Shown here: positions 1 through 43,285 of the stretch, piece by piece
Layout of the letters: every line of letters starts with the position of its first letter
Numbering within the stretch: position 1 is the stretch's first letter
Assembly: GCA_036011265.1 (NCBI GenBank)
Contig: DASCNB010000281.1
Span: 1-43,285 of the forward strand
Length of the DNA: 43,285 nucleotides
Source: Nitrospinota bacterium
GTDB lineage: Bacteria > Nitrospinota > Nitrospinia > CAJXCL01
Direction: 5' to 3'
The notes under the pieces: generated by a model
Told to the model about the DNA's origin: nothing
What the model saw: only the letters and a program-made list of their open reading frames with translations
The model's database searches: none
Position numbers and translations under genes: made by a program

Positions 1-11
1 AAAAAAAAATC

Positions 12-791
12 TCAACCAAAGCATCTTTGCCTTATATGAGAATTAATCTTTCTTATTTCCGGATTTTTACTGATGTAATCAGCTATAAATGGCAATTTAA
101 AATCCCTTTTACACTCTTTCATTTTCCCATATAGCTCACGAATCAATGACAAATCCTCCGGAGTATCTATAGTAAGACGAATATCTAAATCTCTATAACC
201 TACTGGTGCTTTCAAGTATGATATACGATATTTTCCAGAGTGTCTATATACATGGAGCGTTACATGTTCTCTTTCCTCAGGGGAGCAGACAATTTTATTA
301 AATTTTTGCAAAAGGCATGTTGAGAAAACTTCAACAGCCGTTCCAAGTGGATAACCCTGTTCTCCGCCATTCGCTGCCAAATCCGGCAGTTCTTTAAGAT
401 AGAGATCAATAGTTTGATCCATTCCATTTACGTCAGTTAATATATTATCACCTGTAACCCGTACAACTGTTTCCATATCAAAAGCTTCCGCCGCATCCTT
501 ATAACGATTTAAAACATCACTTTCGCTACCCGCAAATCCATCTATTTTAAGCGTTTCAGCTAGTTTTAATAAAGCTTTATCTTCATCGTTTTCAGTTGTG
601 GCCAAAATTACTCGGGACAAGTACTTTGAAGTCTTTAGATTTTCAATAATGTATACGAGAAGAGGCTTACCACCTATGTCTATAAGTGATTTTCCAGGTA
701 AACGCTCAGATCCCATTCTTGCTTGAACTATAGCCCCTATTTTACTTGAAAGACAACTTTTAAAAGTTTTTCCACTCCTAAGCATGCCCAC
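12..791 (-). CDS. SpsF/PseF-like CMP-nonulosonate synthetase (cytidylyltransferase)
   Basis: N-terminal IVQARMGSERLPGK, plus GSESDVLNRY, VRVTGDN, EREHVT and RLTIDTPEDL motifs typical of the SpsF family; clustered with pseG/pseI. Confidence 0.85.
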   Translation of the reverse strand: MGMLRSGKTFKSCLSSKIGAIVQARMGSERLPGKSLIDIGGKPLLVYIIENLKTSKYLSRVILATTENDEDKALLKLAETLKIDGFAGSESDVLNRYKDAAEAFDMETVVRVTGDNILTDVNGMDQTIDLYLKELPDLAANGGEQGYPLGTAVEVFSTCLLQKFNKIVCSPEEREHVTLHVYRHSGKYRISYLKAPVGYRDLDIRLTIDTPEDLSLIRELYGKMKECKRDFKLPFIADYISKNPEIRKINSHIRQRCFG

Positions 792-796
792 CTAAA

Positions 797-2497
797 TTAT
801 TTTTTTAAAACCTTAAAATCTTCTAAAAATAAAACATCAACACAGTTACTTAATAAGCTTTCTATAGCCTCATTCGGGTTGCAAACTATGGGTTCTTCAT
901 GTTGATTAAAGCTTGTATTAATTAACGCTTTTTCCTTAGTTTTGTCACAATATAATTTCACAATTTGATAATAGTCGCCGTTTAACTCCTCGGTAACAAT
1001 TTGTGGTCGCGCAGTACCGTCTTTATGGACAACAGATTTATGAATTTCTTTAAACTCTTCAAAGCAGTTATACGTTTTAGTCATAAAGTATGAACATTCA
1101 TCATTTTTCGTCCAGTATCTATAACACTGATGCGCATATTCTACAGGAGTAACCGGTCCAAAAGGCATAAATTCAGTTCTATTTAAACGTTTATTCAACC
1201 AGTCATTTACCGTGTCGTCCCGAGTATGATACAAAATCGATCTTGCTCCTAACGCTCTGGGACCATATTCCATTTTACCGCTAAAATAACCCACAACTTT
1301 ATTATTAATTAATTGATCAACTATCGTTTCAGCTTTATTATCAAGCTTTTCATATTTAATTTTAAACGAATATGACTGTAAACATTTAATAATTTCATCA
1401 TTGCTGAACTCCGGACCTAAATAGACAGTTGGCAAATCAATTTTAGTTCGCCCTGAAAAGTCATAATTGATAAAACAACAACTTCCTACAGGTAACCCAC
1501 CATCACCCATTTGCGGGAAGACATAAATATTTTCAACTTCCTCCATCTCTGCTATTATTTGATTTATTCTGACATTAGAAAAAACTCCTCCGGCCAAGCA
1601 CACATTTTTTGTTTCGCCTTTTTTTGAGTTTGCCATCCAATATTTAATATATTTAACTATTAATTCTTCGCACCTTTTTTGCAACCCGGCAGCAATGTCC
1701 TCTCTTGAAAACTTATCTAATTCTTTAGTTAAATCCGGAAGCATTTCTAAATAAAACGGTTTATATAAACCTAAGTTCGTTACAATCGAGCCGTCTTCCC
1801 ATGTAATTAATTTATTGAATAAATGACTAGTTTTTTCAGGATTGCCAAACGCCGCTAAACCGGTTACTTTTCCTTCATGCTTGTTGTGCGTAAACCCCAG
1901 GTAATGGGTAATCTGGCCATACAAAAAACCAATGCTATCAAACGACAGCTGATAATCTAGTTCAACAATTCCATCATTTTTATCAGCATAAGACGCCGAA
2001 CATGACTTTAAATCTCCCCTGGCGTCAAAGGTGAAGACAAAAGCACTATCAAAGGGAGAAGGCGCAAATGCTGCCCATGCGTGTGATTTGTGATGGTCCA
2101 GGTAAAATATCTTTTCTTTGGGAACACCGAGATCCGACATCCATTGCTCAAACTCAGAGCGGAGCTTTTCGTCGCGAGAAATTTCTAAACTTATTCTATC
2201 AACAATTATTTTCGAACAGTTTGGATTATTTTCTAAAGCTTTAACAATCCTTTTAGTTAATTTGTTAATATACTTAGGATAGTCATTTTGCTTGCTGTAC
2301 CAACTATATGTAAAGTAACTGATATCATCAATTTTTAATTTTTGCTTGTCTAAAATATAATTTAGGCTTTTTAAAGGCAGACCTTGATAGCATTTCACCC
2401 TGTTTAATCTTTCTTCATTGATTGCTTCAAGAAGAATACCGTCTTTCATCAAACAAATTCCAGAATCAATCGCATTATTTATGCCAACTATATACAT
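797..2497 (-). CDS. O-carbamoyltransferase, NodU/CmcH family
   Basis: EERLNRVK, HHKSHA, EGKVTGLAAFG, LAGGVFSNV, MGDGG, EYGPRALGARSI, KDGTARPQ and INTSFN motifs. Confidence 0.93.
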   Translation of the reverse strand: MYIVGINNAIDSGICLMKDGILLEAINEERLNRVKCYQGLPLKSLNYILDKQKLKIDDISYFTYSWYSKQNDYPKYINKLTKRIVKALENNPNCSKIIVDRISLEISRDEKLRSEFEQWMSDLGVPKEKIFYLDHHKSHAWAAFAPSPFDSAFVFTFDARGDLKSCSASYADKNDGIVELDYQLSFDSIGFLYGQITHYLGFTHNKHEGKVTGLAAFGNPEKTSHLFNKLITWEDGSIVTNLGLYKPFYLEMLPDLTKELDKFSREDIAAGLQKRCEELIVKYIKYWMANSKKGETKNVCLAGGVFSNVRINQIIAEMEEVENIYVFPQMGDGGLPVGSCCFINYDFSGRTKIDLPTVYLGPEFSNDEIIKCLQSYSFKIKYEKLDNKAETIVDQLINNKVVGYFSGKMEYGPRALGARSILYHTRDDTVNDWLNKRLNRTEFMPFGPVTPVEYAHQCYRYWTKNDECSYFMTKTYNCFEEFKEIHKSVVHKDGTARPQIVTEELNGDYYQIVKLYCDKTKEKALINTSFNQHEEPIVCNPNEAIESLLSNCVDVLFLEDFKVLKK

Positions 2498-2615
2498 ATT
2501 TTTTATTTTAACTATGATATACGGTTTACATAGAACTTAGCTTCAAAGATGAAAACAATATAGTTCAGGATTTTCGAGGATGTTCTGGATACTAAGATCA
2601 TTAAGCCCGAGGCTC

Positions 2616-3545
2616 TTACGGTTCTTGCAAAACTTTATCAATAACTTTGCAAAGCCCCTCATCCAAATTAACTTCGGGATTATATTGTAAACTTTTTTTT
2701 GCTTTTTCGATTGATGGTATTCTATTATAAACTTCCCTTTCTTTGGAGCGGTCTGAATCTTCTAAAGGGATAAACTGAGGGCTAATACTCTTTTTACCTG
2801 CTAAATTAATTGTTTTTTCAGCTAACTCTCTCATACTTATAGGTTCAGAATCATTGCCTATATTATATATTTCACCGTTTGAATTTTTGTTAAATAGAGC
2901 GGCAACAATTCCTTTTGCCGCATCAGAAACATAACAAAAAGACCGAACCTGCTTCCCATCTCCATAAATAACCGGTGGCTTGTTTTCACATACAGAACGG
3001 ACAAATTTAGGTAATACAAAAGCATCCCTTTGTTCTACTCCATATACATTAAAAAACCTTACTATAGAATAGCTTAATTGATAATTATCATAATAAGCCC
3101 TCAAGTATTCCTCCCCTACCAATTTAGTAATAGCATAATTGGATATCGGATTTACCGGTGAATCCTCTCTGATCGGGACTTTATTTTGATTGCCGTAAAT
3201 CTCGGAAGAAGAGGCAAATACAATTTTTTTTATATTTTCTTTTACACACGCTTCAAGAATATTTACTGTTCCCTGTATATTTATATAAAGACATTCCAGC
3301 CTTCTGTATTCTGTCCTTCTAACCCCTAAAGCTGCTGCAAGGTGAACTACATAATCACATCCGCGTATAACGGTAGAAACCAGATACGGGTCCAAGATAC
3401 TGCCACTGTAAAAATTACTATCATTTTCATTTTTTTTGCCTATCACTAAATCCAGTAGTTTAACCTTGTGTCCCTTTGAAATAAGCTCTTTTGACACAGC
3501 TGATCCAATAAAACCAGTTCCACCTGTTATAAGAATACAAGCCAT
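2616..3545 (-). CDS. NAD-dependent nucleotide-sugar epimerase/dehydratase (extended SDR)
   Basis: TGGTGFIG Rossmann motif, ASSSEIYG, YxxxK (YAITK), RFFNVYG, GDGKQVRSF; start overlaps the pseG stop by 1 bp. Confidence 0.9.
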   Translation of the reverse strand: MACILITGGTGFIGSAVSKELISKGHKVKLLDLVIGKKNENDSNFYSGSILDPYLVSTVIRGCDYVVHLAAALGVRRTEYRRLECLYINIQGTVNILEACVKENIKKIVFASSSEIYGNQNKVPIREDSPVNPISNYAITKLVGEEYLRAYYDNYQLSYSIVRFFNVYGVEQRDAFVLPKFVRSVCENKPPVIYGDGKQVRSFCYVSDAAKGIVAALFNKNSNGEIYNIGNDSEPISMRELAEKTINLAGKKSISPQFIPLEDSDRSKEREVYNRIPSIEKAKKSLQYNPEVNLDEGLCKVIDKVLQEP

Positions 3546-4567
3546 TACTTATTTTCTCCTGCCATAGAGATTAAATTGTTCATCTTGTCCATAACTCTCT
3601 CAATACCCAAACCATCCACAAATTTTTTCCCATTTAGACTTATGGAAGACCTTTGTGACTGGTCGCTAAATAATCTGTATAAAGCATTTTTAAAATTATC
3701 TCCCGTAAGGTCTTTATAATACCCTAAATTATAAAAAGAACCCTTTTCTTCAAATTTTCTTGCAGTTGGTATTTGATGGGGATACAGGCAAATAGTTATG
3801 GCAGGCAACCCAACACAGGCAATCTCGTAAAGACCAAATCCGGCTGCACTTATAGCTAAATCTGCATGGTAATATAAACTTCCCATATCTTTATAATCAA
3901 TAATCGGAGTAATATCAAGATTTAAATCATTAAAACGTTTTAATAGTAAGTCTTTTTCACTAACAAAAGGACCCAGCACCCATTTTATTTTACCGGAAAA
4001 ATCTAGGCCATATAACCAGTCTACCATCTTTAAATTTACATTGCAGGGATCACTGCCACCTAAACATATTAAAATTTTATTTACAAAACTTGGAATCGAC
4101 TTATCCAGTAAATTGTATTGAGCTATTTCCTTGCGCATCAAAAAATATTCAGGACCATAAAAATAATTTTTCCTTTTTAAAGGGACTCCAACAACGCTGT
4201 TAAAAACGAAATCAGAGTATTTTGCCCCTCCTTTCGTATCATCAAATGAAATAACAATAAACTTTTCTTTAATTTGCTTTATAAACTCTTCATCCTTTTC
4301 CATTATGTCTATGATTAAAATATCCTTTTTGGAGGAGGAATTTAATTTAAGTATTTCGTTTGCTTCATCTTTATTATTTACTTCTACATATTTTAAGTTA
4401 TTGCAAAGCAATAAATCTTTGGTCTCCTGATAGCCGAATATTACAAACATAGGATGTATACCGGTTTTTTGATAAAGGTGATCAGCCATAAATATCATTC
4501 GATATAAATGCCCCATTCCTATTCCTTCAATATTTGCTCCATCAACTCGTATAAAAATCATAACCAA
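3545..4567 (-). CDS. pseG: PseG/SpsG-like UDP-sugar hydrolase (GT-B fold)
   Basis: RVDG..IGMGHLYR, GPEYFLMR, ILICLGGSDP, ISAAG..LYE motifs; divergent from pseI. Confidence 0.8.
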   Translation of the reverse strand: MVMIFIRVDGANIEGIGMGHLYRMIFMADHLYQKTGIHPMFVIFGYQETKDLLLCNNLKYVEVNNKDEANEILKLNSSSKKDILIIDIMEKDEEFIKQIKEKFIVISFDDTKGGAKYSDFVFNSVVGVPLKRKNYFYGPEYFLMRKEIAQYNLLDKSIPSFVNKILICLGGSDPCNVNLKMVDWLYGLDFSGKIKWVLGPFVSEKDLLLKRFNDLNLDITPIIDYKDMGSLYYHADLAISAAGFGLYEIACVGLPAITICLYPHQIPTARKFEEKGSFYNLGYYKDLTGDNFKNALYRLFSDQSQRSSISLNGKKFVDGLGIERVMDKMNNLISMAGENK

Positions 4568-4702
4568 TTAAAGCTATATATTAAATTTGTCACTAAGACA
4601 TCAAAACACTAAAAAACGGGAAACGTAAAAGTGGAAGGAAGGAAAAAAATATTTTTTCTCTTACTATTTTTCCTCAATTTTCAATGTCAACCCATGAATC
4701 AA

Positions 4703-4731
4703 TTGAATTTTAACTCTTTTTTAGTTAAACT
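4703..4731 (+). promoter_or_regulatory. Putative sigma70 promoter for pseI (TTGAAT-N17-TAAACT)
   Basis: Near-consensus hexamers with 17-bp spacing about 50 nt upstream of the pseI ATG; a near-identical copy lies at 30670-30705 on the minus strand. Confidence 0.6.
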
Positions 4732-4781
4732 TTATCACAGGATAAGGTTTTTATCTATTATCATTATTTTAAATAGAAACT

Positions 4782-5834
4782 ATGAATGAGATAACGATTG
4801 GAGATAAAAAGATAGGACTTAACCACCCGCCTTTTATTATTGCGGAGATGTCGGGGAACCATAACCAGTCTTTAGAAAATGCCCTTAAGATTGTTGATAC
4901 GGCGTCTAAAGCAGGAGTTAGCGCTTTAAAACTTCAAACTTACACTGCGGATACGATCACAATCGATGTAAAAAATAATAACTTTTTGATCAGTGATCCA
5001 GATAGTCTCTGGCATGGTAAGACCTTATACGAGTTGTACCGACAAGCCTGTACCCCCTGGGAATGGCATAAGCCTATTTTTGAAAGGTGCAGGAAGTTAG
5101 GATTACTGGTTTTTAGTACTCCTTTCGATGAAACAGCAGTAGACTTTTTGGAAGATTTAAATGTTCCCGCATATAAAATTGCATCATTCGAAAACATTCA
5201 TATACCCTTAATCAGAAAGGTCGCTTCAACAGGAAAACCTTTAATCATTTCTACCGGCATGGCAAGTATCGCAGAGTTGGATGAAGCTGTAAGAACAGCC
5301 CGCCAAGCCGGTTGCAGAAATTTAGTTCTACTAAAGTGCACAAGCGCTTATCCTGCGACACCAGAAAATGCTAATTTATTGACAATCCCACATTTAAGGC
5401 AACTTTTTAAGACTGAGGTCGGCTTATCCGATCATACTATGGGAATAGGAGTTAGCATTGCCAGTGTAGCCTTGGGAGCAACAGTAATAGAAAAACATTT
5501 TACCTTGTCCCGATCTGATGGAGGAGTGGATTCGGCTTTTTCAATGGAGCCGGATGAAATGAAAATGTTAGTTGAAGAAACATTTAAGTCATGGCAAGCA
5601 TTAGGAAAAGTCCATTATGGGGTTACTGAGAAAGAGAGGGATTCTATCCGGTTCAGGCGTTCAATATATGGTGTAGAAAATATCAGAAAAGAGGAAAAAT
5701 TCACCTGTAAAAACCTTAGAGTAATTCGTCCCGGAAATGGTTTACCTCCAAAATACTATGATATCCTTTTAAAAATGAAAGCCTCCCGTGATATTAAGCG
5801 AGGGACTCCTATACACTGGGAATATGTGGAGTAG
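4782..5834 (+). CDS. pseI: Pseudaminic acid synthase (NeuB family, C-terminal SAF domain)
   Basis: PFIIAEMSGNHNQS, KLQTYTADTIT, TPWEWH, YKIASFE, LLKCTSAYP, GLSDHT, IEKHFTL, GGVDSAFS, IRPGNGL; these are PseI-type rather than NeuB-type signatures. Confidence 0.93.
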   Translation: MNEITIGDKKIGLNHPPFIIAEMSGNHNQSLENALKIVDTASKAGVSALKLQTYTADTITIDVKNNNFLISDPDSLWHGKTLYELYRQACTPWEWHKPIFERCRKLGLLVFSTPFDETAVDFLEDLNVPAYKIASFENIHIPLIRKVASTGKPLIISTGMASIAELDEAVRTARQAGCRNLVLLKCTSAYPATPENANLLTIPHLRQLFKTEVGLSDHTMGIGVSIASVALGATVIEKHFTLSRSDGGVDSAFSMEPDEMKMLVEETFKSWQALGKVHYGVTEKERDSIRFRRSIYGVENIRKEEKFTCKNLRVIRPGNGLPPKYYDILLKMKASRDIKRGTPIHWEYVE

Positions 5835-6024
5835 TTAAACATTACTCCTTTATCTATTAAAAAACTATAATGATTTCTGCTTTCTTTTTTATAGGAATAT
5901 TTAGCATTTTTTGGAAAAATATGTTACTTAAACCGGTAAATAAACCCAACCTTTATAAAAATATGCCCGTAATGCCCCTAAGCAAGTTCTTGAGAGAGAG
6001 CTTCCTTAATATGATAACCCCTCC

Positions 6025-7443
6025 ATGGTAAAAGATTTCCTTTACAACTTTTCCGGACGCATAGGTTCAGTGTTAATAGGATTTGTGCGGTCAATCATTG
6101 TCCCTCGCTTTTTGGGCCCCGAAATGTATGGCTTGTTAAGTTTATTTGGATTATTCCGAATCTTTCTCGAGTTTCTGGATCTTGGTATAAGCAACGCTTA
6201 TTACCATCACATGGCTGATTTACGGGTGAAAAAAAATGCTAATAAAAATTTTCAAACCGAGACATCAAAATATTTCAGCGCACAGGTACTGGTAAATGTA
6301 TGCGGGATCATTTTAGCAATTATTGCCGCTATATTTTTCTATCCTAAGTATGAAAAACAATCGGCAATTTATATCATTGGCATTTGTTCCACTATTGTAA
6401 GCCATTGCGCCTTACGCTTACAATCCCTTGCCCGCCAGCAAACTATTATTGAAAAACGTTTCAAACTTATTGCTGCAATTCTTCTTTTAGAGTCCTTCGC
6501 CGGGAGTCTGTTTGCTATGATTGGAGCTATCCTCTACTCCATAATTGGTGTCCTTATTTTCCAGCCGGTTGAACATGTTGTAAGTTGTATAGCATATTTA
6601 AAAAAAACGGGAGGGGTTCCTTCATTTAAATTCGATTTAATGAAAAGCTATAGGATTTTAAAAAACTCATTTTGTTATTTCTATGGAAGCTTATCATTTG
6701 TTATTTTACGGTATTCCGACAGTGTCCTTATAGTAAGTTTGCTTAATGTAGAGTCACTCGGGTATTATGCTCTTGCTCAGGCAATAAATGGAAACGTTAA
6801 ACTCTTCGTTCATTCTATCCATGATGTGCTGACGCCTGATGCTACTGCACGTATCGCTAAAGCGGAAAAAGTTACTGATTTGGTTGTTGATATTGAAAAT
6901 CAATCACGGTTATTATCGGGTGTCTACTTGTTTATTTCCGCAAATGCCTTTATTCTTTCAAGTATTTTAATTTACTTATTACCCAGGTTTGATGATTCAA
7001 TTGCAGTCTTTAAAATTATAGTTATCAGCCTTACGGCATCATATTTTACATTTTATCCTTCTCTTTTAATGCGTTCCAAGCGCATTGGTAAAGCGGCAGT
7101 TTATTCCAATTTTTCGATTATCTCATCAATAATTAATGTTGGAGTAAGCTATGCATTGATAATTCGTGGTTATGATATTATCGGCGTTGCTATTGGAACG
7201 CTTAGTGCCAACATTGCCACAACTATTTTATGCTTTTTTTATATTCACTTCTTCGTTTTAGAGAAACGGTTGTCGCTTTCTTATTATGCTAGTTTTGTCG
7301 GACCTATTGCAACTTTAGGAACGCTATTTTTTTATCGTTCGGAACCAATGTGGGTCTTATTTATAACATTTTATATAACTTTTTTATTTTTGTATCATAG
7401 AAGCTTGAAGGATTGTATAAATCTAATCCGTAAAAGAATTTAA
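6025..7443 (+). CDS. wzx: Wzx-like polysaccharide flippase (MOP superfamily)
   Basis: About 12-14 hydrophobic segments, PRFLGPEMYG, DLGIS and LGYYALA motifs. Confidence 0.85.
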   Translation: MVKDFLYNFSGRIGSVLIGFVRSIIVPRFLGPEMYGLLSLFGLFRIFLEFLDLGISNAYYHHMADLRVKKNANKNFQTETSKYFSAQVLVNVCGIILAIIAAIFFYPKYEKQSAIYIIGICSTIVSHCALRLQSLARQQTIIEKRFKLIAAILLLESFAGSLFAMIGAILYSIIGVLIFQPVEHVVSCIAYLKKTGGVPSFKFDLMKSYRILKNSFCYFYGSLSFVILRYSDSVLIVSLLNVESLGYYALAQAINGNVKLFVHSIHDVLTPDATARIAKAEKVTDLVVDIENQSRLLSGVYLFISANAFILSSILIYLLPRFDDSIAVFKIIVISLTASYFTFYPSLLMRSKRIGKAAVYSNFSIISSIINVGVSYALIIRGYDIIGVAIGTLSANIATTILCFFYIHFFVLEKRLSLSYYASFVGPIATLGTLFFYRSEPMWVLFITFYITFLFLYHRSLKDCINLIRKRI

Positions 7444-7721
7444 AGTAATCAAGTTTTAATTTTTTCTTAAAATTATTTTTTTTAATTTCCCCAAAAATTT
7501 TATGATCACATGAAAACTTTAAGGGCCTATGAGAATACATCTATTTACAAAACAAAAAACCTTGCAGCTTATTATTCAATAGCTCTCTCACTGAGAGCTT
7601 TGATCAGTATTTCCATTTATACATTGATACGGGTAGCTATTTACGAACAGGTGTCAGATACCCTTTTACCAATTTTTCCGGCTGTCAAAAGATGCTTTCT
7701 CAAAAACTCACTAACCTCTGA

Positions 7722-7740
7722 CCTTGCCCTCAGGGCAAGG
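7722..7740. repeat. Perfect GC-rich palindrome (CCTTGCCCT-C-AGGGCAAGG), REP-like
   Basis: 9-bp arms with a 1-nt centre in an AT-rich intergenic region; a second hairpin AGCTCTC-tcact-GAGAGCT lies at 7581-7599. Confidence 0.5.
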
Positions 7741-7982
7741 GTTTTAATGTTGGACTAAAGAAATATTTTTGTTGGCGAATAATCCTTCTCTAAAAAAGAA
7801 TGGACTTCTTTCATAAAATCATTCATTTCTACATTTTGCTTTGTTTAATTGTCATCTTTTTGGGGTATTTCTCAACCCCAAACCACCCACAATACAAAAC
7901 TCAAAAATTTCTTTAAAAAAGCAAATTCCTATAGGGAAATAAACATGTGTCCTGAATTTATTCAAAAAAAGGTATAATATTT

Positions 7983-8539
7983 TTGGAGTATTCCAACCTC
8001 TCACTAGGCCCCACCTCATTAGATGATAAAAAACTTCAACTGGTAATGGAAAAATTTAAGCAATTTCAATCGGAATTAAACGCTAGGGCTTATGTATGCA
8101 AAGAAGTGGATGAGATGGTCGCTTCTATTTCTGATAAATGCTCTTACTCTAATGGTGTGATGAATTAGTCTATGACCAAATAGTTTCTGAAAGACCGTGC
8201 CATGAAGCAGAAGTTCACTATGTCGCAAAAGCTTCAAAACATGCAAAATTTCCAGTAAAAATAGGAACTTAATAGAATGGTGGAAATTGGAGAGAAGATA
8301 TGAGTTGCCTCGTAAAATATTTATCCAATGCATTAAAAATGCCCATACACATTTCACCAATGTAAAGGCGTTTTAGACAAGCAATTCGGAATAGTAACGC
8401 TGAACTTACCCTGATTGATTTGGAAGCTGTTTTTATATCATCGTGCAAACCAAAAAGGGTGGAATATAGAAAAATTTTTTTATACTCATACCTCCCTTTA
8501 AAATTTGATATTTTGATTAAAATGAAATATGATGATTAA
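7983..8539 (+). pseudogene. Possible decayed CDS of unknown function
   Basis: A 61-aa ORF (7983-8168) is followed in a shifted frame (about 8153-8539) by a protein-like stretch with only three internal stops; no family recognised. Confidence 0.25.
8505..8533 (+). promoter_or_regulatory. Putative sigma70 promoter (TTGATA-N17-TATGAT)
   Basis: Both hexamers are 5/6 consensus with 17-bp spacing, about 105 nt upstream of the B12 radical SAM start. Confidence 0.55.
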
Positions 8540-8637
8540 GATAATTTGAATTTTAATTAAAGGTGAAGGGATAGAAATAACCAAATGACTGTGATTGCAA
8601 AGTACGAACTTCAAGTTTGTTTTAGGAATAATAGAAC

Positions 8638-10338
8638 GTGAGAATATTATTAGTCGTCCCTAATTACCAGGAAAAGTTTTATCAAATTCCTCGTGGCTTA
8701 ATGTGTATTTCCGCGTATTTAAAAGATAAGGGATATGATGTTACCTGCCTTAATCTGAACCATTACGATTCTGGCAAATTAACCAATGTTCTTCGAAAAA
8801 ACAGTTTTGAAATCGTAGCAACAGGTGAGGTGTTTACCAGATTCAAACCCATAAAGGAAATAATTGAAACAACCAGAATATGTAATCCCGATGCCAAAAT
8901 TGTTATAGGAGGTGGTATAGCTACCGGCGACCCTGAATTCATCCTAAATGAATTACGGCCCGACTATCTTGTTTTAGGCGAGGGTGAAGTGGCTATGGAT
9001 AATTTGGCCCAAGCCATCAAGAACCGCTCAGATATCCATGATGTTACGGGAGTCGCTTTTAAAGAAAATGGTACGTTTATCAAGACCAAACCCACTCCTC
9101 TCATCGAAGATTTAGACCAACTCCCTTACCCTGATTATGAAGGTTTTGAATATGCTTTTTATATGCAAAACTTTATATCTAAAAGCCAACACTTGCAGAC
9201 TATTATGGATATATCCAAAAGAAGGCTGGGTATTGTCAATGCGAGCCGAGATTGCGTTAAGAAGTGTACCTTTTGCTTTAGAATTATGGGAGGCAATTTT
9301 AGAACGCGATCCATAAAAAATTTTTTTGGAGAAATCAGTTATTTGATTGATAAATATGGCATTACTGATCTTTTGTTACAGGACGACATATTAGCATCCA
9401 ATAAAAAGCGGATTTTTGAATTTTGTGAAGCCATTAAACCTTTAAATCTCTTCTGGTCTTGCAATTTACGGGTTTCAAATGCAGATGATGATATTTATGA
9501 GGCCATGAAAGACGCCGGCTGCTATAATATTTTGTATGGATTTGAAAGCGCCAGTCCTGCTGTTCTAAAAAGCATGAAAAAGGGGATTACGCCAAAACTC
9601 ATGGAGAAAGCGATTCAGGCTTCACTTAAAGCAAAATTGCGAATCGATTCAACTTTTATTTTTGGAGATCCTGTAGAAACTTTGCAGACAATCAATGAAA
9701 CATTCAAATTTATTTACAACTATAAATCTATCCGAATGGGGATGAAGCTGATCTCTCCTTTTGCCGGGACGGTTTATTATGAAATTTATAAAAAAAGATA
9801 TGGGATAGAACATTTGCCTAACTTTTACAAAAATCACCTTATGCCTATCAACATTACGTCTCTTTCCAAAAAGGAATTCTCGTATATGGTGAGGAAAGTC
9901 GATTTTGAAAACAGCTATCATTTACTATACTCTATGGGGAAAATTCTGAATTCTAAAAAAATAGCCAAACGGATTTTTAATTTAGATATTCTCTGTCCCA
10001 ATTGCAAACTGGAAAATGATAATTGCAGAATAGATTTTAATGAAGGTTTTCGGCTGGTTTGTAAACATTGTTTGCAAACAATTTATATTAATCAAGCCAA
10101 TTTCAGATTTGGCAACATCTCTCAGATTTATCAATTTTTATTTCTTTACGTGAAGAAAATAGTCCTGTATAACGTTTATACTTATCGGCTTCTCTTTTTC
10201 ATCCTTCCTTTGATAGAAAATACAGCGGCAGTTTGCAGGGCTGTGGTAAATTTTATTCAGAAAAGGAATATCGGCCTCAATAGACCGGCTGATGACACAT
10301 GTAAAAAGAGCCGGATGTCAGGGTCATATGTCGGATGA
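8638..10338 (+). CDS. Cobalamin-binding radical SAM enzyme (class B methyltransferase-like) with C-terminal Zn-ribbon-like motif
   Basis: N-terminal B12 domain (PRGLMCISAYLK, IVIGG, GEGE, DLDQLPYPD), CVKKCTFC, GFESAS, C-terminal CPNC...CKHC; GTG start. Confidence 0.88.
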   Translation: MRILLVVPNYQEKFYQIPRGLMCISAYLKDKGYDVTCLNLNHYDSGKLTNVLRKNSFEIVATGEVFTRFKPIKEIIETTRICNPDAKIVIGGGIATGDPEFILNELRPDYLVLGEGEVAMDNLAQAIKNRSDIHDVTGVAFKENGTFIKTKPTPLIEDLDQLPYPDYEGFEYAFYMQNFISKSQHLQTIMDISKRRLGIVNASRDCVKKCTFCFRIMGGNFRTRSIKNFFGEISYLIDKYGITDLLLQDDILASNKKRIFEFCEAIKPLNLFWSCNLRVSNADDDIYEAMKDAGCYNILYGFESASPAVLKSMKKGITPKLMEKAIQASLKAKLRIDSTFIFGDPVETLQTINETFKFIYNYKSIRMGMKLISPFAGTVYYEIYKKRYGIEHLPNFYKNHLMPINITSLSKKEFSYMVRKVDFENSYHLLYSMGKILNSKKIAKRIFNLDILCPNCKLENDNCRIDFNEGFRLVCKHCLQTIYINQANFRFGNISQIYQFLFLYVKKIVLYNVYTYRLLFFILPLIENTAAVCRAVVNFIQKRNIGLNRPADDTCKKSRMSGSYVG

Positions 10339-10543
10339 CAAATTTGCAGACTCTCAACGTTAACGGCTGCATGTGATAAACACTTCTCCGCTTGAGCTTA
10401 ATCTTTCTATTTATTTAAAAAGAAACTATTCCACAATAAGAACAGCTTTTTTTTTCATTATTTATTGGGTTCCCTGTGATTTTTTTGCTTTAAAAACTAT
10501 CTCGTTTCATATTTTAAAACATTCTTGAATCAGGATATTATTT

Positions 10544-11893
10544 ATGAAAACGGTTCTTTTTTTAGGGCACAGCAATAATGACGTAGACCATTTTCTACCC
10601 TTAATGGTTAAACTAGAAAAAAAGGATGACTTGAAACCTCTCCTTTTTTGTATACCCTCAAGAAATATTTTATTAGTAAACAAGGTCCATCAGCTATGGA
10701 TAAAGGATTGTTCAATTTATACTGTTTCCGCAAATTCAGTTATATTAAACTCCATATTTCAAAATATTCTTTTTACCTTCTTTTCTCTTCTTGAGTCTGC
10801 GTATATCAAAATTGCTAATTTAGCAATACGGGCAAATTTTTCTATTGAACGTAATTGTTTGATATTTATCAGAAAATTATTTGGCGCAATAAAACTAACG
10901 GTTCATATTCTTTTAAATCACTCTTTAAATGGTAAGGATTGTGTTCATTCTCTGGAAAAGTTTTTTAAAGATAATTCTGTTGCCTGCGTTGTCTGTGATA
11001 GTGGATTTATATCATGTTATGAGAATGAACAACAGCTTGTCCTTAAAATCCGTCATATTATTATACGTTTTGCGAATGCTCGAAAAATTCCTATTGTTAT
11101 GATGAATCACGGGGTTAGCCCAAAATATGAAGAAGACTCTAGTTTATCTAAATCCATAAATAGGGATAAATACATCCAGCCTGATGTAATAATTTTTTCT
11201 TTTGAAAAAGAAGTTTCCAAAAAACCCTATATAGGTAAAAACACAAAGATTCTTATTCTTGGGGATTTGAGATTAGACGTCCATTGGATTCGAAGTCTTG
11301 AAGAAAGTGCACAAAAGCTTCCTGAATATCATTCCATATCAACGAGGGAAAAAGTGATTCTCTATCTCGTATGCAAACCAGCCTGGATAAATGATTACGG
11401 ACTGCTTAATTCCATTCATGCTGACATTTACAATGTTGTAAAAAAAATAGAGGGTTTAACTCTTTGGATTAAACTTCATCCAAGATATCCGTTTGCTTTC
11501 CCTTTGAGAAATTATACTGGTGGACAAGTCCGAATTTTTGGCAATGAAGTCGATACAAACATGCTACTTCCCAAATCTGATATTGTCATTTCATCATATT
11601 CAGGTGTTCTTGTGCATCCAATGTTAATGAGAAGATCTGCCATATTTTATGACAAAATTCGAGCGGTCACAGGGATTTCAATTAAATTTATTTTTGACGA
11701 TACCGATTGTGTAGAAAAAGTTGCAAACCCTCACGACCTTGAGAAAACATGTAGAATGATTTTAAAAAGGAAAAGCCCCAATTTTGATGGATTAGAACAC
11801 TTTTACAAAAAGTTTATATCCGGAGGAATCGGCATGGATCAAAGCATTTCTGGGAGCTATGAAAAGGAGCTACTCTCTTTAATGCAATTATAA
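10544..11893 (+). CDS. GT-B fold transferase, TagF/CDP-glycerol glycerophosphotransferase-like (candidate nonulosonate transferase)
   Basis: MMNHG, LGDLRLD, IKLHPR and SDIVISSYS motifs typical of TagF-like/GT-B sialyltransferase-like proteins. Confidence 0.55.
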   Translation: MKTVLFLGHSNNDVDHFLPLMVKLEKKDDLKPLLFCIPSRNILLVNKVHQLWIKDCSIYTVSANSVILNSIFQNILFTFFSLLESAYIKIANLAIRANFSIERNCLIFIRKLFGAIKLTVHILLNHSLNGKDCVHSLEKFFKDNSVACVVCDSGFISCYENEQQLVLKIRHIIIRFANARKIPIVMMNHGVSPKYEEDSSLSKSINRDKYIQPDVIIFSFEKEVSKKPYIGKNTKILILGDLRLDVHWIRSLEESAQKLPEYHSISTREKVILYLVCKPAWINDYGLLNSIHADIYNVVKKIEGLTLWIKLHPRYPFAFPLRNYTGGQVRIFGNEVDTNMLLPKSDIVISSYSGVLVHPMLMRRSAIFYDKIRAVTGISIKFIFDDTDCVEKVANPHDLEKTCRMILKRKSPNFDGLEHFYKKFISGGIGMDQSISGSYEKELLSLMQL

Positions 11894-12100
11894 TAACCAA
11901 AATCTAAATATTATCTAATACAATAATGAAAACTGAGCTCCCCTTATAAAAAGCTGAGTAAATATTGATATAGACGATAAATTCATTAAGTTATTTTTAA
12001 TTCCATATTAATTTAACTTTAGTCTAATTTTTTTATAATCAAAACGATTTAATACCTATTTAATGAATTTTCATTTTTTAAGTATGAATAAATTTCTCCC

Positions 12101-12799
12101 ATGTTAGATCATAAGAATTACAAAGATAAATCTATACCTGATGTAGCAAAAGAACTGGATCATTTGTGTAAAGAGTTAGATCAGAAGCATAGGCAACAGC
12201 GCAAGGTTCAGTTTTTATTGGATGTTAGAGGGTATTTCATAATCAATAAGATAAAAGGTAACTATGTGGAGTTCGGAATATATAGAGGTGAAATGGTATA
12301 TTGCGCATGGAAAATTTTACAAGAAACAGGATGTATTAAAAAATATATTGGTCTCGATTCTTTTTCCGGCAACCCAGATATTAGTGTTTCTGAACGAAAA
12401 GTGAATCAAACCACACTTGCTGGTTCTTATAAAGCCGGACTTCAGCAAACGGATAAATTTCTAAGGCAATTTATAAAAAATAAATTAAAATTAATTCCAG
12501 GCGACTTCAGAAAAAAAAATATTATTGAACGAGCGAAAGACAGCAAAAACAAAATTGCTCTCGCTGTTATAGATTGCAACCTGATGTCATCAATTGAAAA
12601 ATCCATAAAATTTGCTGTTCCTAATATGGTACGTGGTGGAATTTTATTTGTTGACGATTTTTTTATTAATATGTATGCTGGAAATTGCCCGATTTTGAGT
12701 TTAATGAAAAATATAGAGAGGAAAAATAACTGTAAGATCATTGAATTTCAAACTTACGCTCCTTTTGCGCGGGCATTTATAGTAATCAACCCTTCATGA
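12101..12799 (+). CDS. TylF/MycF/NovP-family O-methyltransferase
   Basis: GNYVEFGIYRG, GLDSFSG, IPGDF, VIDCNL, GGILFVDDF. Confidence 0.8.
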   Translation: MLDHKNYKDKSIPDVAKELDHLCKELDQKHRQQRKVQFLLDVRGYFIINKIKGNYVEFGIYRGEMVYCAWKILQETGCIKKYIGLDSFSGNPDISVSERKVNQTTLAGSYKAGLQQTDKFLRQFIKNKLKLIPGDFRKKNIIERAKDSKNKIALAVIDCNLMSSIEKSIKFAVPNMVRGGILFVDDFFINMYAGNCPILSLMKNIERKNNCKIIEFQTYAPFARAFIVINPS

Positions 12800-12842
12800 T
12801 GACAATTAAAAACTATTTGCTCCCTTTTGAAAAACCAATCAG

Positions 12843-13511
12843 ATGATTTTACTTTCCTATCCAATCAAAGAACAAATACCGACGTACAGAAATGGAGATA
12901 AACCTCTTATTCAGCATGAAAAACAAATAAAGGCAGGAGATAAATGTAATACGGTTAAGTTGTCATTACCTAATCACGTTGGGACTCATGTTGAATGTCC
13001 AGCGCATTTTAGCGCGGGTGGACGGACATTGACAGACTATCCACCGGATTTCTGGTTCTGCCGCCATGTTCAACTATTTCAATGTAATCTAAATGACAAT
13101 GAACTCTGCAATGCTCACCATTTGCAAACGGCTTATGAAAAATCAGTTTTAAAAGTTCCTGAGGCAGAGGCTGTTATTTTAATGACCGGCTGGTATCGGA
13201 AACGAAACGCGGTCTGTTATTGGCAATCTTCACCTGGATTTCTACCAAATACGTTTCACTGGTTAAGGGAAACTTTTCCCAAACTCCGTTTTTTTGGTTT
13301 TGATGTGATTTCGCTTTCGAGTTATTCCAACAGAGAAATTGGAAGAGATGTTCATAAGGCTTTTCTATGTAATAGCTCGCCTATTTTAATAATTGAAGAC
13401 ATGGATTTCTCTATGCTAAATGCCGATCAAGGTTTGAAAAATTTGTTGATTTCTCCTTTATTTGTCAGCGGTATCGATGGATCTCCCTGTTCCCTGTGGG
13501 GAAACCTCTAA
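12843..13511 (+). CDS. Cyclase-family (kynurenine formamidase-like) metal hydrolase
   Basis: HVGTHVECPAHF (HxGTHxDxPxH variant), GFDVIS, H..FL, IIEDM, PL...DGSP. Confidence 0.85.
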   Translation: MILLSYPIKEQIPTYRNGDKPLIQHEKQIKAGDKCNTVKLSLPNHVGTHVECPAHFSAGGRTLTDYPPDFWFCRHVQLFQCNLNDNELCNAHHLQTAYEKSVLKVPEAEAVILMTGWYRKRNAVCYWQSSPGFLPNTFHWLRETFPKLRFFGFDVISLSSYSNREIGRDVHKAFLCNSSPILIIEDMDFSMLNADQGLKNLLISPLFVSGIDGSPCSLWGNL

Positions 13512-13677
13512 AAGGGGTATTTTTTTCTAATTTAAATGCTATAAGTTAGCAGTTGCAAAAGGTATCTTTAATAATTCATTTATTAAAAACATTTTGCAGA
13601 ACATGTAAAAAAAACTTGTAGTTGATTTATTTCTGCATTGATGTGGTTGATTATTATATTTAAGGAGAAGAAAAATT

Positions 13678-14340
13678 ATGCAAAAGGAAATTGTTGCACT
13701 GGTTGCAGTTAAGGGTACTTCTGAACGCATAAAGAAAAAAAATACCAGGCCATTTCACAACACTAACCTTTTGGAACTTAAATTAAGCCAATTAAAAAAG
13801 GTAAAGGGTTTTCATGAAATTATTGTCTCCTCTGAAGATTCAGGGATTCTTGAAACGGCTAGAAAAAAAGGTGTTAATGTTCATATAAGAGATCCGAAAT
13901 ATTCTACGAGTTTCCTTCCCCCGAGTGAATTATTTTCTTACATAGCCTCTGAAATTTCAGGGGAACACATTGCATGGGTTAATGTCACCAATCCTTTGTT
14001 TGAATCCAACGCCTATGATAAAGCTATTGAAGCTTATAATAATCTGGACTCAAAATATAATTGTTTAACAAGCGTGTATGAGGTAAAAAATAACCTTTTT
14101 TATAAAGGAAGGCCTATTAACTTTCAGGCGAATCCTTGGCCACGATCTCAGGATCTTGAGGGGGTTTGTGCCATGTCTCATGCCATCAATATTATGAGAA
14201 GAGAGGAGATGATCCCTTTAGGATCCTATCTTGGTTCCTCGCCTTATTTTTTCTACATGGATAGCATCAGTTCATTGGATATCGACTATCAAATAGACTT
14301 TGACTTTTGTGAAATGATTTATAAGAAACGTCATTCATAA
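13678..14340 (+). CDS. NeuA-like acylneuraminate/CMP-sugar cytidylyltransferase
   Basis: VKGTSERIKKKN, IIVSSED, VTNPL, RSQDL, DIDYQIDF. Confidence 0.85.
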   Translation: MQKEIVALVAVKGTSERIKKKNTRPFHNTNLLELKLSQLKKVKGFHEIIVSSEDSGILETARKKGVNVHIRDPKYSTSFLPPSELFSYIASEISGEHIAWVNVTNPLFESNAYDKAIEAYNNLDSKYNCLTSVYEVKNNLFYKGRPINFQANPWPRSQDLEGVCAMSHAINIMRREEMIPLGSYLGSSPYFFYMDSISSLDIDYQIDFDFCEMIYKKRHS

Positions 14341-14412
14341 ATTACTTGGAAGATTAAAATATATAACCTGTTTTCATTTCCTCTAGAGCTTGATAGTAAT
14401 AATCGGATAAGA

Positions 14413-15312
14413 ATGAAGAAAAAACAAAATATTTTGGTAACAGGTGGCTCCGGATTCATGGGAAGCCACCTAGCCGATGCATTGACAGATACCGGTCATA
14501 ATGTCACTATATTTGACATTAAAAAATCCAGCTACTTGAAATCCAAACAAAACATGATAATTGCCAACATCATGGATATATGCTCAATAAAAAAGGCAAT
14601 GAAAGGTATCGATGTAGTTTATCATTTTGCCGGATTGGCAGACATTGACGAAGCATATAACAATCCTTTGGATACGATGAAATTGAACGTACTAGGTACT
14701 ACTAATGTTCTGGAAGCCGCAAGAGAGAATATGGTTAAAAAGGTTATTTTTGCCAGCACTATTTATGTTTACAGCCGGACAGGCTCATTTTACAGGGTAA
14801 GTAAACATGCATGTGAGTTACTGCTTGAAACCTATCATGAAAACTACGGCATGGACTACACCATTTTAAGATTTGGCACCCTTTATGGTACCAGGCCAAA
14901 TGAGCATAATAGCGTTTACAGGTTTTTGAAAGAGGCACTCAGTACGGGAAAGATTAATTTTAAAGGCACAGGAAGCGAGGTAAGAGAATATATCCATGTT
15001 TCCGATGCAGCAAATATTTGTGCAAAAGTATTAGACAATGAATTTTCAGGGCAAACTTTGATCTTGACGGGTCATCATCGAATGCGGTTGTCAGAACTGT
15101 TGGATATGATCAATGAAATTTTATGCAATAAAATTAAAATAACTTACGATAGCAAAAATTCCTTGGCTCATTACACTCAGACTCCCTATTCGTATATTCC
15201 CCGGGTCGGCAAAAAAATCATAATGAATACATATTGCGATCTCGGTCAAAGTCTTGTGGAAATATTGGATGAAATCAATTCAAAAAACTCCAACGAGGAA
15301 ATCAAGCTTTAA
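14413..15312 (+). CDS. NAD-dependent epimerase/dehydratase (SDR)
   Basis: TGGSGFMG, HFAG, ASTIYVY, YRVSK (YxxxK), LRFGTLYG, REYIHVSD. Confidence 0.88.
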   Translation: MKKKQNILVTGGSGFMGSHLADALTDTGHNVTIFDIKKSSYLKSKQNMIIANIMDICSIKKAMKGIDVVYHFAGLADIDEAYNNPLDTMKLNVLGTTNVLEAARENMVKKVIFASTIYVYSRTGSFYRVSKHACELLLETYHENYGMDYTILRFGTLYGTRPNEHNSVYRFLKEALSTGKINFKGTGSEVREYIHVSDAANICAKVLDNEFSGQTLILTGHHRMRLSELLDMINEILCNKIKITYDSKNSLAHYTQTPYSYIPRVGKKIIMNTYCDLGQSLVEILDEINSKNSNEEIKL

Positions 15313-15329
15313 TTTTTCATTAGATTGTC

Positions 15330-16253
15330 ATGGATTTTAAAAAAGTTTTTATTTCCACCAGTTCATTTGCTCAATACGATTCCCAACCAATAGAATTACT
15401 TAAGGAAGCTAATTTTATTGTTAAGTTAAATCCTTACGGAAGAACTTTAGTTGAACCCGAAATCCAGGATGCAGTCAAAGATTGTAATTTGCTCATTGCC
15501 GGGACAGAACCTTTATCACGATCTGTTTTGGAATCAGCAAAAAAGTTAAAAATAATATCAAGGTGCGGAGCAGGGCTGGATAATGTAGATTTAATAGCTG
15601 CACAAGAGATTGGAATTAAAGTATTTAACACGCCTTTTGGGCCTACACAGGCTGTTGCTGAGCTAACAACAGGAGTAATCCTGGACTTGCTTAGAAAAAT
15701 AACATTCATGGATAGAGAACTGAGGGCAGGGAAGTGGCAGAAGAAAATGGGTAATCTCCTACAAAACAAACGTGTCGGTTTCATTGGCTTTGGAAATATC
15801 GGGCAAACTGTGGCTGAACTCCTGCTACCGTTTAATGTGGAAATTTCTTATTATGACATTCGCACTCTACCCTCCTGCGAAAAATACAGGCGCCTCGAAT
15901 TAGAACCGTTACTTTCCTGCTCAGACATCATTACCATTCACATATCGGTGTCTCCGAATACTAAAACAATAATAGGAGCTAAAGAATTAAAATTGATGAA
16001 GCAGGGAAGCTGGCTTGTTAATATGTCCCGAGGAGGTCTGATCGATGAAAATGCTCTTTATAAAGCGCTGGAGAGTGAACATTTGTCTGGCGCTGCTTTA
16101 GATGTTTTTGAGCGAGAACCTTATATTGGTGAATTGACCAAGCTAAACAACGTAGTTTTAACCCCTCATGTTGGATCTTACGCCAAAGAAGCCCGGATCC
16201 AGATGGAAATAGATGCTGTAAAAAACCTCCTAAAAACCATTAAGAGAGCGTAA
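15330..16253 (+). CDS. D-isomer-specific 2-hydroxyacid dehydrogenase (PGDH-like, no ACT domain)
   Basis: GAGLDNVD, AVAEL, GFGNIG, NMSRG, ALDVFEREP, LTPHVG. Confidence 0.9.
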   Translation: MDFKKVFISTSSFAQYDSQPIELLKEANFIVKLNPYGRTLVEPEIQDAVKDCNLLIAGTEPLSRSVLESAKKLKIISRCGAGLDNVDLIAAQEIGIKVFNTPFGPTQAVAELTTGVILDLLRKITFMDRELRAGKWQKKMGNLLQNKRVGFIGFGNIGQTVAELLLPFNVEISYYDIRTLPSCEKYRRLELEPLLSCSDIITIHISVSPNTKTIIGAKELKLMKQGSWLVNMSRGGLIDENALYKALESEHLSGAALDVFEREPYIGELTKLNNVVLTPHVGSYAKEARIQMEIDAVKNLLKTIKRA

Positions 16254-16871
16254 ATAATCGAAAGGATTGTTGAAGAAAATTACATTTTGGGGAAAAGGGG
16301 ATTTTCCTCCTTCGGGAACCCGCCCAATAAACTTAGCTCCTGCCTCCATTGCCCCTTCATAGTCAGCTATTGAATCCCCAACCACCATGGCTTCTTCGGA
16401 AGAGTAACCGTTTTTTTCAAGAATAAACAAAATACTTTCACCTTTTTTCCTGTTTGCTCCATAGACTGAACGAAAATAATGAGCCATATTTCTTTTTTGG
16501 ATAATTCTTTTAAGCTCCTCATCAGGAGTTGCAGAAACCACATATATATTAATTCGCCTGAAATAATCATCTAAAAATTCTTTGGCACCCGTGACCCATG
16601 GCGCTTTAACTACCATTTCTTCAACCAGATTAGAAAATCTATCACCTGATTCTCTTTCAACATCTTCCGTGTATTCAAGTCCCAGTAAAACCTCTTGAAA
16701 AAACTTAAATTTTTCATAGCGCGATATACCTCCATTCTTAAGATGGTAATCTACAACCTGTTTTACAATTTTTGGTCCATGATTTTTATAAAGTTCTGCA
16801 AAAGCTTTAGTTTTTATATCAACTGACTCCGCAAGAACTCCATCAAAATCAAAGATTATCGATTTCATCAT
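16230..16871 (-). CDS. HAD-superfamily phosphatase
   Basis: FDFDGVL (motif I), VVSAT (II), K (III), VGDSIAD (IV); overlaps the dehydrogenase 3' end convergently by 24 bp. Confidence 0.9.
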   Translation of the reverse strand: MMKSIIFDFDGVLAESVDIKTKAFAELYKNHGPKIVKQVVDYHLKNGGISRYEKFKFFQEVLLGLEYTEDVERESGDRFSNLVEEMVVKAPWVTGAKEFLDDYFRRINIYVVSATPDEELKRIIQKRNMAHYFRSVYGANRKKGESILFILEKNGYSSEEAMVVGDSIADYEGAMEAGAKFIGRVPEGGKSPFPQNVIFFNNPFDYLRSLNGF

Positions 16872-17320
16872 TTAATTGTCTTTTACCAAAAAAATATTTA
16901 TAATTGTGATTTAAATATGCGCCTAAAAAAACCTCCGTGATAGTCAATAACCTCGAATTATTTATACACGTATAAAAACAAAAATACAATAACTGATGAA
17001 AAAATTAAGTTAAAGCTGTCCAATACATTTTCTTGTAATAAATTTTCCTGAGATTCAAGAATTTCAAGAAATTTGCGGTTATTTTCTGCTTAAAGAGGGT
17101 TATGGATTAGAATCTAAATGGTAAAAAAATAGTGTCTAATTCAAGATTTAAATAACTTATCAAAAGGTGTTCATGGATTATTGTTTCAGTATATTAATCA
17201 ACAAACGCAGAGAAACGCGCCATCACTTTTTCAAATGAACTCAGAGCTGCATTATTTTCAAAAAGAAAATTAAGGATTTAAAGCTTCAACAGTAAATAGA
17301 ACCTATACGTAAGGTAGTCA

Positions 17321-19501
17321 ATGAAAAAAGACATTTTATGCACAATTGGACCCGCATCTCTTAAAAAAACCGTTCTACAACGAATGAATGATCTTCCTGT
17401 AACATTACTCAGAATCAATCTCTCTCATACATCGCTTCAGCAGATGATTAAAAATATCCATTTTATCCAAAGTGTAAGCCATATACCTATATGTATTGAT
17501 ACTGAAGGTTCTCAAATCAGAACAGGAAGAATGGCGGGCAATGAGGTGTTTCTTAATGAGGGAAGCTTTGTTACGATCCATCAAAAACAAGTCACGGGAA
17601 ACGCGCAAAACATTACTTTCTATCCAACAGAAGCGATTGATCGAATTCATTTACTGGATTGTATTTCTATAGATTTCGATAGTGTGCTTGTGCAGGTTGT
17701 AGAAAAAAAAAATCATTATCTGAAGACAAAAGTAATTACCGAAGGTTTGATTGGAAGTAATAAAGCCGTTACAGTTAACCGTCCTATATTGTTAGACTCT
17801 CTCACCAAAAAGGATCGGAAAGCAATTAAAATTGCTCTTGATCTGGGAATTAAGCATTTTGCTCTTTCTTTTGCAAATCATGTAGAGGATGTTCTAGAAT
17901 TGCGCTCATTGACTGGCAAAGAATGTTTTTTAATTTCAAAAATTGAGACCCACGCGGGGGTCAGCCATATAGAATCCATATCAAAAGAATCCGATGCGAT
18001 ACTTATTGACAGGGGAGACCTCTCTCGAGAAGAACCTATTGAAGACATCCCCCTCCTTCAAAAATTTATTATCCATAAGACTAAAAAAACAAACGCCAAG
18101 ATATATGTGGCCACCAATCTTCTTGAAACCATGGTCACTCAAAAAAAACCAACTAGAGCGGAAGTAAGCGACGTCTTAAATACATTAATAGACGGCGCGG
18201 ACGGACTTGTACTCGCCGCTGAAACAGCCATTGGGGAAAATCCGGTTGGATGTGTAAATATGATTTCAAAATTAATGAACCAATATTATAACTACTGCAA
18301 ATTTGACATGCAAATCGACAAATATGAAAAGAGGTCGCTCTTAATAGAACCACATGCGGGTCACCTTGTTAACCAATTCCTAGACAACCCGGACATACCT
18401 GAAATAAAAAAACTTCCCTGCCTGGAAGTAAGTGAAGAGATCGTAATGGAGTGTGAGCAAATTGCCTCAGGTGTTTATTCTCCTTTAAAAGGATTTATGA
18501 ACAAAGAAGAAATAGAAAGTGTCCTTAATCATTATTGTTTACCCGATAACACTGTATGGCCTTTACCTATTTTCTTTCAAGTAAGAAAAGAATGTACTGG
18601 TAAGCTTAGAAAAGGCGATTTGGTTGCCCTAAAAAATACTACTTCAAAGGAACTCTTTGCAATAATGACTATTGAAAGCATTTTTTCCTTAGAATTAAAT
18701 TCATTTGCGAAACGGTTGTTTGGCTCTGATTCAGAAAAACATCCTGGTGTTTCCCGGTTAAAAGGGGCCGGAGGTATGTTTCTTGCCGGCAAAATTGAAT
18801 TATTTAAATATTCAAATAAATCAGCTCGAACAGCTCCTTATATATTGAGTCCGGCTGATACACGTATGATTATGGAGCAAAAAAACTGGTATAGGACCGT
18901 TGGGTTTCATACAAAAACTGTTATCCATAGAGGGGATGAATTTATCCAATTAAAAACTCTCAATGATTATTATTGTGATGGTTTGCTTGTTTTACCGTGC
19001 CTAGGATCACAGAAGAAAAATGATTTTCATAACGAAATCGTATTCGACTCTTACCAAACTATGATAGATTTCAATTTATATCCTAAAAACAAAGTTTTGA
19101 TAGGAGCATCCTTATCGTATTCACGATATGCGGGACCAAGAGAAAATGTGTTTATCGCAATATGCCAAAAAAATTACGGCTGCTCCCATTTATTAATGGG
19201 CCGAGACCATTTAAACGATCTCGATTACTACTCATATGAAGAGACCGTTAATCTCTTTGAGAAATTAGGAGATATTGGAATTAGCCCCATTTTATTTAAA
19301 GATGTATTTTATTGTGAACAGTGCAAAGGTCCTATCCTTTCCTGTGAACATCAAAAATCGGGCAACTATCTTTTGAACGGATCTATTCTACGTAAAAACA
19401 TTACAGAAGAAAAAAAATCTCCCCACTGGTTATTAAGAGAGGAAATATCAGAAATGTTGGTTGAAGCGGCTAAAAGGAGAAAACAAATTTTTATTAGATG
19501 A
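17321..19501 (+). CDS. Pyruvate kinase (A/B domains) fused to an ATP sulfurylase (Sat)-like domain
   Basis: Residues ~1-325: CTIGPAS, RINLSH, DTEGSQIRTG, SKIE, RGDL, PTRAEVSDV, DGAD..L..ETAIG. Residues ~341-726: PHAGHLV, YSPLKGFM, WPLPI, HPGV, YAGPRE, NYGCSH...GRDH, CxxC..C.H. One uninterrupted ORF. Confidence 0.9.
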   Translation: MKKDILCTIGPASLKKTVLQRMNDLPVTLLRINLSHTSLQQMIKNIHFIQSVSHIPICIDTEGSQIRTGRMAGNEVFLNEGSFVTIHQKQVTGNAQNITFYPTEAIDRIHLLDCISIDFDSVLVQVVEKKNHYLKTKVITEGLIGSNKAVTVNRPILLDSLTKKDRKAIKIALDLGIKHFALSFANHVEDVLELRSLTGKECFLISKIETHAGVSHIESISKESDAILIDRGDLSREEPIEDIPLLQKFIIHKTKKTNAKIYVATNLLETMVTQKKPTRAEVSDVLNTLIDGADGLVLAAETAIGENPVGCVNMISKLMNQYYNYCKFDMQIDKYEKRSLLIEPHAGHLVNQFLDNPDIPEIKKLPCLEVSEEIVMECEQIASGVYSPLKGFMNKEEIESVLNHYCLPDNTVWPLPIFFQVRKECTGKLRKGDLVALKNTTSKELFAIMTIESIFSLELNSFAKRLFGSDSEKHPGVSRLKGAGGMFLAGKIELFKYSNKSARTAPYILSPADTRMIMEQKNWYRTVGFHTKTVIHRGDEFIQLKTLNDYYCDGLLVLPCLGSQKKNDFHNEIVFDSYQTMIDFNLYPKNKVLIGASLSYSRYAGPRENVFIAICQKNYGCSHLLMGRDHLNDLDYYSYEETVNLFEKLGDIGISPILFKDVFYCEQCKGPILSCEHQKSGNYLLNGSILRKNITEEKKSPHWLLREEISEMLVEAAKRRKQIFIR

Positions 19502-19508
19502 TTTTATA

Positions 19509-20489
19509 ATGCAAAAACCTTTTGAACCTATCTTAAAAAAACATTCTATATTTATTACGGCTATAGGGCGGTCGGCGCTTGGTTCTTTTTCAAGGATACT
19601 GCCTCAAATGATCAAAGATTGCCATGGAGTACACGAACCGGATGTTTTGTGGTTTTATCGTATAACAGGTTTGGTTAAAGATGACCCGCTACTTCTTCGA
19701 AAAATAAGAGATTTTGGTTTTTTCAATATGACTATTGGAAAGTTGCTACCCCTACGTAATTTAAGGGGCCTTTCACTGGCGCTTCAAATGGGAAAAATAG
19801 ATACAACCACCGCTGCCTATCACTTATATAAAATTCGCTGGCACTATGTCTTAAGGTTAAAGGAATCGATCTATGCCGAATGTAACTCACAATTAGCAGG
19901 GTTGTTGGATATAATCCCCTTGGTTTTTCCAAACTCAAAAACAGTATGCATCATACGCGATGGAAGAAGTTGGGTACGTTCATTTCTTAATAGAGTCCCT
20001 ACATTAATGGGGAAAAAGGACTTAATGACTTATGTCCCATACAGCCGCCCCAGAGCAGACCTTTTCCCGGAGGACCCTTTTTTTCGGCAATGGAAGAATT
20101 TTTCCCAATTTCAGCGCGTATGCTGGTTATGGCGCTATAGAGCAAGCTCTGTTTTAAAATCAAGTAGCCTGAACTCTAATGTAAAATTCATCAAATATGA
20201 AGACTTGCTCGAAGGAACACAACAATATGAGACGATGGAGGAAATGTTAAAATATCTATCTTCCTTCCCGGATGGCTTCCAAGCAGATTATAAATTCTGT
20301 AAAGAAAATATTTTTGGCAAAAAGATCGGCCAATCTCAATTTAGTATAATCCCCCATTGGAAGGAATGGACCCCTGAAAGAGTTAAACAATTTCAGGATA
20401 TCTGTGGAGAGATGCAAAATCGATTGGACTATGGTCGCGAACATCAGTGGCTTGAAATGAAAGCAAACTGCAAGCCAACTGAGAACTAA
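19509..20489 (+). CDS. Sulfotransferase family protein (paralog 1)
   Basis: IFITAIGRSA (5'-PSB-like loop), HEP, IIRDGRSWVRS (3'-PB motif), IKYEDL, W..W; ATG at 19509 preferred over the overlapping TTG at 19461. Confidence 0.8.
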   Translation: MQKPFEPILKKHSIFITAIGRSALGSFSRILPQMIKDCHGVHEPDVLWFYRITGLVKDDPLLLRKIRDFGFFNMTIGKLLPLRNLRGLSLALQMGKIDTTTAAYHLYKIRWHYVLRLKESIYAECNSQLAGLLDIIPLVFPNSKTVCIIRDGRSWVRSFLNRVPTLMGKKDLMTYVPYSRPRADLFPEDPFFRQWKNFSQFQRVCWLWRYRASSVLKSSSLNSNVKFIKYEDLLEGTQQYETMEEMLKYLSSFPDGFQADYKFCKENIFGKKIGQSQFSIIPHWKEWTPERVKQFQDICGEMQNRLDYGREHQWLEMKANCKPTEN

Positions 20490-20540
20490 GCCCAACAGGG
20501 CTGTATATCTGCTGAAAAAATAAAAAATTTTCGGAAGTAT

Positions 20541-21524
20541 ATGTTTCTAAAAAAAAAAGAAAATAAAGCGCAAAATATTCAAAAACCCTGCATTTTTGTT
20601 GTATCAGGTGGTCGAACAGCAACTCGCTTTCTTTCAGAACTCTTAGCATTATCCATTAAAGACTGCTATGCCGTGCAAGAACCGGATATTTGGCGCATAG
20701 ATTCTTTAATAGATTTCAGAGAAAATAAAAAAATATGGCACAAGAAAATAAGAGATTTTGGTTTTTACAATATGGTAATAGGCAAGTTAACTCATAGAGG
20801 CAGCCCAAGAGCTTTGTCTCTAGCCAGACAAAGAAACATGGTTAATGAAAGAGAATCAAAAAATAAATTATATCAACTTCGCTATCGTTTTATATCGAAA
20901 CAAAAAGAACTGATTTACGCGGAATGTAATTTGCAGTTTTCCGGTTTAATTGACATTATTCCCTTGGTCTTTCCTAATTCCAAAACAGCATTCATAATTC
21001 GTGATGGCCGGGATTGGGTCTCTTCATGGTTTAATGGCTATTTTACTCCTTTTGGGAAAAGAGATCCTTTGTATTACTTAGCCGCGAGTAGACCTAATTC
21101 AGACATGTTTCCTGGAGATCCTTTTTTTGGTCATTGGAAACATTTATCGCAATTTCAGCAAATATGTTGGGTATGGCGCTTCCATATAGAATACGCTTTA
21201 AAGACTATAAAAAAGAATCCTCATTCTATAGTTGTAAAATATGAGGATTTATTTTCCGGTGATAAAAAATACGATTCGATGAACGACTTATTAAAACACC
21301 TGACCTGCTTCCCAAATAAATTCCAAGCGGAATACAAATATCCAGAGGAACTCTCAGGAAAGAGATTTCACGAATCGAGAACCAATAACTTTCCTAAATG
21401 GGAAAATTGGTCCCCTCCCCGGGTCCAAGAATTTCAACAAATTTGTGGTGATTTTTTGATTGAACAAGGATACGGCATGGAACCGAGATGGCAAGAAATG
21501 ACAAAGAAAGCCGGGGCAGTTTAA
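20541..21524 (+). CDS. Sulfotransferase family protein (paralog 2)
   Basis: IFVVSGGRTAT, QEP, IIRDGRDWVSS, VKYEDL; colinear with paralog 1. Confidence 0.82.
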   Translation: MFLKKKENKAQNIQKPCIFVVSGGRTATRFLSELLALSIKDCYAVQEPDIWRIDSLIDFRENKKIWHKKIRDFGFYNMVIGKLTHRGSPRALSLARQRNMVNERESKNKLYQLRYRFISKQKELIYAECNLQFSGLIDIIPLVFPNSKTAFIIRDGRDWVSSWFNGYFTPFGKRDPLYYLAASRPNSDMFPGDPFFGHWKHLSQFQQICWVWRFHIEYALKTIKKNPHSIVVKYEDLFSGDKKYDSMNDLLKHLTCFPNKFQAEYKYPEELSGKRFHESRTNNFPKWENWSPPRVQEFQQICGDFLIEQGYGMEPRWQEMTKKAGAV

Positions 21525-21555
21525 TTCATATATTCTTTGGTTTAAAGACTAATAT

Positions 21556-22791
21556 CTACCCCATGGCATACACACAGCTTATAAATTTTTTGTTTAAAGT
21601 ATCCCAATGAAAATCTTTACTCCTCTCCAAACTCTTTGATGCAATATTTTTTGAATACTCTTCATCATAAAGTATCTTTTTTAAAGCTCTTATTAAATCT
21701 TCCACATCTCCTGATTTAACAAGAAGGCCATATTTTCCATTTTCTAAAATATGCTTTCTGTCTGTCAAATCTCCTGTAATAATAGGCACTCCCGATGCCA
21801 TACCTTCAAAAACTTTTAATGGACTTCTTCCTTCGCAAGCCGGTTTACTTTTAACAGGATCAACAATGACGCTGCATAGTTTATAGTAATATTTCACCTC
21901 ATCAGGGTCTACGAAGCCAACCCATTTTACGCCTTCTGTCATATCTTTCTTTATTAGAGATTTTAAAAATTCTCTGTCATCGTCACTACCTCTTCCAACT
22001 ATCAGCAATACTATATTTTTATCTGTTTTATAAAGAACGTTAAAGGCTTTTACTAATAGGTCTACAGAATGCCCTGTCAAATCCAAAGCACCAATATATC
22101 CAATTATTTTTTTATTTTCTAAATTTAATTTTGATTTAATTTCATTAATAATATTGTCATCTAATCTTCCGAACCTTTCGAGATCAACGCCATTTGGGAT
22201 ATATATGATTTTCTCCTTATCTATTCCAAGATTAACTAACCTTTGTTTCATGAATAGGGTATTTACAGTTATCAAGTCACAATACTTTGGCACATTATCT
22301 TCAAATAATTGAAAAACTTTTTTTTGTAATTTATTGCTTAACTTATTTGCGTATAGTTCATAATCATCACAATCCAATATTATTTTTTTTTGTTTAATCA
22401 GTTTTATTAATAAAGCAGCCGTTGAATTTATTGGTTGCGGCTTGCATAAAACAATAATATCTGCTTTAAGAAAAAAGCCTTTCAGAAGCATCTTAATGGT
22501 TGAAGAAAGAACAACGTAGAACAGCGAGCAAGGCCCCATATATACTTTTTTATCACCTTCTTTTTTTACATGCATTTGGCCGACATAATGCACAGAAACC
22601 CCTTTTATTACGTCATATACTTTTAGTTTCTTGCATAGTGATCTATAATTATGATGTAAAGTGAGCAAATCTACTCTGACTTTACTTTTCCCTAATCCCT
22701 TTGCTAAAGGCAGGTATCTCCCAATAAAACTGGCTCCTTCCGCTCCTTGAGTCGCAAAAAAAGTAACATGTTTCTTGAAGTATGATTCCAT
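21556..22791 (-). CDS. Glycosyltransferase family 4
   Basis: IPNGVD, GYIG, LLIVGRG, EGRSPLKVFEGMASGVPII. Confidence 0.9.
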   Translation of the reverse strand: MESYFKKHVTFFATQGAEGASFIGRYLPLAKGLGKSKVRVDLLTLHHNYRSLCKKLKVYDVIKGVSVHYVGQMHVKKEGDKKVYMGPCSLFYVVLSSTIKMLLKGFFLKADIIVLCKPQPINSTAALLIKLIKQKKIILDCDDYELYANKLSNKLQKKVFQLFEDNVPKYCDLITVNTLFMKQRLVNLGIDKEKIIYIPNGVDLERFGRLDDNIINEIKSKLNLENKKIIGYIGALDLTGHSVDLLVKAFNVLYKTDKNIVLLIVGRGSDDDREFLKSLIKKDMTEGVKWVGFVDPDEVKYYYKLCSVIVDPVKSKPACEGRSPLKVFEGMASGVPIITGDLTDRKHILENGKYGLLVKSGDVEDLIRALKKILYDEEYSKNIASKSLERSKDFHWDTLNKKFISCVYAMG

Positions 22792-22814
22792 GTTCCAGTA
22801 AAAGCTTTCTTTTA

Positions 22815-23957
22815 TTAAGAAATTATTTTTTGTATGCTTTCCGGAGTGGAAGCTCCATTTGGAAGCGGCCCTCCGGCCGCTTTTTGTTTTTTGAATTTCA
22901 GAGCATCGATTATTAATCTAGGATAAAAGCTGGGATTAAACATGAGATTTGTTGTATAAAAACATTCATGAGTACAAAAACATTTTCTGTCCCTTATAAA
23001 GTTTCTTATTTCATTTGCTTTGTGAGAGTTCCATACTTTCTTAAAGCTATAATCATGGTCTCTCAGGTTGCCTATCCTCTTATCTAATAGCTCACAGCAA
23101 AACACATCCCCCCCATCATACAAGACTCCCGTTAGAGCCCCAGCATAGCAGGGCGTAATATATCTACTTTCTCTAAAAGTATTTACAATTATGTCATTTC
23201 TAAGCAGATTCTTTGCGGCTGCTAATCTTGCAGCCGGTGAATGATCATTAAATTTTCTATCAAATTTCATTCTCTGCGTAATTTCTACATATTTTGAAAT
23301 GTTAATATCTTTTAAATCCATATCTTGCGGGTTTCCCCTTATTAAATTGATATTAAAAACCGCCTCCGGCATTTTTCCCTTTATGAAAGCATATATATCA
23401 TTTAATTTATTCTGATTTGTCTTGGTGTGGGTGGTTAGCGCATAAATGCCCAAGTTTTTATTGTGTTTTTTAATTTCTACCAAGCCATTGTAGGTGTCTA
23501 ATAATCTATTAAAATGATCTTTCAGCTTTGTTTCTTTTTCCATATCTTCATACAAATGATTTATAGATAGATTTATACTAATGGAAAGACCAGGACAAGC
23601 CTTTAAAATCTTATTAACATCGTTAATTATTCTTGTCGTTAAAAAACCAGTGCTTATCAGGGCTATCTTCCTGACTCCCGCATTTTTGTGATAGATTATC
23701 GCTATATCAGCTAATTCTTTTCTCAAAAAAGGTTCTCCGCCAGTAAGTATCACTTGATAAAGATCTTTATCAAAGCTCCTTGTAACCTTATCAATTTCTT
23801 CAAGAGTTAATTCATTCTTTGTTTGATTTAATTGTTCCCAATAGAAACAAAAATTGCATTGGGCATTGCATCTTGAAGTAACGAAATGGATTAAGTATAT
23901 AGGGTTATTTCCCTTTTTTTGAACTATTCTGCTAAATAATTTGAAATAATTTACCAT
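22815..23957 (-). CDS. Radical SAM enzyme with SPASM/twitch domain
   Basis: CNAQCNFC, LTGGEPFLR, CYAG...GDVFCCE...IGNL...W...CFCTHEC. Confidence 0.9.
   Translation of the reverse strand: MVNYFKLFSRIVQKKGNNPIYLIHFVTSRCNAQCNFCFYWEQLNQTKNELTLEEIDKVTRSFDKDLYQVILTGGEPFLRKELADIAIIYHKNAGVRKIALISTGFLTTRIINDVNKILKACPGLSISINLSINHLYEDMEKETKLKDHFNRLLDTYNGLVEIKKHNKNLGIYALTTHTKTNQNKLNDIYAFIKGKMPEAVFNINLIRGNPQDMDLKDINISKYVEITQRMKFDRKFNDHSPAARLAAAKNLLRNDIIVNTFRESRYITPCYAGALTGVLYDGGDVFCCELLDKRIGNLRDHDYSFKKVWNSHKANEIRNFIRDRKCFCTHECFYTTNLMFNPSFYPRLIIDALKFKKQKAAGGPLPNGASTPESIQKIIS
22834..22871 (+). repeat. 38-bp GC-rich element, copy A (inverted relative to 26973-27010)
   Basis: 31/38 identity to the reverse complement of 26973-27010 by manual alignment; internal hairpin GGAGT-GGAA-GCTCC. 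Confidence 0.7.
22863..22892 (+). terminator. Intrinsic terminator-like hairpin on the plus strand
   Basis: AAGCGGCC-ctcc-GGCCGCTT stem followed by a T-rich tract (TTTTTGTTTTTT from 22881); antisense to the gene it lies in. Confidence 0.55.
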
Positions 23958-23963
23958 AAAAGT

Positions 23964-24917
23964 TTAATTTGTTACGGAATCCGAAATAACAGAAGGATCT
24001 TTTACATATTCCTTCATATGCAGAAAATGAAAATAAATAAAACCGAATATTCCAAACCAAAATGTAGACAGAATTCGATCGAGACTTGTCGCTATAACCC
24101 CATAATCAAAATTATAGTCCATATAGCTAGCTGCCAATCCAACGGCAACTTCACGAAGGCCAATTCCGCCCGGCACTATTCCAATAAATTCCGCTAATAA
24201 AAAAATTATGGTCATAATCATGCAACTAATAAAATCCATAGAATATCCAAGGATGTTGAAAGCAATATAAAAGCGAAATCCGATCGCAAGCATGCTTAAT
24301 ATTTCAAAAAATATAAGGGATAATACGGAAAATTTGTCGTTTCTAAAATTATACCAAATATCTAGAGCTTTCTGAATATTCTGGTAAAACTTTGACTCCT
24401 GTTTTGATAATTTCCATTGTGGAGATAATAGCAATAATGAGAGACAGAGCAGAAGGAAACAAGAAGATATAGCATAAAAAGGCGATAGGCCATAAAAAAA
24501 ATAGAAATGAAAGTTGATTACAATGGCTATCATGAGAAGAGATAAAACCTGTATATATTTTTGAACGCTCATTGCGATTATAAATTTAGGGTATGATAGG
24601 CGGTGGTTTGTCTTTAAGTAATAGGCATTTGTCAACGTTCCGCTTTTAAAAAAAATAAGATTTCCTAACCTGCGAATTTGAGGCAGCCCAAACCACTCGT
24701 GAATGGTAAGATTTATTTTAAATGCGCATAATAGTTTCTTAAACCTTAATCCATTAACATAAAACGAAATTAAAATGGCTAACGACGCAACGCAAATTTG
24801 AATGAAGGTAAGTTCTTTAATTCGTTTCAGTTCCTCTCCCATTTGAGAAAAATAATAAACTCCCGCGCCAATAATTAACATCATCAACAGTAATTGGATT
24901 TTTCTTTTCATTTTCAC
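23964..24917 (-). CDS. UPF0104 / lysylphosphatidylglycerol synthase TM-domain protein (putative lipid-linked sugar flippase)
   Basis: Multiple TM helices with IVPGGIGLRE and LDRI motifs characteristic of the family. Confidence 0.8.
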   Translation of the reverse strand: MKMKRKIQLLLMMLIIGAGVYYFSQMGEELKRIKELTFIQICVASLAILISFYVNGLRFKKLLCAFKINLTIHEWFGLPQIRRLGNLIFFKSGTLTNAYYLKTNHRLSYPKFIIAMSVQKYIQVLSLLMIAIVINFHFYFFYGLSPFYAISSCFLLLCLSLLLLSPQWKLSKQESKFYQNIQKALDIWYNFRNDKFSVLSLIFFEILSMLAIGFRFYIAFNILGYSMDFISCMIMTIIFLLAEFIGIVPGGIGLREVAVGLAASYMDYNFDYGVIATSLDRILSTFWFGIFGFIYFHFLHMKEYVKDPSVISDSVTN

Positions 24918-24944
24918 TCTAAAAACAATAGGGTTAGAATTTAT

Positions 24945-26954
24945 TTACAGTTTTAATTTTAATATATGCCATTTGCCGTCATCATATAGCAAAGTGTTTT
25001 TAATAGATGAAATATTTGAAGGAAAAGTAACCTTCTTTGAGGCGAAATAAATATTTGGACTTTTAATTTTCTTAAAATATTTTTTATAAGATTCAAGTAG
25101 AGAAGTCTCAATCGTATAAGGCTTCACAAGAGAAACACCTATCATCGGAAAGATAATGCTTTTTGCCGAGGCAAAACCTTTTGATTCGTTGGATGGGAAA
25201 ATAACTATAGCATCTTGAGGCAACAGCTCTTTTATTTTGTACGCAAATGCACTAATATCTTGAAAAGAGTTATATATATCTTTTATTTGATTGGTAGTGA
25301 GGATCTTTTCATGGTTAATAGAAGGATTTTCATAAATAAATTTCAATCTTGGCAACATAAAAATAATTAGAAGTAGAACAATATTACCGAATACAATAAT
25401 GTTAGGGAGATAGAGTTTAACAAAATTAGCACCTCTAATCTTAACTTTGTATACCGAATGAGCTACTAAAAAAACTAAAACAGGGTACAGCGCCAAATAA
25501 ATTCTTTGTGAAGACCCATTAATATATGCGCCAGGGTTAAGTAATAAGCCTTTCACAACATTAATTATTCCAATATCATAATTTCGTGGTTCTCCGGGAT
25601 TTACCATCATAGAATCATGAGCGCTGGACATAACTAAAACTACTGAAAAATAAAAAGATATTAAAAAATATGTGAGTATTTTTTGTGATTTATCAAATTC
25701 CTTCCAATAAAAAGGTATGCATAAAAACAGGGAAACTGTAAAAACCCAATATCCTTGCAAAAAGAAAAAAAGCAAAAACCTAAAATTGAAATATGAAATA
25801 TAATTTCCAAATTTTGATAATAATTCACCAAAATAATTACCAGAATAATACTTTAAAATAGCTAATGCTGTGCTTAACAATAACAAAACAGCAATTTTAA
25901 AATATTTATTTCCAAAAAATAAGATAATGCAAAAAAATATAAAAGTTAGTAATACTACATATGTCTTTAATTTTATAATAACCCAATCGGTGAGAAACAG
26001 GCACACCATAAACCACATCAAAGATATAGAAACCGGTAAAATAGTAAAATGAAAAATCCTTTTTTTAAAATTGTTATTGTCTAGATTTAAGCATATTGTA
26101 ATGATGACGGCAGGGATACAAAATAAAAGAAATTCTACCCTTGACCAAATAGCAAATGTAAAACATAATCCGGATAATAGATATTTTCTATTTAGATCAT
26201 CGTTATCCACTTCTAATGTTTCATACCAATAAACAACTCCAAAATAAAAATAACATGCGGCGATTAAATTATCCAAGGTAAGGTAGGATCGCCACCAAAA
26301 AACAGGAGTAGCAGCTAAAATTAAAGTAAATATTAAGGCATAACGCTCATTCTGTGTCCTTTCATTTAGCTTAAAATAAGTAAATAAAATAATCGATAAG
26401 TAAAATAAGGAATATATTATCTTTGGATAATTGAAACCAAAAAGATAGAAATAAGAATGTATTATTGGCACAATAGGCGTCCTGAATTCTCCCGCGTCAA
26501 GATAATAAAAAGACATGTCATGTGTAAACGCTAACATTTTCCCTAAATAATCATACACAAAGCCATCTGGCATCATTATTGGAAAATATGTTGAGAAAAG
26601 CAGGCTGACAATAAATAAGACAAATAAAATGGTCCAATATTTTATTAAGCCGTTTCTAAGAAATTGTTTAAAATCCAAGCGGTTTATCAGCTGAGAAAGG
26701 AGATTTTTTCTTATAGAGGAATATATATTTTTTCCAGTGACTATAGTCAAAAAAACAAGAAATAAAACAAATAATATTTGCCAGAGAATAATTGGGAAAG
26801 GCAGAGAATAAAAAAAAAATAATGCTAAAGAAAGCAGACCAAACCCTAGAGGAATACTAATCGCAATCCTTTCTCCGAAATCATTTTTTTGAAGCAAGTG
26901 AGTGACAATGAACCAACTCAAGGAAAAAAAAATGATAAAACAAAATAAAAACAT
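24945..26954 (-). CDS. Polytopic membrane protein, probable GT-C glycosyltransferase
   Basis: Many TM segments; PDG acidic motif in the first loop, ATP..W, LDN, IWSRVE and RIYL features like GT-C (PMT/ArnT-like) proteins; soluble C-terminal tail. Confidence 0.6.
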   Translation of the reverse strand: MFLFCFIIFFSLSWFIVTHLLQKNDFGERIAISIPLGFGLLSLALFFFYSLPFPIILWQILFVLFLVFLTIVTGKNIYSSIRKNLLSQLINRLDFKQFLRNGLIKYWTILFVLFIVSLLFSTYFPIMMPDGFVYDYLGKMLAFTHDMSFYYLDAGEFRTPIVPIIHSYFYLFGFNYPKIIYSLFYLSIILFTYFKLNERTQNERYALIFTLILAATPVFWWRSYLTLDNLIAACYFYFGVVYWYETLEVDNDDLNRKYLLSGLCFTFAIWSRVEFLLFCIPAVIITICLNLDNNNFKKRIFHFTILPVSISLMWFMVCLFLTDWVIIKLKTYVVLLTFIFFCIILFFGNKYFKIAVLLLLSTALAILKYYSGNYFGELLSKFGNYISYFNFRFLLFFFLQGYWVFTVSLFLCIPFYWKEFDKSQKILTYFLISFYFSVVLVMSSAHDSMMVNPGEPRNYDIGIINVVKGLLLNPGAYINGSSQRIYLALYPVLVFLVAHSVYKVKIRGANFVKLYLPNIIVFGNIVLLLIIFMLPRLKFIYENPSINHEKILTTNQIKDIYNSFQDISAFAYKIKELLPQDAIVIFPSNESKGFASAKSIIFPMIGVSLVKPYTIETSLLESYKKYFKKIKSPNIYFASKKVTFPSNISSIKNTLLYDDGKWHILKLKL

Positions 26955-26972
26955 AATAAATTAACCGAACAG

Positions 26973-27010
26973 GGGCCGGAAGCAAATGGAGCTACCGCTC
27001 CGGACAGCAT
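26973..27010 (-). repeat. 38-bp GC-rich element, copy B
   Basis: Minus strand reads ATGCTGTCCGGAGCGGTAGCTCCATTTGCTTCCGGCCC; hairpin GGAGC-GGTA-GCTCC; lies just upstream of the 669-aa membrane protein gene. Confidence 0.7.
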
Positions 27011-27079
27011 TCTCATAAACATTTGATTTATAATAAGTAAAAAAGGGATATCCTATGCTATTAAATTATTAGGATTTTA

Positions 27080-28114
27080 CTATCGAGTTTCTCTTCGAAT
27101 GGAACCAATAATATTCCTGATACCGATTTTTCTAAGAACACTCAAATCAAATGGATAGTATTTGCCGGCTGGGCCTCCTTTTTTTTCTTTGCAATTTTTA
27201 CAGAGGGGGTTGTCTTCAAAATTATTCATAATATGCTGTCTCCTTAATTCTATCATCCTGTCACAATTCCAAATTTCTTCAAGCGATTGACTATGCACAT
27301 CCCCTATTATATATTTACCATCATAATCATAGCAGCATGGGACTACTTTGCCATTCCACAGGATAGTGAGTAAAAACCATGGTCGCATGCATGGGTATGA
27401 ATTCTCGGATCGGTAAGAGTCTGATAATTGTGATTTTCGGGCCATTTTTGCTATTGTAGCATCAGAGCCATCCCATGTTTTGAACTGCTTTATAATAATT
27501 TTATCAATGCCAGGGATATTCCAACGGTTTTTGAATTCTTTAACCTCTGCTTCCGTATTTTTCATTTCAATCATGGAAATCTCAATAAAGGGGCGCCCAT
27601 TTCCCTTTATTTTTTTTTTCTTTAAAAGATTACTCACATTTTTTTCTGCTAAATTATAATCAACTGAATTTCCACGGAGATACTTATAAGTATTATCATT
27701 AATTCCATCCAGGGAGAGGGTAATTCTGTCAATGTCCCCAGACATAATTCTTGTGACAATTTTGTCTGATAAAGATGTGGGATTTGTGGAAATTCCGGTC
27801 TTTATATCTTTTGATTTCGCATAGTCAACAAATTGATTTAATTGAGGGTGAAATACTGAATCTCCAAAATGAAAGAGCCATATCATTTTAGAATAGCCTG
27901 ATGTTTGGTCAATAATTTTTTGAAAGATATCAATGCTCATATTTCCTATTTTTCTTGTCATATTGCCCCTTGGGCACATTTTACACTCTAAGGGACAATA
28001 ATTTGTAGGCTCAATATTATAAATATCCGGAAAACCTCTACAAACTTCTTCTCTATGGAAATATGAATAGCTTTTTAAGAAATAATTATAAAGTTCTTTA
28101 ATCCTATTTATCAT
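27080..28114 (-). CDS. Radical SAM enzyme with SPASM/twitch domain
   Basis: IEPTNYCPLECKMC, LSLDG, CMRPW...GKVVPCC.D...IG...W...CKNC. Confidence 0.92.
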   Translation of the reverse strand: MINRIKELYNYFLKSYSYFHREEVCRGFPDIYNIEPTNYCPLECKMCPRGNMTRKIGNMSIDIFQKIIDQTSGYSKMIWLFHFGDSVFHPQLNQFVDYAKSKDIKTGISTNPTSLSDKIVTRIMSGDIDRITLSLDGINDNTYKYLRGNSVDYNLAEKNVSNLLKKKKIKGNGRPFIEISMIEMKNTEAEVKEFKNRWNIPGIDKIIIKQFKTWDGSDATIAKMARKSQLSDSYRSENSYPCMRPWFLLTILWNGKVVPCCYDYDGKYIIGDVHSQSLEEIWNCDRMIELRRQHIMNNFEDNPLCKNCKEKKGGPAGKYYPFDLSVLRKIGIRNIIGSIRRETR

Positions 28115-29352
28115 TTAATTAATGTTTTCCTATAAACAGAATAGTATTTTTCCACTACTGTTTCCCAGGAAAAATTATCTTCCACATATTTTTTTCCTTT
28201 TATGGCTATTTCTTTTCTCAGTTTTTCATCTCTAATAAGCATTTTAATTTTTTTGGCAAGGTCTTTAGGGTCCTTCTGATTAACCAACAATCCGGTCTCT
28301 TGATCAACAATGAAATCGATAATTCCTCCCACACGACTAGCAATAACAGCCGTATTTGAAGCCATCGCTTCAAAAAAAACAATTCCAAGACCTTCTGTAT
28401 CCCCACTATCCGTAACAATTGACGGTCCAATAAAAATATCCGATAGAGTAAAGTATTTTGCTAACTCGCAAGAAGTCATTTTGCCCGGAAAAATTACGGA
28501 AGACCCTACATTCAACTTTAGCACAAGGCCTTTTAACTCTTTTTCCAAAGGGCCAAAACCAATGACCAATAATTTTATTTCAGGATATTCATTCAAAACA
28601 AGCGGCATAGCTTCGATTAAGTATTTAAAGCCTTTTTTTTCCGCGAACCTACCCACTGCCAAAAGCATTGGGCCATTAATATTATAGATCTTTTTTATAT
28701 TTTGAGCTTGAGCTTTCAATTGTCCATTAAAAATATCTAAATCAACTCCCATTGGTATAATTTCTACTGGTGTCTCTCTATTTGCAATTTTGCACATAGC
28801 ATTTAGAGTCGCTCTGCTATTTGCAAGGCAGCATTTACCTTGAGAAATAGCAAACTTGCCAAACGGGATTAAAAAAGAATTGTTCAAAACAAAAAAAACG
28901 TCCCCAGCGTGGGCTGTTAATATCAATGGTATTTTAAAAATTTTGCTAAAAATCGCACAAAAAAATCCTTGCGGCACGATCCAGTGGCAATGGATCATCT
29001 CTATTTTTTTTTTTTTAATCATCCAACCAATATGGAAAAATTGAAATAGCAGAAAAAAAGGCAGCTCTATTCTCGCAAGCCAGCTACTTTTTAAATTTGG
29101 CAATGCCCCGCCATTGTAAAAAACTTTCTGCAATTTTTTAGGATAAAAGTATGAAAATCGATAGATCTTTAATCCTTCCATTTCTTCATAAGGTAACGCA
29201 TCAGGAGCACCTGGAACTAACACAACCATGTTAAATCCTTTTGAGGCTAATTTTTTTGATAAATTAAAAACAAATGCCGGCTCAGAATCATTTTCCCATC
29301 TGGGAAAAGTTGTAGCTAACACCAAAACGTTTGGCAATTTATTCTTTTTCAT
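28111..29352 (-). CDS. Glycosyltransferase family 4
   Basis: IHCHW, TAHAGD, IPMGVD, VGRFAEKKG, GDTEGLGIVFFEAMAS. Confidence 0.93.
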   Translation of the reverse strand: MKKNKLPNVLVLATTFPRWENDSEPAFVFNLSKKLASKGFNMVVLVPGAPDALPYEEMEGLKIYRFSYFYPKKLQKVFYNGGALPNLKSSWLARIELPFFLLFQFFHIGWMIKKKKIEMIHCHWIVPQGFFCAIFSKIFKIPLILTAHAGDVFFVLNNSFLIPFGKFAISQGKCCLANSRATLNAMCKIANRETPVEIIPMGVDLDIFNGQLKAQAQNIKKIYNINGPMLLAVGRFAEKKGFKYLIEAMPLVLNEYPEIKLLVIGFGPLEKELKGLVLKLNVGSSVIFPGKMTSCELAKYFTLSDIFIGPSIVTDSGDTEGLGIVFFEAMASNTAVIASRVGGIIDFIVDQETGLLVNQKDPKDLAKKIKMLIRDEKLRKEIAIKGKKYVEDNFSWETVVEKYYSVYRKTLIK

Positions 29353-30286
29353 TTGCCTCAGATTTTCTTATTCTATACAAACTGTTTTCAATATATTCTC
29401 TGTTAACAGAGATAAGGTCTGCAGCAAGTCCTATCAATATTATTTGAAATCCAACAATAATTAATATCGCCGATAATATAAGTGACTGGACATGGCCGGC
29501 AGTAGACTCAATGAAGAAGAAATATAAATAACGACATCCCAAAAGAAAACCTAAAAAGAAAGAAGTTCCACCTATATATGAAAACACTTTCAAGGGTTCG
29601 TACATAGCATAGATTCTAATGATAGTAACAATAGATTTTTTTATGTATCCCCATGTGCTTTTAAATAGCCTGGATTCTCTTAATTTCCCATTGGTTCTAA
29701 TTGCCACATGAGTTATAGGAATATCTTTTTTCCCAGCCATTATAATGGTTTCAAGGGTATAACTGAATTTAGAAACAATATTAATTTGCATGGCTGTCTC
29801 TTTGCTGTAAGCCCGAAATCCGCTTGTTACATCTGGGATATTTGTGCCGGACAGTTGCCTAACTACCCAACTCCCTAATTTTTGAAGAAATATCTTGGTT
29901 AAAGAGAAATGCTTTATTTTCTCAACTTCTCTGTCACCTATAACAATTTCTGATTTGTTTTCCAAAATGGGTTTGATTAACTTTGGAATATCATGACCAT
30001 TGTACTGGTTGTCCCCATCTGTATTAACAATAATATCGGCTCCTAGTTTTAGCGCAGTATCAAGTCCAATCATAAATGCATAAGCCAGTCCCCGGTTATA
30101 TGACAGTTTCACAATGTGATCGACCCCCAACTCTTCGGCAACTTCCAAGGTTTTATCGGTACTACCATCATCAACAACCAGTACCTCCACTTTATCTAGG
30201 CCATCAATTTTCTTTGGAATATCCCTTATAACTAAAGGAAGCGTCTTTTCTTCATTTAAACATGGTATTTGGACAATGAGTTTCAT
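29339..30286 (-). CDS. GT2 polyprenol-phosphate glycosyltransferase (DPM1/GtrB/ArnC-like) with two C-terminal TM helices
   Basis: IPCLNEE, VDDGSTD, TDGDNQY (DxD), DVTSGFRAY, C-terminal hydrophobic hairpin. Confidence 0.9.
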   Translation of the reverse strand: MKLIVQIPCLNEEKTLPLVIRDIPKKIDGLDKVEVLVVDDGSTDKTLEVAEELGVDHIVKLSYNRGLAYAFMIGLDTALKLGADIIVNTDGDNQYNGHDIPKLIKPILENKSEIVIGDREVEKIKHFSLTKIFLQKLGSWVVRQLSGTNIPDVTSGFRAYSKETAMQINIVSKFSYTLETIIMAGKKDIPITHVAIRTNGKLRESRLFKSTWGYIKKSIVTIIRIYAMYEPLKVFSYIGGTSFFLGFLLGCRYLYFFFIESTAGHVQSLILSAILIIVGFQIILIGLAADLISVNREYIENSLYRIRKSEANEKE

Positions 30287-30377
30287 AAGACTTGCACATT
30301 AACTGCAGAGATTTAATAAAATCAAAAACCTAATTAGCCCACAGAATAGCACAGAAATACAACGAGAAACCCTCTCG

Positions 30378-30395
30378 CCCAAGCTCCAGCTTGAG
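30378..30395. repeat. REP-like palindrome CAAGCT-CC-AGCTTG flanked by short CACAGA-type repeats
   Basis: Perfect 6-bp arms; nearby CCACAGAATAGCACAGAAA (about 30338-30357) and CTCTGTG (about 30414-30420). Confidence 0.4.
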
Positions 30396-30669
30396 GTCAA
30401 AGAAAAGACTTTACTCTGTGTTAATCCTCATTATTAGCAAATTCAGGTCTTCGCAGGCATTCTTCCATAGGTGAATCTGAGGCGCAAAATCCGTTTTCTA
30501 TTGATTTCATTAGGTTAAAAACTTTGCAAAAAAAACAAAGTTTTGTAAGTTAGTAGGATAGCTTACCAATCTAAAGTCTCTTCGCTATCATAAATATCTC
30601 TGTAAAAAATGTATCTTTTAAGGGACCATTCATATTTCCAATGATAACTATGGGAAAAATCTTTCTATA

Positions 30670-30705
30670 TGATAAAGTTTAACTAAAAAGGAATTAAAAT
30701 TCAAT
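30670..30705 (-). promoter_or_regulatory. Second copy of the pseI promoter element (TTGAAT-N17-TAAACT), pointing toward the GT2 operon
   Basis: 34/36 identity to 4702-4737 when reverse-complemented. Confidence 0.65.
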
Positions 30706-30852
30706 GGTTCATATAATGAGTACAAAATAATAATCTATTTGAAGATAAAGATTAATCAAGTTATAATGAATAAATATCGATGCCTAAAAATGCAGTTACT
30801 CTATGAGAACTGTTTTATTAACAAGAAAATTTTTTTTCATTAAACTTTCCAT

Positions 30853-30880
30853 TTGACTTTAAGTAAAACCAATATAATCT
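30853..30880 (+). promoter_or_regulatory. Possible sigma70 promoter for the radical SAM/TPP operon
   Basis: TTGACT at 30853, with TATAAT at 14-nt spacing or TAATCT at 16-nt spacing; spacing is imperfect. Confidence 0.35.
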
Positions 30881-30991
30881 ATGCCGTTTGTAGTCACAGA
30901 ATACCGTAGGCTCGTTTCAAATCATAAGAATTTCTATCCCATCATATTAATCTAATTTAAAATAAACTTGAGAGAAATGTAGGTGAAGTGA

Positions 30992-32062
30992 GTGGACAAC
31001 TATAGAATTGACGGTCATAAGCTGCTCTATCATATACCTCGTGTCAACGCCTGGCTAAATAAAGAAAATATTTATCCAATTTATATGGAAATTAGTCCAA
31101 CTGGGGCATGTAATCACAGGTGTACTTTTTGCGGACTTGACTTTATGAAATATCAACGCAGGTTCCTTGATACTGGTTTGCTTAAAGAGAGGCTATCGGA
31201 GATGGGTAGGCTTGGCCTAAAAGGTGTGATGTACTCCGGCGAAGGAGAACCTTTTTTACACAAAGAAATATCTGATTTAATCTTGCATACAAAGGAGTCT
31301 TCTATCGATGTAGCATTAACAACAAATGGTGTTTTGCTTAATGAATCGACTGCGGAAAAAATTCTTGGACATGTAGAATGGATTAAAGTAAGTATTAGCG
31401 CTGCAACGAAAGAGACTTATGCAAAGATTCACAAAACTGAGTCCGATGATTTTGACAAGGTGGTAAAAAACCTGTCGAACGCAGCGAATATAATAAAAGT
31501 GAAAGGTTATAAATGTGCTCTCGGTATGCAGATTTTACTTTTACCAGAGAATAGCCATGAGATCCTTCAGTTGGCAGAAATAGCGCGAGAGATAGGTATG
31601 AATTACCTGGTTGTAAAGCCTTATTCACAGCATCTGTTGAGTAAAACAAATCGGTATAAACAAATCAAATACAACGATTATTTATATATTGCAGATGAAT
31701 TGAAAAAGTTTAAAACCAATCATTTTTCAGTTATATTCAGGATAAATACCATGAAAAAATGGGATGAGAGCAAACGGAATTATGAACGCTGTTTTGCTTT
31801 ACCTTTCTGGTCATATATTGACTCCGGCGGCAATGTCTGGGGTTGCAGTGCATATCTCGGAGACAAAAAGTTTCTTTATGGGAATATTTATGAAAATTCT
31901 TTCAAGGAAATATGGGAGAGTGAAAAAAGGAAAAAGTCACTTCACTGGGTTGAAGAAGAGCTTGATGTTAGTAATTGCAGAATCAATTGCAGAATGGACG
32001 AAATTAATCGATACCTCTGGAAACTTACTTATGAGCCTCCTGAGCATGTAAATTTTATTTAA
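30992..32062 (+). CDS. Radical SAM enzyme with SPASM/twitch domain (paralog of 36063-37166)
   Basis: CNHRCTFC, SGEGEP, TTNG, CFALP...GNVWGC...GNI...W...CRINC; GTG start. Confidence 0.92.
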   Translation: MDNYRIDGHKLLYHIPRVNAWLNKENIYPIYMEISPTGACNHRCTFCGLDFMKYQRRFLDTGLLKERLSEMGRLGLKGVMYSGEGEPFLHKEISDLILHTKESSIDVALTTNGVLLNESTAEKILGHVEWIKVSISAATKETYAKIHKTESDDFDKVVKNLSNAANIIKVKGYKCALGMQILLLPENSHEILQLAEIAREIGMNYLVVKPYSQHLLSKTNRYKQIKYNDYLYIADELKKFKTNHFSVIFRINTMKKWDESKRNYERCFALPFWSYIDSGGNVWGCSAYLGDKKFLYGNIYENSFKEIWESEKRKKSLHWVEEELDVSNCRINCRMDEINRYLWKLTYEPPEHVNFI

Positions 32063-32073
32063 CAGGAAATTTT

Positions 32074-33009
32074 ATGGCAAAAATACTTATAGTAAAACTT
32101 GGTTATTCCGAAACCCTTGACCCGGAGATTAGCAGGACATCCAGTTTAGGAGATGTTTTACGGACAACTGTTCTCCTCCATAAATTTAAAGATGACCATG
32201 TTTCCTGGTTGGTTGATGAACATGCCTATCCTTTGCTTGAAGATAATCGGCTTATTCAAAGAATATTAATCTACGATCTAAATTCAGTATTGCAACTACA
32301 ACATGAACGTTTTGATACTGTTATTAATCTGGAAAAGGTGCCTGGAATTTGTGCTCTTTGTGATGGAATTGATGCATGGAGACGTTTTGGATTTAGGTTT
32401 GACTCCTCTAATGGAACGGCTCAGGCATATGACCACGCTGAACGCGCAATGTCTCTTTGCGATAATAAGGATTTAAAAAAAAATCATGAGCAGTATTGGC
32501 AAGAAGCTCTTTATCATATGATCGGTGCTGAGTGGGACAAAGAGGAATATATTCTCGGCTATAAGCCCAAATGTAGCGTTAAGCATGATATTGGATTCAA
32601 TTGGTCGGTCGGAAGCAAATGGCCAAATAAAGCATGGAAAAAAGAAAACTGGAAAAATTTGGAAAAAATTATTGGAAACAAATTTACTGTTTGTTATCAA
32701 AAGGGCATGAATGAGCTTCATGAATATATTGAATGGATAAATTCATGCCGTTTATTAGTTACAAATGATAGTTTGGGCCTTCATATAGCGTTTGCACTAA
32801 GGAAAAAAATTATTGTCCTATATGGCCCAACTTCTGTGAATGAGATTTATCTCTATGGCAGGGGAATTAGTCTTTTGCCGGAAGTCAATTATGATTGTAT
32901 TCCTTGTTTAGTTCCAACCTGTTCTCAGGAAAAAATCTGTATGGATTTTATTTCTCCTGAACGCGTTTTTGAGTCCCTTAACAAGATGCTAGGCACAACC
33001 GGACATTAG
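32074..33009 (+). CDS. Glycosyltransferase family 9 (heptosyltransferase-like)
   Basis: SSLGDVL, K.W, VTNDSLGLHIAFAL, LYGPT, C-terminal CIPC...C...CM. Confidence 0.88.
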   Translation: MAKILIVKLGYSETLDPEISRTSSLGDVLRTTVLLHKFKDDHVSWLVDEHAYPLLEDNRLIQRILIYDLNSVLQLQHERFDTVINLEKVPGICALCDGIDAWRRFGFRFDSSNGTAQAYDHAERAMSLCDNKDLKKNHEQYWQEALYHMIGAEWDKEEYILGYKPKCSVKHDIGFNWSVGSKWPNKAWKKENWKNLEKIIGNKFTVCYQKGMNELHEYIEWINSCRLLVTNDSLGLHIAFALRKKIIVLYGPTSVNEIYLYGRGISLLPEVNYDCIPCLVPTCSQEKICMDFISPERVFESLNKMLGTTGH

Positions 33010-33057
33010 TAATTGCTGATAATATTAATATTGTTAAATTAAAGAAACTTGGCGGCA

Positions 33058-33915
33058 ATGAAACCACTAATAATTCCAAAAAGCTATAACTATATTGCAG
33101 TTTTTTTAAGTCTTTCCTGTAACCTTAAATGCAGTTACTGCATTAACCATTATGGAGAATCAAAGCTTCCCAAAGGACATTTGTCGGGAAAGGATTGGGT
33201 AAGGGGGTTGAATAGAATTGAGTCAAGGGACGATTTGCCTATTACCCTTCAAGGCGGCGAACCGAGTTTGCATAAAGACTTTATGTATATTTTAAATTGT
33301 ATAAAAAGAAATTTAAACATAGATATTCTGACAAACCTACAATTTAATGAAAATAGTTTTATCCGGGATATTCATCCAGATAGAATTAAACGGAATGCGC
33401 CTTATGCTTCTATTCGTGTTAGTTATCACCCTGAAGTAATGGAGCTTGATCCATTATTAAAAAAGACGTTAAAACTGCATCGCAATGCTTATAGTATCGG
33501 CATTTGGGGATTGGACCATCCGAATAATAAGAAGCTAAATGAAGAAGCAAAGAGAAAGTGCTCTGAATTAGGAATTGATTTTCGCCTTAAAGAGTTTTTA
33601 GGTGAATTTAATGGTCGCCTATACGGAACATATTTCTATAAAGGATCAGTAGAAAATAGATCGAAACAAAATGTCTTATGTAAAACAAGTGAATTAATAA
33701 TAGGCCCGAATGGAATGATATACCGCTGCCACAGCGATTTGTATGAAGACAGAGAGTCAGTTGGAAATATTTTAGATCCTGAATTTGAAATCAAAGATAT
33801 TTATCGGAAGTGTAATTATTTTGGCCATTGCAATCCTTGCGATGTGAAGTTGAAGACAAATAGATTTCAAAAGTTTGGGCATACATCGGTTAAGATTGAA
33901 AACGTTAGCAAATAA
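33058..33915 (+). CDS. Radical SAM enzyme with short C-terminal Cys-rich (twitch-like) domain
   Basis: CNLKCSYC, LQGGEP, TN, SYHP, C...GMIYRC...GNI...C..C..CD; ATG at 33058 (ORF opens with TTG at 33049). Confidence 0.88.
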   Translation: MKPLIIPKSYNYIAVFLSLSCNLKCSYCINHYGESKLPKGHLSGKDWVRGLNRIESRDDLPITLQGGEPSLHKDFMYILNCIKRNLNIDILTNLQFNENSFIRDIHPDRIKRNAPYASIRVSYHPEVMELDPLLKKTLKLHRNAYSIGIWGLDHPNNKKLNEEAKRKCSELGIDFRLKEFLGEFNGRLYGTYFYKGSVENRSKQNVLCKTSELIIGPNGMIYRCHSDLYEDRESVGNILDPEFEIKDIYRKCNYFGHCNPCDVKLKTNRFQKFGHTSVKIENVSK

Positions 33916-33961
33916 GCCAAAATATATTCTATAAATCTTGTGAAACGCATAATCAAACATT

Positions 33962-34939
33962 ATGGATGAAATAGACTGGAATAAACAAAATCTTTTTTAT
34001 AGTAAAATGTTGCGAATCAGAATAATTGAAGAGAAATTGGCAAGTATTTATGCTGAGCAGGAAATGCGATGTCCTGTCCATTTTTGTATTGGGCAGGAAG
34101 CTGTTCCAGTTGGTGTGTGTCAGTCTCTAAATTCGACTGATACGGTATTAAGCAATCATCGCTCTCATGGCCATTATTTGGCAAAAGGGGGTTGCTTGAA
34201 GAAAATGATTGCAGAACTCTATGGTAAAGCTACAGGTTGCACATCTGGGAAAGGAGGCTCGATGCATCTTATTGACAACTCTGTGAACTTTCTTGGGGCG
34301 TCTTCTATTGTTGCAGGTACGATTCCTATTGCCGTAGGTGTAGGCTTTTTTAACAAATTAAGAAACTTAGAATCAATATCTGTAGTTTTTTTTGGAGATG
34401 GAGCTACTGAAGAAGGATTGTTTTACGAGAGTTTAAATTTCGCTGCATTGCATAATCTACCGGTACTGTTTGTTTGTGAAAATAATTTTTACTCTGTGTA
34501 TTCTCCTCTTTCAGTTCGCCAGCCAGCCAGACGTAAAATCTACAAGCTTGCGAAAGCGATGGGATTAGATTCTACCAAGGTTGATGGTAATAATGTTAAT
34601 TCGATTTACTTTGCATCACTTGATGCTTTAAATAGTATTCGCTGTGGAAAAGGACCTTATTTAATTGAAGCTGAAACATATCGCTGGCTTGAGCATTGTG
34701 GACCTAATTTTGATAACAATATAGGATATCGTACTGAAGAAGAATTTCTGGAATGGAAAAAGAGAGATTCTTTGAAAAACCTTGAGAATAAACTGCTAAA
34801 AGAATTAATTATTTCAGAGAGTCTGATTAAAACACTAAAAAATGAAATTACTGAGGAAGTTATGGATGCTATCGACTACGCTAAGTCTTCCCCCTTTCCA
34901 GAAGCAAAAGAACTGAATAAAACCGTTTATGCATGCTAA
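33962..34939 (+). CDS. TPP-dependent dehydrogenase E1 component, alpha subunit-like
   Basis: GQEA, HRSHGH, GKGGSMH, GDG...ENN TPP-binding motif, TYR...H. Confidence 0.92.
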   Translation: MDEIDWNKQNLFYSKMLRIRIIEEKLASIYAEQEMRCPVHFCIGQEAVPVGVCQSLNSTDTVLSNHRSHGHYLAKGGCLKKMIAELYGKATGCTSGKGGSMHLIDNSVNFLGASSIVAGTIPIAVGVGFFNKLRNLESISVVFFGDGATEEGLFYESLNFAALHNLPVLFVCENNFYSVYSPLSVRQPARRKIYKLAKAMGLDSTKVDGNNVNSIYFASLDALNSIRCGKGPYLIEAETYRWLEHCGPNFDNNIGYRTEEEFLEWKKRDSLKNLENKLLKELIISESLIKTLKNEITEEVMDAIDYAKSSPFPEAKELNKTVYAC

Positions 34940-36008
34940 AGCGAACGAAAATAAAAAAAGACAGATAACTTTTGCTGGTGCCATAAATGAAGCAATTGAA
35001 CAATCTATGAATAAGGACTCTAATGTATTTATTATGGGTTTAGGCGCTACTGACCCCAAAGGAGTTTTTGGAACAACTATTGGACTGGAAAAAAAATTTG
35101 GTTCCAATAGAGTATTGGACATGCCTACTTCAGAAAATGCAATGACTGGAGTTGCCATAGGGACAGCAATCAGGGGAATGCGTCCAATCATGGTTTACCA
35201 ACGGGCTGACTTCATGCTTATGTGTATGGATCAGATAATAAATAATGCTGCTAAGTGGTACTATATGTATGGTGGACAGAAAAGTGTTGCTCTTACACTT
35301 CGTTCGATTATAGGCAGGGGTTGGGGGCAGGGACCTCAACACTCCCAAAATTTTCAGTCCCTTTTTGCGCATATTCCCGGTTTAAAAGTGGTTGCTCCGA
35401 CTTTGCCTTATGAAGCAAAAGGTCTATTGATCAGCAGTATTGAAGACAATAATCCAGTTATTTTTATTGAACATAGATGGTTATTTAATCAAATAGGCAT
35501 TGTTCCGGAGGAATGGTATTCGCTTCCGCTTGGAAAAGCAAATATTATCCGTGAAGGTAAAGATATTACCATTGTGACTACTATGGACATGGTACTAGAG
35601 TCAATCCAGGTAGCAAAAAAACTCGAATCTCAGCATTTAAGCATAGAAATAATAAACCTTTGTTCTCTAAAACCCATTGATGAAGATACAATCCTTAAAT
35701 CAGTGGCTAAGACGGGAAGATTACTGATAATAGATTCCAGCTGGGTTGCCTTTGGTATTTCAGCGGAAGTTGCAGCTATCGTTTCTGAAAAGGGATATGA
35801 TTTGCTTAAATCAAAGATTAAACGATTGGGATTGCCTGATGCCCCTGCTCCAACCACTTGGGCTTTGAGCAAGTATTATTATACCAGTGAAGCAGATATC
35901 TGTAACGCAATTTGTGAAATGCTTGATCTTAATTTTAATTTGAAACATCTTGGTATTAACAATTTTGTTAAAGATGTTCCGGATGAATACTTTAAGGGGC
36001 CTTTTTAA
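34929..36008 (+). CDS. TPP-dependent dehydrogenase E1 component, beta subunit-like
   Basis: DMPTSEN, GMRP, DQIIN.AAK, QHSQ, PGLKVV.P, NPVIFIEH, EGKDITIV, KTGRL; overlaps the alpha gene by 11 bp. Confidence 0.92.
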   Translation: MHAKANENKKRQITFAGAINEAIEQSMNKDSNVFIMGLGATDPKGVFGTTIGLEKKFGSNRVLDMPTSENAMTGVAIGTAIRGMRPIMVYQRADFMLMCMDQIINNAAKWYYMYGGQKSVALTLRSIIGRGWGQGPQHSQNFQSLFAHIPGLKVVAPTLPYEAKGLLISSIEDNNPVIFIEHRWLFNQIGIVPEEWYSLPLGKANIIREGKDITIVTTMDMVLESIQVAKKLESQHLSIEIINLCSLKPIDEDTILKSVAKTGRLLIIDSSWVAFGISAEVAAIVSEKGYDLLKSKIKRLGLPDAPAPTTWALSKYYYTSEADICNAICEMLDLNFNLKHLGINNFVKDVPDEYFKGPF

Positions 36009-36062
36009 AAATTGAAATATTGAGATAAATATAAAATTCTAAATAGTAGTGAGTTAAAACAA

Positions 36063-37166
36063 ATGAGTGAGATTATTCTTGATGGTCACAAATTAGCTTT
36101 TCATAAAGAAAGAGTAGAGGCATGGATGCAAGGCGAGCGCATCGCCCCGATAACAATTGATTGTTCCCTTACAAGAGCTTGCACCTACAAGTGTATCTAT
36201 TGCTATAGCATGCTTCAAACAAATGATGTTAGAAAAATAACACGTGATGTTATTTTCAGGTTCTTGGATGACGCTGCTGAAATAGGGGTTAAGGCAATCA
36301 GTTTTGTGAGCGACGGAGAGAGCACTTGCAGTCCGCACCTTTATGACGCCATTTTACGGGGCAAGTCGAATGGCCTGGACATGGCATTGGGCACAAATGG
36401 TTTTTTGCTGAAGGACGACCGCCTTCAAGAAATACTACCTGCGCTTACATATCTTCGATTTAATATTTCTGCCGCGGAACCCCAGAGGTACTCGGAGATA
36501 ATGGGCTGTAAGCCAAAGCATTATGATAAAGTGATTAATACGGTAAGGGAAGCTGTCAGGATTAAGCGGGCAAATGATTTTGAAGTTACCTTGGGTCTTC
36601 AGATGGTTCTGCTTCCAGAATTTCATGATCAGATTATTCCTCTTGCAAAATTGGGGAAGGAGCTTTCTGTGGATTACCTGGTAATAAAACATTGCAGTGA
36701 TGATGAATCAGGAAGTCTTGGGGTTGACTATTCAAAATATCATAGCTTGGTGGAGGTTTTAAGAAAAGCAGAGAGTTTTTCGGATGAAAAATATCTGGTC
36801 AAAGCAAAATGGTCAAAGATTTTAAGTAATGGAAAACGTATTTATTCTAAATGCTATGGCCCTCCTTTTCTAATGCAATTTTCCGGTTCAGGATTAGTAG
36901 CCCCATGCGGTATGTTTTTCAATGATAAATACAAAAAATATCATATTGGTAATATTGCAGATTCATCATTCAAAGAAATCTGGAAGAGCGAACGTTATTG
37001 GGAAGTTGTAAACCTGATTGCTTCTGATGAATTTGATGCAAGGAAAATGTGTGGCTGTTTATGTGTACAACATAAAGTGAATGAATTTTTGTGGGATATT
37101 AAACAGAGTAAAGTTGATTTAAATGAATGTACAGGGGAGCTACCAATGCACGTTAATTTCATTTGA
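36063..37166 (+). CDS. Radical SAM enzyme with SPASM/twitch domain (paralog of 30992-32062)
   Basis: CTYKCIYC, SDGE, GTNG, CYGPP...GLVAPC...IGNI...W...CGCLC. Confidence 0.92.
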   Translation: MSEIILDGHKLAFHKERVEAWMQGERIAPITIDCSLTRACTYKCIYCYSMLQTNDVRKITRDVIFRFLDDAAEIGVKAISFVSDGESTCSPHLYDAILRGKSNGLDMALGTNGFLLKDDRLQEILPALTYLRFNISAAEPQRYSEIMGCKPKHYDKVINTVREAVRIKRANDFEVTLGLQMVLLPEFHDQIIPLAKLGKELSVDYLVIKHCSDDESGSLGVDYSKYHSLVEVLRKAESFSDEKYLVKAKWSKILSNGKRIYSKCYGPPFLMQFSGSGLVAPCGMFFNDKYKKYHIGNIADSSFKEIWKSERYWEVVNLIASDEFDARKMCGCLCVQHKVNEFLWDIKQSKVDLNECTGELPMHVNFI

Positions 37167-37320
37167 AAATTATAGTTTAATTTTATTCCTGTACCAATAA
37201 CTCAAACTAGTAAAACGCGACATATCCTCTCCGTAAAGAATGTTATTTAATCAAATAAGTATTGAGTCGATAATATCTGGAAAACAATAAATTCGGATGT
37301 AAAATTAAAAAAATCGCCCT

Positions 37321-38085
37321 ATGAATGAAGAAATAAAAATATCAGTTGTAATGCCAGCGCTTGATGAAGAAAAGAATATTCATGCTGCCATTACAAATAC
37401 TTTAAAGGCTTTTGATGATTACAGTATTAGTGGTGAAATTATTGTAATCAACGATGGGAGCAACGACAAAACTGAAGCCATTGTAAAAGAAAAAAAAAAA
37501 AATGATTATCGGATTAGATTAATCAGACACACAAACCCTCAAGGGATAGGTTCGTCATTTTGGGACGGAGTTGACATTGCACTGGGAGATGCGGTTTGCA
37601 TGCTCCCCGGAGACAATGAAAACGAACCATTGGAAATTTTCCGATATTTTAGGCTGCTCGAGCATGTAGACATTATTATTCCTTTTATGTTTAATAAGCA
37701 GGTGCGATCACTTTTTAGAAATGCGCTTTCCTTTTTTTATCGTTTTGTTATTAATACAACTTTTTTAGTAAATCTCAATTATACAAATGGCACAATTCTT
37801 TATCGTAGATCTATTCTTAAGGACCAACCTCACAGAAGCAAGGGATTTTTTTTTCAAACAGATATTCTAATAAGACTAATTAAGAAAGGTTATCTTTTTG
37901 CCGAGGTCCCTTATAAGCTCAGGACAAGAAAAGAAGGAATCTCTAAAGCAGTTACTTTTCCATCGTTACTAAATGTAATAAAAGGCTACCTTCGCTTAGT
38001 GAAAGACTACTACTTTAATAGAAATGAAATGACTAATGGGCCCTATTCTGATGATGCCTTGACAACTCTAAGGCATAAAGAATAA
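37321..38085 (+). CDS. Glycosyltransferase family 2 (DPM1-like, soluble)
   Basis: SVVMPALDEE, INDGSND, PGDNE, EVP...R..G.SK. Confidence 0.88.
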   Translation: MNEEIKISVVMPALDEEKNIHAAITNTLKAFDDYSISGEIIVINDGSNDKTEAIVKEKKKNDYRIRLIRHTNPQGIGSSFWDGVDIALGDAVCMLPGDNENEPLEIFRYFRLLEHVDIIIPFMFNKQVRSLFRNALSFFYRFVINTTFLVNLNYTNGTILYRRSILKDQPHRSKGFFFQTDILIRLIKKGYLFAEVPYKLRTRKEGISKAVTFPSLLNVIKGYLRLVKDYYFNRNEMTNGPYSDDALTTLRHKE

Positions 38086-38138
38086 TAGCCTTATATGATA
38101 TTTTGAAATAGTCCGATTAAGAAAAAAAAATATAGATT

Positions 38139-38663
38139 ATGAGAGTATTGGAAATTGGATTATTTTTGTTCTTCCTGGCCTTCTTATTACATTTGATCAT
38201 ATGGAAAGTTAGAATGCCAAAAAGACAAACAAAAACAATTCTACAAATTTTTTTCGGAGTTTTAATATCTGGTATTATTTTTTTATATATTAAGCAGCCA
38301 GCTCTTTTAAAGGGTGACTTTTTTTCATTTGAAAGTTTTATAGAATATTTTCATATTTCCATTTTCTTTACATCTCTCACTTTAGGATACATTATTACAT
38401 ATTCTGCTTTGGAGGCTGACAGCCCATCCCTCGTTATGATAATGCTTATTTTAGACGCAGGACCTAGCGGACTGGATATTGGGGCTTTCACGCAACGTTT
38501 AAACGATGATTTGCTGGTAAAACCGAGAATAGAGGATCTGCTTAGAGATAAATTAGTTTGCATGGATGGCGAAAAATACTTACTTACCCCAAAAGGCAAT
38601 TCTTTTGTCACTATAATTACGTTTTATAGAAAACTTATTAATCTGCCCTTAAAAGGAGGCTGA
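38139..38663 (+). CDS. Hypothetical membrane protein: 3 TM helices plus C-terminal winged-helix-like domain
   Basis: Three hydrophobic segments, then SPSLVMIMLI...RIEDL...LV...YLLTPKG resembling a wHTH wing. Confidence 0.6.
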   Translation: MRVLEIGLFLFFLAFLLHLIIWKVRMPKRQTKTILQIFFGVLISGIIFLYIKQPALLKGDFFSFESFIEYFHISIFFTSLTLGYIITYSALEADSPSLVMIMLILDAGPSGLDIGAFTQRLNDDLLVKPRIEDLLRDKLVCMDGEKYLLTPKGNSFVTIITFYRKLINLPLKGG

Positions 38664-38669
38664 TCCATA

Positions 38670-39197
38670 TTGATCCTTAATTATTTGCAGCCTCTAAATC
38701 CACTCGCAGGTCTATTAATAAACATATTTGTGCAAGTAATTTCTTATAGAATGCTTTTAAGTTCTTTTCTCTTAAAATCTGTCTATACAGGGTTTGCAGC
38801 AGGATTTATCTTTGTAACATTATATGAATATTATGTTTTTTTTACTATTGCAACACCAATAAAACAATTTTTGTCAGTCCTTATAGTTAATTTATTAACA
38901 TACACTTCATTGGGCTATTGCTTTTTCCATTTTATAAATTTAGGGGTAACTGCTCGACGTGTTAGGATACTAATTGAATTGGATGAATCTAAAAAAGGTC
39001 TTTCAATGAAGGAAATTCTTAGCAGATATAATGCGAAGTGTGTTGTTGAAATGAGAATTAGAAGGCTAATGAGCAGTGGTCAGGTTACATACAATAATGG
39101 TAGATACTATATAGGCAGTCCTATACTGTTATTAATGGCGAAAATTATAATAACAATGAAATTAATAATTCTTGGAAAAAAAAGCGAATTTGACTGA
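38670..39197 (+). CDS. Hypothetical membrane protein: 3 TM helices plus C-terminal winged-helix-like domain
   Basis: Same architecture as the neighbouring gene: RVRILIEL...GLS..EI...RIRRL...GQV...GRYY; TTG start. Confidence 0.6.
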   Translation: MILNYLQPLNPLAGLLINIFVQVISYRMLLSSFLLKSVYTGFAAGFIFVTLYEYYVFFTIATPIKQFLSVLIVNLLTYTSLGYCFFHFINLGVTARRVRILIELDESKKGLSMKEILSRYNAKCVVEMRIRRLMSSGQVTYNNGRYYIGSPILLLMAKIIITMKLIILGKKSEFD

Positions 39198-39224
39198 AAT
39201 TTATTAAAAAACCTTTAGATCAAA

Positions 39225-40787
39225 ATGATATTAATTAATTCTTCTTCAAAAGATGCACTAAAAATATTTCAACCATTTCTTCCTATTTATGTACCCGTTG
39301 GCATTGGGTTTCTCCTTGCAGTTGCGGAGCGTGAGAATATTCACGCAAGACATATAGATCAACAAATTGAAAAAAATTTTTTTGGCTTAATTGCAGAGCA
39401 TGTTAAAAAAATGAAAAAACCGTACATCTTTGGATTTAGCGTGATGACTGCAGCCTATAAGAGCAGCATAATTGTTTCAAAAAAATTAAAAAAACTCTAT
39501 CCAGATTCTATTATCTGCTTTGGCGGTATCCACCCATCCGCAATTCCAGAAGAGGTTTTAATCAATAAGCACATAGATGCTGTAATTAGAGGAGAAGGAG
39601 AGCTAATATTGCCTGAATTTTATAGGCGAGTCAAAGAAGGAAATAATTTTGACGATCTTAATAATATTTCATTCCGAAAGGATGGAATAGTTATTCATAA
39701 CCAAAGAGAAATTGCTAACAAGAGCCTGGATAGTTTGCCTCCGTTCCCTTATCATCTCTTTACATCTCCAAAATATGATTTAGGATTTGTAGTAAGTTCT
39801 CGAGGTTGTCCATACAAATGTATTTTCTGCAGTAATATTATTGCAACAGGAAAGAGTTATAAGTGTAGATCTGAAAGTATTATAGTAGACGAACTTGATC
39901 TTTTATACCATAAATACGGAAAAAAGTTTGTTCTTTTTCTAGATGATAACTTTCTTGTTAGCAAAGAAAGGATATACAACTTAATCGATAAAATAAAGCA
40001 AAGAGGGTTACACAAGAAAATGACTTTTAGCTTTCAGGCTAGAGGGGATACTGCTGATTATAAACTTTTTAAAGATTTGTATAATTGTGGTTTTAGAAGT
40101 GTTTTTTTTGGAATGGAAACAGCCTCCAATCGTATTATGAAAATTATTAAAAAAGGCGAAACCGTAGAACAATGCGTTTCTGGAGTGCAGACGGCAAAAC
40201 AGGTAGGTTTTCATGTGAGCGCCGCATTTATCTATGGTTTTCCTGGTGAAACCCATAAAGATAGAATGGATTGCGTTGAAATAAGTAAGAATCTGGAATT
40301 AAACATGGTTAGATTCAACAATGCTACTCCCTATCCTGGGACCAAACTGTATGATATAGCCAAGAAAGAAGGGCGCTTGAATATACAGGGTTTATATGAA
40401 AACTTTTTTTCTGTTTCGACCTTTATTGAAAATCCATTCAAAAAAATACCTTTTTCCTATGTTCCTATTGGCAGTACTGAAAGAGAGATCAGAAACGATA
40501 TTCTTTTAAGTTATCTTTCTTTTTATACCGATATAAAAAAAATTAAAAGAATATTTTCAAATCCTAATGAGGGGGTAGGCTGGTTTAATGCGGGTGAAAA
40601 GTTTTTAGAAATGTTAAAAAAACTTCCTGCATTGATGCTTTTAGCAGCGCTGCTGTCCGTAAAATTTATGCAGCTGATTATTGATGTATTTGTGAAAAAG
40701 AACACTCATATTTCTTATGCTGAATTCATGCAAATTATAACATTTGGACAACATATTAAAAAAAACTCTTCTTTAAATTTGAGGTAA
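39225..40787 (+). CDS. Cobalamin-binding radical SAM enzyme (class B methyltransferase-like)
   Basis: PVGIG, GFSVMT, GGIHPS, RGEGE, SSRGCPYKCIFC, DDNF, GMETAS, GFPGET, PYPGT. Confidence 0.93.
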   Translation: MILINSSSKDALKIFQPFLPIYVPVGIGFLLAVAERENIHARHIDQQIEKNFFGLIAEHVKKMKKPYIFGFSVMTAAYKSSIIVSKKLKKLYPDSIICFGGIHPSAIPEEVLINKHIDAVIRGEGELILPEFYRRVKEGNNFDDLNNISFRKDGIVIHNQREIANKSLDSLPPFPYHLFTSPKYDLGFVVSSRGCPYKCIFCSNIIATGKSYKCRSESIIVDELDLLYHKYGKKFVLFLDDNFLVSKERIYNLIDKIKQRGLHKKMTFSFQARGDTADYKLFKDLYNCGFRSVFFGMETASNRIMKIIKKGETVEQCVSGVQTAKQVGFHVSAAFIYGFPGETHKDRMDCVEISKNLELNMVRFNNATPYPGTKLYDIAKKEGRLNIQGLYENFFSVSTFIENPFKKIPFSYVPIGSTEREIRNDILLSYLSFYTDIKKIKRIFSNPNEGVGWFNAGEKFLEMLKKLPALMLLAALLSVKFMQLIIDVFVKKNTHISYAEFMQIITFGQHIKKNSSLNLR

Positions 40788-40835
40788 AGAGCTAAGCTCT
40801 ATTTGCCCCTTCAAAAAAATAAAACTTTCCCCGGC

Positions 40836-42545
40836 TTACTTGGTTACAGTCGAAAGCTTCTGAGTGAAATCCTTACTTCCCATATATCTATAAATTACAA
40901 CATTCCTATCCGATTGAGGGGTTTTGAATTGATGAATTTGTATTTCAAAAACATTATTTCCATATCGTGCCGGATAATCCAGTACAATTTTTTGATAGTT
41001 ATTTTTTTTTATATAATCGAAAATATAGTCTCTATAAAAATCTTCTTTCTTTTTAATTTCTATTCTAGTTTCAATAGTTTTTTTCAGAACTGACCCGAAC
41101 GGAGAACTTTTTCTTAAAATTATCCAATCCGGACTTTCTGGAAAAGGAATTTCATAAATTCGCCTGAAGTTAGTATGAAACGCAAATGATGCAAATTCAT
41201 GGTTCATCAAAAAAGTATCATCTTTGCCCCCATGCTTTTTGACATATTCTACTATTCCATTCAAAGGACCTCGGTACTGATGAGTAATTTCGTATAAATA
41301 TTTTAAAAATACAGATTTTAATTCTATTTGCCATTTAAAAGTTGAAATTGGTCCTCTGAAATACTCTGTTTTCTTTAGGGACTCTGTGACTTTATTTCCA
41401 GAAAGATAATCAATCCCTTTAAAAGCAAAAAGAGGACCGACATGAACAACATTGGAAAAAATTAAAAATCCTAAAACAATTATAATTAGCCAGGATTTTT
41501 GTTTTGATATTAACCGGGAAATAATACGTGCCGTAAAAATATAAAAAAGGGGCAGAATGCCTGCGATATAATGTTGTTGAGGCGTATAGTGTAGCGTAGA
41601 AACCCCGATGGTTGAAAAAATCAGAATTGTTATTAATACAAGTTCTTTATGTTTTAGCAGATACTCCTTCTTGAAAAAATCCTTTGAAGCAAAAAACAAA
41701 AATACTAAAGGAAATATATAATTGTTAATTTGAAATAAAAATGAAAAAAAACGTTTTGTTAAAGATAGTATATCATTCTTGTGCGGTATGCCAGTAACAG
41801 CTACCCAATAGTGTTTGCTTATTCTTTCGAAAGCTGGATACGTGTATAGTATCCAGGGAGCTGTCATAAAAAATATTATCAAAAATGGGATAAAAAATTG
41901 CTTTACTCGAGCTTTGTTTCTCTCATAAACAAGCAGATGTAAAATTATTCCCGCTAAAACTCCTGAGCAGAAAATATGCATAGAATGAAAGAGCATGGCT
42001 GAGGATATGATAAAACCTACAGCGCTCCACTTTTTATGCTCGAGCATTTGAAAATAAAACCATATTATTAACAATGTAAATGGGATTTCAAAAGATATGT
42101 ATCGAGCTGTTCTAAAATATAATAAAAGAGGAACAGAACAAATAAAGAGCAAAGTTGCAATGGCAGCTTCTTCTTTGTTTCTGTTAATTTTCAAAGTTAA
42201 GAAGTACAAGAGAGGCACAGATAAAACAGCGAGCAAGGCTGAAGGAAAACGAGCTGCAAAGGAATTTTGACCGAAAATATATAACGATAAAGCTCTTACA
42301 TAATAGGGAAACCAGGGTTGTATTTTCTGTCTCCCATCCATAGCCATTAGATAGTCTACTTCATTTATGCCATCGCTATTAGCAGGATACCCAAATTTTA
42401 GAGTTGTAAGGCTGTAAAAGGAAGCTACCCCTTCATCAACTCCCAAAGCGTTCTCACCAAGTCTCGGGAAAACTAAAAAAGCACTTAAAATAATCAAAAA
42501 GTACAATGTTTTATGGGTGTATATTTGTTGTATTAGTTTGTTCAT
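40836..42545 (-). CDS. ArnT/PMT-like GT-C glycosyltransferase (lipid-linked donor)
   Basis: LGVDE acidic motif in the first loop, FAARFPSAL, RTARY, multiple TM helices, periplasmic C-terminal domain. Confidence 0.82.
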   Translation of the reverse strand: MNKLIQQIYTHKTLYFLIILSAFLVFPRLGENALGVDEGVASFYSLTTLKFGYPANSDGINEVDYLMAMDGRQKIQPWFPYYVRALSLYIFGQNSFAARFPSALLAVLSVPLLYFLTLKINRNKEEAAIATLLFICSVPLLLYFRTARYISFEIPFTLLIIWFYFQMLEHKKWSAVGFIISSAMLFHSMHIFCSGVLAGIILHLLVYERNKARVKQFFIPFLIIFFMTAPWILYTYPAFERISKHYWVAVTGIPHKNDILSLTKRFFSFLFQINNYIFPLVFLFFASKDFFKKEYLLKHKELVLITILIFSTIGVSTLHYTPQQHYIAGILPLFYIFTARIISRLISKQKSWLIIIVLGFLIFSNVVHVGPLFAFKGIDYLSGNKVTESLKKTEYFRGPISTFKWQIELKSVFLKYLYEITHQYRGPLNGIVEYVKKHGGKDDTFLMNHEFASFAFHTNFRRIYEIPFPESPDWIILRKSSPFGSVLKKTIETRIEIKKKEDFYRDYIFDYIKKNNYQKIVLDYPARYGNNVFEIQIHQFKTPQSDRNVVIYRYMGSKDFTQKLSTVTK

Positions 42546-42565
42546 TTACATAAAATTAAAAAATC

Positions 42566-42623
42566 AGCAACGGAAATACATGGAAATCCACAGATATTTT
42601 TAGCCACGGATAAACACGAATTA
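42566..42623. repeat. Degenerate short repeats (GCAACGGAAATACATGGA / CCACAGATA / GCCACGGATAAACACGAA)
   Basis: Three related CCAC(A/G)GA-type units in the intergenic gap, similar to those at about 30338-30357. Confidence 0.35.
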
Positions 42624-42662
42624 TCAAAATAAACCATAAAGGGGCTTAACTAAGATTTGTAT

Positions 42663-43285
42663 CTAAGACAGATATTTAATATTCCACAGATCGCATTTTC
42701 CACAAATTTCAGTCTGTTTTTTCCGAAATTCTATAAATTCTTTACCGTTCCAAATATCCTTTAGTTCTCCCTGAATAATATTATCAATCTTATGCATGGG
42801 CAGTCCGCAGCATGGGGTGACGTCCCCATTCAGGTTTATATACACATAGGTGTATGTTTTTAGACAATATTTTCCAAATCGGTGAAGAGCATATTTTAAA
42901 ATTTTATAAATTTCTTTTTGAATTCCCTTTCCCACAGAATACTGAATACAATCGACTTCAATGCCTCTCTTTCTCCCCAACCGGTTGGCTTTGATTAATA
43001 TATCCTTTTCTTCTTCTCTTGAAGGTCTTGGGAGATCCTCATTAAACCGTAGATCCAATCGTCCCAGGTTAACTCTATCAATTCCTACAGAAGAACCCCA
43101 CTGGATAAGGTTAAAGATTTCATCTCCGCCATTCTTTTGTATAGTAGACTGAAGAGTTACTTTTGGCTTACGACCATTTCTGCTCTCTAAAAGAGTTACT
43201 ATATTTTTTTGAGCTGCATGATTTTCATGCCCAAACCGTGAATTTCCATTTAAGGTATCTATAGAAAATGAAATAGAATCGATTC
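42663..43285 (-). CDS. Radical SAM/SPASM enzyme, C-terminal part (5' end beyond the window)
   Basis: Manual translation shows the frame open to the window edge (IDSISFSIDTLNG...VTLQSTIQK...), then C..TY..VYINLNGDVTPCC...DIWNG...CGKC. Confidence 0.82.
   Translation of the reverse strand, partial: IDSISFSIDTLNGNSRFGHENHAAQKNIVTLLESRNGRKPKVTLQSTIQKNGGDEIFNLIQWGSSVGIDRVNLGRLDLRFNEDLPRPSREEEKDILIKANRLGRKRGIEVDCIQYSVGKGIQKEIYKILKYALHRFGKYCLKTYTYVYINLNGDVTPCCGLPMHKIDNIIQGELKDIWNGKEFIEFRKKQTEICGKCDLWNIKYLS

Follow-up and report, generated by a model that had tools for sequence, protein, structure and literature searches.

Closest described systems

Bifunctional PAPS synthases, such as those of Aquifex (2gks) and human (PAPSS1) as well as the 570-aa Sat-CysC protein of the genome studied here, link ATP sulfurylase (Sat) with a second PAPS-pathway enzyme that assists it. 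The same principle is found in the pyruvate kinase (PK)-Sat fusion described below, relatives of which adjoin or are fused with APS kinase (CysC). In contrast to PAPS synthases, the partner is an N-terminal PK half instead of an APS kinase, and the copy in the window, i.e., the whole analyzed stretch of 43,285 nucleotides, lacks the catalytic residues of Sat.

CysDN/NodPQ is a GTP-coupled system of sulfate activation, which rhizobia use for the sulfation of glycans and Nod factors. Like the mechanism proposed for PK-Sat, it couples sulfate activation to additional phosphoanhydride energy, but it has an unrelated sulfurylase fold, hydrolyzes GTP and involves neither PK nor PEP.

The ATP sulfurylase of Penicillium chrysogenum (1i2d), which is among the PDB matches of the window's protein, carries a C-terminal APS-kinase-like domain that has no kinase activity and acts as an allosteric PAPS site. 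This enzyme is a precedent within the pathway for a dead domain that a fusion protein retains for regulation or structure. However, in P. chrysogenum the kinase domain is dead and Sat is active, whereas in the window's copy Sat looks dead and PK looks intact. In addition, there are short PKs without the C-terminal domain (NCBIfam NF005234/PRK06739). The window's PK half matches positions 2-324 of the 352 positions of this profile with 185 bits, far under the cut-off of 564 bits, and, unlike these enzymes, it is fused to Sat. A stand-alone, barrel-only PK of 317 aa adjoins sat in a relative from the same class (G019).

Furthermore, fusions of ATP sulfurylase (ATPS) with inorganic pyrophosphatase and with APR occur in stramenopiles, haptophytes and a dinoflagellate. 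They resemble PK-Sat in combining Sat with an enzyme that takes away a product or draws the unfavourable reaction forward (PMC2275785); the survey describing them contains the term "pyruvate kinase" 0 times (PMC2275785). Both these fusions and PK-Sat mirror what chemists add in vitro, but PK would remove the ADP of APS kinase and regenerate ATP instead of removing the PPi formed by Sat, as the pyrophosphatase does.

In-vitro PAPS cascades use the enzyme set of PK-Sat plus cysC, namely Sat, APS kinase and PK, and PK and PEP are needed there against the build-up of ADP and a dead-end enzyme-ADP-APS complex (PMC9885120). The cascade is an engineered mix of separate commercial enzymes (PMC9885120), whereas PK-Sat is a natural gene fusion with predicted activities.

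Domain architecture and sequence verification

The fusion ORF, its domains and the neighboring features are listed in Table 1. The 726-aa ORF with a PK barrel agrees with the original prediction, and so does the absence of the C-terminal allosteric domain of PK, for which Pfam finds no match in this ORF. In an alignment to the solved PKs 7oo1 and 2e28, the PK half keeps catalytic-type residues. The Sat-like half, regarded as complete beforehand, is indeed full-length and its catalytic domain still reaches 170 bits in Pfam, but it is not intact, as active-site residues kept by all 196 other family members are gone. AF2 predicts no fixed orientation or interface of PK and Sat (mean pLDDT 87.2, pTM 0.65, flexible linker).

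Table 1. Features of the PK-Sat locus, with positions in the window.
Feature	Position	Strand	Basis and remarks
Relic of a sulfotransferase of the ORF 1/ORF 2 family, 25 C-terminal codons	17047..17121	+	blastx; some 200 nt before the fusion ORF
PK(A+B)-PUA-ATP-sulfurylase fusion ORF, 726 aa	17321..19501	+	ORF list; Pfam and NCBIfam matches
PK barrel and lid domain, residues 2-311	17324..18253	+	PF00224, E 3e-60, profile positions 3-327/328
Inter-domain linker, residues 329-339	18305..18337	+	pLDDT < 50 in the AF2 model
PUA-like N-terminal domain of ATP sulfurylase, residues 342-496	18344..18808	+	PF14306 (PUA_2), E 4.7e-37
ATP-sulfurylase catalytic domain, residues 507-715, degenerate	18839..19465	+	PF01747, E 6.4e-50
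Altered RNP/HxxH motif	18908..18940	+	H-T-K-T-V-I-H-R-G-D-E; family H-T-R-N-x-x-H-x-x-H-E; solved Sats Q-T-R-N-x-x-H-x-x-H-E
Altered GRD loop	19199..19216	+	G-R-D-H-L-N; family G-R-D-H-(T/S/A)-G
Sulfotransferase-like ORF 1	19509..20489	+	ATG at 19509, 8 nt past the stop of the fusion; longest frame from TTG at 19461
Sulfotransferase-like ORF 2	20541..21524	+	Sulfotransfer_3, E 3.6e-4, 21.3 bits, under the 27-bit cut-off

A misassembly at about 18300-18340, considered a possible source of the fusion, was not found: this junction is spanned by metagenome contigs from three of the four runs compared with 0 differing letters, and it is common to 196 homologs. Since 0 letters differ between the window and the contigs of 4 runs, taken from 4 studies, its sequence is not regarded as an error.

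Genomic context

ORF 1, which has no Pfam match of its own, and ORF 2 are paralogs with 45% identity over 312 aa. The AF2 model of ORF 2 has a pLDDT of 86.4, and its listed Foldseek matches in the PDB, ranks 1-48, are all sulfotransferases; the best 10 hits of a PDB profile search are also all sulfotransferases, with weak E-values of at least 0.04. Both ORFs are therefore predicted to have a sulfotransferase fold, in agreement with the two sulfotransferases assigned to this position originally, but the sequence evidence, including that from Pfam, is weak.

The relic upstream of the fusion shows 60% identity to residues 293-317 of ORF 2 (42 bits, blastx), a score reached by none of 300 shuffles (maximum 28.5). 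In the closest relative (L013), the gene order is sulfotransferase, hexapeptide transferase, cysC and PK-Sat. The upstream cysC of the relatives is absent from the window's locus, where only the sulfotransferase relic is left upstream.

The surroundings form a glycan locus, as had been stated, with NeuB, cytidylyltransferases, glycosyltransferases and a flippase. Likewise, the window is free of APS kinase, since all three PF01583 matches of the genome are located on other contigs (C43, C264 and C11). A search for separate pyk, sat and cysC genes revealed a housekeeping PK on C48 and, on C43, the canonical Sat-CysC (QTRN, HRAH, GRDHAG) adjoining CysQ.

The PK-Sat family in other genomes

The combination of PK and ATP sulfurylase recurs in at least 120 full-length proteins, which have the same three Pfam domains, with identities of 43-65%. 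The nearest homolog in a search of 5.8 billion proteins is 65% identical and has the canonical Sat residues. Eighty genome loci were gathered from Nitrospinota, Omnitrophota, Planctomycetota, Chloroflexota, Actinomycetota and Proteobacteria, with cultured Sinorhizobium, Ensifer, Mesorhizobium and Methyloversatilis among the hosts.

The neighborhoods in other genomes are usually glycan loci. In a six-frame HMM scan, cysC was found in 44 of the 80 loci and a sulfotransferase in 49, the latter called by iterated home-made HMMs with Pfam verification of cluster representatives only. At least one of the two was present in 69 loci, both in 24 and neither in 11, and 25 had a sulfotransferase with cysC undetected. 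When the count is confined to the 55 loci with 5 kb or more on each side, 50 contain cysC or a sulfotransferase; as a rough background rate, 3 cysC and 7 sulfotransferase-like matches were counted in 3.01 Mb of the window's own genome. In addition, P0079 (879 aa) is a triple fusion with an APS kinase domain added to PK-Sat, and G019 represents a split form with adjacent, separate cysC, sat and PK genes. Because of the cysC and sulfotransferase neighbors and these fused and split forms, the family is best read, judging from gene content, as a dedicated PAPS-supply module for the sulfation of cell-surface glycans. The link to sulfation drawn in the original prediction is thus borne out, and no description of the fusion was found in the literature searched, as anticipated there. 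PK-Sat is a widespread, uncharacterised family.

The whole family departs from canonical Sat by a His for Gln in the QxRN motif, and its PK half has DTEG(A/S)Q compared to DTKGPE in 2e28; canonical chemistry is therefore an assumption for the family.

Degeneration of the sulfurylase half

The window's copy carries the substitutions R532K, N533T, H539D, G632N and F518M at positions without any variation among the other 196 members (100% conservation), as well as A609N, T612I and R616Q at positions with at least 98% conservation. It is the only one of 197 members without R532, N533, H539 and G632, and the solved Sats 8a8d and 1v47 have the canonical residues at the substituted positions. It deviates at 9/50 family-conserved positions in Sat versus 2/82 in PK (Fisher p 0.0027), and its nine Sat deviations are the most of all members, followed by three in the next most deviant one. 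Its terminal branch is 0.615 in the Sat tree compared to a median of 0.14 (4.4x) and 0.24 in the PK tree compared to 0.174 (1.4x).

GRDH, the first His of HxxH (H536), H530 and E540 are still present, and a CxxC...CxH pattern is kept, judged by eye from a comparison with the published zinc motif. The altered RNP/HxxH motif is identical in contigs from two of four runs, the other two having no coverage there, and the GRD loop, whose residues 630-632 have a pLDDT < 50, in those from all four. In the ATPS of A. vinosum, APS is bound through its sulfate and alpha-phosphate by the counterparts of the Arg, the Asn and the residues of the GRD loop; the His of the HxxH motif responds to phosphate (PMC3779200). 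R-to-K and N-to-T are conservative changes, which makes residual or altered activity of the window's copy conceivable.

In the tree, the copy nests among Nitrospinota sequences with canonical residues. A homolog from the same genus (G006) has decayed in another way and further: its GRDH motif is lost and a frameshift splits the gene. Given the substitutions in the window's copy, its Sat-like half has most likely lost ATP sulfurylase activity in this organism. Since the site is degenerate, cysC is lost and a canonical Sat-CysC with CysQ is encoded elsewhere, the window's copy probably does not itself activate sulfate.

Proposed function and alternative explanations

With a probability of roughly 0.55, the family is a PAPS-supply module with PK recycling ADP, and the window's copy is a derived member with an inactive Sat half and a conserved PK. 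In the family, Sat would make APS, and CysC would form PAPS with release of ADP, which the tethered PK would turn back into ATP using PEP. This recycling would keep ATP high and avert the dead-end CysC-ADP-APS complex. In the cascade study, ADP accumulates and almost no PAPS is formed by PAPSS1 without PK/PEP (PMC9885120). In the window's copy, the sulfurylase half has lost residues for the binding of sulfate, the alpha-phosphate and pyrophosphate, and the cysC that ancestrally lay upstream is deleted. The Sat-like half may persist as a scaffold or as a ligand-binding attachment to a PK that is still active, and the canonical Sat-CysC would then supply the two downstream sulfotransferases with PAPS. 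Several observations stand against this explanation: PK-driven recycling of ATP needs no fusion in principle because a housekeeping PK exists, AF2 predicts no fixed PK/Sat interface, the whole family departs from canonical motifs, part of the conserved Sat residues are kept in the window's copy, 11 of the 80 loci have neither cysC nor a sulfotransferase, and the two sulfotransferase genes directly follow the window's copy as if the unit were functional.

The PEP-powered sulfate-activation device proposed originally is supported by the conserved fusion and its link to sulfation, but the lost catalytic residues and the lost cysC of the window's copy speak against it, and PK-Sat as an alternative to APS kinase is not supported. 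Given these residues and the canonical Sat-CysC, CysQ and housekeeping PK, the protein is unlikely to be such a device in this genome. An active Sat half that still makes APS for the two downstream sulfotransferases would suit the intact ORF directly followed by these genes, the retained GRDH, H530, H536 and E540, the identical sequence in metagenome contigs of several studies and the sulfation context of the family. However, R532, N533, H539 and G632, kept by 196/196 other members and the solved Sats, are gone, and these residues contact the sulfate, the alpha-phosphate and the PPi site (PMC3779200); the long Sat branch, the missing cysC and the alternative Sat-CysC also argue against activity, which appears improbable.

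It is likewise improbable that the gene as a whole is in decay and has kept no function. The lost cysC neighbor, the upstream sulfotransferase relic, the degenerate Sat site and the frameshifted homolog of G006 point in this direction, but the frame is open over 726 codons, PK deviates at only two conserved positions with a branch of 1.4x the median compared to 4.4x for Sat, and no variant letters occur in the contigs of the 4 runs.

A new catalytic specificity of the Sat-like half for another anion or nucleotide, rather than a simple loss of function, is also improbable. The changes cluster in active-site loops, the fold, the CxxC...CxH pattern and 41/50 conserved positions are kept, and the PK half is under constraint. 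However, eight substitutions unique to this copy and scattered across three motifs suggest relaxed constraint rather than a tuned switch, the state is found in 0/196 other members, the nearest homolog with 65% identity is canonical, and the G006 copy decays differently and more severely.

PK phosphorylates nucleoside diphosphates at their terminal phosphate and not at a 3'-hydroxyl. That the PK-like half replaces APS kinase by phosphorylating APS or another sulfonucleotide from PEP is highly improbable. Phosphorylation of a sulfonucleotide was speculated on originally, and the window without APS kinase and the 25/80 sulfotransferase loci without detected cysC might suggest such a replacement, but cysC occurs in 44/80 loci and forms part of the P0079 fusion, 3 APS kinase matches exist in the window's genome, and an APS kinase is present in 5/5 tested genomes whose locus seemed to be without cysC, in one of them directly downstream after all.

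Architecture of the Fusion Protein

The original prediction had described a single ORF with pyruvate kinase (PK) and ATP sulfurylase (Sat) parts, followed by sulfotransferase genes in a glycan locus, without an APS kinase gene (cysC) in the window, and this description was found to be correct. The Pfam search assigns residues 342–715 to the PUA_2 and ATP-sulfurylase domains, and no match to the C-terminal alpha/beta domain of PK, which is allosteric and tetramer-forming, was found in the fusion ORF. The NCBIfam PK profiles match only up to approximately position 347 of 476. The matches to PK and sulfate adenylyltransferase models of NCBIfam are strong, with every score under the curated cut-off (TIGR01064, the PK equivalog, 260.2 vs. 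306.4 bits; NF003166, 322 vs. 387 bits; TIGR00339, 240.2 vs. 322.95). An APS kinase domain (PF01583) is absent from the ORF. Fusion ORF and locus thereby differ from a bifunctional PAPS synthase (Sat-CysC), which includes this domain.

Features of the fusion ORF and its surroundings (positions in the window unless given as residues of the fusion protein)
Feature	Position	Strand	Description
Radical-SAM-type genes (eight)	8638–10338, 22815–23957, 27080–28114, 30992–32062, 33049–33915, 36063–37166, 39225–40787, 42663–43283		
Relic of a sulfotransferase C-terminus	17047–17121	+	25 codons, in the spacer of 449 nt that precedes the fusion ORF
Fusion ORF	17321–19501	+	726 codons
PK barrel (A-domain TIM barrel and inserted B lid)	residues 2–311		PF00224, profile positions 3–327 of 328, 204 bits, E 3e-60
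PUA-like domain	residues 342–496		PF14306, E 5e-37
ATP-sulfurylase catalytic domain	residues 507–715		PF01747, E 6e-50
Sulfotransferase-like ORF 1	19509 (or TTG 19461)–20489	+	paralogous to ORF 2
Sulfotransferase-like ORF 2	20541–21524	+	fold match, sub-cut-off match to Sulfotransfer_3
E1 dehydrogenase alpha/beta pair	33962–36008		

In the PK half, residues R31, N33, S35, H36, D60, R67, K207, E209, D233, T265, and E301 are invariant in an alignment of 32 sequences including that of the window, and they line up with the solved PKs 7oo1 and 2e28. The motifs RxNxSH, D-T...R, K-I-E, R-G-D, A-T, and E-T-A are what we take to be the phosphoryl-transfer and metal-binding residues of PK, and the kept residues align with the Lys, Glu, Asp, Arg, and Thr that carry out catalysis in solved PKs. 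The PK half of the family departs from these in carrying DTEG(A/S)Q instead of DTKGPE (2e28) and IDRGDLS instead of VARGDLG (solved PKs). An AF2 model is confident for both halves (mean pLDDT 87.2), with values below 50 for the linker 329–339 and the altered GRD loop 630–632. Due to this linker and a pTM of 0.65, no rigid PK/Sat interface or channel is predicted.

The stretch is found near-verbatim in 20 public runs of marine or seawater metagenomes from 12 studies, with no RNA run among those listed. For four of the runs, each from a different study (X11, X14, X17, and X20) and none flagged as a possible source, contigs were compared with the window and showed 0 differing letters. A misassembly at 18300–18340 was not borne out, as the junction is bridged by contigs from three of these runs (X11, 17000–18902; X17, 18270–18578; X20, 17894–18557). 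The unusual codons of residues 530–540 are covered by X14 and X20, those of residues 627–632 by all four runs.

Distribution of the PK-PUA-Sat Family

In a search of 5.8 billion proteins at least 120 matches were obtained, and every one listed shares this set of three Pfam domains. Apart from the product of the window itself, the 119 listed are 43–65% identical over 98–100% of the query and mostly 716–752 aa long. The window's protein fits this family by its three domains, a length in the range of approximately 720–735 aa and full-length alignment, and it nests in a Nitrospinota clade. One member, P0079 (879 aa), carries an extra APS kinase domain.

An alignment-based pattern scan, performed with each species represented by a single genome, gave 531 matching stretches. 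A tblastn relative of any kind, possibly including partial matches, is encoded by 502 of them. These relatives were recovered by the alignment-based scan, whereas a search of genome contigs with the single protein as query returned no relative. The best 80 of those loci, all aligning over approximately residues 1–725, were examined. They come from Nitrospinota, Omnitrophota, Planctomycetota, Elusimicrobiota, Chloroflexota, Actinomycetota, Gemmatimonadota, Bdellovibrionota, and many Proteobacteria, with Sinorhizobium saheli, S. chiapasense (on a plasmid), Ensifer sesbaniae, Mesorhizobium species, and Methyloversatilis universalis as cultured hosts.

As to whether the architecture had already been characterized, no description of a PK-Sat fusion was found in a search of the accessible full-text literature, where the matches involved PK solely as a reagent in assays. 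In PLSDB records with a homolog, the annotation read 'none' at both full-length matches, and one region fetched held 0 features. The source names of the family proteins are 'sulfate adenylyltransferase' or 'pyruvate kinase'. The family is a sulfate-activation enzyme fused to a helper enzyme, uncharacterized, yet already present in databases under generic names.

Gene Neighborhoods

ORFs were called in the 80 loci, their neighbors were clustered and the cluster representatives were named by Pfam. The largest cluster is APS kinase and three clusters are sulfotransferases; the remaining ones comprise NeuB, DegT aminotransferase, sugar epimerases, glycosyltransferases, cytidylyltransferases, and Wzy-like proteins. 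Since the greedy ORF calling undercounted cysC (34 of 80 loci), a six-frame scan with the cluster HMMs was used instead. It detected cysC in 44 loci, a sulfotransferase in 49 and both in 24. Among the 55 loci with at least 5 kb on both flanks, the corresponding numbers are 33, 36, and 19, with either gene in 50. As a rough background, the same HMMs find 3 cysC and 7 sulfotransferase-like frames in the entire 3.01-Mb genome of the window. A family whose homologs have no link to sulfotransferase or glycan genes is not what was found; the association is a strong one, with cysC and/or a sulfotransferase in 69 of the 80 loci.

All five tested genomes with a seemingly cysC-free locus contain an APS kinase, in one case directly downstream. 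Together with the frequency of cysC in the loci, this identifies APS kinase as the usual partner of the fusion, which does not replace it, and the proposal that the fusion serves as an alternative to APS kinase was given up.

In a class-level relative (L094, G019:C3, 5155–7704) the module is split into three separate, tightly packed genes, which encode a 175-aa CysC, a canonical Sat of 356 aa, and a PK of 317 aa that consists of the barrel only. These genes adjoin radical-SAM and large membrane-protein genes, and a 258-aa ORF with approximately three near-identical repeats of about 60 residues (4330–5106) lies just upstream.

A membrane protein of the Na_H_Exchanger family is encoded near PK-Sat in 11 loci (L037, L055, L060, L062, L071, L073, L075, L080, L081, L086, and L087). 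In ten of them the gene shares the strand of PK-Sat and lies at most 700 nt downstream of it, whereas in L075 it is encoded on the other strand, about 2.2 kb off. Among the rhizobial loci, its place is after cysC. The protein possibly transports ions or sulfate in connection with the PK-Sat module.

In four alphaproteobacterial loci (L026, L036, L042, and L043) no cysC or sulfotransferase was detected within 10 kb of PK-Sat. They encode a NeuB homolog, 50–53% identical to that of the window, a few kb downstream. A sulfatase-family frame is located nearby in at least L042, and its cluster covers 5 loci.

Active-Site Residues of the ATP Sulfurylase Half

The best solved relative of the Sat half is 8a8d (E 2e-68). 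In the alignment of the window's protein with 196 family members, it deviates at 14 of the 153 positions conserved to at least 95%. These deviations fall on 2 of 82 positions in the PK part, 3 of 21 in the PUA part, and 9 of 50 in the Sat catalytic part (Sat vs. PK, Fisher p 0.0027). This makes the window's Sat part the most deviant among the 197, followed by a runner-up with 3, at a median of 0. For F518M, R532K, N533T, H539D, and G632N, all 196 other members agree on another residue; for A609N, T612I, and R616Q, at least 193 of the 196 do so. The window's residues at these eight positions are carried by 0 other members.

Three loops are affected. The QxRN (RNP) loop reads H-T-K-T in the window, H-T-R-N in 196 of 196 other members and Q-T-R-N in 8a8d and 1v47; His in place of Gln is a trait of the whole family (197 of 197). 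The HxxH motif, present as H-x-x-H in 8a8d and 1v47, reads H-R-G-D, whereas the second His is kept in all 196 other members. The GRD loop reads G-R-D-H-L-N, compared to G-R-D-H-(T/S/A)-G in the others, with Gly in 196 of 196, and G-R-D-H-A-G in 8a8d and 1v47. According to a structural study on the Allochromatium ATP sulfurylase, which also cites mutagenesis work on the HxxH motif, these loops are strictly conserved, the sulfate of APS is bound by the Arg and its alpha-phosphate by the Asn, the residue following GRDH offers its backbone NH to the sulfate, and the second His of HxxH shifts upon phosphate binding (PMC3779200).

In the domain trees, the terminal branch of the window's copy is 0.615 for Sat (median 0.14) and 0.24 for PK (median 0.174), and its Sat/PK branch ratio ranks 2nd of 197. 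Since the copy nests among Nitrospinota sequences which all have the canonical residues, the Sat change arose on its own lineage. Judged by these substitutions, the Sat half of the window's copy most likely no longer activates sulfate, and the conserved PK half is most likely what selection retains.

Locus History

The closest relative of the fusion protein (L013, 65% identity) is encoded in a locus with the order B12-radical-SAM, sulfotransferase, hexapeptide transferase, cysC, and PK-Sat. In all six Nitrospinota loci (L008–L013), cysC is located just upstream of PK-Sat. In the window, the spacer at this place contains a relic that corresponds to the very C-terminal end of this sulfotransferase family, with 60% identity to residues 293–317 of ORF 2 (42 bits); 0 of 300 shuffles reach this score, with a maximum of 28.5. 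No cysC remnant is detectable. The relic points to the deletion of an ancestral sulfotransferase-cysC pair.

A genome of the same genus (G006) encodes a distant PK-Sat homolog on contig C51 (L090, 1471–2709 and 2675–3670; 41% and 34% identity), which a frameshift within the PUA domain divides in two. This copy retains intact PK motifs, but its Sat GRDH motif is gone and its RNP loop reads N-T-K-S. A single Sat loss shared by both copies is not supported, as they are not sisters in either domain tree. The split homolog is followed by an ORF without a Pfam match, which is cut by the locus end.

In the region 16200–22000, neither promoter-like sites (18 vs. 19.1 expected) nor terminator-like sites (6 vs. 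4.0 expected) exceed the shuffles, and Rfam gave no match across the whole window.

The Two Downstream Sulfotransferase-Like ORFs

ORF 1 and ORF 2, which are 45% identical to each other, follow the fusion ORF, and a convergent glycosyltransferase gene comes next. Sequence profiles barely detect them. The Sulfotransfer_3 profile (PF13469) scores 21.3 bits for ORF 2 (cut-off 27) and has no match in ORF 1, and non-iterated HMMs of Pfam-verified sulfotransferase clusters reach a best E of 0.008. Both are members of a family with just 25 proteins, and PF13469 is matched by 6 of these. When the PDB was searched with a profile of this family, the top 10 matches were all sulfotransferases, though weak ones (E 0.04 for the segment that binds the 3'-phosphate).

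The AF2 model of ORF 2 (pLDDT 86.4, pTM 0.86) was compared with the PDB using Foldseek, and ranks 1–48 among the matches listed are all sulfotransferases (best E 6.8e-5, TM 0.4–0.5). The comparison was run on ORF 2, and ORF 1 is assigned by its 45% paralogy. Across 19 homologs, little or no variation is seen at G24, R25, and T26, which lie close to the first strand, and in the segment I-R-D-G-R-x-W-x-x-S (153–162). The latter segment aligns weakly (E 0.04) with the equivalent segment of TPST2. Both are candidates for the PAPS-binding motifs 5'-PSB and 3'-PB. Due to the thin sequence scores, the assignment relies on fold and transitive homology, and on this basis both ORFs were accepted as putative sulfotransferases.

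Other Sulfate-Activation Genes of the Genome

A check of the window's genome for separate pyk, sat, and cysC genes was positive. It encodes a housekeeping PK of 480 aa, and three APS kinase matches are located on other contigs. One is a 570-aa Sat-CysC protein on contig C43 with canonical QTRN, HRAH, and GRDHAG motifs, whose gene adjoins that of a CysQ-type phosphatase; two further APS kinase genes are present. With these genes, the genome can make PAPS without the fusion protein.

A 192-aa APS kinase (PF01583) is encoded on contig C11 (approximately 36000–49000, L096 and beyond). Its neighbors, by eye, resemble thiamine-diphosphate decarboxylase, iron alcohol dehydrogenase, and nucleotidyltransferase genes, and one ORF resembles the B12-radical-SAM proteins of the window. 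A sulfotransferase-like frame, one of 7 in the genome, lies about 7 kb from this APS kinase (47989–48978). The APS kinase on contig C264 (1771–2496, L095) has an N-terminal DUF2061 predicted membrane domain.

Proposed Role in Sulfate Activation

The activation of sulfate runs energetically uphill, and its products tend to inhibit it. Natural remedies known to us are APS kinase fusion, pyrophosphatase fusion, and GTP coupling, to which a conserved PK fusion, if true, would add a fourth.

In the simplest reading, the family would be a PAPS factory. Sat would make APS, a neighboring or fused CysC would convert it to PAPS and ADP, and the tethered PK would recycle the ADP to ATP using PEP. Given the family-specific changes (DTEG(A/S)Q, IDRGDLS, and the His in QxRN), the canonical PK and Sat chemistry behind this reading is one that we infer. 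PK and PEP play this part in vitro. For human PAPSS1 without PK/PEP, one study reports that ADP accumulates and almost no PAPS is formed, which is ascribed to a dead-end enzyme-ADP-APS complex (PMC9885120). An analogous, natural Sat-pyrophosphatase fusion was described in a survey of eukaryotic sulfate-assimilation genes, in which pyruvate kinase is never mentioned (PMC2275785).

A PEP-powered device, as originally proposed, is a reasonable hypothesis for the family, but not for the window's copy. There, the canonical pathway would supply the PAPS for the two putative sulfotransferases, and the Sat half, though probably dead, may still bind APS or PAPS or dock a kinase.

More broadly, PK-Sat with CysC could be a widespread, natural self-recharging PAPS synthase, in which PEP sustains both sulfate activation and APS phosphorylation via the tethered PK for glycan sulfation, and the role of the window's PK in sulfation could outlive Sat catalysis; this tentative reading is given a probability of roughly 0.3. 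For example, the PK might be an ADP scavenger held at a PAPS synthase or at the sulfotransferases by the dead, ligand-binding Sat domain. PK-Sat apparently serves dedicated glycan sulfation in many phyla, including cultivable rhizobia and Methyloversatilis. It would provide a single-protein part for biocatalytic PAPS production, where PK and PEP are now added by hand. The window's copy, with a decayed sulfurylase site and a kept PK half, is a natural experiment that bears on the contribution of the latter.

The Surrounding Glycan Locus

The locus in the window encodes NeuB, three CMP-sugar-type cytidylyltransferases, epimerases, a carbamoyltransferase, a flippase, GT1/GT2/GT9 glycosyltransferases, a PMT-like membrane protein, and eight radical-SAM-type proteins, an unusual density for 43 kb. 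Two of the eight have a B12-binding domain, five a SPASM domain and one Radical_SAM alone; one of the five SPASM genes is truncated where the window ends, which leaves SPASM as its sole visible domain. An E1 dehydrogenase alpha/beta pair is also encoded in the window.

Follow-up and report, generated by a model that had tools for sequence, protein, structure and literature searches.

A stand-alone E1 alpha/beta pair in a predicted cell-envelope glycan-tailoring operon of a Nitrospinota bacterium

The E1 alpha/beta pair encoded within a run of ten co-oriented genes of a Nitrospinota contig is, judging from its sequence, neither a PDH nor an acetoin enzyme of the housekeeping kind. Together with a convergent GT-C glycosyltransferase gene, the ten genes may form a cell-envelope glycan-tailoring operon in which the pair would add a carbon branch, a reading to which we give about an even chance. 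The features of the window (the whole stretch analysed, 43,285 nucleotides) that are relevant here are the following:

29339-30286, minus strand: divergent GT2 gene upstream of the operon (ORF list)
30287..30991, 705 bases, no strand: upstream gene-free stretch, presumed promoter region (ORF list, sequence)
30992..32062, plus strand: rSAM1, radical SAM protein with twitch-type C-terminal domain (single auxiliary cluster); Radical_SAM 73.7, SPASM 33.5 bits
32074..33009, plus strand: GT9-family (heptosyltransferase-like) glycosyltransferase; PF01075 51.4 bits (cut-off 22), C-terminal part only
33049..33915, plus strand: rSAM2, short divergent radical SAM protein; PF04055 33.1 bits, weak (cut-off 29.5)
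33962..34939, plus strand: E1 alpha, thiamine diphosphate-binding subunit of an E2-less family; E1_dh 221.7 bits
34929..36008, plus strand: E1 beta with family-specific C-terminal tail; Transket_pyr and Transketolase_C
36063..37166, plus strand: rSAM3, twitch-type, very conserved unnamed family; Pfam Radical_SAM and SPASM
37321..38085, plus strand: GT2, polyprenyl-phosphate sugar synthase type; PF00535 (Glycos_transf_2) 72.4 bits
38139..38663, plus strand: TM1, small membrane protein with 2-3 N-terminal hydrophobic helices and soluble C-terminal domain
38670..39197, plus strand: TM2, small membrane protein with N-terminal hydrophobic helices
39225..40787, plus strand: B12-rSAM, cobalamin-type radical SAM protein; B12-binding 47.9, Radical_SAM 78.2 bits
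40836..42545, minus strand: convergent GT-C (PMT_2) membrane glycosyltransferase; PMT_2 40.5, PMT 26.3 bits

The ten open reading frames at 30992-40787 lie on the plus strand with exact boundaries and are separated by 11, 39, 46, -11, 54, 154, 53, 6 and 27 bases, i.e. the E1 alpha and E1 beta genes overlap and the remaining spacing is tight. Pfam detected no lipoyl, 2-oxoacid_dh or E3 domain among the 38 predicted ORFs of the window, and 11 E2/E3/lipoyl queries from reference loci gave no tblastn match in it at E<=1e-3; in the positive controls, E2 and lipoyl queries matched 9-10 of 10 control loci, and E3 queries all four control loci with annotated lpdA. The first-pass annotation, which had described ten co-oriented genes and an E1 pair standing without E2, E3 or lipoyl partners, is borne out in both respects. 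Neither an SDR-type keto-sugar-forming gene nor a sugar-activation gene is part of the operon. The presumed promoter region (30287..30991) had no Rfam match at E<=1, and its 50 promoter-like sites were not above the number in shuffled sequences (42.3 +/- 6.4). A PK fusion encoded in the window had been suggested as a pyruvate supplier, which is not credible: the fusion partner is ATP sulfurylase and a minus-strand block lies between the fusion and the operon. The fusion gene adjoins a sulfotransferase-like gene.

The best PDB sequence matches of the pair were human PDH E1 alpha (4.4e-52) and the PDH E1 beta of 3duf/1w85 (3.9e-67), and the best NCBIfam models of both subunits were PDH E1 models, as would be expected for the E1 of a conventional pyruvate, acetoin or branched-chain 2-oxoacid dehydrogenase with E2/E3 partners encoded elsewhere in the genome. 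However, both scores fell below the curated cut-offs (E1 alpha versus TIGR03182: 312.1 bits, cut-off 393.85; E1 beta versus NF006667: 306.4 bits, cut-off 321), and E1 alpha is 49-67% identical to its counterparts in 80 loci versus 26-41% to the references. In a phylogeny against references of the PDH/acetoin/BCKDH type, part of the check that had been proposed, the pair groups apart: the 75 family rows split from all nine references with SH-aLRT supports of 100 and 99, and eight of these nine lie beside E2 or lipoyl genes. E1 beta has an extra C-terminal tail; its motif, D-V-P-D-x-x-F-x-G-P-F, is conserved across the family (69-74 of 75 rows) and missing from all nine references. The catalytic motifs (GDG...NN, the beta-subunit Glu, His residues in both subunits) are retained. 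E2, E3 and lipoyl queries had no tblastn match within 10 kb in 84 sequences (window, L001-L081, L092, L093), and the family also occurs in Nanoarchaeota, Woesearchaeota and the candidate phylum Gottesmanbacteria, both of which speak against an ordinary dehydrogenase. The retained catalytic motifs, the missing E2/E3 and the separation from the references argue for an E1 outside a dehydrogenase complex, and the probability of the ordinary enzyme appears close to negligible.

At least 599 matches to the E1 family were obtained in species-representative genomes; for neighbourhood analysis, 80 loci from 24 phyla were kept, and in most of them the family stands among nucleotide-sugar genes, in agreement with the sugar context claimed earlier. 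NAD-dependent epimerase/dehydratases are the kind of enzyme that forms keto-sugars, and a homolog was found within 10 kb of the pair, often directly adjacent, in 65/80 loci; HldE-like (41/80), GmhA-like (27/80) and DegT (20/80) genes occurred within the same distance. The first gene downstream of the pair, in 68 loci, encoded an Epimerase/GDP_Man_Dehyd protein (18), DegT (8), a short-chain dehydrogenase (8), a C-methyltransferase-like protein (6) or a B12-rSAM (3), and in none an E2 domain. E1 alpha was also found fused to SDR (P0330), GHMP kinase (P0354) and B12-rSAM (P0244) proteins.

The claimed precedent for sugar branching by PDH-E1-like enzymes is indeed published: in the biosynthesis of actinomycete antibiotics, E1 alpha/beta enzymes attach a C2 unit from pyruvate to keto-sugars as a branch (PMC12247030, section 2.2). 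The evidence comes from a knockout combined with feeding for aldgamycin and from in vitro work for KbDH; AviB1/AviB2 and Pau11/Pau12 figure as proposed cases in PMC4753412.

The two radical SAM proteins rSAM1 and rSAM3 are paralogs (30% identity, E 4e-60). Seven cysteines were invariant across 25 sequences; the radical SAM motif accounts for three of them and the C-terminal domain for the other four (in rSAM1, CX3CX2C and four conserved C-terminal Cys). Their family profile found DesII (2.4e-10) and BtrN (2.5e-9) as the nearest solved proteins, both weak matches of 39-43 bits; in BtrN the match falls on the auxiliary-cluster region, and the earlier assignment of twitch-type enzymes holds for both proteins. 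rSAM1 shares 67% and 64% identity with its counterparts in L001 and L047. For rSAM3, a search at E<=1e-10 gave 6148 relatives, none of them named; the 120 listed are 73-79% identical, and a homolog on an Azospirillum oryzae plasmid shares 58% identity. Radical oxidation as the source of the keto acceptor is just one possible route, since the epimerase/dehydratase homologs in 65/80 loci are of the keto-sugar-making kind. In rSAM2, the CX3CX2C motif spans residues 24-31, with additional cysteines at positions 255, 261 and 264; a homolog occurred in only one of the 80 loci (L020, 38%). B12-rSAM scored best with the HpnJ model of NCBIfam (158.9 bits versus a cut-off of 577.6), matched 9ccb (1.2e-16), OxsB (9.4e-10) and TokK (3.2e-8) in the PDB, and is 69% identical to its L001 counterpart. 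Its proposed tie to the E1 pair is supported by B12-type radical SAM genes beside the E1 family in 11/80 loci and by the fusion protein P0244.

The GT9 protein gave its best NCBIfam score with heptosyltransferase II (44.9 bits versus a cut-off of 134.6) and matched 3tov (5.9e-6) and WaaF (7.3e-5) in the PDB; in L032 a homolog (45%) immediately precedes the E1 genes, and in L020 one epimerase gene separates the upstream homolog (39%) from them. The GT2 protein, 62% identical to its L001 counterpart, has no detected membrane helix or hydrophobic segment, and its best PDB sequences were ArnC (2.9e-10), GtrB (sll0501; 1e-8) and P. furiosus DPMS (2.6e-7). TM1 and TM2 share no detectable similarity and have no Pfam family above cut-off; the Atlas clusters of TM1 are named "hypothetical protein". 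TM1 homologs are located 3' of GT2 in L001 (47%) and L023 (33%). TM2 has relatives in 1258 representatives at E<=1e-3, and in L023 its homolog is joined to a GtrA_DPMS_TM domain (PF04138, E 1e-16). This fusion is the sole example, since the 150 listed relatives, at 101-218 aa, are too short for it. Both proteins had been labelled TM-wHTH: the N-terminal hydrophobic helices are present, whereas wHTH is a candidate label, based on a sub-threshold HemN_C match (E 0.0047), Atlas structure matches to HTH regulators (TM-score <= 0.35) and by-eye sequence reading. The GT-C gene product has at least 8 hydrophobic segments and no PDB sequence match; in L001 and in L093 / S. magneticus pDMC1, too, the cluster is followed by an adjacent PMT_2/GT-C gene. 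According to these sequence relationships, GT2, TM1/TM2 and the convergent GT-C look like a polyprenyl-phosphate delivery module, for which the likeness to ArnC/GtrB/DPMS, the TM2-GtrA fusion of L023 and the adjacent GT-C gene argue. The GT-C enzyme, encoded outside 30992-40787, is likely the final transferase, and GT2, previously regarded as direct installer of the sugar, rather resembles a polyprenyl-phosphate sugar synthase feeding it.

Conservation of the gene set was confirmed in part. Eight of the ten genes recur in order in the MAG locus L001 (47-72% protein identity), so that the arrangement is more than chance; across the 80 E1 loci, rSAM3 homologs (8/80), GT9 (2/80) and the TM pair (2/80) were rare. 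The coupling of E1 and rSAM3 may be loose, as the 8/80 loci are dispersed among the branches of the E1 tree and the rSAM3 family is very large. It is rather unlikely, yet deserves consideration, that independent modules share the operon and serve different glycans, namely the E1 pair, rSAM3-GT2-TM1-TM2-B12-rSAM with the GT-C, and GT9 with rSAM2, with no single pathway of oxidation, branching and methylation. Besides these low counts, the dispersed rSAM3 loci and the size of the rSAM3 family, such a composition is suggested by rSAM3 adjoining GT2 in the window, L001, L047 and L048, by the GT2-TM1-TM2 trio of L023 that lacks rSAM1 and rSAM3, and by the glycan-gene mosaic of the entire 43-kb window. 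By contrast, the eight-gene order common to window and L001, the position of rSAM1 immediately 5' of E1 alpha in L001 and L047, the tight gaps with overlapping E1 genes, and the B12-rSAM association of the E1 family (fusion P0244, 11/80 loci) favor a joint pathway.

The E1 fold is common to transketolase and DXS, and GmhA-like isomerases and HldE-like kinase/nucleotidyltransferases act on sugar phosphates. The pair might make a C-C bond without a branch, by chain extension at an aldehyde or, in the manner of transketolase or DXS, by building or remodelling a sugar-phosphate skeleton, before or after nucleotide activation, and yield a linear higher-carbon or deoxy-keto sugar. The fold and the weak NCBIfam matches to transketolase and DXS models are compatible with this proposal, as are the GmhA-like and HldE-like proteins as commonest neighbours and the split transketolase genes alongside the pair in 9-11/80 loci. 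In addition, 12/80 loci also encode a YerE-like acetolactate-synthase-type enzyme, a known brancher of LPS sugars (PMC9306805) that may already cover branching, and the E1 pair could have another function there. We nevertheless consider a non-branching reaction rather unlikely: those stand-alone E1 alpha/beta enzymes that have been characterised work with pyruvate and ketone acceptors, and PMC12247030 (section 2.2) portrays them as C2-branch specialists; GDP_Man_Dehyd-type enzymes, frequently beside the pair, fit a keto-sugar acceptor. Delivery of an activated C2 or acyl unit to an acceptor other than a sugar (carrier protein, lipid or peptide), a role that E1-like enzymes play in some PKS/NRPS pathways, is brought to mind by RenH, a fused alpha-beta homolog in the renieramycin cluster, and by the related pair L092 (Streptomyces griseofuscus pSGRIFU1). 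The latter has a condensation-domain protein, ACPs and ketosynthases as neighbours, and the 28.8 kb examined there contain no sugar genes. Such a delivery role is very improbable for the present operon: both homologs fall outside the core clade that contains the window pair, the neighbours of this clade are sugar-nucleotide genes, and no ACP, condensation or ketosynthase gene was found in the window (Pfam).

In the preferred, branching reading, E1 alpha/beta would alone act as a thiamine-diphosphate carboligase that decarboxylates pyruvate and transfers the two-carbon (acetyl) unit to the carbonyl carbon of an activated sugar, the same reaction as that of the actinomycete antibiotic-pathway enzymes, resulting in a C-branched sugar. 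rSAM1 and rSAM3 would perform oxygen-independent sugar oxidation, epimerisation or deoxygenation before or after branching, and B12-rSAM would methylate an unactivated carbon. GT2, devoid of membrane helices and anchored by TM1 and TM2, would then charge polyprenyl phosphate with the completed sugar. Once flipped, this sugar would be passed by the PMT_2 GT-C to an acceptor beyond the cytoplasmic membrane. GT9 would transfer a heptose-like sugar in a second step, on the cytoplasmic side. Every chemical step, their order, the sugar identity and the roles of TM1/TM2 are what we infer.

Of the "new branched-chain sugar" in the first-pass annotation, neither newness nor branching is borne out. E1-type sugar branching itself is already known from actinomycete antibiotics (PMC12247030). 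The predicted operon product is most likely an unusual carbon-branched cell-surface sugar.

The ten co-oriented genes that the first-pass annotation had read as a pathway to a branched-chain sugar (radical SAM enzymes, a thiamine-dependent E1 pair, a B12 enzyme and the glycosyltransferases GT9 and GT2) were borne out by ORF calling together with Pfam and NCBIfam assignments: a radical SAM protein with SPASM domain (rSAM1), GT9, a weak radical SAM match (rSAM2), E1 alpha (E1a) and E1 beta (E1b) are followed by a further radical SAM protein with SPASM domain (rSAM3), GT2, two small membrane proteins without assigned family (TM1 and TM2) and a B12-binding radical SAM protein (B12-rSAM). The intergenic spacing along the operon amounts to 11, 39, 46, −11, 54, 154, 53, 6 and 27 bases.

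Operon and related features of the window
30992-40787, plus strand: ten ORFs, rSAM1 to B12-rSAM (ORF calling)
40836-42545, minus strand, convergent to the operon: GT-C gene of the PMT_2 kind (PMT_2 40.5 bits; at least 8 hydrophobic segments)
8638, 22815, 27080, 30992, 33049, 36063, 39225 and 42663: eight radical SAM genes (two B12-type, five SPASM/twitch-type, one short)
2616-3545 and 14413-15312: NAD epimerase/dehydratase-type genes elsewhere in the window

Promoter-like (50 versus 42.3 ± 6.4) and terminator-like sites (4 versus 6.6 ± 3.1) in 30200-41000 were no higher than in shuffled sequences; a Shine-Dalgarno-like motif was present upstream of few operon genes, the gap upstream of the operon had no Rfam match at E ≤ 1, and neither tRNA nor Rfam families were found within the window. 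The GC content is 0.37-0.39 for the E1 and rSAM3 genes (33962-37166) versus 0.30-0.33 for the TM1, TM2 and B12-rSAM genes (38139-40787).

The E1 pair is not the E1 component of a dehydrogenase complex. Its subunits carry the Pfam domains E1_dh (alpha) and Transket_pyr/Transketolase_C (beta) with 221.7, 110.8 and 108.6 bits, and motifs for thiamine binding and catalysis (GDG...NN, the beta-subunit Glu, His residues) are retained in the family, which also bears signatures of its own; both subunits fall under the curated NCBIfam cut-offs (E1a: TIGR03182, 312.1 versus 393.85, and TIGR03181, 199.5 versus 411.35; E1b: NF006667, 306.4 versus 321, and NF008854, 278.4 versus 454). As had been noticed from the sequence alone, lipoyl, E2 and E3 domains are absent: none was detected by Pfam among the 38 ORFs of the window, and eleven E2/E3/lipoyl queries (proteins from the reference loci) gave no tblastn match in the window or, within 10 kb, in 83 related loci. 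In the positive control with 10 loci, 9-10 were matched by the E2 and lipoyl queries and the four with annotated lpdA by the E3 queries. Nor was the first gene downstream of E1 beta an E2 gene in any of 68 loci.

The comparison of the pair with PDH and acetoin dehydrogenase references, which had been named as a check, left it apart from them: in the concatenated alpha and beta tree, nine named references (E1 pairs from plasmids, with annotations as PDH, acetoin, BCKDH or the like, of which eight are located beside E2/lipoyl genes) and 75 family rows lie on opposite sides of one branch, with SH-aLRT support of 100 (LG+G4) and 99 (LG+C20 PMSF) in what were both quick searches; the LG+G4 tree was calculated without eight truncated rows (L007, L034, L036, L039, L042, L066, L068 and L091). 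The window proteins share 26-41% (alpha) and 28-44% (beta) identity with the nine references. In PDH E1 beta, the C-terminal domain is E2-binding; in the present family, the C-terminal tail of the beta subunit (E1b residues 333-359, gene 34929-36008) ends in D-V-P-D-x-x-F-x-G-P-F, a motif that is kept in 69-74 of the 75 family rows and that none of the nine E1 beta references has.

E1a has thousands of relatives, with 55-69% identity among the matches listed. The longer ones are mostly alpha-beta fusions; fusions to a B12-binding radical SAM protein (P0244), an RmlD/epimerase-type SDR (P0330) and a GHMP kinase (P0354) were found on one contig each, and the B12 part of P0244 shares only 20% identity with the B12-rSAM of the operon. 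For the sampling of the family, two motifs from the family alignment were searched against a one-genome-per-species collection, resulting in at least 599 matching stretches, the best 80 of which were taken with flanks of up to 10 kb (77 bacteria and 3 archaea, 24 named phyla); gene content was determined by tblastn and same-strand ORF clustering. E1 beta adjoins E1 alpha in 78 of these loci, the remaining two being cut at contig ends.

Neighbours of the E1 pair (homologs passing set thresholds, within 10 kb, 80 loci)
NAD epimerase/dehydratase: 65 of 80
SAM methyltransferase: 46 of 80
HldE-like kinase/nucleotidyltransferase: 41 of 80 (domain order swapped, under equivalog cut-off)
GmhA-like isomerase: 27 of 80
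DegT: 20 of 80
Short-chain dehydrogenase (SDR): 20 of 80
UDP-sugar dehydrogenase: 14 of 80
YerE-like acetolactate-synthase-type enzyme: 12 of 80
Split transketolase: 9-11 of 80

First gene 3' of E1 beta (68 loci classified)
Epimerase/GDP_Man_Dehyd: 18 of 68
DegT: 8 of 68; other aminotransferase: 1 of 68
Short-chain dehydrogenase: 8 of 68
Methyltransf_13/23: 6 of 68; other SAM methyltransferases: 4 of 68
B12 radical SAM: 3 of 68; zinc alcohol dehydrogenase: 3 of 68
NUDIX: 2 of 68; GT2: 2 of 68
Others: 3 of 68; without family: 10 of 68

Any homolog of the window's radical SAM enzymes occurs in 18 of the 80 loci, one of the B12 type in 11. In two cultured strains, a related cassette is borne on a plasmid: in Azospirillum oryzae KACC 14407 the order is epimerase, SDR, PfkB, SIS, SDR, E1a, E1b, DegT, DegT, hypothetical, radical SAM (58% identical to rSAM3) and NUDIX, with glycosyltransferase genes beyond, and on pDMC1 of Solidesulfovibrio magneticus RS-1 it is GT2, GT2, radical SAM, NUDIX, kinase, E1a, E1b, reductase, DegT, epimerase, nucleotidyltransferase, hypothetical and GT-C.

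Stand-alone E1 alpha/beta pairs belong to several actinomycete antibiotic pathways, AlmDI/DII being one of them. It is established for such antibiotics that E1 alpha/beta pairs add a pyruvate-derived acetyl branch to keto-sugars, based on knockout and feeding in the aldgamycin case and on KbDH-alpha/beta in vitro (PMC12247030); the same source lists about 120 such clusters, a count credited to Krug et al. 2024, gives C2 units at C3 or C4 as the only E1-type branches known and describes the branch as subsequently reduced, methylated, oxidised or transaminated. AviB1/AviB2 and Pau11/Pau12 are treated as proposals for sugar-branching E1 pairs (PMC4753412). By analogy, the present pair may be of the AviB/AlmD/KbDH type, as a two-subunit E1 without E2/E3 among sugar-tailoring and glycosyltransferase genes, and its reductase, methyltransferase, DegT and B12-rSAM neighbours fit the later branch modifications of the known cases. 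In contrast to the known E1 branchers, which belong to secondary-metabolite clusters of Actinomycetota, it resides in a cell-envelope glycan island and its family extends over 24 named phyla including Archaea, with heptose-type activation genes and radical SAM enzymes as neighbours that set it apart from the antibiotic cases.

A second comparison is offered by the YerE/ErwE-type enzymes that branch LPS sugars (yersiniose and erwiniose) by forming an acyl-branched NDP-keto-sugar that is then reduced (PMC9306805, PMC4753412). The proposed outcome would be the same, i.e. acyl-branching of a surface-glycan sugar followed by reduction, although YerE/ErwE are single-chain, acetolactate-synthase-like proteins (PF02775/PF02776) and the E1 pair consists of two subunits of another fold and family. 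In 12 of the 80 loci, a YerE-like enzyme and the E1 pair are both present, and the two are therefore not simply interchangeable; the locus L023 holds the pair together with such a YerE-like thiamine enzyme. Close to the E1 pair, the loci L051 and L075 contain DmpG/DmpF-like aldolase/acetaldehyde-dehydrogenase pairs, which are reminiscent of ErwI/ErwJ, the providers of the long keto-acid donor for erwiniose (PMC9306805). For the branching of LPS sugars, the literature searched names only the single-chain YerE/ErwE type (PMC9306805, PMC12247030, as far as these sources were covered), and surface-glycan clusters in which radical SAM or heptose-type genes accompany an E1 pair were described in no paper found by a search that left subscription journals mostly outside its coverage.

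Of the radical SAM enzymes, rSAM1 is a paralog of rSAM3 (30% identity along the entire length, E 4e-60), and both have CX3CX2C at residues 40-47. In 25 aligned sequences of the rSAM1/rSAM3 kind, seven cysteines are invariant, three in CX3CX2C and exactly four in the C-terminal part (264, 282, 330 and 334 in rSAM3 numbering), and the comparison with twitch radical SAM enzymes that had been drawn from the sequence alone was supported by this pattern: it is that of a twitch domain with one predicted auxiliary cluster, not of a complete SPASM domain. For BtrN, the twitch domain is likewise described as a truncated SPASM domain with one auxiliary cluster and four Cys (PMC9012708). A profile of the 25-sequence alignment matched DesII (2.4e-10) and BtrN (2.5e-9, 39.8 bits) in the PDB ahead of MoaA and PqqE, at low scores of 39-43 bits, the best stretch of the BtrN match being residues 162-238, i.e. 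the auxiliary-cluster region; BtrN was not found by single-sequence PDB searches, which yielded no more than weak generic matches with rSAM3 and rSAM2. The likeness to BtrN and DesII lies in the CX3CX2C core and in four conserved Cys that would hold a single auxiliary cluster, as in the BtrN twitch; rSAM1 and rSAM3 exceed BtrN in length by about 100 residues and bear conserved motifs of their own at the N-terminal and the C-terminal side, and their apparent similarity to these two enzymes, which act on an aminocyclitol and a TDP-sugar, respectively, is remote. For the rSAM3 family (36063-37166 as query), 6148 relatives were found at E ≤ 1e-10; those listed, 120 in number (P0122-P0241), share 73-79% identity and are all labelled just 'radical SAM protein', and records named Nanoarchaeia, Brocadia, Omnitrophota, Nitrospirae, Planctomycetes and Magasanikbacteria (a candidate-phylum bacterium) are among them, a conservation that is unusually strong for an unnamed enzyme.

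In B12-rSAM, a B12-binding domain (PF02310, 47.9 bits) precedes the radical SAM domain (PF04055, 78.2 bits), the same layout as in class B cobalamin radical SAM methyltransferases, whose targets are sugars and other unactivated carbons. GenK and Fom3 are cobalamin-dependent methyltransferases of this class, some members of which, e.g. OxsB and AprD4-like enzymes, are not methylases. The solved relatives found in the PDB search include OxsB, TokK and AprD4; all 25 listed NCBIfam models stayed under their cut-offs, with HpnJ as the best match (158.9 versus 577.6). Because the class also holds non-methylases, methylation is put forward here as a putative activity of B12-rSAM.

Three-component glycosylation systems include ArnC/ArnEF/ArnT and, in eukaryotes, DPM1/DPM2/DPM3 with PMT. 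At the delivery end of the operon, the seven best distinct PDB sequences for GT2 were ArnC (3), GtrB (3) and an archaeal DPMS (1), with E from 2.9e-10 to 2.6e-7; every NCBIfam match of GT2 is far under cut-off, and membrane helices are lacking in GT2. Hydrophobic helices stand at the N-termini of TM1 and TM2, no described family was found for these two proteins, no similarity between them was detectable, and their 'winged helix' label goes back to a sub-threshold Pfam match, low TM-scores and a by-eye reading only. In L023, the order E1a, E1b, SDR, methyltransferase, YerE-like enzyme is followed by GT2, TM1 and TM2, and the TM2 homolog (16821-17774) carries a fused membrane domain of the GtrA/DPMS type (PF04138, E 1e-16); this fusion is a single observation, and the 150 listed of 1258 representative TM2 relatives are 101-218 aa long, too short for a GtrA fusion. 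A single-sequence PDB search with the convergent PMT_2 gene was without match; the L001 and pDMC1 clusters also end in GT-C genes.

In extracytoplasmic glycosylation of the three-component type, a flippase and a GT-C enzyme are described as acting together with a lipid-phosphate sugar synthase (PMC11127046). The likeness of such systems, e.g. GtrB/GtrA/GtrC and ArnC/ArnEF/ArnT, to the present layout consists in a GT2 that may be of the polyprenyl-phosphate type near a GT-C gene with small membrane proteins encoded between, and the helix-free GT2 with two small membrane proteins recalls DPM1/DPM2/DPM3. In contrast to these systems, no Pfam family of the GtrA, SMR or MATE flippase type was found in the window, and the GtrA connection is the one L023 fusion; the link of GT2-TM1-TM2 and GT-C to three-component glycosylation, drawn by analogy, is thin. 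GT9 matched PF01075 with 51.4 (cut-off 22) over profile positions 173-246 only and heptosyltransferase II with 44.9 versus 134.6; its single-sequence PDB search yielded weak generic matches only.

Taken as a whole, the window represents a glycan island (GC content 0.34) that comprises NeuB, cytidylyltransferases, a carbamoyltransferase, epimerases, a flippase-like protein, GT4 and GT2 genes and the eight radical SAM genes, whose number per 43 kb points to glycan tailoring that draws heavily on radical chemistry and is independent of oxygen. A 4,6-dehydratase-type gene that would provide an NDP-keto-sugar acceptor was not found by Pfam within the ten-gene operon. The NeuB-type synthase (4782-5834), the CMP-sugar-type cytidylyltransferases (12-791 and 13678-14340) and the carbamoyltransferase (797-2497) look like a nonulosonic-acid-type module. 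On the minus strand at 24945-26954, flanked on one side by an LPG_synthase_TM gene and on the other by a SPASM radical SAM gene, a 669-aa protein with at least 9 hydrophobic segments and no Pfam family is encoded. The stretch 17321-21524 holds a 726-aa fusion of a pyruvate-kinase barrel with PUA_2 and ATP sulfurylase, in itself unusual, followed 3' by a family-less 342-aa ORF and a sulfotransferase-like gene, a set that has the look of a module for sulfate activation and glycan sulfation. The suggestion that this fusion could supply the operon with pyruvate was dropped, since its context argues against it: PUA_2 and ATP sulfurylase are fused to the kinase, the second gene downstream is the sulfotransferase-like one, and the fusion is cut off from the operon by a block of minus-strand genes.

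For the operon as a whole, an even chance is given to a pathway each of whose chemical steps we infer from the observed gene content, family relations and contexts. The twitch radical SAM enzymes would tailor an activated sugar by oxidation, epimerisation or deoxygenation, the E1 pair would put a pyruvate-derived two-carbon branch on it, and the B12 enzyme would C-methylate it; GT2 with TM1 and TM2 would then charge polyprenyl phosphate with the sugar, which the GT-C enzyme would pass on outside the membrane. The substrate is probably heptose-like because of the usual neighbours of the E1 family and the GT9 gene.

Conservation of the operon's gene set is partial. In the sister of the window in the E1 tree (support 100), the alphaproteobacterial MAG locus L001 (GC 0.37), eight of the genes recur in order within the series rSAM1, E1a, E1b, SDR, rSAM3, GT2, TM1, TM2, B12-rSAM and PMT_2, with identities to the window of 67% (rSAM1), 67% (E1a), 72% (E1b), 63% (rSAM3), 62% (GT2), 47% (TM1), 50% (TM2) and 69% (B12-rSAM); upstream, GmhA-like, HldE-like and cytidylyltransferase-like genes, a second B12-rSAM and an ABC exporter are found. 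Elsewhere among the 80 loci the set breaks up: rSAM3 homologs occur in 8 loci scattered across the E1 tree, rSAM1 in 2 (plus a partial copy in L032), GT9 in 2 (L020 and L032, upstream of the E1 genes), rSAM2 in 1 and the GT2-TM1-TM2 trio in 2 (L001 and L023). That independent modules merely share one operon, as this dispersal would have it and the order kept in L001 would not, is regarded as unlikely, though still worth weighing.

Similarly doubtful is chain extension or skeleton building in place of branching; split transketolases do occur beside the pair, and the established E1-type precedents are branching reactions. Far less probable is a role of the pair as C2 or acyl donor for a non-sugar acceptor. 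Here the Streptomyces griseofuscus plasmid pSGRIFU1 (L092) is of note: its E1 pair (13974-16020; alpha 51.6% identical to that of the window over 253 residues) adjoins a condensation-domain protein, ACPs and ketosynthases in a PKS/NRPS setting, no sugar genes were found near it in the stretch examined, and a different use of the same enzyme type is possible there; in the LG+C20 PMSF tree, this pair and that of S. magneticus branch between the references and the core clade, and epimerase/dehydratase genes accompany most of the 80 sampled pairs. Hardly credible at all is a conventional PDH or acetoin E1 whose partners are encoded far away, which would share the E1 domains of the pair and against which its place in the E1 tree speaks.

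If the branching pathway is correct, E1-type C-branching of sugars would be a common trait of cell-surface glycans, beyond a few antibiotic pathways, and the E1 pairs would add to the thiamine enzymes forming tertiary alcohols, a group of biocatalytic interest (PMC12247030). A radical SAM family of thousands of unnamed proteins would gain a first lead to its function, and two families of small membrane proteins would gain one as well; the cultured carriers, with the Azospirillum oryzae KACC 14407 plasmid and pDMC1 of Solidesulfovibrio magneticus RS-1, make the question directly testable. A wider reading is advanced only tentatively and is itself rather improbable in its full extent: a widespread oxygen-independent route in which the E1 clade, twitch and cobalamin radical SAM enzymes would form a C-acyl-branched, C-methylated higher sugar with a quaternary carbon, probably derived from heptose, that would be partly tailored and exported on polyprenyl phosphate via TM1/TM2 as a new anchor/flippase pair to the GT-C enzyme. 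Were it true, E1-type branching would reach the envelopes of many bacterial and archaeal phyla, including small-genome lineages. With at least 599 family matches at one genome per species, the branching pathway, if true, predicts undiscovered branched surface sugars in many uncultured lineages.
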